Assembly (NCBI RefSeq): GCF_000017305.1
Contig: NC_009664.2
Location: 2,280,001-2,312,000 of the forward strand
Source of the DNA: Kineococcus radiotolerans SRS30216 = ATCC BAA-149
GTDB lineage: Bacteria > Actinomycetota > Actinomycetes > Actinomycetales > Kineococcaceae
Length of the DNA: 32,000 nucleotides
Reading direction: 5' to 3'
The notes under the pieces are model-generated. The model was not told the DNA's origin, searched no databases, and was given only the letters and a program-made list of their open reading frames with translations. This document shows, piece after piece, positions 1 to 32,000 of the stretch. Each line of letters starts with the position of its first letter. The stretch's first letter is position 1. The position numbers and the translations under genes were made by a program.

Positions 1-291
1 CGGCAGTACAAGCGCGAGAGCAACCGGGCGGCGCGCGAGGCGCTGGTCGCTGCGGTGCGCGAGCAGGTGCCGTGGTTGGACCTCGGCGGACACGGGCCGC
101 TGTGCGAGGACTCCGACGATGCGCTGGACGCCGTCGTCGCGGCCCTGACCGCGCGGGCTGCGGCGTTGGGTCGCTGCGACTCGCCGCCTGAGCACGACAC
201 GGAGCGAGCCCGGCGGGAAGGGTGGATCCTGCTGCCGAACGGGCCCCTGTCGACCCTGGTGCTGGACGACTCCGATGGAGGATCGAGATGA
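1..291 (+). CDS. DUF429-like (RNase H-fold) protein, C-terminal part; 5' end lies outside the window
   Basis: Frame 1 is open from base 1 (RQYKRESNRAAREALVAAVREQVPWLDLGG...) to TGA 289-291. The tail pattern SDDALDAVVAALTARAAA ... EGWILLP matches my recollection of DUF429 C-termini. Confidence 0.5.
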   Translation, partial: RQYKRESNRAAREALVAAVREQVPWLDLGGHGPLCEDSDDALDAVVAALTARAAALGRCDSPPEHDTERARREGWILLPNGPLSTLVLDDSDGGSR

Positions 292-673
292 CACGTCGGT
301 GGCGCTCGTGAGAGGCGATGAAGCCCGGGTGGTCGCGCAGTTCAGTGCGTGGTTGCAGGACGCCGGGTGGCAGGTCAGCACCGAGGTCGACTTCTGCGAC
401 GTGGTGGCTACCCGGGGCGGGCAGACCCTGTACGCGGAGGCGAAGGGACGCACCACGTCCCCGGGGCTGGACGTCGACACCATGTACGGGCAGCTGCTGC
501 GCCGGATGCTTCCTCAGGTGGGCGAGGACGTCAGGTACGCGGTGGTGGTGCCGCAGGCGGCACGGACCCACGCCCTGCGGGTACCCGAAGCGATCAGGGC
601 GAGGCTGAACGTCGATGTCTACGTCGTCTCCGACGAAGGCAGCGTGGAAGCCGTCACGTCGCCTCACGTGTGA
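275..673 (+). CDS. Small PD-(D/E)XK (restriction-endonuclease-like fold) protein, 132 aa
   Basis: ORF track. STEVDFCDVVATRGGQTLYAEAKGRT gives E..D-x12-E-x-K, the classic PD-(D/E)XK core, followed by a GQLLRR helix. It overlaps the upstream gene by 17 nt. The start is uncertain because there is no clear SD. Confidence 0.5.
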   Translation: MEDRDDTSVALVRGDEARVVAQFSAWLQDAGWQVSTEVDFCDVVATRGGQTLYAEAKGRTTSPGLDVDTMYGQLLRRMLPQVGEDVRYAVVVPQAARTHALRVPEAIRARLNVDVYVVSDEGSVEAVTSPHV

Positions 674-765
674 GCCATCGCTGCTGGTGAAGCTCGTGAT
701 CAGCCAACTCCTGCCTGAGCCGCGACCGTGCGGACTTCCCGGCAGAAGACCACGGGCTGCACGCG

Positions 766-782
766 CCACGTCAGTGACGTGG
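766..782. repeat. 17-bp inverted repeat CCACGTCA-g-TGACGTGG inside a 360-bp non-coding gap
   Basis: Read directly: the 8-bp arms are perfectly complementary around a single central base. It lies about 90 bp after the stop at 673 and about 250 bp before the GGDEF gene. Confidence 0.8.
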
Positions 783-1034
783 ACGAGCAGCCGGCGGCTC
801 TTGGAGGCTGCGCTCACCCGCAGAGGAGACAGGTTCTTGGACGATTCGCGCAGGCGTGTCGGGTAGCCGCCAGATGCGCATCACAGGCAGGTGCTCCTGA
901 GACGACTGCCCGCACCCGGCACCTCCCCGGCAGGCAGGCAGGCCGCCGCAGCGCAGCAGCTCACTCGTTCGCCGGATCGAGGCGACGGCGGCCGACGCCG
1001 ATGCCGTTGAGGAGGCAACCAGCCACGGGTAGGC

Positions 1035-2243
1035 GTGGACCGAACCCGTGGAGGCGGTGTGTCAGCAGGCGGTGCTCGAGACGCCGCGTCCGGCGACGGG
1101 CGGAGACACGGCCGTCGTGCCGAGCCGGCCGTGAGGGGTTCCCGCGCCACGGGGCGGCGTCTGGCCGGCGCCGCGGTCGCCGGGGCCGCGCTGTCGGGGC
1201 TGGTCTGGTGGGTGCTGCCCGACGAGGCGGTGTACTCGCCGTGGTGGACGCAGGTGCTCGGCTGGCCGGCCGCCCTGCTGCTGCGCGTCGACCCGGTGCA
1301 GCGCTGGATCGGCGGGGGCCGCCTGGACAACCGCCTCTGGCTCCGGCTCACGATCGCCGGGGTCCTGTTCGCGGGCACCATCGCCACGACCGGGGTGTCC
1401 TTCCTCTTCCCCGTCTTCGCCGCCCTGGTCGCCAGCGTGCACCTGCAGTGGAGCGGCGCGCGGGCGTGGCGGCCGTGCGCGGCGATGACGCTGCTGCTCA
1501 GCGCGGCGCTGCAGGTGGCGGTGCAGCTCGGCTGGTCGCCCTCGCACCTGCCCCGGTCGCTGGACCTGGTGGCCTCGGTGGTCACCCTGGTGCTGTCGCT
1601 GCTGCTGATCGGCAACGTGGCCGTGCTCGCCGCCCAGCGCGAGGCCGAGACCGCCGCCCTGGACGTCGAGCGGCGCAGCCGCCACGACGCGCTGCTGCAC
1701 GCCGCCACCCACGACGCCCTGACGGGGCGGCTGAACCGCGCCGGGCTGCAGGAGCACTTCACCCGGCCGCCGGGCGACGCGGCCCCCCGCGGCACCGGAC
1801 CGCGGGGGACGGGACCGCACGGCGCCGGCGCGGTCGCGCCCGAGGTGGACGCGGTGGGCGGGGTCGCGGTGGTCTACGTCGACCTGGACCACTTCAAGCC
1901 CATCAACGACCGCTACGGTCACGCCGCCGGCGACCTGCTGCTGCGCCTGGCCGCGGACCGCATGGCCGCGCTGCTGCGCCCGGGGGACGGGCTGGGGCGC
2001 CTGGGCGGTGACGAGTTCGTCGTGATGCTGGCCACGGGCGACGCCGCGGTCGTGGCGGAGGTGGCCGCTCGGGCCGACGCCGCGCTGCGGGCCCCGTTCG
2101 ACCTCGACGGGGCCGTGGTCCGCGTCTCCGCCAGCATCGGCACCGCCCTGAGCGTCGAGCCGGCCACCCTCGACGAGCTGCTGCGCCGCGCGGACGCGGC
2201 GATGTACACCGTCAAGGCCCAGCGCCGCGAGCGCACCCCCTGA
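1035..2243 (+). CDS. Membrane-anchored diguanylate cyclase (GGDEF domain)
   Basis: It has VYVDLDHFKPINDRYGHAAGD and RLGGDEFVVM motifs, with RPGD (RxxD I-site) five residues upstream of GGDEF. The N-terminal ~190 aa are hydrophobic (several TM helices). The start is uncertain: GTG 1035, or in-frame GTG 1059 preceded by GGAGG at 1050-1054. Confidence 0.85.
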   Translation: MDRTRGGGVSAGGARDAASGDGRRHGRRAEPAVRGSRATGRRLAGAAVAGAALSGLVWWVLPDEAVYSPWWTQVLGWPAALLLRVDPVQRWIGGGRLDNRLWLRLTIAGVLFAGTIATTGVSFLFPVFAALVASVHLQWSGARAWRPCAAMTLLLSAALQVAVQLGWSPSHLPRSLDLVASVVTLVLSLLLIGNVAVLAAQREAETAALDVERRSRHDALLHAATHDALTGRLNRAGLQEHFTRPPGDAAPRGTGPRGTGPHGAGAVAPEVDAVGGVAVVYVDLDHFKPINDRYGHAAGDLLLRLAADRMAALLRPGDGLGRLGGDEFVVMLATGDAAVVAEVAARADAALRAPFDLDGAVVRVSASIGTALSVEPATLDELLRRADAAMYTVKAQRRERTP

Positions 2244-2267
2244 CGACCCGGCGCCCCCGCCGCTGCC

Positions 2268-2978
2268 TCAGACCAGCGGCGCGAGCAGGTCCCGCACCGG
2301 CCCGACGTGCTGCACCAGACCCAGCAGCGTCAGGGCGGGGAACACGAGGAACTGCAGGAACGGTTCCGGTCCGCGCCCGGCGCGGAACAGCCGCAGGCCC
2401 ACGGTCGCCGGCTTCTTCCGCAGCCACGTCGTGAACGGCACCGGCACCCCGTCGGTGGTCAGCGCGTCCCCGGCGATGTGGGTGACGACCCCGCCGGCCA
2501 CCGCGACCGGCAGCCAGGGCAGGACGACGCCCTGGTGGGTCAGCCACCAGGCCCCGAGGAAGGAGAGGGCCAGGTTCCCCAGCGCCGTCTTCTCGGTGCC
2601 GCCGGGGATGAGCTGGGAGATCGCGTGCAGGGCCAGGCCGATGCCGAGCGCCAGCACGACCAGCGCCGACCACGGCCAGTTCGCCGCCACCGCCGCCAGG
2701 GCGCCGAACGCGACGGGTGCGACGACGACGTCGTGGGTGCCGCCGCGGTGCCGGCGGGCCAGGAACCCCACGGCGCGCGACAGCAGCCGCGTCGGCGGCC
2801 CCCACACCGACCCGGCCGTGGACCCGCGCTGGTCCAGGTCGGGCAGGTAGGCGAAACCGCCCCAGGCCACCACCCAGGCCAGCTGCTCCAGGGGGGCGTC
2901 CACCCCGAACCTCGTCGCCAGGCCGAGGGTGAGGGCCCCCGCCGCCAACCCGCTGGCGGCGTGCGCCGGGCCCATCAT
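2268..2978 (-). CDS. Membrane-bound metal-dependent hydrolase (YdjM/DUF457-like)
   Basis: This 236-aa protein is almost entirely hydrophobic, with short His/Asp loops (RGGTHD, THIAGDALT) as in the DUF457 family. ATG 2978 has GGAGG about 12 nt upstream. Confidence 0.65.
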   Translation of the reverse strand: MMGPAHAASGLAAGALTLGLATRFGVDAPLEQLAWVVAWGGFAYLPDLDQRGSTAGSVWGPPTRLLSRAVGFLARRHRGGTHDVVVAPVAFGALAAVAANWPWSALVVLALGIGLALHAISQLIPGGTEKTALGNLALSFLGAWWLTHQGVVLPWLPVAVAGGVVTHIAGDALTTDGVPVPFTTWLRKKPATVGLRLFRAGRGPEPFLQFLVFPALTLLGLVQHVGPVRDLLAPLV

Positions 2979-3074
2979 CGTGCGTCGAACCTCCAGGTCG
3001 GTGGACCCCGAGGCTACCTCCGGCGGGTGGTCCCGCCGGGGACCCTCGGGGCCACCGCGCGCGGGAGACGGCGC

Positions 3075-4202
3075 TCAGGCGTAGCGCAGGACCGCCCCGA
3101 TCCCCTCGGCCATCGAGACCAGCGGCGGCGCGCCGTCCTCGTCGGGGACGGGGACGAGCTCGATCCCGGCGTCGGAGGCGGCGAGCGCGCGGACGAGGAC
3201 GGCGTCGGCGCGGACCCGCGCTCCGCCCTCGACGCCCATGGCGCGCAGGTCCTCCTCCGTGGTGGCGATCTCCAGGGGCCCGGCGCCGGTCCACAGCTGC
3301 GCCGTGGAGCTCGGGTCGTCGAGGAGCAGCACCGTCGCGACCTGGCCCTGGCGCAGCGCCGCGACGACGGCCGCGAGCCCTTCCACGGCCCGGCCCCCGC
3401 GGCCGCGCTCCTGGGTGAACTCGTCGAGGACGGTCTGGCGCCGACGCGCGCGCACCGCGTCGAGGGCCTGCGCCACCGCCGCGGCGAAGGCCTTCTCGTG
3501 GGTCCCGGCGGCGCGGCTGCCGCCCTGGACCTCGACGAGCAGGTCGAGGACGGCGGGGGTGGCCTTGGACCGCAGCGCCGCGGCGGCCTTGACGTCGCCG
3601 GTGAGGAGGACGACCTCGGGCTTCTCCCGGCGCACGAGGGCGTCGAGCTCGGCGGCGACGGCGGCGGCGTTGTGGTCCCAGGAGTCCTGGACGGCGTGCT
3701 GGTAGCGCAGGGCGGCCCAGCCCCCGCCGGGGACCTTGTGGAGCAGGTCGTGCCCGCCCTCGACGGAGAGCTTCTGCGGTGACTCCACGGCGTCGGAGCG
3801 GGCCACGGTGAGGTCGGCGCCGGCGCGGTCGAGCTCGACGAGGACGTAGCGGACGTCGTCGGCCAGCGAGCGGACCAGCGGCATCAGGTGCGGCACGGGC
3901 CCGGCGGAGGCCTCCTCGCGCAGCGGGGGGCCGGGCAGGAGGAGGTGCAGCTCCAGGCCGTCGGCGGAGGCCAGCATGGCGCGCCCGACGGGGCCGCCCA
4001 CCCCGGTGGGTTCGGTGGCGACGGTGTCGAGCGCGGCGAGCGCGGGTTCGGGCGCGCCCTGGCCGGACAGCCCGGCCCGGGCGTCCTGCCAGCGCACGTC
4101 GACGTCGTGGGCGCTGGTCTCGCGGTCGCGCGTCGCGTCCATGTACACGGAGACGTGCGGACCGGGGTCCAGGGCCACGTCCTTCAGCCAGTCCAGCTTC
4201 AC
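3075..4202 (-). CDS. Bacterial eRF1-like protein (baeRF / Vms1-Ankzf1-like family; Rv2629-type architecture)
   Basis: The 375-aa protein has a central segment HKVPGGGWAALRYQHAVQDSWDHNAAAVAAE that aligns with eRF1 [28 protein letters not shown]. The C-terminal part (EGLAAVVAALRQGQVATVLLLDD ... GIGAVLRY) resembles eRF1/Pelota domain 3. The GTG start at 4202 is preceded by GGGAGGAG. Confidence 0.75.
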   Translation of the reverse strand: MKLDWLKDVALDPGPHVSVYMDATRDRETSAHDVDVRWQDARAGLSGQGAPEPALAALDTVATEPTGVGGPVGRAMLASADGLELHLLLPGPPLREEASAGPVPHLMPLVRSLADDVRYVLVELDRAGADLTVARSDAVESPQKLSVEGGHDLLHKVPGGGWAALRYQHAVQDSWDHNAAAVAAELDALVRREKPEVVLLTGDVKAAAALRSKATPAVLDLLVEVQGGSRAAGTHEKAFAAAVAQALDAVRARRRQTVLDEFTQERGRGGRAVEGLAAVVAALRQGQVATVLLLDDPSSTAQLWTGAGPLEIATTEEDLRAMGVEGGARVRADAVLVRALAASDAGIELVPVPDEDGAPPLVSMAEGIGAVLRYA

Positions 4203-4272
4203 GGGACTCCTCCCTCATCGCAGGTTGCTGAGCGCTTCTTACCCGTGACCCAGAGTTTCAACCCGGGGGCGG

Positions 4273-4671
4273 TCACGCCACCAGGTTCTCGACCGGGCCG
4301 ACGTAGAGCCACCGTCCCCCGCGCCGGGCGAAGGTGGAGTCCTCGCGCTGGACGCCGCGGCGCCCGGCGTGGCGGTAGTGCGCCTCGAACTCCACCGTGC
4401 CGGTGTCGTCGAAGGGGCTGCCGCCGGTGGTGGCCACGACGACGAGCCGGCGCCACTGCACGTCCGGGTCCAGCTCCAGGTCCTCGGGGCGGGTGGCCGG
4501 GTCCCAGCTGCGCAGCAGGTGCTCGCGGTCCCCGAGCGCGAACGCCGTGTAGCGCGAGCGCATGAGGGCCTCCGCCGTGGGGGCGTCCTCCGCGCCGCCG
4601 AGGTAGCGCCCGCAGCACCCGGTGAAGGGCTCGCCCCAGCCGCACGGGCAGGGACCCTCGATCTCGCTCAC
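4273..4671 (-). CDS. YchJ family protein (SEC-C zinc motif + NTF2-like domain)
   Basis: N-terminal CPCGWGEPFTGCCG is a SEC-C motif, and SRYTAFALGDREHLLRSW is typical of UPF0225/YchJ. The GTG start at 4671 lies only 4 nt after the LacI stop. Confidence 0.8.
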   Translation of the reverse strand: MSEIEGPCPCGWGEPFTGCCGRYLGGAEDAPTAEALMRSRYTAFALGDREHLLRSWDPATRPEDLELDPDVQWRRLVVVATTGGSPFDDTGTVEFEAHYRHAGRRGVQREDSTFARRGGRWLYVGPVENLVA

Positions 4672-4675
4672 CCGC

Positions 4676-5665
4676 TCATCCTGCCCGCGGGGCGGCCGTG
4701 GTGGAACGGGTCACCAGCCGCGGCTCCACCAGGTGCACCCCGACGGGCAGGGCGGGGTCGGCGAGCCGGGCCAGCAGCCGGTGCCCGGCGGTCCGGCCCA
4801 CCTCGTGCGCGGCGTTGTCGACGCTGGTCAGCGACACGGCGCGCAGCCGGGCGGTGGAGGTGTCGTCGTAGCCGGCGACGGAGACGTCGGCGGGGACGGC
4901 CAGGGCGAGGTCGCCGGCGGCGGCCAGGACCCCCACGGCCGAGGCGTCGTTGGCGGCGAGGACGGCGGTGGGGCGCCCGGCGCCGCCCAGCAGCCGGCGC
5001 CCGGCCCGGTGCCCGGCGTCCTCGGTCATGTCGGCGGCCTCCACCACGGGCGTCCCGCCGCCGGCCCGCACGGCGTCCTCGAACGCCGCCCGGCGCAGGC
5101 GGCCGACGGGACCGGACCCGGCGACGTGCCCGATCCGGCGGTGGCCGAGCCCCAGCAGGTGCTCCACCACCAGCCGCACCCCCGCGTCGTCGTCGCCGGC
5201 GACGACGTCCAGGGCCGCGCCCCCGGCGGTGCGCGTGCCCGCCAGGACCGTCGGGACGCTCGCGGCGACCTCCTCGACGAGGGCGAGGTCGGGCAGGGTG
5301 CCGATGACGACGAGGCCGTCGACGCGCAGGTCGGCGAAGGTCCGCGGGGCCTCCGGCTCGCTGCGGGCCTCGGCGAGCACCGGGCGCAGCCCGGCCTCGC
5401 GCAGCACCGGGCGCAGCCCCTCGAGGACGTCGACGAACCAGGGGTTGCGCAGGTCGTCGAGCACCAGCCCGACCGCGCGGGTGCGGCCGCGGGCGAGGCT
5501 GCGGGCGGTGGGGTCGGGGCGGTAGCCGAGCTCGTCCACGGCGGCCAGCACCGCGGCCCGGCGTTCGGGGGAGACCTTCGGGGAGTCCTGCAGGACCAGC
5601 GACACGAGGGACTTGGACACCCCGGCGCGCGCCGCGACACTGCGGATGGTGGGTCTCCCGCTCAC
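4676..5665 (-). CDS. LacI family transcriptional regulator (329 aa)
   Basis: The N-terminal HTH is RPTIRSVAARAGVSKSLVSLVLQ...SPERRAAVLAAVDELGYRPDPTARSLA, followed by a periplasmic-binding-protein-like sugar domain. I place the start at GTG 5665 (VSGRPTIR), with GGGGGGAG upstream. The 645-aa ORF in the track extends spuriously upstream. Confidence 0.85.
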   Translation of the reverse strand: MSGRPTIRSVAARAGVSKSLVSLVLQDSPKVSPERRAAVLAAVDELGYRPDPTARSLARGRTRAVGLVLDDLRNPWFVDVLEGLRPVLREAGLRPVLAEARSEPEAPRTFADLRVDGLVVIGTLPDLALVEEVAASVPTVLAGTRTAGGAALDVVAGDDDAGVRLVVEHLLGLGHRRIGHVAGSGPVGRLRRAAFEDAVRAGGGTPVVEAADMTEDAGHRAGRRLLGGAGRPTAVLAANDASAVGVLAAAGDLALAVPADVSVAGYDDTSTARLRAVSLTSVDNAAHEVGRTAGHRLLARLADPALPVGVHLVEPRLVTRSTTAAPRAG

Positions 5666-5717
5666 GCCGCGCTCCCCCCTCGTCCTTGACAGCGGTTGGT
5701 CCGAGCCTGATCGTAAG

Positions 5718-5743
5718 GGGTCGTTGGACCGGTCCAACGACCC
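5718..5743. promoter_or_regulatory. Candidate LacI-family operator: 26-bp perfect palindrome GGGTCGTTGGACCGGTCCAACGACCC
   Basis: Read directly. It sits in the 102-bp divergent gap between the LacI gene and the oxidoreductase gene, 25 nt upstream of the TTG start at 5768 and downstream of a TTGACA hexamer at 5686-5691. Confidence 0.6.
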
Positions 5744-5767
5744 GTCCGCCCCACCGGAGGAGTCCCC

Positions 5768-6793
5768 TTGCCCGACCTGCACCTCGGCCTCGCCGGCGTG
5801 GGCCGCATCGGCGCGATGCACGCCCGCAACCTCGCCACCACCCCCGGCGTGGGCCGGGTCACCCTCACCGACGTCGACGTGGCCCGCGCCCACGACGTGG
5901 CGGCGGGCCTGCGCGGCGCCACCGGCACCACCGCCGACGTCGACGTGGCCGCCGACGTCGACGCCCTGCTCGCCGCCGGCGTCGAGGGGCTCGTCGTCGC
6001 CACCGGCACCGCCCAGCACCCCGACCTCATCCGCGCCGGGGTCCGCGCCGGGATCCCCGTCCTCTCCGAGAAGCCCGTCGCCCCCGACGTCGCCCTCTCC
6101 CTGCCCGTCCTGGACTTCGTCGCCGCCCACGACGGCGTCGTCCGCATCGGCCACCAGCGCCGCCACGACGCCGGCCACCTCGAGGCCAAGCGCGCCCACG
6201 ACGCCGGCGAGCTCGGCTGGCTGCACGCGGTCCGGGCCGTCACCTGCGACGCCGCCCCGCCGCCGGTGTCCTTCCTCGCCACCTCCGGGGGGCTGTTCCG
6301 CGACTGCAGCGTCCACGACTTCGACACCGTCCGCTGGATCACCGGCCGCGAGGTCGTCGAGGTCTACGCCCGCGGCAGCAACAACGGCGACCCCGCGATC
6401 GGGGAGGTCGGCGACGTCGACACCGCCCTCGCCGTCTGCACCCTCGACGACGGCACCCTCGCCGTGGTCACCGCCTCCCGCTACAACGGCGCCGGGCACG
6501 ACGTGCGGCTGGAGCTGCAGGGCTCGGCGGGCTCGCTGGTCGTCGGCCTCGACGAGCGCAGCGCCCTGCGCTCGGCCGAACCCGGGGTGAGCTTCCCCAC
6601 CGGCACCCCGCACGCGACCTTCGCCGAGCGCTTCGCCGACGCCTACCGCGCCGAGGTCGCCGCCTTCGCCGACCTCGTGCGGGGCGTCGAGGGGGAGCTG
6701 TGCCGCCCCGAGGACGCCGTCGCCGCCTCCCGGGTCGCCGACGCGGCGCAGGAGTCGCTGGTCACCGGCGTCCCCGTCCGGGTCGGGACCTGA
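5768..6793 (+). CDS. Gfo/Idh/MocA family oxidoreductase (inositol/sugar dehydrogenase-like)
   Basis: N-terminal Rossmann motif LGLAGVGRIGAMHARNL, EKP motif (VLSEKPVA), 341 aa. The TTG start at 5768 has GGAGGAG 7 nt upstream. It is divergent from the LacI gene. Confidence 0.85.
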   Translation: MPDLHLGLAGVGRIGAMHARNLATTPGVGRVTLTDVDVARAHDVAAGLRGATGTTADVDVAADVDALLAAGVEGLVVATGTAQHPDLIRAGVRAGIPVLSEKPVAPDVALSLPVLDFVAAHDGVVRIGHQRRHDAGHLEAKRAHDAGELGWLHAVRAVTCDAAPPPVSFLATSGGLFRDCSVHDFDTVRWITGREVVEVYARGSNNGDPAIGEVGDVDTALAVCTLDDGTLAVVTASRYNGAGHDVRLELQGSAGSLVVGLDERSALRSAEPGVSFPTGTPHATFAERFADAYRAEVAAFADLVRGVEGELCRPEDAVAASRVADAAQESLVTGVPVRVGT

Positions 6794-6800
6794 GGACCGC

Positions 6801-6844
6801 TCAGGCGCGGATCAGGCGCGGATGAGGCGCGGATCAGGCGCAGA
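6801..6844. repeat. Tandem 11-bp repeat TCAGGCGCGGA x4 (plus a degenerate copy at 6791-6800)
   Basis: Read directly: TCAGGCGCGGA, TCAGGCGCGGA, TGAGGCGCGGA, TCAGGCGCAGA. It fills the convergent gap. The degenerate first copy carries the oxidoreductase stop (TGA 6791-6793) and the last copy carries the LCP stop (6834-6836). Confidence 0.9.
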
Positions 6845-8354
6845 TGTCGTCGGTGGCGACCCGGGCGGGGATGCTCGCGCTCGGCGACGGCGCGGCCGCC
6901 GGGGTGCCGGTGACCCGCGAGCGGACGTCGGTCACGGTCACCGCGGCCGAGGCCACCTCGACGACGACGGTGCGGCCCAGGCTCGCGTCGAGCCGCGTCC
7001 TCGCCCCGCCCAGCGCCGCGGCGACGGTGTTCGCGGAGTCGGCCTGCCCGGTGCCGTGGCGGACCAGGACGCCCGCGCCGGGCTCGGTGGCCTCGCCGTC
7101 GCCGGTGCCCGCCTCGACGAACCCCACCCCGGCGAGCTGGTCCGCGACGGTGGCCGCGGTCCCCGCCGGAGCGCCCACGTTCAGCACCTGCACCTGGACG
7201 GCCGAGGGTGCGACCAGCAGCTGCGAGCTCGCCGCGGGGTCGCTGCTCGCCGACGGGGACGGCGTCGCCGCCGGGCCGGCGGTGTCGGTGCGGATCTGCT
7301 GCCAGAGCGTCTCGGCGGCGGCGGTGAACTGCACCCGGTTGCGGTCCGCGGGGTACTCCTCGGTGGGGACGGTGACGAACCGGACGCCGTCCGCCGGCAT
7401 CTTCTGCAGGCTCTGGGCCAGCGAGGCGATCTCGGTCAGGCTGGCCAGCCCGGTGTCGGTGGTCACCGACTTCGTCGCCGCGTCGAGGAAGGAGTACAGC
7501 CGGTCCGGGCGCAGCAGGATCCCCGAGCTGGTGACCTGCTGGACCATCGAGCTCATCAGCGCCTGCTGGCGGCCGATGCGCGAGATGTCGGAGCCGTCGC
7601 CGATGTAGCGCACGCGGGCGTAGGCCAGCGCCGTCTCGCCGTCGACCGTCTGCGTGCCCGCGGGCAGGTGCAGGTTGGCCCGGGTGTCGTCGATCGGCTC
7701 CGGCGTGCAGATCGTCACCCCGCCCAGCGCGTCCACCATGGAGCGGAAGCCGCTGAAGTCGACGACGACGTAGTGGTCGATGAAGATCCCGGTGACGGCC
7801 TCGACCGTCCGCAGCGTGCAGGCCGCCCCGCCCTCGGAGAACGCGGAGTTGAACTGGCCCTTGTGGGCCGGCTTCGTCGTGCCGTCCTCGGCGGTGCAGT
7901 CGGGGATCTGGACCATGGAGTCGCGCGGGATGCTGACCAGCGTCGCGCTCTGGCGGTCCGCGGCCAGGTGCACCAGGACGGTGGTGTCCGAGCGCGCCCC
8001 CGGGTCGGCGGACTCCCCGCCGTACTCCCCGCCGGTGCCGTCGGAGAGGGCGCGGGTGTCGCTGCCCATGACGAGGATGTTGACCGCGTCCTGGCCCGTG
8101 GTCGGGTCGGCGGTCGACTCGTCGTCGGGCCGGACCCCGAGGCGGTCGGCGATGTCCTGGGCGTTGATGTTGCCCTGGAGCCGGTGGTACGCGAACACCC
8201 CGCCGCCGGCGGCGACGACCGCCAGCACGACGGCCGTGACCAGGAAGCCCCGCAGCAGCCTGAAGGCGGTGCCGTGGGCGTGGCTGGCGTGCTGGCCCCG
8301 GGCCCGGCGGCCGGCGCCGGGGACCACGTGCTGGGGGTCGGTGGAGGTGGGCAC
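6834..8354 (-). CDS. LCP (LytR-CpsA-Psr) family cell-wall glycopolymer transferase with C-terminal LytR_C-like domain
   Basis: It has an N-terminal TM helix, then NILVMGSDTR ... SDTTVLVHL ... SIPRDS ... VDFSGFRSMVDALGGV, which are LCP hallmarks. The C-terminal region (VQVQVLNVGAPAGTAATVADQL) looks like LytR_C. Confidence 0.85.
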   Translation of the reverse strand: MPTSTDPQHVVPGAGRRARGQHASHAHGTAFRLLRGFLVTAVVLAVVAAGGGVFAYHRLQGNINAQDIADRLGVRPDDESTADPTTGQDAVNILVMGSDTRALSDGTGGEYGGESADPGARSDTTVLVHLAADRQSATLVSIPRDSMVQIPDCTAEDGTTKPAHKGQFNSAFSEGGAACTLRTVEAVTGIFIDHYVVVDFSGFRSMVDALGGVTICTPEPIDDTRANLHLPAGTQTVDGETALAYARVRYIGDGSDISRIGRQQALMSSMVQQVTSSGILLRPDRLYSFLDAATKSVTTDTGLASLTEIASLAQSLQKMPADGVRFVTVPTEEYPADRNRVQFTAAAETLWQQIRTDTAGPAATPSPSASSDPAASSQLLVAPSAVQVQVLNVGAPAGTAATVADQLAGVGFVEAGTGDGEATEPGAGVLVRHGTGQADSANTVAAALGGARTRLDASLGRTVVVEVASAAVTVTDVRSRVTGTPAAAPSPSASIPARVATDDICA

Positions 8355-8450
8355 GACGTCACGGTACGGGTCGGGGCCCCCCGCGACGGCCGTCAGGTCG
8401 CACAGCTGCGCAGCGCGTCCGCGAGGCCTTCACACGGGGTGCGGTGGACG

Positions 8451-8876
8451 TCACCGCCCGGCGGTGCCCGCGTCCAGGTCGTCGACGCACCGCTGCACGG
8501 CGGCCTGGTCCCCGCCGGCGTCGACGAGGCAGCTCCAGGCGTCGGAGCCGCCGTTGTCCAGCGCGTAGGCGAGACCGACGGCCAGGAAGGCGGTGATGAC
8601 CGCGGCGATGAGCAGCGCGACCGCGTTGACCACCAGGCCGGTGACGGCGACGCCCTTGTTCGTCGCGCGCCGGCGCCCGACCCGGCGCAGGCCCACGATG
8701 GACAGGACCAGCCCGACGACGGCGAGCAGCACGCTGAGGACCGCGCCGAGGACGGTGAGGCACAGCAGCAGCGCGACGATCCCCAGGACCAGCCCGGCGA
8801 CCGCGGCGCCGTTCCTCGGGGTCGGGACCGGGTCCCCGTAGCCGTGAGCGCCGGTCGGTGCGTACTCGCTGGACAT
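8451..8876 (-). CDS. DUF4190-like small membrane protein
   Basis: The 141-aa protein has a Pro/Gly-rich N-terminus and NGAAVAGLVLGIVALLL, then two more TM helices. ATG 8876 has GGGAGG 5 nt upstream. Confidence 0.65.
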   Translation of the reverse strand: MSSEYAPTGAHGYGDPVPTPRNGAAVAGLVLGIVALLLCLTVLGAVLSVLLAVVGLVLSIVGLRRVGRRRATNKGVAVTGLVVNAVALLIAAVITAFLAVGLAYALDNGGSDAWSCLVDAGGDQAAVQRCVDDLDAGTAGR

Positions 8877-8921
8877 CGGGCCTCCCTGGTCGCGGACCGC
8901 GATCGTCCCAGACCGCGTCGC

Positions 8922-9083
8922 CTAGCGCCCCTCGACGGTGCCGTCGTTGATGGCCAGGTGGTCGGCCACGGCGGGGAAGACGACGGTGAAGCAGAGCAGC
9001 ACGACCCCGCCCGCCACCAGCAGGCTGATGAGCAGCCGCACCCACCACGGCCCCGGCAGGACCCTCCACCACGCCCCGTACAC
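8922..9083 (-). CDS. Unlisted small membrane protein (53 aa) immediately downstream of sortase
   Basis: My own translation is VYGAWWRVLPGPWWVRLLISLLVAGGVVLLCFTVVFPAVADHLAINDGTVEGR, ending at TAG. The GTG at 9083 lies 9 nt after the sortase stop and is preceded by GAGGGGGG. It has one clear TM helix. It is below the size cut-off of the ORF track. Confidence 0.45.
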   Translation of the reverse strand: MYGAWWRVLPGPWWVRLLISLLVAGGVVLLCFTVVFPAVADHLAINDGTVEGR

Positions 9084-9092
9084 GGACCCCCC

Positions 9093-9809
9093 TCAACCGG
9101 CCGCGGTCAGCGAGGCCGGCGGCCCCGCGGAGCGGTCCTGCACCGACTCCAGCTGCGCGTGCACGACGTAGCGCTGGCGCGCGGAGTGCATCGGGTGGCA
9201 GGCCGTCATGGTCAGCCACGCCTCCGTCGGCGTCTCGCCGGGCCGGCCGGGGACGGGGGCGATGACCGACACCTGCTTCGGGCTGACGACCTCGTGGGAG
9301 CGGACCCGGTACGTGAACCACTGCGTGGCGGTGGCCACGACGACCGCGTCGCCCTCCTGCAGGTCGGCGATGAGGTGGAACGGCTTGCCGTAGGTGACGC
9401 GGTGCCCGGCGATCGCGAAGTTGCCGACCTCCCCGGGCAGCGCGGCGTCGGCGTAGTGGCCGATGCCCTCCTTCAGCTCCTCGGTCCCGGTGCCCTCCAC
9501 GACGGGGACGGCGTAGTCCTCGCCGAAGCGCGGGACGTGCAGGATCGCGAAGGCGTCGCCGGTGGGCGGGGTCTCGTCGACCGCGCGGGCGGTGGCGGGA
9601 GCCGTCGGGGCCGCCGTCGCCGCGGCGCCCGCCGTCGCGGTCGGCGCGGGGGCGGCGTCCCACTGCTGCTGCAGCGAGGTGACGGTGGCCGCCTGCGCGC
9701 GCCCGGAGGTCAGGTCGGTCCAGTGCAGCTGCCAGACGACGAACAGCAGCGTCAGCACCCCGGCGGTGACCAGCAGCTCCCCGAGCACCGAGGTGGCCCG
9801 GCGGATCAC
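9093..9809 (-). CDS. Class E sortase
   Basis: It has a TM anchor (LGELLVTAGVLTLLFVVW), a catalytic His (AIAGHRVTYG), a Cys (LTMTACHP) and an Arg (RQRYVVHAQL). I place the start at GTG 9809, which overlaps the DUF881 stop (GTGA). The 339-aa track ORF is over-extended. Confidence 0.8.
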   Translation of the reverse strand: MIRRATSVLGELLVTAGVLTLLFVVWQLHWTDLTSGRAQAATVTSLQQQWDAAPAPTATAGAAATAAPTAPATARAVDETPPTGDAFAILHVPRFGEDYAVPVVEGTGTEELKEGIGHYADAALPGEVGNFAIAGHRVTYGKPFHLIADLQEGDAVVVATATQWFTYRVRSHEVVSPKQVSVIAPVPGRPGETPTEAWLTMTACHPMHSARQRYVVHAQLESVQDRSAGPPASLTAAG

Positions 9810-10564
9810 GGGGCGCCCGCGGTGGCGTGGGTGGTGCTCGTGGTGCCGTCGAAGGCGGGCAGCTGGAGGTCGTCGGCCTCGGAGACGTCGTAGCCCAGCC
9901 CGTAGGCGCTGACGTACTGGCGGTAGACCGAGACCGCGGCGGAGGCGGCGAGGCCCGCGCGTAGGGCGTCGACGTCGCCGACGGCGCTGATCCGGTAGGG
10001 CGGGGAGTACGTGCGTCCCTGCAGGACGAGGACGTTGCCCACGCAGCGCACCGCGGAGGTCGACACGATCCGCTGGTCCATGATCACCATGGCCTCGGCC
10101 CCGGCGGCCCACAGGGCGTTGACCACGGCCTCCACGTCCTGCTGGTGCACGACGAGGTCGTCGGGGGCCGCTCCCGCGGGGCGCGGGCGGTCGATGGGGG
10201 CGTCGTCGAGGGTGACCGTCACCCCGGGGCCGGTGACGGCCAGCGCCCCGGAGGCGGTGCCCAGCGCGGCGTCGCGCAGGGGGTCGTCCACCACGGCCGA
10301 GCCCGTCCCGGCGGCGCGGCTGAGGGCCTCGACCTCCCCGCGCAGGGCGGAGACCTGCGCGGAGCGCTGCTCGTTGTCGCGCGAGCGCTGGGCGACGAGG
10401 GAGCCGAGGTCGGCGTTCTCCGAGCGCAGGTCGCTGCCCCGGGAGGTCTGGGCGCTGGTGGCGAAGAGGAGCCCGGCGAGGACGAACACCGCGGCCACGG
10501 CCAGCCGGCGCGGGGCCGGGCGGGGCAGGGCGTGGACCCGGCGCGGACCAGCCACCACGTGCAC
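9806..10564 (-). CDS. DUF881 domain-containing membrane protein
   Basis: It has an N-terminal TM helix, a coiled-coil segment (LVAQRSRDNEQRSAQVSALRGEVEALS), then VTGPGVTVTLDD ... VVNALWAAGAEAM ... PPYRISAVGD, typical of DUF881. It keeps the conserved position between crgA and sortase E. Confidence 0.8.
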   Translation of the reverse strand: MHVVAGPRRVHALPRPAPRRLAVAAVFVLAGLLFATSAQTSRGSDLRSENADLGSLVAQRSRDNEQRSAQVSALRGEVEALSRAAGTGSAVVDDPLRDAALGTASGALAVTGPGVTVTLDDAPIDRPRPAGAAPDDLVVHQQDVEAVVNALWAAGAEAMVIMDQRIVSTSAVRCVGNVLVLQGRTYSPPYRISAVGDVDALRAGLAASAAVSVYRQYVSAYGLGYDVSEADDLQLPAFDGTTSTTHATAGAP

Positions 10565-10657
10565 CCCCCTGGGAACCGACCGCCGACCGGTCGTCGCACT
10601 ACGCTAACCAGCGGGGCGCGACGTGTCCCGGCCCCACCCCCCCGACTGGAGGTTGAC

Positions 10658-10990
10658 GTGTCCCGCCGCAAGGAGTCCGACGACGCCGGGTCGACGACAG
10701 GCGCCGCGACCGGCGCCACCGCCGCGACCCCGGCCCGGTCCCGCCGGGGCCGCAAGGGGCAGCCCGACGCGGTCGCCGAGGCCGACCGCGCCGTCAAGCG
10801 CAAGAACCAGCTCACGCCCCGCTGGTGGATCTTCCTCATGGTCGGCCTCATGGTCGCGGGGCTGCTGTGGATCGTGGTCTTCTACCTCTCCAGCGCGCTG
10901 CTGCCGGTGCCGGGCTGGGACAACTGGAACCTCGTCGCCGGCTTCGGGCTGGTCCTGGTGGGGTTCGCGATGACCACCCGGTGGCGCTGA
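10658..10990 (+). CDS. crgA: Cell division protein CrgA
   Basis: The 110-aa protein VSRRKESDD...TPRWWIFLMVGLMVAGLLWIVVFYLS...WNLVAGFGLVLVGFAMTTRWR has the two-TM CrgA signature. GTG 10658 has GGAGG 5 nt upstream. The track ORF 10145..10990 is over-extended. Confidence 0.85.
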   Translation: MSRRKESDDAGSTTGAATGATAATPARSRRGRKGQPDAVAEADRAVKRKNQLTPRWWIFLMVGLMVAGLLWIVVFYLSSALLPVPGWDNWNLVAGFGLVLVGFAMTTRWR

Positions 10991-11088
10991 GGCTCACCGG
11001 TTCGGCTCAGAGCGGGGCTCGCGGGGGCAACCCTCCCCGGACGTGACGGTTAGGATCGCCACCCGATCGTCACCGACCTGGGGGCCGA

Positions 11089-12012
11089 GTGCTGCACGTC
11101 GTCTACCGATCCCACGGTGGTGAGAACGCCAAGGGACGGCCCGCCTGGTACTCCAAGCACCTGGCCCTGCTGTCCTTCCTGCGCGCCGTCGAGCAGTGCC
11201 CGGCGCGGGGGGAGGTCGTCTTCCTCAACGACGGCCCCATCCCCCGGGACCGGCTGGAGCCGATGCGCCGGCACGGCCGGGTCGCCGCGATCACCGGCGG
11301 CAGCAACCGCGCGAGCTACCTCGCCGGGTTGCGGCTGGCGGTGCGCTCGGAGTGGTCCGACGACGACGTCGTCCTCTTCGCCGAGGACGACTACCTGTGG
11401 CGCCCCGACGCGCTGACGTCGCTGTCGGCGGCGGCGGCGACGGGCCGCGCGGAGTACTTCGCCCCCTACGGCGTGGGCACCCACGACGACGTCGAGGGCC
11501 GGGTGCCGCAGTGGCGGCGCCCGCGCGCGGCCCGCGGCGAGGACGCGCTGCCGGCCGACGTGGTGCGGTGGGTGCCGCACGAGAGCACCACGAGCACCTT
11601 CGCGGTGCGGGTGGGGGCGCTGCGCCAGGACCACCGGATCCTCGTGGTGTGCTGCCTCTCCGGCGGCGACTTCGACCACACCAGCCTGCTGGCGGTGCAG
11701 GGGATCCCCCGCTTCCGGCTGCACGACCTCGTCTCCCACCACCCCGGGACGTCGACGAACCCCGCGGTGCGCGCGGCCCGGGCGGTGTACCTGACGGCGT
11801 TCCGCAGCGCCGCCGACGTGGTGTCGCTGCGGCGCCCCTCGCGCCGCCGGCGCCTGGCCGCGGCCGACCCGGCGGTGTGCACGCACATGGAGGACGGCTG
11901 GCTGGCCCCCGCGCCGGCCGGGCAGCCGCGCTACTGGGAGGACCTGGCGGCGCAGACGCACCGCTGGGCGGAGGGCCGCACGGAGGGCCGGGAACCGCTC
12001 GGCACCCGCTGA
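11089..12012 (+). CDS. Hypothetical protein, GT-A-fold glycosyltransferase-like
   Basis: The 307-aa ORF has EVVFLNDGPIP and DVVLFAEDDYLWRPDAL (a DxD-type motif after a hydrophobic strand), arranged as in family-2-like GT-A enzymes. I recognise no firm family. Confidence 0.55.
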   Translation: MLHVVYRSHGGENAKGRPAWYSKHLALLSFLRAVEQCPARGEVVFLNDGPIPRDRLEPMRRHGRVAAITGGSNRASYLAGLRLAVRSEWSDDDVVLFAEDDYLWRPDALTSLSAAAATGRAEYFAPYGVGTHDDVEGRVPQWRRPRAARGEDALPADVVRWVPHESTTSTFAVRVGALRQDHRILVVCCLSGGDFDHTSLLAVQGIPRFRLHDLVSHHPGTSTNPAVRAARAVYLTAFRSAADVVSLRRPSRRRRLAAADPAVCTHMEDGWLAPAPAGQPRYWEDLAAQTHRWAEGRTEGREPLGTR

Positions 12013-12036
12013 GCGCGGGCCCGGCCACCGCCCGTC

Positions 12037-12227
12037 CTGTCCACCGCCTGGGGATGACGTGTGGACGGCTGGGGGAAACCGGGCGGGTTGTCCACAGCCA
12101 CTGTCCACCGGTTCGTCCACACCTTGTGGATAGGTGTGGGAAACGAACCCTGGTGTCCACAGAGGTACCCACACGCGGTGGATGACCGCGGGCGGTTCGC
12201 ACAGCTGTGCGAACCGCCTGTGGACGG
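12037..12227. promoter_or_regulatory. DnaA-box cluster (about 11 boxes, both orientations)
   Basis: 9-mers compared with TT(G/A)TCCACA: 12037 CTGTCCACC; 12060 rc CCGTCCACA; 12088 TTGTCCACA (perfect); 12101 CTGTCCACC; 12113 TCGTCCACA; 12125 rc CTATCCACA; 12135 rc TTTCCCACA; 12153 GTGTCCACA; 12165 GTACCCACA; 12177 rc TCATCCACC; 12219 rc CCGTCCACA. All lie in the 226-bp convergent gap between two stop codons. Confidence 0.55.
12191..12218. terminator. 28-bp perfect palindrome GGCGGTTCGCACAGCTGTGCGAACCGCC (possible bidirectional terminator or protein site)
   Basis: Read directly. It starts 21 nt downstream of the rhomboid stop (12239) on the minus strand. There is no U-tract. It is embedded between DnaA-like boxes. 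Confidence 0.4.
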
Positions 12228-12238
12228 AGCGGGACGGG

Positions 12239-13075
12239 TCAGAGGGTCCAGCGCAGCGCCGCGTAGGCGAGCAGCGCCAGCACCGCGAGCGCGACGGCGG
12301 CGGTCCAGCCCCACTGCAGGGCCGGGCGGCCCCGGCGCCCGCGGGCCATCGCCGTGGCGACCAGGGCCCCGGTGACCATGCCGCCCAGGTGGGCCTGCCA
12401 GGAGATGCCCGCCACGAACACCCCGATGAAGAAGTTGATCGCGATGAGGGCCGCGATCTGCCCGGTCCGGCGCCCCAGCTGGCGGTTGACCACGAACAGC
12501 GCCGCGAACAGGCCGAAGATGCCGCCGGAGGCCCCCACCAGGGTGCTGCCCGCCGTCCCCGGCAGCAGCAGGCCGCCCACGGCCCCGCCCAGCACCGAGA
12601 CGACGTACAGCGCGGTGAAGCGCAGCCGCCCCAGCAGCGGTTCCAGGTACTGCCCGGTGACCCACAGGGCGTAGGTGTTGAAGAGCAGGTGCAGCAGGCC
12701 GCCGTGCAGGAAGCCGGAGGTCAGCGGCTGCCACCAGGTGGCGGCGGAGAAGGCGTTGGAGTACAGCCGCGCGTCGTCGTTGATCAGCGGCAGCCACCGC
12801 AGGACCAGGTCCGGGGCGAGCTGCTGCGCGCCGAACACCACCAGGCAGGTCCCGATGAGGACCTTGGTGACGACGGTGTCCCCGCGGCGCAGCACCCCGC
12901 CGAAGCTGGTGCGGGGCGCGCGGACCCCGCGGTTGCCCTCGGCGACGCAGTCGACGCACTGCACGCCGACGGCGGCCGGGCGCTGGCACTCCGGGCAGGT
13001 GGGCCGCTCGCAGCGCTGGCAGCGGACCCACGACTCGCGGTCGGGGTGACGGGGACAGACGGGGACGTCGCTCAC
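12239..13075 (-). CDS. Rhomboid family intramembrane serine protease with N-terminal zinc ribbon
   Basis: CPRHPDRESWVRCQRCERPTCPECQ provides the 4-Cys ribbon. The protein is multi-TM, with catalytic GASGGIFG (Ser) and a downstream AHLGG (His). Confidence 0.85.
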   Translation of the reverse strand: MSDVPVCPRHPDRESWVRCQRCERPTCPECQRPAAVGVQCVDCVAEGNRGVRAPRTSFGGVLRRGDTVVTKVLIGTCLVVFGAQQLAPDLVLRWLPLINDDARLYSNAFSAATWWQPLTSGFLHGGLLHLLFNTYALWVTGQYLEPLLGRLRFTALYVVSVLGGAVGGLLLPGTAGSTLVGASGGIFGLFAALFVVNRQLGRRTGQIAALIAINFFIGVFVAGISWQAHLGGMVTGALVATAMARGRRGRPALQWGWTAAVALAVLALLAYAALRWTL

Positions 13076-13105
13076 GGCAGGTGCAACGCGCGGGACGTCC
13101 CCGTC
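13058..13105 (-). promoter_or_regulatory. 12-bp inverted repeat (GACGGGGACGTC / GACGTCCCCGTC) bracketing the rhomboid start codon
   Basis: The arms are 13058-13069 and 13094-13105 and are perfectly complementary. The 24-nt spacer contains the GTG start (13073-13075). The left arm is tandemly duplicated (13048-13057). The structure lies 22 nt downstream of the ppiA stop. Confidence 0.45.
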
Positions 13106-13127
13106 GTTCGGGCCCAGGGGTGTGGTC

Positions 13128-13661
13128 TCAGTCGCGTTCGACGTCGACGCTGGAGATGACGACCGGCTCGCGCGGGGCGTCGCCCGGCCCGGTGGCCATG
13201 TTGGCGATGGCGTCCACGACCTGGCGGCTGGCGTCGTCGGCGACCTCGCCGAAGATCGTGTGCTTGCCGTTGAGGTGGGACGTGGTGGCGACGGTGATGA
13301 AGAACTGCGAGCCGTTGGTGCCGTGACCGGCGATCTTCCCGGCGTTGGCCATGGCCAGCAGGTACTTCTTGTCGAAGCGCAGGTCCGGGTGGATCTCGTC
13401 GTCGAACTGGTACCCGGGGCCGCCGCGGCCGTCGCCGCGCGGGCAGCCGCCCTGGATCATGAACCCGTCGATGACGCGGTGGAAGGTCAGGCCGTCGTAG
13501 AAGGGCTGCGACTTCTTCTCACCGGTGGCGGGGTCCTGCCACTCCTTCGTCCCCTCGGCGAGGCCGACGAAGTTCGCCACCGTCTTGGGGGCGTGGTTCT
13601 CGAACAGTTCCAGGCGGATGTCGCCGTGGTTGGTGTGCAGGGTGGCGTACATGCCGCTCAT
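13128..13661 (-). CDS. ppiA: Peptidyl-prolyl cis-trans isomerase, cyclophilin type
   Basis: [35 protein letters not shown] ... [15 protein letters not shown] ... GSQFFIT ... HTIFGEV are unmistakable cyclophilin motifs. ATG 13661 follows GGAAGG. The 506-aa track ORF is over-extended. Confidence 0.92.
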
Positions 13662-13827
13662 CCTTCCACGACCCCTCCACCCCGCTCGCGGGCGTCTGCC
13701 TGGCGGTCCGGCTCGACCTGCGGTGGGATGGCGGGTGGTGATCGTCGCCGGCACGTCGGCGCGGGGCACGAGTCGCGAGCCCCGGACGTCCGCGACGTCA
13801 GAGCAGGACGACGCACGAGGAGGATCC

Positions 13828-14871
13828 GTGACGCACACGAAGAGCCGTACCGAGGCGCTGCCGAGGACCCGCACCGAGGTGCTGCAGGCCCAGGGCGCGG
13901 CCCTGCAGGCGCAGGGTGCCGCGCTGCAGGCGCAGGGCGCCGCGCTCGCCGGGAAGGTCGGGCCGGCCGTCGGCTCGGCGCGGGACTGGGCCACGCCGAA
14001 GGTCGGGGCGGCCATCGAGTGGGCCCAGCCCCGGCTGGAGAAGGGCTGGAGCAGCTCGGTGGAGGCCGCCGCACCGCGCGTGGAGGCCGCCGCCCAGAAG
14101 GTGGGCCCGGCCGTCGACAGCGTCCGCGACAAGATCGTCGACGACCTGCTGCCGAAGTTCGTCGACGCCGTCCAGGACGCCGCCTCCGCGGCCAAGGAGG
14201 CCGCCGTCCCCGCGGTCGCCGCCGCGTCGACCGCCGCCACCAGCGCGGCCACCTCGGCTGCCGAGACGGTGAAGGAGGCCGCGACGTCGGCCAAGGAGGC
14301 CGCGGCCCCCGCGGTCACCGCCGCGACGACCGCGGCCACCACCGCCGCCACCACCGCCGCCGGCACCCTCAAGACCGCCACCGAGTCCGTGCGCGCCGCG
14401 GGCAAGCCCGCCGAGGTCGTCGGCAAGGGCGCCAAGAAGGCGGCCGCGGCGAAGGCGGCCAAGGAGGCGGCCACGAGCAAGACCGCGAAGAAGGCGGCGA
14501 AGGCGGCCGCGGCGGCCAAGGCCGGGAAGAAGGCGACCGACACGGCGAAGAAGCACCCCGCCGCGACGATCGCCACCCTGACCGGGGCCGCGGCGAAGAA
14601 GAACAAGAAGAAGGGCGGGGCCGGGAAGAAGTTCCTGGTCCTCAGCATCCTCGCGGCCGGTGCGGCGGCGGTCTACGCCGCCACGCGCAGCGCCAAGGAG
14701 GACCCGTGGGCGGCCCCGGGTGCGGCCTGGACCCCCGCCCCCGCCGCGACCACCCCGAAGACCCCCGGCACCGAGGCCTCCACCGAGAACCTCGAGAAGG
14801 CGACCGGCGCGCACAACGTCGTCGACGCGAGGGTCGAGGACAACCTGCCCGAGGACGACGCGAAGTCCTGA
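13828..14871 (+). CDS. Ala/Lys-rich membrane-anchored protein (347 aa), positional equivalent of CwsA
   Basis: GTG 13828 has GAGGAGGA upstream. The N-terminus carries amphipathic repeats, and the middle has [17 protein letters not shown] (histone-H1-like) tracts. One hydrophobic helix [17 protein letters not shown] is preceded by [12 protein letters not shown]. The ~55-aa tail is acidic and Pro-rich. The gene is divergent from ppiA and next to tRNA-Ala. Confidence 0.65.
13882..13944 (+). repeat. In-frame 21-bp tandem repeat x3 encoding (LQAQGAA)3
   Basis: Read directly: CTGCAGGCCCAGGGCGCGGCC / CTGCAGGCGCAGGGTGCCGCG / CTGCAGGCGCAGGGCGCCGCG. This is a heptad-length repeat near the N-terminus of the Ala/Lys-rich protein. 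Confidence 0.9.
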
Positions 14872-14881
14872 CCCCGGACGC

Positions 14882-14927
14882 ACGACGGAGGGCCCCCCAC
14901 GCCGCGGCGTGGGGGGCCCTCCGTCGT
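14882..14927. terminator. 46-bp perfect palindrome (23-bp arms), probable bidirectional intrinsic terminator
   Basis: ACGACGGAGGGCCCCCCACGCCGCGGCGTGGGGGGCCCTCCGTCGT equals its own reverse complement. It lies 11 nt after the stop at 14871 (+) and 6 nt after the tRNA-Ala 3' end (-). There is no U-tract. Confidence 0.6.
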
Positions 14928-14932
14928 CCCGG

Positions 14933-15005
14933 TGGAGGCAAGGGGACTCGAACCCCTAACCCCCTGCTTGCAAAGCAGGTGCGCTACCAATTGCGCCATG
15001 CCCCC
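14933..15005 (-). tRNA. tRNA-Ala (anticodon TGC)
   Basis: Hand-folded cloverleaf: GGGGGCA TG GCGC AATTGGTA GCGC A CCTGC TTTGCAA GCAGG GGGTT AGGGG TTCGAGT CCCCT TGCCTCC A. The G3:U70 wobble pair is present. CCA is not encoded. Confidence 0.95.
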
Positions 15006-15017
15006 GGGGGGCGGACC

Positions 15018-15134
15018 TCAGCGGACGGTGTCGGTCGCCTCGGCCCACAGGTCGCGCTCGGCCTTCGCGGACGCCTTGCGGCGCCACAGCACCACGGTGC
15101 CCCCGAGCACCGCCACCAGCAGCAGCTTCTTCAC
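15018..15134 (-). CDS. DLW-39-like small membrane protein (38 aa)
   Basis: My translation is VKKLLLVAVLGGTVVLWRRKASAKAERDLWAEATDTVR, with one TM helix plus a DLW motif. GTG 15134 is preceded by AGGGGG. The stop lies 12 nt upstream of the tRNA-Ala 5' end. The 73-aa track ORF is over-extended. Confidence 0.55.
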   Translation of the reverse strand: MKKLLLVAVLGGTVVLWRRKASAKAERDLWAEATDTVR

Positions 15135-15209
15135 GGGAACCCCCTGGACGAGATCGAGACGACTGCGGAACGCTAGCACGCAGGACCCTCCGCAGCCCTC
15201 CCACCCGCG

Positions 15210-15247
15210 CCCCCCACCCCGGCCCCACCCCGGCCCCACACCGGCCC
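15210..15247 (-). repeat. G-tract array (G4-N1-2)x5, quadruplex-capable, about 11-bp periodic
   Basis: The minus strand reads GGGCCGGTGTGGGGCCGGGGTGGGGCCGGGGTGGGGGG. It lies in the divergent gap between the DLW-39-like ORF and the first glycosyltransferase. Confidence 0.7.
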
Positions 15248-15308
15248 GGGCAGACCCGCGGCACCCGCGGCGCGCGGGAGCTCAGGTCCGGGCGCCCGCC
15301 GCCGACCG

Positions 15309-16430
15309 GTGGGTGCCATGCCCGCACCCCGCAGCCACCCCCGCACCGCGCTGGTCCACGAGTGGATCTCGGCGCGCGCCGGCGCCGAGCAGGTCTTCGA
15401 GGTCCTCGCCGGGCAGTTCCCGCACGCGGACCTGCACGCGCTGAGCTGCGAACCGGGCGTCGACCTCGACCTCGCCGGACGCACCGTGCGGACCACCGCC
15501 CTGGACGCCCTGCGCGGGCACCGGGCGCTGGCCCTGCCGCTGATGGCCCCCGCGTGGTGGGCCCACGCCCGCGACGTGCGCGGCGGCTACGACCTGGTCC
15601 TCACCTCCCACCACGCCTTCGCCACCTCCAACCGCCTCGTCGCCCCCGGCGGTACGCACCTCGCCTACGTCCACACCCCCGCCCGCTACGTGTGGAGCCC
15701 CGAGCTCGACGGCCGCGGCACCTCCCCCCTGCTGGCCCCCGCGCGGCGGGTGCTGTCCGCGCTGGACCGCGACGCCGCCCGCCGGCTGACGGCGGTCGCG
15801 GCCAACAGCGCCGAGGTGGCGGCGCGCGTGGAGCGGTTCTGGCACCGCGAGGCCGTGGTCATCCACCCGCCTGTGGACGTCGCCGCGTTCGCGGTCCCCG
15901 GCCCGGACACCCTCGACCTGCCCGCGGGCTTCCTCCTCGCCCTGGGGCGGTTCGTCCCCTACAAGAACCACCTCGCCGCGATCGAGGTCGGCGAGCGGCT
16001 GGGGCGTCCCGTCGTCGTCGCCGGCCGCGGGCCGCTGGCCGGGGCGCTGCGCGCGCGGGCCGCGGCCAGCCGGGTCCCCGTCCTCGTCCTCGACTCCCCC
16101 ACCGGCGCGGTGGTGCGCGAGGTGCTGCGCCGCGCGAGCGTCCTGCTCTTCCCCACCGTGGAGGACTTCGGCATCGTCCCGGTCGAGGCGATGGCCTCCG
16201 GCACCCCCGTCGTCGCCCCCTCCCGCGGCGGTTCCGGGGAGACCGTCCTCGACGGCGTCAGCGGCGCCCTCGTCGAGGACCTCGGCGTCCCCGCGCTCGC
16301 CGCGGCCGTCGCCCGCGCCGAGGCGTGCGCACCCGCCGCCTGCCGCGAGCGCGCCCTCGCCTTCGACGTCCCCCGCTTCCGGGAGCGGATCCGCACCTGG
16401 GTCGGGCAGCACGCGGGGGGCCTCGGGTGA
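15309..16430 (+). CDS. Glycosyltransferase family 4 (GT-B)
   Basis: EDFGIVPVEAMASGTPVVAPSRGGSGETVLDGVSGALV is the E-x7-E region, and the N-terminus ALVHEWISARAGAEQV is typical of this GT4 subgroup. The start is GTG 15309 or ATG 15318. Confidence 0.85.
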   Translation: MGAMPAPRSHPRTALVHEWISARAGAEQVFEVLAGQFPHADLHALSCEPGVDLDLAGRTVRTTALDALRGHRALALPLMAPAWWAHARDVRGGYDLVLTSHHAFATSNRLVAPGGTHLAYVHTPARYVWSPELDGRGTSPLLAPARRVLSALDRDAARRLTAVAANSAEVAARVERFWHREAVVIHPPVDVAAFAVPGPDTLDLPAGFLLALGRFVPYKNHLAAIEVGERLGRPVVVAGRGPLAGALRARAAASRVPVLVLDSPTGAVVREVLRRASVLLFPTVEDFGIVPVEAMASGTPVVAPSRGGSGETVLDGVSGALVEDLGVPALAAAVARAEACAPAACRERALAFDVPRFRERIRTWVGQHAGGLG

Positions 16431-17809
16431 TCCTCGAGCTCGGCCTGGCCGCGGCCGCCGCGTTCACCGGCCTGCTGTTCTGCATCACCGCCAGCGACCG
16501 CACCCGCCTGTCGGTGGCGGCGTTCCTCGCCGTCCCGCAGGTCTTCGTGGGCCCGCTGGGCCAGCTGTCGCTGTCGCTGAGCCAGTGCTGGGTCGTGCTC
16601 ATCGCCGTCTGCTGGGTGCTGGAGCGCAAGGAGTTGCCCGTGCGCGACCCGGTGATGCGGGCCGTGCTGCTGCTCGCGATCGCCGCGGGCCTGGCCATCG
16701 CGTGGTCCCCGGACCCGATGGCCGGGGTGCTGGAGGTGATGCGGCTGGTGTCGTTCGCCTTCCTCGTCCTGTACGCGACCCGCGTCGAGCGGCTGCGCCC
16801 CGGGGCGCTGGCGGGGCCGTTCACCGTCGTGCTGCTGTGGGCCCTGCTGAACGCGGTGCTGGTGTGGGCGTTCCGGCTCGCGCCGGCGGTCGAGTCGGCG
16901 TTCCTGCGCTCCCCGGTCTCCAGCCTCGTCGCCGGCCCGAACGCGATGGCGGCGTTCTTCGCCGACGGGGCGAACAACGTGACCGACCCGGCGAAGTCGG
17001 GCGGGTTCTTCATCAACGCGAACGTGTCCTCGATGTTCCTCGGCGTGGCGACGTTCTGCTTCCTCGCCCTCGGCGTCGGCCGGCGCGGCCGGTCCCGCCG
17101 CCTGTGCGCGGCGGGGGCGCTGGTGTGCTGGTCGGCGACGTTCGCCACCGGCTCCAAGACGGCCGCCGCCCTGGCCCTGCTGCTGCCCGTGGCCGTGCGC
17201 GGGGTGCAGGTGCTGGGCCGACCGAACGCGCGCTGGTTCCTGCCCCAGGCCGCCGGCGCCGTCGGCTTCGTCGCCTGGGTCGGGCCCACGGTCCTGGCGC
17301 GGTTCGTCCCCGGCTACGCCGAGGCGTCCTCGGAGAGCCTGGCCAGCCGCGGGCCGATGTGGGAGTTCGCGCTGCAGATGTTCCGCGAGCACCTCCTGCT
17401 GGGGCTCGGCCACGGCGGCTGGTCGGCGACGATCGAGCAGTTCGCCGCCCTCGGCATCACGGCCCTGCCCCCGCACAACCTGTTCATCGCGGCCTGGGCC
17501 GCGACCGGGTTGCCGGGCGTGGCCGCGCTGCTGGGGCTGACCGTGACGATCCTGGCCGTCCTGACCGCGACCGTCGTGCGCCACGTGGGGACCCCGCTGA
17601 CCCGCACGGCGGCGTTCGCGCTGGGCGCCTGGTGGTGGGTGCTCATCCACGGCATGGGCGACAACACCGCGATCTACGGGGAGGCGAAGTCGATGATCCT
17701 GCTCGCGATGCTGCTGGGGCTGGTCGGTGCCCGCGTGCACGCCGTGCGCACCGCCGGGAACGCCGCCGGGAACGCCGCCGGGAACGAGGCGGCGACGTGC
17801 CCCGCGTAG
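16427..17809 (+). CDS. O-antigen ligase/Wzy-like polymerase family membrane protein
   Basis: The 460-aa polytopic protein has FATGSKTAAALALLL, RGPMWEFALQMFREHLLLGLGHGGW and PHNLFI, which match Wzy_C-type motifs. The GTG start overlaps the upstream stop (GTGA at 16427-16430). Confidence 0.75.
   Translation: MILELGLAAAAAFTGLLFCITASDRTRLSVAAFLAVPQVFVGPLGQLSLSLSQCWVVLIAVCWVLERKELPVRDPVMRAVLLLAIAAGLAIAWSPDPMAGVLEVMRLVSFAFLVLYATRVERLRPGALAGPFTVVLLWALLNAVLVWAFRLAPAVESAFLRSPVSSLVAGPNAMAAFFADGANNVTDPAKSGGFFINANVSSMFLGVATFCFLALGVGRRGRSRRLCAAGALVCWSATFATGSKTAAALALLLPVAVRGVQVLGRPNARWFLPQAAGAVGFVAWVGPTVLARFVPGYAEASSESLASRGPMWEFALQMFREHLLLGLGHGGWSATIEQFAALGITALPPHNLFIAAWAATGLPGVAALLGLTVTILAVLTATVVRHVGTPLTRTAAFALGAWWWVLIHGMGDNTAIYGEAKSMILLAMLLGLVGARVHAVRTAGNAAGNAAGNEAATCPA
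17749..17784 (+). repeat. In-frame 12-bp tandem repeat x3 (CGCCGCCGGGAA) encoding (AGNA)-type tail
   Basis: Read directly: CACCGCCGGGAA / CGCCGCCGGGAA / CGCCGCCGGGAA. This is the C-terminal tail TAGNAAGNAAGNEA of the Wzy-like protein, just before the overlapping start of the next gene. Confidence 0.9.
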
Positions 17810-18897
17810 CCGTCCTGCGCCACCGCTTCGGCCTGCCCTCCGAACCCTTCGTCCTGGAGCAGGCGCGCGCGTTCACCCGCTGGGAACCGGTGCTCCTGGC
17901 CCGCGACCCGTTCCCGCCCGGCCTGGAGGGGGCCTCGCTGGCCGCGGCGGGCCCCCTGGCCGTCGCCGCCCACACCGCGGGGCTGGGGTCGGGACCGATG
18001 ACCGCGCTGCTGCGGGACCTGCGCGTGGACGCGGTCCTGGCCCACTTCGGGGTCGAGGCCGCCTGCGCGCTGCCCGCGACCCGGCGCGCGGGGGTCCCGC
18101 TGGCGACGGTGTTCCACGGTTTCGACGCCACGACCACCACGGCCGCGCTGCTGCGCGCCCGCACCGTCTCCTGGGCCACCTACGCCCGGCGGCGGGCGCG
18201 CCTGGCCCGGCAGGGCGAGCTGTTCCTGCCCGTGTCCGAGCACCTGCGGACCCGGCTGCTGGAGCGGGGTTTCCCGCCCGGGCGCACCCGCACCCACCAC
18301 CTGGGGCTGGACCTCGCGAAGGTCCCCGCCGCCGGTGACCCCGAACCCCGCACGATCGTGCACGTGGGCCGGCTGGTGCCGAAGAAGGGGCACGCGCACC
18401 TGCTGCGCGCGCTCGCGGACCTGCCCGGGGTGCGGCTGACGTGCGTCGGGGACGGTCCCCTGCGCGCGGAGCTCTCCGCCCTGGCCGCCGCGCTGGGGGT
18501 CGGGGACCGGGTGGAGTTCGCGGGCCGGCTGGACAACGCCTCGACCCTGGAGCGGATCGCGCGGGCCGCCGTCCTCTGCCTGCCCTCGACGACGGCGCCC
18601 AGCGGGGACCAGGAGGGTCTGGGGCAGGTGCTGCTCGAGGCCGGGGCGATGGGCCGCCCCGTCGTCGCCAGCCGCCACGGCGGCATCCCCTCCGCCGTCG
18701 TCGACGGGGTGACGGGGCTGCTGGTCCCGGAGGGGGACGCCCCCGCGCTGGCCGCCGCGCTGCGCCGGGTCCTCGACGACCCCGCGTTCGCGGCGCGGCT
18801 GGGCTCGGCCGCCGCGGGGCACGTGGCGGAGGAGTTCGACGTGGTGCGCCGCACCGCCCGCCTGGAGGAGCTGCTCGACGGGCTGGTGCACCGGTGA
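17797..18897 (+). CDS. Glycosyltransferase family 4
   Basis: GDQEGLGQVLLEAGAMGRPVVASRHGGIPSAVVDGVTGLLVPEGD. GTG 17797 (VPRVAVLRHRFG) overlaps the upstream gene by 13 nt. The 770-aa track ORF is over-extended. Confidence 0.85.
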   Translation: MPRVAVLRHRFGLPSEPFVLEQARAFTRWEPVLLARDPFPPGLEGASLAAAGPLAVAAHTAGLGSGPMTALLRDLRVDAVLAHFGVEAACALPATRRAGVPLATVFHGFDATTTTAALLRARTVSWATYARRRARLARQGELFLPVSEHLRTRLLERGFPPGRTRTHHLGLDLAKVPAAGDPEPRTIVHVGRLVPKKGHAHLLRALADLPGVRLTCVGDGPLRAELSALAAALGVGDRVEFAGRLDNASTLERIARAAVLCLPSTTAPSGDQEGLGQVLLEAGAMGRPVVASRHGGIPSAVVDGVTGLLVPEGDAPALAAALRRVLDDPAFAARLGSAAAGHVAEEFDVVRRTARLEELLDGLVHR

Positions 18898-20036
18898 GGC
18901 GGGTCGTCGTGCTCACCCGCGGCCTGCCCCTGCACCACGCGGGCGGCATGGAGTCCGTCGCGTGGGACCTGGCCCGGGAACTGGCGCGGACCGCGCCGGT
19001 GACCGTCCTGACGACGTCGCTGCCCGGGCGGGCGGAGTTCGAGCTGGACGGGGTGCGCGTCCGCGCGCTGCCGGGAACCCCTCCCGGGCGGTACTCCGCG
19101 GCGTGGTGGCGGGGTTCCCGCGCGGCGCTGGCCGCGGAACTGTCCGACGGGTCGGTGGCCGGGGTGCTCTCCGTCAGCGCGGGCGCGTTCTCCGGGGTCG
19201 ACCTGGCCGCGGGCCGCGGGGCGCGCACCGTGCTGCAGGCGCACGGGACCTCGGTCATGGAACTCACCTCCAAGCTCACCAGCCGCCGGCTGCGCCCGGT
19301 CCTCTCCTCGGTGCGCAACGTCCACGGCCTGCTCCGCGACGTCGCGACCTACCGCCGCTTCGACACCGTCGCCGCGATCGGGCCCAGCGTCGAGCGCTCC
19401 CTCACCCGGCCCCCGCTGGGGCGCCTGGTCGCCATGCCCCCGGTCCACCTGCTGCCCAACGGGATCGACACCGCGCGGTTCCACCCCGACCCGGCGGCCG
19501 CGGCGCGGGTGCGCCGGGAGCTGGCCGTGCCCGAGGGTTCCCCGCTGCTGCTCGTCGCGGGCCGGCTGCACCCGCAGAAGCGCGTCGACCGCTCGGTGCA
19601 GCTGCTGACCGGTTCCGGCGCGGTCCTGGTCCTCGCCGGCGACGGCCCCGAACGCGCCCCGCTGCAGCGCCTGGCCGCGGAGCTCGGGGTCGACGACCGG
19701 GTCCGGTTCCTGGGGGCGGTGGAGCGCGGGCGGCTGCCCGCGCTGTACGCGGCCGCGGACGTCTCGCTGCTCACCTCGCAGTGGCGGGAGGGCCTGCCGA
19801 TGGCCGTCCTGGAGTCCCTGGCCTGCGGGACCCCCGTCGTCACGTCGCTGACCACGGCCCCCGTGGAGGGGGCGGGGGACGCGGTGACCCGCGCCGACGC
19901 GACCAGCCCCCGGGCCCTGGCCGCCACGGTCGGGGACGTCCTGGAGCGCGGGCGGTCGACGGTGCCGCTGCTGCCGCCCGGCTACGACCTGGCGTCGGTG
20001 GCGCGGCGGTACGCGGTGCTGCTGGGCGCCGGCTGA
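18894..20036 (+). CDS. Glycosyltransferase family 4
   Basis: VRRVVVLTRGLPLHHAGGMESVAWDLAREL at the N-terminus, and SQWREGLPMAVLESLACGTPVVTS. The GTG start overlaps the upstream stop (GTGA 18894-18897). Confidence 0.8.
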   Translation: MRRVVVLTRGLPLHHAGGMESVAWDLARELARTAPVTVLTTSLPGRAEFELDGVRVRALPGTPPGRYSAAWWRGSRAALAAELSDGSVAGVLSVSAGAFSGVDLAAGRGARTVLQAHGTSVMELTSKLTSRRLRPVLSSVRNVHGLLRDVATYRRFDTVAAIGPSVERSLTRPPLGRLVAMPPVHLLPNGIDTARFHPDPAAAARVRRELAVPEGSPLLLVAGRLHPQKRVDRSVQLLTGSGAVLVLAGDGPERAPLQRLAAELGVDDRVRFLGAVERGRLPALYAAADVSLLTSQWREGLPMAVLESLACGTPVVTSLTTAPVEGAGDAVTRADATSPRALAATVGDVLERGRSTVPLLPPGYDLASVARRYAVLLGAG

Positions 20037-21490
20037 TGCGCGACGCCGTCCGGCGCCTCGTCCTCGGCGGGCTGGTCGGCAAGCTGCTGGGCCTGCTGCG
20101 GGAGGTGCTGCTCGCCGCGGCCTACGGCACGGGGGTCCCCACCACCGCGGCCCGGGTGGCGCAGACCGGGACCCTCGTCCCCGTCGACCTCTTCACCGCC
20201 GACGTCCTCACTGCGGGTTTCCTGCCCCTGCACAAGGAGCTCCTCACCACCGACCCGGCGCGCGCGGCGACGCTGTTCCGCGGGGTGCGGGTGGCGCTGC
20301 GGTGGCTGGCGGCCGTGCTCACCCTCGGGTCGCTGGCGCTGGCGCCCGCGGTGGTGGACCTGCTGGCCCCTGGTCTGGCCCCCGCGACGGCGGCCACCTG
20401 CGCGCAGTTCCTGCGGGTGATGGCCCTGGGGATCCCCAGCTACCTGCAGTTCTCGCTGCTGAGCTACCTGGAGATCTCCCACGGGGGGTTCCGGTTGTCC
20501 AGCGCGCGGGCCACGGCGCAGAACCTCGGGATGCTCCTCGCCCTGGGCCTGGCCTGGGTGCTGGGGGAACCGGTCGTGCTGGCGGGCGGTTTCGCCGCGG
20601 CCTACCTCGTCCTGCACGCGTGGGGGTACCGCTCGGTGCGCGCCCGCGGGTTCCTGCCCGCGGCGGGCGGCGGGGGCGGGCGGGAGCTGCGGTCCCGGCT
20701 GTGGCGGCGGGTGCGCCCGCTGCTGCTGCTGCCGGTGGTGCTGCAGGGTTCCGTCGTGGCCGAACGGGTCGTCGCCTCGCTCATGGGCGACGAGGTCGTC
20801 GCCGCCGTGGACTACGCCCGCTTCGTCGCGACGACCGGGGTGAACCTCGTCGCGGTGCCGCTGGGCCTGGCCGGGCTCGCGGCGCTGGCGGGACTGGGCA
20901 CCGCCGCCGCCCGCGAGCGCCTGGCCGCGATCCTGCCCGGGTTGCTGCTCGTGGTGGCCCCGGTCTCGGTGGTGCTGGCGGTGGGGAGCTCCCCCGTCGT
21001 GGAGGTCCTCTACGCCCGCGGCGCCTTCGACGCCGCGGCGGTGGCGACGTCGGCGTCGGTGCTGGCGGGCCTCGGGCTGGGCTTCTGGGCGCAGTCGTGC
21101 GCGTACGTGCTGGTGAAGGCCCTGAACGCCGCGGACCGGAACCGGGTGGCGGCGGGGTCGCTGCTGGCGGGTCTGGTCGTGACGCTGGTGCTGAACGTGG
21201 CGCTGCACGCGTGGCTGGGGCCGGTGACGCTGGGGCTGGCCTCCTCGGCCGGGGCGGTGGTGACGGCCGCGGTCGCGGCGCACGCGCTCGGGGTGGGGGC
21301 GCTGCTGTGGCGCTGGGTGGGGGCGTGCGTGCCGGTGGCGGGTGCGGCGTGGCTGCTGTGCGGGCGGCTGCCGGCGGCGTCGGGCTGGCCGGGTCTGCTG
21401 GGCGTGGGCGGGTGCGTGCTGGTCGTGTTCGGCCTGGCCGCGGCGCTGCTGCCGCCGTGGCGGCGGGTGGTCCGGTCGCTGGTGCGCTGA
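20036..21490 (+). CDS. MurJ/MviN-family (MOP superfamily) flippase-like protein
   Basis: The 484-aa polytopic protein starts with GKLLGLLREVLLAAAYGTGVPTTAARVAQTGTLVPVDLFTADVLTAGFLPLH, which resembles the MurJ N-terminal signature. ATG 20036 overlaps the upstream TGA by 1 nt. Confidence 0.7.
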   Translation: MRDAVRRLVLGGLVGKLLGLLREVLLAAAYGTGVPTTAARVAQTGTLVPVDLFTADVLTAGFLPLHKELLTTDPARAATLFRGVRVALRWLAAVLTLGSLALAPAVVDLLAPGLAPATAATCAQFLRVMALGIPSYLQFSLLSYLEISHGGFRLSSARATAQNLGMLLALGLAWVLGEPVVLAGGFAAAYLVLHAWGYRSVRARGFLPAAGGGGGRELRSRLWRRVRPLLLLPVVLQGSVVAERVVASLMGDEVVAAVDYARFVATTGVNLVAVPLGLAGLAALAGLGTAAARERLAAILPGLLLVVAPVSVVLAVGSSPVVEVLYARGAFDAAAVATSASVLAGLGLGFWAQSCAYVLVKALNAADRNRVAAGSLLAGLVVTLVLNVALHAWLGPVTLGLASSAGAVVTAAVAAHALGVGALLWRWVGACVPVAGAAWLLCGRLPAASGWPGLLGVGGCVLVVFGLAAALLPPWRRVVRSLVR

Positions 21491-21506
21491 GCCGGGCCCG
21501 GCGGGT

Positions 21507-22643
21507 TCACGCCGCGAGCAGCGCCCCGGCGAGCGCCCGCAGCTCCCGTCCCCGCGACGTCCAGTCCTGCCCGCGGGCGAGGTCGGCGACCCGCGCCGGG
21601 CGGGCCGGGTCGGGGTCGGCGAGCACGTCCAGCACCCGGGCGGTGAACTCCGGGCGCGCGGTGACGAACACCGCCCCGGGCACCGCGGCGACGGCGGGCA
21701 GCGGCGTGCTCACCACCGGCAGGCCCGCCGCGAGGTACTCGAAGGTCTTCAGCGGGCTGATGCCCGCGGTCAGCGGGGACACCCGGTAGGGCACGATCCC
21801 GACGGTCGCGGCGGCGAGCTCGTCGGCGAGGGCACCCGCCGGCAGCGGGCCGACGACCTCGGCGCCGGCGGCCAGCAGCCGCGCCCACGCGGGGTCGCCG
21901 GCGCAGTCGGCGGTGACGGGCCCGATGAGGCGCAGCCGCCCGCGCCCGCGCAGGGCGGTGGCGAGGTCGAGGAGCAGGGGCAGGTCGACCTTGTGCGGGG
22001 CGAGGGTCCCGGCGAAGACGACGGTCGCGGAGCGGGGGGCGCCGCGCCCGCGGGCGGCGGCGAAGAGGTCCACGTCGCACACGTTGGGCAGGCACCGGGT
22101 CGCGGCGAAACCCCGTTCGCGCAGGTGCTCCTGCACGGCGGGGCTGGTGGCGAGGGCGAGGTCGGTGCCGGCCGCCAGGGACCGCTCGGCGGCGAGCAGG
22201 CGGGCGCGGTGCACGCCGGGGTTCTCGTGGAGGAGGTCGACGAGGTGGTAGACGGTCCGGTCGGCCAGCGCCTCCAGGCCGTACGTGAACGGGGTGTACG
22301 TCCACAGCAGCCGCGGCCCGTCGTGCTCGACCCAGCGCCGGACCTGCCGGCGCAGCGCCCACCCGTTGACCGCGCGGGTGGAGGGGGCGTGGTGGGGGAC
22401 GAGGCGGGGGCTGACGACCTCCAGGCCCGCCGGCACGGGGCGGCCCGGGACGGGCGCGGGCGGGCGCAGCCGCCGCAGGACGCGGCGCGCGTCGGAGACC
22501 CGCAGCCGGCGGGTGCCGGTGCCCTCGGCGAACAGCACCGGCCAGCGGCGGGCGAGCGCGGGGGCGACGTGGTGCTGGTTGGTGGCGATCGCGGCGTCCC
22601 AGTCGGCGGTGCCGAGGACGAGCACCAGCGGGGCGGCGCTCAC
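21507..22643 (-). CDS. Glycosyltransferase (GT-B, GT4/TuaH-like)
   Basis: VSAAPLVLVLGTADWDAAIATNQHHVAPALA at the N-terminus, and ISPLKTFEYLAAGLPVVSTPLP at the C-terminal end. GTG 22643 overlaps the stop of the upstream sugar transferase (GTGA). Only the 3' 378 codons of the 855-aa track ORF are credible. Confidence 0.75.
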   Translation of the reverse strand: MSAAPLVLVLGTADWDAAIATNQHHVAPALARRWPVLFAEGTGTRRLRVSDARRVLRRLRPPAPVPGRPVPAGLEVVSPRLVPHHAPSTRAVNGWALRRQVRRWVEHDGPRLLWTYTPFTYGLEALADRTVYHLVDLLHENPGVHRARLLAAERSLAAGTDLALATSPAVQEHLRERGFAATRCLPNVCDVDLFAAARGRGAPRSATVVFAGTLAPHKVDLPLLLDLATALRGRGRLRLIGPVTADCAGDPAWARLLAAGAEVVGPLPAGALADELAAATVGIVPYRVSPLTAGISPLKTFEYLAAGLPVVSTPLPAVAAVPGAVFVTARPEFTARVLDVLADPDPARPARVADLARGQDWTSRGRELRALAGALLAA

Positions 22644-24046
22644 CGTCCCGCCGCGGTGACGACCTGGACGACGGTGCGCAGCAGGATCTTGACGTCCAGC
22701 CACAGCGACCAGTTCTCCACGTAGTGGTTGTCGAAGCGGGCGCGGTCGGCGATGGAGGTGTCCCCGCGCAGGCCGTTGACCTGGGCCCAGCCGGTGACCC
22801 CGACGGGGACGCGGTGGCGCCAGAGGTAGCCGTCGTGCTCGAGGGTGAACCGCTCGACGAAGTGGGGCCGCTCCGGGCGGGGACCCACCAGCGACATGTC
22901 GCCGCGCAGCACGTTCCACAACTGCGGCAGCTCGTCCAGGGACAGCTTGCGCAGCCAGCGCCCCACCGGCCCGACGCGGTCGTCGCCGTCGACGCTCCAC
23001 CGGGTGTCGGACTCGGCGGTCGTGGTGCGCAGGGTGCGGAGCTTGAGCAGCTCGAAGCGCCGGCCCTCGATGCCGACCCGTTCCTGGCGGAACAGCACCC
23101 CCGGGCCCACCTCCAGGCGCAGGGCCAGGGCGCACGCGGCGATGACGGGGCTGAGCAGGAGCAGGGCCACGGCGGAGGCGCTGACGTCCACGACCCGCTT
23201 CAGCGGCCACGTCGCGGCCCGGAACGCGGGGCGGCGCAGCTGCACCATGGGCACCCCCCGCGCCGTCTGCATGGAGCGGTGGGTGCTGGTGACCTGCCAG
23301 AACCGGGGCACGACGAGGATCTCGACGTCGACGTCCTGGCAGCCGCGCAGCACGTCCACGACGACCATCTCGGGGGCGTTGGAGTAGGCGATGACGACGA
23401 CGACGATCCCGTGCCGGCGGACGGTCTCGGCGAGGTCGGCGATCCCGCCGAGCACGGGCAGCGGGCGGTCCTCCGCGGACAGCCGGGGGGCGTCGTCGAT
23501 GAAGCCGACGGGCAGCAGGCCGTGCTCGCCGGAGCGGAAGATCTCCACCAGCTGCGCCCCGAGGCCGCCGCAGCCGACGACGAGGGTGCGGTGGGCGACC
23601 TGCCCGGAGATCCGGGTGCGCCGGCGCGCGATGTAGGCGGCGGTGCGGGCGGCGAGGACGAGGCCGGTCTGGACGAGCGCGACGAGGAGGGTGCGGCGGT
23701 CGACCTCCCCCAGGCCCAGCGCGCCCCCGCCGATGGCGGCGACGCCGATCGCGGCGACGGCGCCGCCGAGGAGCAGCGGCAGGTCGTCGAGGACGCTGAG
23801 GTCCAGGCGCGGGCGGTAGAGGCCGACGGCGGCGTGGACGGCGAGGACCGAGGCGGAGAACACCAGCACCGCGGGTCCGCCCTGCCCGAGCAGGAGGACG
23901 ACGCCGAGGACGCAGACCGCGTCGGTGGCCAGCAGCAGCATCGCCAGCTGGGAGCGCTGGCGGCGGGGGTGGGTGGCCGGGGTGGAGGGCCAGGGGGCGA
24001 GGGGGCGCGGGCCCGCGCTGGGACCACCGGTCACGGTCACGCCCAC
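22640..24046 (-). CDS. Polyprenyl-phosphate glycosylphosphotransferase (WbaP/EpsL-type priming sugar transferase)
   Basis: N-terminal TM bundle, central Rossmann-like region (TLVVGCGGLGAQL), C-terminal PLKRVVDVSASAVALLLLSPV ... FRQERVG ... FELLKLRTL ... DELPQLWNVLRGDMSLVGPRPERP. Confidence 0.9.
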   Translation of the reverse strand: MGVTVTGGPSAGPRPLAPWPSTPATHPRRQRSQLAMLLLATDAVCVLGVVLLLGQGGPAVLVFSASVLAVHAAVGLYRPRLDLSVLDDLPLLLGGAVAAIGVAAIGGGALGLGEVDRRTLLVALVQTGLVLAARTAAYIARRRTRISGQVAHRTLVVGCGGLGAQLVEIFRSGEHGLLPVGFIDDAPRLSAEDRPLPVLGGIADLAETVRRHGIVVVVIAYSNAPEMVVVDVLRGCQDVDVEILVVPRFWQVTSTHRSMQTARGVPMVQLRRPAFRAATWPLKRVVDVSASAVALLLLSPVIAACALALRLEVGPGVLFRQERVGIEGRRFELLKLRTLRTTTAESDTRWSVDGDDRVGPVGRWLRKLSLDELPQLWNVLRGDMSLVGPRPERPHFVERFTLEHDGYLWRHRVPVGVTGWAQVNGLRGDTSIADRARFDNHYVENWSLWLDVKILLRTVVQVVTAAGR

Positions 24047-24218
24047 CCCTCCTCGTCGGTCGGTCCGGTAGCACGCGGCGCGCGCCGGACTCCAGCTTGT
24101 TCGTCCGCTCGGCGTGTCCCCTTGAGGGTCCGGGGCCCTCGACCCGGGTCCGCGACCCGTTCGGCCCGGTCCGGGCGGGTGCGCGTCAGGTGGGGCCGGT
24201 CGCGGCCGATGGAGGTCC

Positions 24219-25610
24219 GTGGACCTCGTCGACTACCTGCGCGCTCTGCGCAAGCACTGGATCCTCGTGGTCCTGTCAGTGCTGCTGGGCGGCGGGGCCG
24301 GGGCCGGGGCCTACAGCGCCAGCGCTCCCGTCTACCGCGCCGACAGCCTGCTGTTCGTGTCGATGTACGACACCGGCAACGCGGCGCTGCTCATGCAGGG
24401 CAGCATGTTCGCCCAGCAGCGGGTGCAGTCCTACACCGGTGTCCTCACCAGCCCGAAGGTGCTGCAGCCGGTCATTGACGAGCTGGACCTGGACACCACG
24501 CCGCGGGCGCTGTCGGACCACGTCGGTTCCAGCGCCCCGCTGGGGACGGTCCTCATCGAGGTCACCGTCGACGAGTCCTCCCCGCAGCGGGCGGCCGACA
24601 TCGCCAACTCCGTGTCCAAGCACTTCGGGCGGGCGGTGAGCGAGCTCGAGCAGGCCACCCCGGCGAGCGCGAGCCCGGTGCGCATCAACGTGCTGCGCCC
24701 GGCGGTGGTCCGGGAGGACCCCATCGCCCCGAACCTGCTGCGGACCCTGGCCCTGGGGCTGCTGGCCGGGGTGGTGCTCGGGACGGGGCTCGCCGTGCTG
24801 CGCGAGGTCCTGGACACGACCGTGAAGTCCCTGAGCACGATCACCGACCTCGGGGCCCCCGCCCTGGGGTCGGTGCCCGCCGGGGAGGGCGGTCCGCGTC
24901 CCGAGCTGGTCGTGGAGGGTTCGCGCTCCCCGCAGTCGGAGGCGCTGCGCCAGATCCGGACGAACCTGCAGTTCGCCGACGTCGACCACCCGCCGCGGGT
25001 CCTCGTCGTCACCTCCGCCCTGCCCGGGGAGGGCAAGAGCACCACGGCGGTGAACCTGGCCCTGACCGCCGCGACGGCGGGGATGCGGGTGGTCCTCGTC
25101 GAGGGCGACCTGCGGCTGCCGCGGGTGGCGGACTACCTGGGGGTGGAGGACAGCGCCGGCCTGACGACCGTCCTGGCCGGGCGCGCCGACCTCGACGACG
25201 TCCTGCAGCCCTACGGGGACACGGGCCTGTCGGTGCTGGCCAGCGGCCCGATCCCGCTGAACCCGGCGGCCCTGCTCGGTTCCCGGCACATGGGCGACCT
25301 GCTGGCCCGGCTGCGCGAGCGCGCCGACCTCGTCATCATCGACAGCCCGCCGCTGCTGCCGGTCGCCGACGCGGCCGTGCTGGCCCGCCAGACCGACGGC
25401 GCCCTCGTCGTGGTCAAGCACGGCAAGACGACGCGGGACCACCTCACCCGGGCCCTGGAGCGGCTGCGGGCGGTCGACGCCCCGGTGCTCGGCGGGGTCC
25501 TGACGATGGTCCCGGCGAAGGCCTCGGACTACTCCTACGCCTACGAGTACGGCTACGGGTACCAGCCGACGGTCCCCGACGACGCCGAGGCCGTCGTGCT
25601 GGAGCGCTGA
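24219..25610 (+). CDS. Polysaccharide co-polymerase / tyrosine autokinase (fused Wzz + BY-kinase)
   Basis: Wzz-like N-terminus with 2 TM helices, Walker A VTSALPGEGKSTTAVNLA, Walker A' VVLVEGDLR, Walker B LVIIDSPPLLPVADA, and a C-terminal Tyr cluster SDYSYAYEYGYGYQ. GTG 24219 is preceded by GGAGG. Confidence 0.9.
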   Translation: MDLVDYLRALRKHWILVVLSVLLGGGAGAGAYSASAPVYRADSLLFVSMYDTGNAALLMQGSMFAQQRVQSYTGVLTSPKVLQPVIDELDLDTTPRALSDHVGSSAPLGTVLIEVTVDESSPQRAADIANSVSKHFGRAVSELEQATPASASPVRINVLRPAVVREDPIAPNLLRTLALGLLAGVVLGTGLAVLREVLDTTVKSLSTITDLGAPALGSVPAGEGGPRPELVVEGSRSPQSEALRQIRTNLQFADVDHPPRVLVVTSALPGEGKSTTAVNLALTAATAGMRVVLVEGDLRLPRVADYLGVEDSAGLTTVLAGRADLDDVLQPYGDTGLSVLASGPIPLNPAALLGSRHMGDLLARLRERADLVIIDSPPLLPVADAAVLARQTDGALVVVKHGKTTRDHLTRALERLRAVDAPVLGGVLTMVPAKASDYSYAYEYGYGYQPTVPDDAEAVVLER

Positions 25611-25651
25611 GCGCCCCTCCCGCGGCGGGCTCCGTCACGCGGCGGGTCGCG

Positions 25652-26266
25652 TCAGCGGGGGGCCGCTCCGGCGGGGGGTCCCGGCAGCGCCGCCACGACC
25701 GCGGCGAACGCCTCGTCGAGGCGGCGGCCGGCCTTCAGCTGCTCCTCGACCTCGAGCAGGTGCACGTCGGCGACGTCGTCGGAGGCGGGGTCCTGCGGCG
25801 CCGTCGGGCCCCGCCACGCCGGGGCCGCGGTGACCAGGGCCCGCAGGGCCGCGGCGGGTGCGGAGCTCGCCGGCAGCCGGCGGTCCCCGCCGAGGCGGCG
25901 GGCGATCCGGGCCAGCTCCAGCACGGTGAAGACCCGCCGCTGCGCCGGGGGGACGGTGGTGATCACGCTGGCGCGCTGGGTGCGGGTCATGGTGAGGACG
26001 AGGTCGGCGGTGTCGACGAGCCGCGCGTCGAGCCGGCGGGCGGGTCCGGTGGCGAGGACGGGGCGGTGCAGCCGGCGCAGGACCTCCGCGACGGCGCGGT
26101 CGGTGGGTTCCCCGTCGCGGGCGTCCGTGCCCGCGGAGGTCACCCGGATCGTGGCGGCGGCCTCGCCGAAGCGCTCGGTGAGGTGGTGGCGCAGCAGCGC
26201 CACCCCGAGGGGTGAGCGGCTGACGTTGGCCGTGCAGACCACGAGCACCTCGAAGCGGGTCCTCAC
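25652..26266 (-). CDS. Low-molecular-weight protein-tyrosine phosphatase family protein (Wzb-like)
   Basis: VLVVCTANVSRSP is a CX5R(S) P-loop, and DDVADV is a candidate general-acid loop. At 204 aa it has a C-terminal extension. GTG 26266 overlaps the AAA gene stop (GTGA). The 350-aa track ORF is over-extended. Confidence 0.8.
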   Translation of the reverse strand: MRTRFEVLVVCTANVSRSPLGVALLRHHLTERFGEAAATIRVTSAGTDARDGEPTDRAVAEVLRRLHRPVLATGPARRLDARLVDTADLVLTMTRTQRASVITTVPPAQRRVFTVLELARIARRLGGDRRLPASSAPAAALRALVTAAPAWRGPTAPQDPASDDVADVHLLEVEEQLKAGRRLDEAFAAVVAALPGPPAGAAPR

Positions 26267-27264
26267 GGGGCCATCTTGAGCATCTGCCGGCGTTCGCGCA
26301 GGGCCGCGAGCAGCGCGGCGGTCTCGACCTGGGGCGCGCCGTCGAGGATGCACTGCTTGGCGGCCAGCGCGGCGGCGGCCGAGACCTGCTCGTGGCTGAG
26401 GCCGCTGGCGGTGGAGGCGACCCGCGGCCACTCCACCGCGCTGAGGTCGAACCCGCGCAGCCGGCGCAGGACGACCTCCTGCACCACCCCGGTGCTGGGC
26501 AGCGGGTAGTCGACGACGGTGTCGAAGCGGCGCAGCACGGGGCGCTCGAGCAGCTGGGGGCGGTTGGTGGTGACGACGAGGACGGCGGTGGAGGCGTCCT
26601 GGTCGAGCAGACCGGTGAAGGTGCGCAGGACGTCGCGCAGGTGGGTACGGCTGCGCTCGCCCCCGTCGGGGTCGATGAGGGTGTCGACGTCGTCGAAGAG
26701 GCACACCCCGCGGCTCTGGGCCAGCAGGTCGAAGACCAGGGACAGCTTGGCGACGGCGTCCTCGGCGGGCAGGTCGGCGAAGACGTCCAGGCGCACGGAG
26801 AACAGCGGCAGGGCGAGCTCGGCGGCCAGCACCTCGGCCGTCATGGTCTTGCCGGTGCCGGGGGGGCCGGTCAGCAGCAGCTTGCGCAGCGGTTCGAACC
26901 CCCGGGCGCGCAGCGTCTCGGCGTGCCGCTGCTCGGTGAGGACGCGGTGCAGGCGGGCCATGACGTCGCTGGCGAGGGCGAGGTCGGCCAGCTGGGCGCC
27001 GGGGAGGGAGGCGGTGAGGACCTGGGCCAGCTCCCCGCGCGGCTGGGCCACCGAGGAGGGGGGCGGGGGTTGCGGCGGGGCCTGGGGGCGGACGCTGGCG
27101 CGCCGGGTCTCCAGCAGGCGGCGGAGCTCCTCGACCTCCTTGGACCGGCCGGCGTTCTCCAGGACCTCGGCGACGGCCGCGCGGAAGCGCGCGTCGTCGC
27201 CGGCGCCGTGGCTCTCCACGAGCGCCTTGACGTGCGCCGCGGTCGCCAGCAGCCGTCCCTCCAC
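26263..27264 (-). CDS. Classical-clade AAA+ ATPase with short N-terminal helical domain and Pro-rich linker
   Basis: Walker A LLLTGPPGTGKT, Walker B GVCLFDDVD (DD instead of DE), sensor-1/SRH VVTTNRPQLLERPVLRRFD. The N-terminal ~50-aa helical segment is followed by RPQAPPQPPPPSS. Confidence 0.85.
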   Translation of the reverse strand: MEGRLLATAAHVKALVESHGAGDDARFRAAVAEVLENAGRSKEVEELRRLLETRRASVRPQAPPQPPPPSSVAQPRGELAQVLTASLPGAQLADLALASDVMARLHRVLTEQRHAETLRARGFEPLRKLLLTGPPGTGKTMTAEVLAAELALPLFSVRLDVFADLPAEDAVAKLSLVFDLLAQSRGVCLFDDVDTLIDPDGGERSRTHLRDVLRTFTGLLDQDASTAVLVVTTNRPQLLERPVLRRFDTVVDYPLPSTGVVQEVVLRRLRGFDLSAVEWPRVASTASGLSHEQVSAAAALAAKQCILDGAPQVETAALLAALRERRQMLKMAP

Positions 27265-27304
27265 CCCGGCAACTTACCGTGAGTGACCTCTCGTCACACG
27301 AGGA

Positions 27305-27727
27305 TCACCCTTCCCGCACGAAGACGCAGAACGGGTGCCCCGCCGGGTCGGCGTAGACGTGGATCGGTTCGACCTCCTCCGCGCTGCCGTCGCGCAGCGG
27401 GCGCGCCCCCAGCGCCAGGGCCCGGGCGTGGTGGTGGGCCAGCGCCTCGCGGTCGGGCACGGTGAAGTCGACGTGCACCTGCTGCGGCACCCCGCCCGTC
27501 GGCCACGTCGCCCGGGGCAGCACCTCGACCTGCTGGAAGGCCAGGACCCGCCGTCCCCCGGCGTCGACGAGCACCAGCCAGCCGGGCCCGTCCACCCCGT
27601 CCCCGGGGGGTTCGTCACCGGCGCGGTAGCTCAGCCCCAGCAGCTCGCGGTAGAACTCCGCGAGCTCGCGGACGTCGGTGGCGTCGAGGACGGTGTGCAG
27701 CAGGCGCGGGAAGGACGTCGTCACCAC
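27305..27727 (-). CDS. VOC (glyoxalase/bleomycin-resistance/dioxygenase) family protein
   Basis: The 140-aa protein has LHTVLDATDVRELAEFYRELLG and HVDFTV ... DPAGHPFCVF, which are typical VOC beta-alpha-beta-beta-beta modules. Confidence 0.8.
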   Translation of the reverse strand: MVTTSFPRLLHTVLDATDVRELAEFYRELLGLSYRAGDEPPGDGVDGPGWLVLVDAGGRRVLAFQQVEVLPRATWPTGGVPQQVHVDFTVPDREALAHHHARALALGARPLRDGSAEEVEPIHVYADPAGHPFCVFVREG

Positions 27728-27753
27728 CCCACCGTGCCGCGCGGGGCGGGAAC

Positions 27754-27787
27754 GCGAAAGCCCCCGGAGAATTCTCCGGGGGCTTTC
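27754..27787 (-). terminator. 34-bp perfect palindrome CGAAAGCCCCCGGAGAATTCTCCGGGGGCTTTCG, probable terminator after tRNA-Ile
   Basis: Read directly. It begins 6 nt downstream of the tRNA-Ile 3' end. It has a GC-rich stem with A/T-containing flanks and lies upstream of the VOC gene start. Confidence 0.6.
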
Positions 27788-27792
27788 GAGGG

Positions 27793-27866
27793 TGGGCCTA
27801 GGAGGACTTGAACCTCCGACCTCTTCCTTATCAGGGAAGCGCTCTAACCGACTGAGCTATAGGCCC
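27793..27866 (-). tRNA. tRNA-Ile (anticodon GAT)
   Basis: Hand-folded: GGGCCTA TA GCTC AGTCGGTTA GAGC G CTTCC CTGATAA GGAAG AGGTC GGAGG TTCAAGT CCTCC TAGGCCC A. All four stems are fully paired. CCA is not encoded. Confidence 0.95.
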
Positions 27867-27929
27867 TCCGCCGCCGGGGTGCGCGGCGTCGTCAACCTTA
27901 CCCGATGGGAGGGCGTGCCTCGAACCGGA

Positions 27930-28445
27930 TCAGTCGTCGGACAGGGTGACGTGCAGCCCGCCCACCAGGGCCGACGACACGTTGTAGAGGAACGCCACGA
28001 TCGTCGACAGCGCCGTGAGCAGCACGACGTCGACGACGGCGATGACCGTGGCCAGGGAGATGACCTTCCCGAAGCCGACGTAGTCCAGCAGGTCGAAGTC
28101 GACCTCGTTGCCGACGACGTCGGTGAGCAGGCCGTCGAGGTCGGTGAAGACGCCCATCCCGTCCAGCACGCTCCACACGACCGCCGTCGCCACCACCAGG
28201 GCGATGCCGACGGCCACCGAGAGCAGGAACGACAGCTTCGTGACCGACCACGGGTCGACCCGGGCCAGCGTCAGCCGCACCCGGCGCGGGACGGCGTCCA
28301 CGCCGTTGCGGGCGCGCGCGGCCGTGGCCGGCTGGGCCGTCGCGGTGGGCTGGGCCGTCGCGGCGGCTCCGGCCGGGGACGGCGCGGACCGGTCCGCCCT
28401 GCCCGACTGGGCCGACGACGCTGTCGCGCGTTCGGCGGGGGTCAC
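27930..28445 (-). CDS. DUF3566 domain-containing membrane protein (Rv0007-position protein)
   Basis: [32 protein letters not shown] ... [30 protein letters not shown]. The GTG start overlaps the gyrA stop (GTGA 28442-28445). It keeps the conserved position between gyrA and tRNA-Ile. Confidence 0.8.
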
Positions 28446-31174
28446 TCGTCACCTCCGGGATCAGGCTCACTGGTCGGAGCCTCAGGCGACGGTACGCCAT
28501 CCCCGGCCCCCGACACAGGGTCGATGCCCCGTTCCTCCACAGGTGCTCCACCGATGGGGGCCTCGTCGGCGCCCTCGGCGGCCGCCAGGTCGTCCCCGCT
28601 GCCGGCGACGTCGGCGATCGGGTCGTCGACCCCGCTCGTGGTGGCCTCGGAGACCTCCTCGGCCTCGACCTCCACGTCGATGACGCGTTCGACGTTGCGG
28701 GTGATGGCGAGGATGCGGTCGCCGGTCTCGGGCCGGGCGAAGGTGACGCCCATGGTGTCGCGCCCCTTGTCCGGCACCTCGTCCACCCGCGAGCGCACGA
28801 CCCGCCCGGCCTGCATGACGACGAGCACCTCGTCGTCCTCGGAGACGGTGAGCGCGCCGACGAGGTCCCCGCGCTCCTCGGTCAGCTTGGCGACCTTGAT
28901 GCCCAGGCCCCCGCGGCCCTGCTTGCGGTAGTGCTCGATCTTGGTGCGCTTGGCGTAGCCGAGCTCGGTGACCACGAAGACGAACAGGTCGTCGCGGGCC
29001 ACCGCCATCGCCAGGAGCTCGTCCTCGCCGCGGAACTTCATCCCGGTGACCCCGGAGGTGGCCCGGCCCATCGGGCGCAGGTTCTCGTCGGTCGCCTCGA
29101 AGCGGACGCTCATCCCCTTGCGCGAGACGAGGAAGAGGTCCTCGTCCTCGCTGACCAGGGTCGCCGCGAACAGCTCGTCGTCGACCTCCTCGGTCCCGTC
29201 CGCCCCCGGGTGGGAGCGCAGGTTGATGGCGATGAGGCCGCCGGAGCGGTTGGAGTCGTACTCGGAGAGCCGGGTCTTCTTGACGATGCCGCCGCGGGTG
29301 GCGAGCACCAGGTACGGCGCCTGCTCGTAGTCCTCGATGTCGAGGACGGCGACGATCCGCTCCCCCGGCTGGAAGGCCAGCAGGTTCGCGACGTGCTGAC
29401 CGCGCCCGTCCCGGCCGCCCTCGGGCAGCTCGTAGCCCTTGGCCCGGTACACCCGCCCGAGGTTGGTGAAGAACAGCAGCCAGTGGTGGGTCGTCGTGGT
29501 GAAGAAGTGCTCCACGACGTCGTCCTCGCGCAGGCTCGCGCCCCGGACCCCGCGCCCGCCGCGCCGCTGGGCGCGGTACAGGTCGGTCTTGGTGCGCTTG
29601 GCGTACCCGCCGCGGGTGACGGTGACGACGACGTCCTCGACGGGGATGAGGTCCTCGACGGTCATGTCGCCCTCGAAGGGCAGGATCTGCGTCTTGCGCT
29701 CGTCGCCGTAGCGCTCGACGAGCTCGGCGAGCTCGTCCCCGACGATCTGCCGCTGCCGCTCGGGACGGGCGAGGATGTCGTTGAAGTCCCCGATCATCCG
29801 CATGAGCTCGTCGTACTCGTCGGTGATGCGCTGGCGCTCCAGGGCCGCGAGGCGGCGCAGCTGCATCTCCAGGATGGCGCGGGACTGGATCTCGTCGATC
29901 TCCAGCAGCCCCATCAGGCCGTCGCGCGCGGACTCGACCGTCGGGCTGGCGCGGATGAGCGCGATGACCTCGTCGAGGGCGTCGAGGGCCTTGAGCAGCG
30001 CCCGCAGGATGTGCGCGCGCTCCTCGGCCTTGCGCAGCCGGAACCGGGTCCGGCGGACGATGACGTCGAGCTGGTGGGCGATCCAGTGCTTGAGGAAGGC
30101 GTGGATCGGCAGCGTGCGCGGCACCCCGTCGACCAGGGCGAGCATGTTCGCGCCGAAGTTCGTCTGCAGCTGGGTGTGCTTGTAGAGGTTGTTCAGCACG
30201 ACCTTCGCCACGGCGTCGCGGCGCAGGATGATGACGAGGCGCTGGCCGGTCTTGCCGGAGGTGTGGTCCTGCACGTCGGCGATGCCGGTGAGGCGGCCGT
30301 CGCGGACGAGGTTGGCGATGTTCTCCGCCAGGTTGTCCGGGTTGACCTGGTACGGCAGCTCGCTGACGACGAGGCAGGTCCGGCCCTGGATCTCCTCGAC
30401 CTCCACGACGGCCCGCATGGTGATGGAGCCGCGGCCGGTGCGGTAGGCGTCGCTGATGCCGCGGTGGCCCAGGATCAGGGCCCCGGTCGGGAAGTCGGGT
30501 CCCTTGATGCGGGTCAGCAGCGCGGCGAGCTGCTCCTCGTCGGAGGCGTCGGGGTTGTCCAGCAACCACTTCGCGCCCTCGGCGACCTCGCGCAGGTTGT
30601 GCGGGGGGATGTTCGTCGCCATGCCCACGGCGATGCCGGCGGACCCGTTGACCAGCAGGTTCGGGAAGCGGCTGGGCAGGACGTCGGGCTCGTCGGTGTG
30701 CCCGTCGTAGTTGGGCGAGAAGTCGACGGTCTCCTCGTCGATGTCGCGGACCATCTCCATGGCCAGCGGCGCCATGCGGCACTCGGTGTAGCGGGGCGCG
30801 GCGGCCGGGTCGTTGCCCGGGGAGCCGAAGTTGCCCTGCCCGTCGACGAGCGGGTAGCGCAGCGACCAGTCCTGGGCGAGGCGGACCAGGGCGTCGTAGA
30901 TCGAGGTGTCGCCGTGCGGGTGGTAGTGACCCATGACGTCGCCGACGACGCGGGCGCACTTGGAGTACCCGCGGTCGGGGCGGTACCCGCCGTCGTACAT
31001 CGCGTACAGCACCCGGCGGTGGACGGGCTTGAGACCGTCGCGCACGTCGGGCAGGGCCCGGGAGACGATCACGCTCATCGCGTAGTCGAGGTAGGACCGC
31101 TGCATCTCGGCCTGCAGGTCCACCTGCTCGACGCGGTCGCCGGGGTGGGGGGGTTCGGTGGTGCTCTCGCTCAC
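28442..31174 (-). CDS. gyrA: DNA gyrase subunit A
   Basis: The 910-aa protein has [38 protein letters not shown] (the QRDR region), the active-site-Tyr neighbourhood RYTECRM, beta-pinwheel repeats and an ~80-aa acidic C-terminal tail. Confidence 0.97.
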
Positions 31175-31215
31175 GCTGGGGTTCGCCTCTCAGATCACGG
31201 TCGTCGTGTCGTCTC

Positions 31216-31229
31216 GTTCCACGTGGAAC
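31216..31229. other. parS-like 14-bp perfect palindrome GTTCCACGTGGAAC
   Basis: Read directly in the 64-bp gyrB-gyrA spacer. The 16-mer CGTTCCACGTGGAACA matches the parS consensus TGTTTCACGTGAAACA at 13/16 positions, and the internal substitutions are symmetric. The TGTTCCAC half-site occurs in the B. subtilis spo0J parS. Confidence 0.4.
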
Positions 31230-31238
31230 ATCGACCTG

Positions 31239-32000
<762 letters not shown>

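Follow-up and report, generated by a model that had tools for sequence, protein, structure and literature searches.

The 226-bp gap between two convergent genes of Kineococcus radiotolerans contains a dense cluster of DnaA boxes and is probably a dedicated DnaA-binding regulatory locus that acts on the pool of initiation-competent DnaA, being neither an origin nor a promoter. The cluster occupies positions 12037–12227 of the window, the stretch of 32,000 nucleotides that was analyzed. The gap is also likely to be the Kineococcus version of an actinobacterial element located between crgA and the next gene, at 10–30 kb from oriC. A sequence-only reading of this DNA had proposed a secondary DnaA-binding locus distinct from origins and promoters, and the proposal gained comparative support from the consensus of the boxes of oriC, a footprint in 10 species, synteny, and a mycobacterial counterpart that is bound by DnaA.

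The genes used to define the position of the cluster are the following.

10658–10990, plus strand: crgA, encoding a cell-division membrane protein (from its translation; homologues contain PF06781 and are named CrgA).
11089–12012, plus strand: gene X, GT2-like and restricted to Kineococcus (99% identity to a K. radiotolerans protein).
12239–13075, minus strand: rhomboid protease gene (Pfam Rhomboid, E = 1.7e-27).
28442–31174, minus strand: gyrA, 16.2 kb from the cluster.

As previously noted from the sequence, both flanking genes end in the gap, gene X (plus strand) and the rhomboid gene (minus strand) being convergent, and gyrA lies approximately 16 kb away. The gap had been described as devoid of promoter, and a scan for sigma-70-like promoters detected none in it. 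The crgA gene, which is conserved across Actinobacteria, is the left-hand landmark of the element. The 3' end of the rhomboid gene is the conserved right-hand neighbor of the cluster, the rhomboid stop codon being located approximately 110–170 bp from the cluster center in every clade in which the cluster occupies this position. Gene X, for which a Pfam search returned no match and whose homologues are nearly all from Kineococcus, is an insertion that, in the K. radiotolerans subclade, separates crgA from the cluster. It is missing from loci L005, L007, L008, and L009, in which the cluster directly follows crgA. Gene X was rejected as a part of the element and considered as a lineage-specific insertion. 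A plasmid origin or a mobile element was also rejected, as megablast detected no match in PLSDB.

Both strands were scanned for TTGTCCACA with a maximum of two mismatches. Nine DnaA boxes were detected in 12037–12227, one perfect, two with one mismatch, and six with two mismatches. Eleven boxes had previously been counted (one perfect, three with one mismatch, and seven with two); the perfect box at 12088–12096 (plus strand) was recovered, and the two other counts were not. Three further 9-mers match the consensus at six positions only, TCATCCCCA at 12049 (minus strand), GTACCCACA at 12165, and TCATCCACC at 12177 (minus strand). Since these three variants are conserved genus-wide and are recognized as boxes by the published M. 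tuberculosis position weight matrix (PWM), the total number of box-like sites was set at about 12. The features of the array are the following.

12037–12045, plus strand: DnaA box CTGTCCACC, 7/9, opening unit U1 (-> 3 bp <- 2 bp <-); aligned with TTGTCCACC in most Kineococcus species, with an identity to the window of 0.73.
12049–12057, minus strand: variant box TCATCCCCA, 6/9 (plus strand TGGGGATGA); the 'CCCCA' variant common to the mycobacterial and Microbacterium module; TGGGGA core nearly invariant in Kineococcus alignment A2; M. tuberculosis PWM score of 11.4; identical 9-mer in the M. tuberculosis site.
12060–12068, minus strand: DnaA box CCGTCCACA, 7/9, from the scan, the alignment, and the PWM.
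12088–12096, plus strand: perfect DnaA box TTGTCCACA, leading a direct triplet with 13- and 12-bp phasing; core identity of 0.93 in 10 species.
12101–12109, plus strand: DnaA box CTGTCCACC, 7/9; core invariant in 10 species.
12113–12121, plus strand: DnaA box TCGTCCACA, 8/9, opening unit U2 (-> 3 bp <- 1 bp <-); core invariant.
12125–12133, minus strand: DnaA box CTATCCACA, 7/9, forming a convergent pair with the box at 12113; core invariant.
12135–12143, minus strand: DnaA box TTTCCCACA, 7/9; TGTGGG-AA invariant.
12153–12161, plus strand: DnaA box GTGTCCACA, 8/9; core invariant; the last box of unit U3 in the minus-strand reading.
12165–12173, plus strand: variant box GTACCCACA, 6/9; CCCACA nearly invariant in A2; PWM score of 10.5.
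12177–12185, minus strand: variant box TCATCCACC, 6/9, opening U3 in the minus-strand reading (-> 3 <- 3 <-); GTGGA invariant.
12196–12213, no strand assigned: 18-bp palindrome TTCGCACA-GC-TGTGCGAA, conserved.
12219–12227, minus strand: DnaA box CCGTCCACA, 7/9, the distance to the palindrome being fixed; core identity of 0.92.

The boxes are phased by 10–13 bp and form one direct triplet and three '-> <- <-' units (12037–12068, 12113–12143, and 12185–12153, the latter on the minus strand). The base composition agreed with the earlier estimate of near 13% for A and T each (11.9% and 12.8%, respectively), and the core TCCAC/GTGGA was, as reported, present nine times in the cluster, out of 114 occurrences in the whole window. 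All four TGTCCAC heptamers of the window are located within the cluster. The scan detected no other perfect box in the window, as had been claimed, and the three boxes with at most one mismatch are all within 12088–12161. That the cluster exceeds chance was borne out by 5000 shuffled versions of the 226-bp gap with preserved dinucleotides, which contained 0.96 ± 0.96 boxes (maximum of 5) versus nine in the actual sequence, and by a Poisson probability of 1.7e-11 against the window background. In the approximately 45 kb that were examined, the cluster ranked second, after oriC only.

The oriC of K. radiotolerans is the dnaA-dnaN intergenic region, located approximately 25.5 kb from the cluster. 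This region (L081:2857–3665) was reached through gyrA, the overlap with the window being 100% identical. It contains 13 boxes of the TTGTCCACA consensus, including three perfect ones. Thus, TTGTCCACA is the right consensus for this strain, since its own oriC uses it. The sequence-only reading had also considered an origin remnant, and a decayed or auxiliary oriC-like region, or a cryptic second origin, would account for a box density close to that of oriC, for the '-> <- <-' units common to oriC and the cluster, and for the local GC minimum of the gap (50% in 30 bp), which is as low as that of oriC. However, oriC displays a DnaA-trio-like TACTACGACGAT preceded by a pair of boxes and GGGC, whereas the gap contains no run of at least four nAn triplets and no unwinding element. 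The gap also lacks extended similarity to oriC (local alignment score of 32 versus a mean of 24.6 and a maximum of 34 for shuffled sequences), and an oriC duplicate was rejected on the basis of this score. In addition, the gap is limited to 226 bp between convergent coding regions, and its architecture has been maintained for far longer than a decaying remnant would survive. The proposal of an origin remnant was therefore not supported, and we regard an origin of any kind as extremely improbable.

The cores of the boxes and their order, orientation, and spacing were kept in 10 of 10 Kineococcus species, and the spacers diverged. Identity to the window was 0.83 for the boxes (0.92 for their cores) versus 0.44 for the spacers (p = 1e-17). 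The spacing of +13, +12, +12, +10, and +18 was identical across the 10 species, and the spacer of the convergent pairs was 3 bp in all 11 Kineococcus cases. This pattern of sequence conservation indicates that purifying selection acts on the identity, order, and orientation of the boxes and on the length of the spacers.

Conservation at the rhomboid 3' end of related genomes had been suggested as a check, and the cluster is present at this position in all 10 Kineococcus species and in several other genera. The top box window was located in the crgA-rhomboid interval for 10 of 10 Kineococcus, 27 of 27 Arthrobacter-group, 4 of 4 Curtobacterium, and 44 of 44 Streptomyces-like loci, and this interval likewise holds the top box cluster in Dermacoccaceae. 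Microbacterium has only a compact version of approximately 45 bp. No large cluster was detected in the nearest relatives, Quadrisphaera and Kineosporiaceae metagenome-assembled genomes, which counts against the main reading. The cluster is close to the origin in every clade examined. In Micrococcales, the spacer of the convergent pair was 2 bp in 79 of 92 cases. The '-> -> <-' triple, whose topology is that of the E. coli DARS1 core, was present in 51 of 61 loci and absent from 1.09 Mb of flanking sequence.

A composite module, made up of a palindrome, a variant box of sequence TCATCCCCA, and an inverted box, matched 98 times in 1.31 Mb, 91 of these matches being located inside crgA-side gaps, and was present in three of three mycobacterial loci. 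Module-bearing intermediates that can be aligned with the mycobacterial core were found in Microbacterium, Arthrobacter, Curtobacterium, and Leekyejoonella. The orientation of the module relative to crgA is reversed between lineages, which argues against a gene-directed role. K. radiotolerans has the parts of the module in a non-contiguous form, TCATCCCCA and a convergent box at 12037–12068 and the palindrome at 12196–12213 beside the unit at 12185–12153. The best match of a module HMM built from the other genera was marginal in Kineococcus (12154–12185, minus strand, E = 0.07) and, because of this value, homology to the cross-genus module is not claimed from the profile alone. The correspondence between the Kineococcus and mycobacterial loci is marginal by profile search; the arguments for it are synteny, the intermediate taxa, and short motifs common to both.

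The mycobacterial counterpart is the site located by crgA between Rv0010c and Rv0011c, for which binding of DnaA has been observed by IDAP-seq, by EMSA, and by ChIP-seq in M. smegmatis (Hicks 2020, PLoS Pathog, PMC7738170). This site is mutated in clinical isolates of M. tuberculosis, and engineered SNPs in it led to longer cells and to higher isoniazid tolerance, as did dnaA variants, the cell lengthening being considered by the authors as fitting hypomorphic dnaA alleles (PMC7738170). The convergent clinical SNPs fall in the two cores, ACA and TGT, of the mycobacterial palindrome. Mycobacteria have no rhomboid gene at this position, and their compact module, which is the Rv0010c-Rv0011c site, is found just downstream of crgA. 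The two loci share the gene order DUF881, crgA, site, next gene, and ppiA, at 10–25 kb from oriC. In K. radiotolerans, the cluster lies on the ppiA side of crgA, before the next gene apart from the inserted gene X, and less than approximately 30 kb away from oriC. Both contain box-like 9-mers, including an identical TCATCCCCA convergent with another box, and a small palindrome with a CACA...TGTG core. In contrast to the approximately five, mostly degenerate boxes of mycobacteria, Kineococcus has about 12 that are nearer the consensus. Its cluster is in a convergent gap by a rhomboid gene and is separated from crgA by the inserted gene, its palindrome has a 2-nt center (4 nt in mycobacteria) and other arms, its module has the reverse orientation with respect to crgA, and the profile match is marginal, as stated above. 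The Kineococcus locus is a new example of a kind already known from the experimentally DnaA-bound mycobacterial site. In the literature searched, we found no description of a crgA-side DnaA-box element outside mycobacteria. We expect, with considerable confidence, that DnaA binds the Kineococcus cluster in vivo.

The palindrome is the same in 8 of 10 Kineococcus species save for the two central nucleotides, and its flanks are not conserved. TTCGCAC is the top enriched 7-mer in the Kineococcus gaps (437-fold). The palindrome may be a degenerate convergent box pair, the site of a second protein, or a hairpin without a U-tract. If TTCGCACA-NN-TGTGCGAA were the true site of another DNA-binding protein, the boxes would be incidental or a compositional accident, in keeping with the enrichment of this palindrome over any other word in the Kineococcus gaps, with the low score of its arms (5/9 versus TTGTCCACA), and with the recurrence of TTCGCAC near the module in several genera. 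Against this stand the exact match of the boxes to the oriC consensus of the strain, the exclusion of chance by the shuffles, the conservation of every individual box core, and the binding of purified DnaA to the orthologous region (PMC7738170). A second protein could bind together with DnaA rather than replace it, and this explanation appears very improbable.

In the window, the palindrome extends to a 17-bp stem (12186–12223), and the hairpin at 12186–12224 folds as RNA with −35.7 kcal/mol on the plus strand (z = −8) and −27.2 on the minus strand. Conservation of the hairpin is limited to the inner 8 bp. A conserved RNA structure was rejected, as RNAalifold on eight Kineococcus sequences paired plus-strand with minus-strand boxes, with invariant pairs and a covariation term of +0.67. 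At the gathering threshold, the Rfam scan detected two tRNAs and no other RNA family; a permissive scan of 11800–12450 returned chance miRNA models only, all with E ≥ 0.7. The terminator scan yielded one weak minus-strand site (12164–12148), and the hairpin is not followed by a U-tract or T-run, as an intrinsic terminator would be. The gap could in principle act on transcription, as a site at which bound DnaA blocks or terminates transcription between crgA-gene X on one side and ppiA-rhomboid on the other, as a terminator lacking a U-tract, or in the control of a small transcript. A convergent gap without a canonical terminator other than this weak site, the very stable hairpin, the constant proximity of the cluster to the rhomboid stop codon, and the location of the mycobacterial site upstream of Rv0010c would all fit. 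These features have to be weighed against a gap with no promoter-like site and no Rfam match, conservation without covariation, that is, of sequence rather than of pairing, a U-less hairpin conserved only in its inner part, and the reversal of the module relative to crgA among lineages. Furthermore, expression of Rv0010c and Rv0011c, the genes flanking the mycobacterial site, is unchanged in dnaA mutants (PMC7738170). We consider a role in transcription improbable.

DnaA-box clusters outside oriC offer several points of comparison with the K. radiotolerans locus. Streptomyces coelicolor reportedly carries three such clusters, D78, H69, and H24. We assume that crgA (SCO3854) lies on cosmid H69, so that the 'H69' cluster may be the crgA-rhomboid element. 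The S. coelicolor clusters resemble the Kineococcus cluster in that boxes of the TTGTCCACA type are grouped near the origin, but not in oriC, and in that the host is a high-GC actinobacterium, and the Streptomyces-like contigs have their top cluster near crgA in a crgA-rhomboid convergent gap (44/44); in contrast, the functional data belong to D78, which is another locus. A negative effect on replication has been attributed to D78 (PMC3479198; PMC3245932). According to the literature, clusters of DnaA boxes proximal to oriC exert a negative effect and occur commonly in Actinobacteria (PMC3245932; PMC3479198). Likewise, datA and the DnaA-box clusters (DBCs) of Bacillus subtilis restrain initiation, and do so best near the origin (PMC3245932; PMC5742627). 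They share with the Kineococcus locus high-affinity boxes clustered outside oriC and, for some, a location at gene ends rather than at promoters. They display no sequence homology to it, and a strict cross-phylum geometry is not a known feature of DBCs. Unlike the gap, in which no co-factor site was recognizable, datA requires an IHF site, and it promotes ATP hydrolysis.

The core of E. coli DARS1, TTATCCACT-5-TGTGGATAA-3-TGTGTATTA (read from NC_000913; PMC6868365), has three close boxes, one convergent with two direct ones, a topology present three times in the window. DARS loci are also non-coding, are neither origins nor promoters, and have a spacing that is conserved among relatives. They differ from the Kineococcus locus in that the spacers of DARS1 are 5 and 3 bp (3 and 1–3 bp in Kineococcus) and in that '-> <- <-' units occur in the oriC of K. 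radiotolerans as well; this topology is therefore not diagnostic of a DARS-type function. Gln208 of E. coli DnaA, a residue of the head-to-head interface required for DARS activity, is replaced by Asn in K. radiotolerans DnaA (segment SEEFTNDFI), and Leu290 is conserved. The DARS-specific residue is thus not conserved. The literature searched contained no description of DARS outside Proteobacteria.

By the mechanism that we propose, DnaA would occupy the array cooperatively, with a head-to-tail arrangement on the direct boxes and a head-to-head one where boxes converge. The locus would be replicated within about a minute of initiation, and the DnaA-array complex would alter the pool of DnaA competent for initiation. 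The convergent core, which is conserved, might then act on the nucleotide or oligomeric state of DnaA, as do E. coli DARS or datA, and be more than a passive sink, and the additional boxes of high quality in Kineococcus would boost local recruitment of DnaA. On balance, we expect the locus to affect the timing of initiation or the coupling of replication to the cell cycle. Given such an effect, geometry-dependent remodeling would have slightly less than an even chance and pure titration a substantial minority share, the rest being left to other mechanisms. We lean towards remodeling because of the strictly conserved geometry and of the mycobacterial genetics.

A role as a sink has been proposed for the oriC-proximal clusters of B. 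subtilis, for D78 of S. coelicolor, and, in the original view, for datA. A passive titration sink at the K. radiotolerans locus would bind many DnaA molecules near oriC, double after initiation, lower free DnaA, and thereby discourage re-initiation. The dense, high-quality array, with one perfect box, two one-mismatch boxes, and about 12 boxes in all, suits such a sink, as does a location at 25.5 kb from oriC, since the origin proximity kept in each of the clades fits titration loci at least as well. The negative role of the oriC-proximal clusters common in Actinobacteria (PMC3245932; PMC3479198) and the expansion of box number in Kineococcus, Arthrobacter, and Streptomyces, which suits a capacity function, point in the same direction. 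However, a sink could work without a fixed orientation and without spacers of 2–3 bp kept across the phylum, and the minimal form of Microbacterium and Mycobacterium, with three to five boxes, offers too few for much titration. Mutations in the boxes of M. tuberculosis resemble dnaA variants with a hypomorph-consistent cell length, not over-initiation, and occupancy in M. smegmatis was modest (4.7-fold for the crgA site versus 225-fold for the site upstream of dnaB in ChIP; PMC7738170). Titration as the whole explanation thus appears possible, albeit rather doubtful. We advance with similar reserve, as a tentative proposal, that the cluster is the expansion in one lineage of a phylum-wide, geometry-constrained DnaA-remodeling element, which would be the equivalent of DARS or datA in Actinobacteria. 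The proposed remodeling core, of approximately 45 bp, comprises the ACA/TGT palindrome, the CCCCA-variant box, and convergent canonical boxes at a 2–3-bp spacing. It has been retained beside crgA from Mycobacterium to Micrococcales, the boxes being clear and the palindrome variant or not evident in Kineococcus and Streptomyces.

The mechanisms that limit replication to once per cycle in Actinobacteria are poorly understood and, to our knowledge, these bacteria lack SeqA, Hda, and known datA or DARS loci. The crgA-side DnaA-box element has a conserved position and a geometry that is exact within clades (Kineococcus, Micrococcales, Streptomyces-like, and Mycobacterium). The comparative map leads to testable predictions concerning the invariant bases, the clinical SNPs located in the invariant ACA/TGT cores, and the minimal Microbacterium form of approximately 45 bp. 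If the remodeling proposal is correct, this element, which is the one recurrently mutated in clinical M. tuberculosis, would be the first nucleotide-state switch of the DARS type outside Proteobacteria, and it would provide a mechanism for the dnaA/Rv0010c-Rv0011c isoniazid-tolerance pathway. As a candidate regulator of initiation located outside oriC, the cluster obviously comes first in K. radiotolerans.

The window (G+C content of 75%) was scanned with the DnaA-box consensus TTGTCCACA, and 9-mers with at most two mismatches were counted as boxes. Nine boxes were detected at positions 12037-12227, including one perfect match, two matches with one mismatch, and six with two mismatches. Additional variants matching the consensus at 6/9 positions are present at 12049, 12165, and 12177, all three being conserved. 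All matches with at most one mismatch (n = 3) and all TGTCCAC heptamers (n = 4) of the whole window are located inside this cluster. The sequence-only reading had described a dense cluster of 11 boxes. Rescanning reduced the tally to nine, but the density remained far above that of 5000 dinucleotide shuffles of the gap (0.96 ± 0.96 boxes, maximum 5) and above the window background (Poisson probability of 1.7e-11), which confirms the reported cluster. The cluster occupies a gap between convergent genes, in which no promoter was found, in agreement with its initial description as promoter-less, and for which Rfam returned no match.

Features in the neighbourhood of the gap
9806-10564, minus strand, DUF881 gene
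10658-10990, plus strand, crgA
11089-12012, plus strand, gene X (no match in the Pfam search)
12013-12238, 226-bp gap between gene X and the rhomboid gene
12239-13075, minus strand, rhomboid gene
about 13128-13660, minus strand, cyclophilin gene ppiA
14931-15005, minus strand, tRNA-Ala
27791-27866, minus strand, tRNA-Ile
28442-31174, minus strand, gyrA
from 31239, minus strand, gyrB (start only)

Gene X encodes a protein with 99% identity to one from Kineococcus radiotolerans, and nearly all of its homologues come from Kineococcus. Insertion of gene X between crgA and the box cluster is restricted to the K. radiotolerans subclade. The protein is GT2-like, a few distant homologues occur in Quadrisphaera and Pseudonocardia, and several genomes harbor a second copy (about 55% identity). 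On the other side of the gap, two long high-GC3 ORFs overlap, one on the minus strand (13128-14648) and one on the plus strand (13525-14871). The cyclophilin domain is confined to roughly the last 170 codons of the minus-strand ORF, and the true gene at 13.7-14.9 kb is probably the plus-strand ORF, which had no Pfam match. At 16430-22640, many long ORFs overlap on both strands, none of which passed the GC3/GC2 filter.

The oriC region of the strain was used as a yardstick. Contig L081, retrieved by looking up the GyrA of the window, overlaps the window by 3559 nt (100% identity) and contains rpmH, dnaA, oriC, dnaN, recF, gyrB, and gyrA. The dnaA-dnaN spacer (oriC, L081:2857-3665) harbors 13 boxes with at most two mismatches, three of them perfect, with a 10-12-bp phasing, and the dnaA promoter region contains four boxes. 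Since TTGTCCACA boxes populate the strain's own oriC, the cluster uses the organism's own box; both are made of -> <- <- units (arrows indicate box orientation). oriC lies outside the window, to its right, about 25.5 kb from the cluster, and ranked first among the box clusters of the roughly 45 kb examined, the cluster ranking second. A DnaA-trio-like run, TACTACGACGAT, is present in oriC (L081:3373) directly after the box pair TTGTCCACA/TTGTGCACG and GGGC. The AT-rich stretches of this oriC do not exceed 3 nt. In the gap, neither strand contains a run of four nAn triplets, and no extended similarity to oriC was detected. An origin or an origin remnant, the latter having been offered as an alternative in the sequence-only reading, is therefore unlikely, and we rejected the remnant reading.

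Eighty genomic loci were retrieved via CrgA alignment. For each of the 9 other species of Kineococcus, the strongest cluster of boxes at the locus is downstream of crgA, either after gene X (L001-L004 and L006) or, where gene X is missing, straight after crgA (L005 and L007-L009). The layout is identical in all ten species: three boxes run in direct orientation (+13, +12), the next two are inverted (+12, +10), and another direct box follows (+18). The alignment columns without variation correspond to the box cores. Relative to the window, identity was 0.83 for boxes (0.92 for their cores), 0.86 for an 18-bp palindrome, and 0.44 for spacers (Mann-Whitney p = 1e-17). RNAalifold proposed pairings only between boxes of opposite orientation, all pairs being invariant (covariation term of +0.67). 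Together with the lack of an Rfam match and of a promoter, these invariant pairs indicate that the constraint acts on sequence motifs of the DNA duplex, suggestive of protein binding. The origin-type DnaA boxes of the cluster form a dense, footprinted array of fixed geometry, located in a promoter-less convergent gap near oriC. In the relatives nearest to Kineococcus among the retrieved loci (L011, L013, and L070, from Quadrisphaera and Kineosporiaceae MAGs), the crgA-rhomboid gap is 7-80 bp and the large cluster is absent; the big array is therefore either a Kineococcus expansion or was lost in sister lineages.

The palindrome (12196-12213) reads TTCGCACA-GC-TGTGCGAA. Its genus-wide form, TTCGCACA-NN-TGTGCGAA, has a 2-nt centre, the rest being invariant in 8/10 species with divergent flanks. 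In the window strain, the stem extends to 17 bp (12186-12223; hairpin of -35.7 kcal/mol) and is not followed by a U-tract. The arms are poor DnaA boxes, and a second DNA-binding protein may therefore recognize the palindrome. The word TTCGCAC is found again next to the box module in loci of Microbacterium, Leekyejoonella, and Flexivirga and in Streptomyces-like loci.

Beyond the genus, we determined for each locus whether the top-scoring 250-bp box window falls between crgA and the rhomboid 3' end.

Loci with the top box window in the crgA-rhomboid interval
Arthrobacter-group, 27/27
Curtobacterium, 4/4
Leekyejoonella / Flexivirga, 2/2
Janibacter, 1/1
Streptomyces-like metagenome contigs, 44/44

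Conservation at the rhomboid 3' end, which the sequence-only reading had singled out for verification, extends from Kineococcus to these clades. The distance from the cluster to the rhomboid stop codon stays at about 110-170 bp, inserted genes being always located between crgA and the cluster (gene X in the window, 1.5-4 kb in many Arthrobacter). The Microbacterium gap is about 60 bp (median 64 bp) and contains few canonical boxes. It is filled by a compact composite module consisting of an imperfect palindrome, AAyyACA-N4-TGTrAyT, a variant box, TCATCCCCA, 2-3 bp, and an inverted canonical box (about 6220-6330 in L010, L020, L021, L031, L035, L038, and others: palindrome, TCATCCCCA, N2, TGGGGATGA or TGTGGATGA). 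This smallest natural form of the element is suited to biochemistry. A regular expression for the palindrome had 98 matches in the 1.31 Mb of fetched loci, 91 of them inside gaps; the others include all three mycobacterial loci fetched for comparison. Spacing is tightly constrained: of the convergent spacers, 79 of 92 in Micrococcales measure 2 bp, and all 11 in Kineococcus measure 3 bp. A -> -> <- triple was found in 51 of the 61 non-Kineococcus loci and never in 1.09 Mb of flanking DNA.

Genome-wide DnaA binding has been mapped by IDAP-seq in M. tuberculosis and by ChIP-seq in M. smegmatis (Hicks et al., PMC7738170). Five regions were common to both species: oriC, rpmH-dnaA, upstream of dnaB, Rv3843c, and the Rv0010c-Rv0011c (crgA) intergenic region, the latter being confirmed by EMSA (PMC7738170). 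Just downstream of crgA, the three mycobacterial loci share the core CCAATCACACGCATGTGATTCATCCCCAyTGTTGATAGCGyyTGTGGATAAC. This core is the composite module of Microbacterium and Arthrobacter; in reverse complement, it can be aligned by eye to the module of Curtobacterium. S11 Table of PMC7738170 was placed on the M. tuberculosis-type locus L084 (22/22 reference bases consistent). Within the palindrome, clinical convergent SNPs (L084:5352-5402) affect both cores, ACA with 9, 2, and 7 events and TGT with 6, 3, and 3, which are the phylum-wide invariant positions of the motif. The 22 independent IS6110 insertions are located in the stretch that separates the palindrome from the TCATCCCCA box. 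Engineered SNPs at the site led to longer cells and higher isoniazid tolerance, like dnaA variants, the lengthening being consistent with hypomorphic dnaA alleles according to the authors; expression of Rv0010c and Rv0011c was unchanged in dnaA mutants (PMC7738170).

The TCATCCCCA 9-mer of the mycobacterial module occurs unchanged in the window, where it converges with a box (12037-12068, read CTGTCCACC-GCC-TGGGGATGA-CG-TGTGGACGG). In addition, the minus strand contains the palindrome (12213-12196) and, after it, a -> <- <- unit (12185-12153). When a profile was built from the module in other genera, it matched only the box part of this minus-strand arrangement (E = 0.07). Orthology therefore rests on synteny and intermediate taxa, by which it is well supported, and is not proven by sequence. 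The Rv0010c-Rv0011c site is the closest known case to the cluster. The box type shared with oriC, the conservation, and the DnaA-bound syntenic site support the original proposal of a secondary DnaA-binding locus.

DnaA would occupy the array cooperatively, thereby modulating the pool of active initiator. Provided that the locus is functional, we slightly favour geometry-dependent remodelling of DnaA, to which we would give close to even chances, over titration, in which the cluster would be a DnaA sink and which we hold to be only slightly less likely. The high box number, the nearness to oriC, and precedents in B. subtilis (PMC3245932) and S. coelicolor (as cited in PMC3479198) argue for titration. 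Remodelling would account for the maintenance of box orientation and 2-3-bp spacers across a phylum, for minimal forms carrying just 3-5 boxes, and for the resemblance of M. tuberculosis box mutations to dnaA variants whose cell-length phenotype fits hypomorphic alleles according to the authors. Also in its favour, the -> <- <- unit shares its topology with the E. coli DARS1 core (TTATCCACT-5-TGTGGATAA-3-TGTGTATTA). However, a DARS-like reading is weakened by the identical units composing the strain's oriC, by cluster spacers unlike those of DARS1, by the replacement of E. coli Gln208 by Asn in K. radiotolerans DnaA, and by the typically origin-proximal location of negative elements.

In the searchable literature, we found no description of a phylum-wide crgA-side element with a fixed composite core, or of core invariant bases coinciding with clinical M. 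tuberculosis mutations. The 'H69' cluster of a 2006 Streptomyces paper may correspond to the crgA-rhomboid cluster. The K. radiotolerans locus joins the extra-oriC DnaA-box clusters (datA, DARS, B. subtilis DBCs, and S. coelicolor D78) and is not a new type of system. Its significance is lowered by the fact that DnaA-box clusters near the origin are expected in Actinobacteria, and it gains from the cross-phylum architecture and the tie to an M. tuberculosis tolerance locus.
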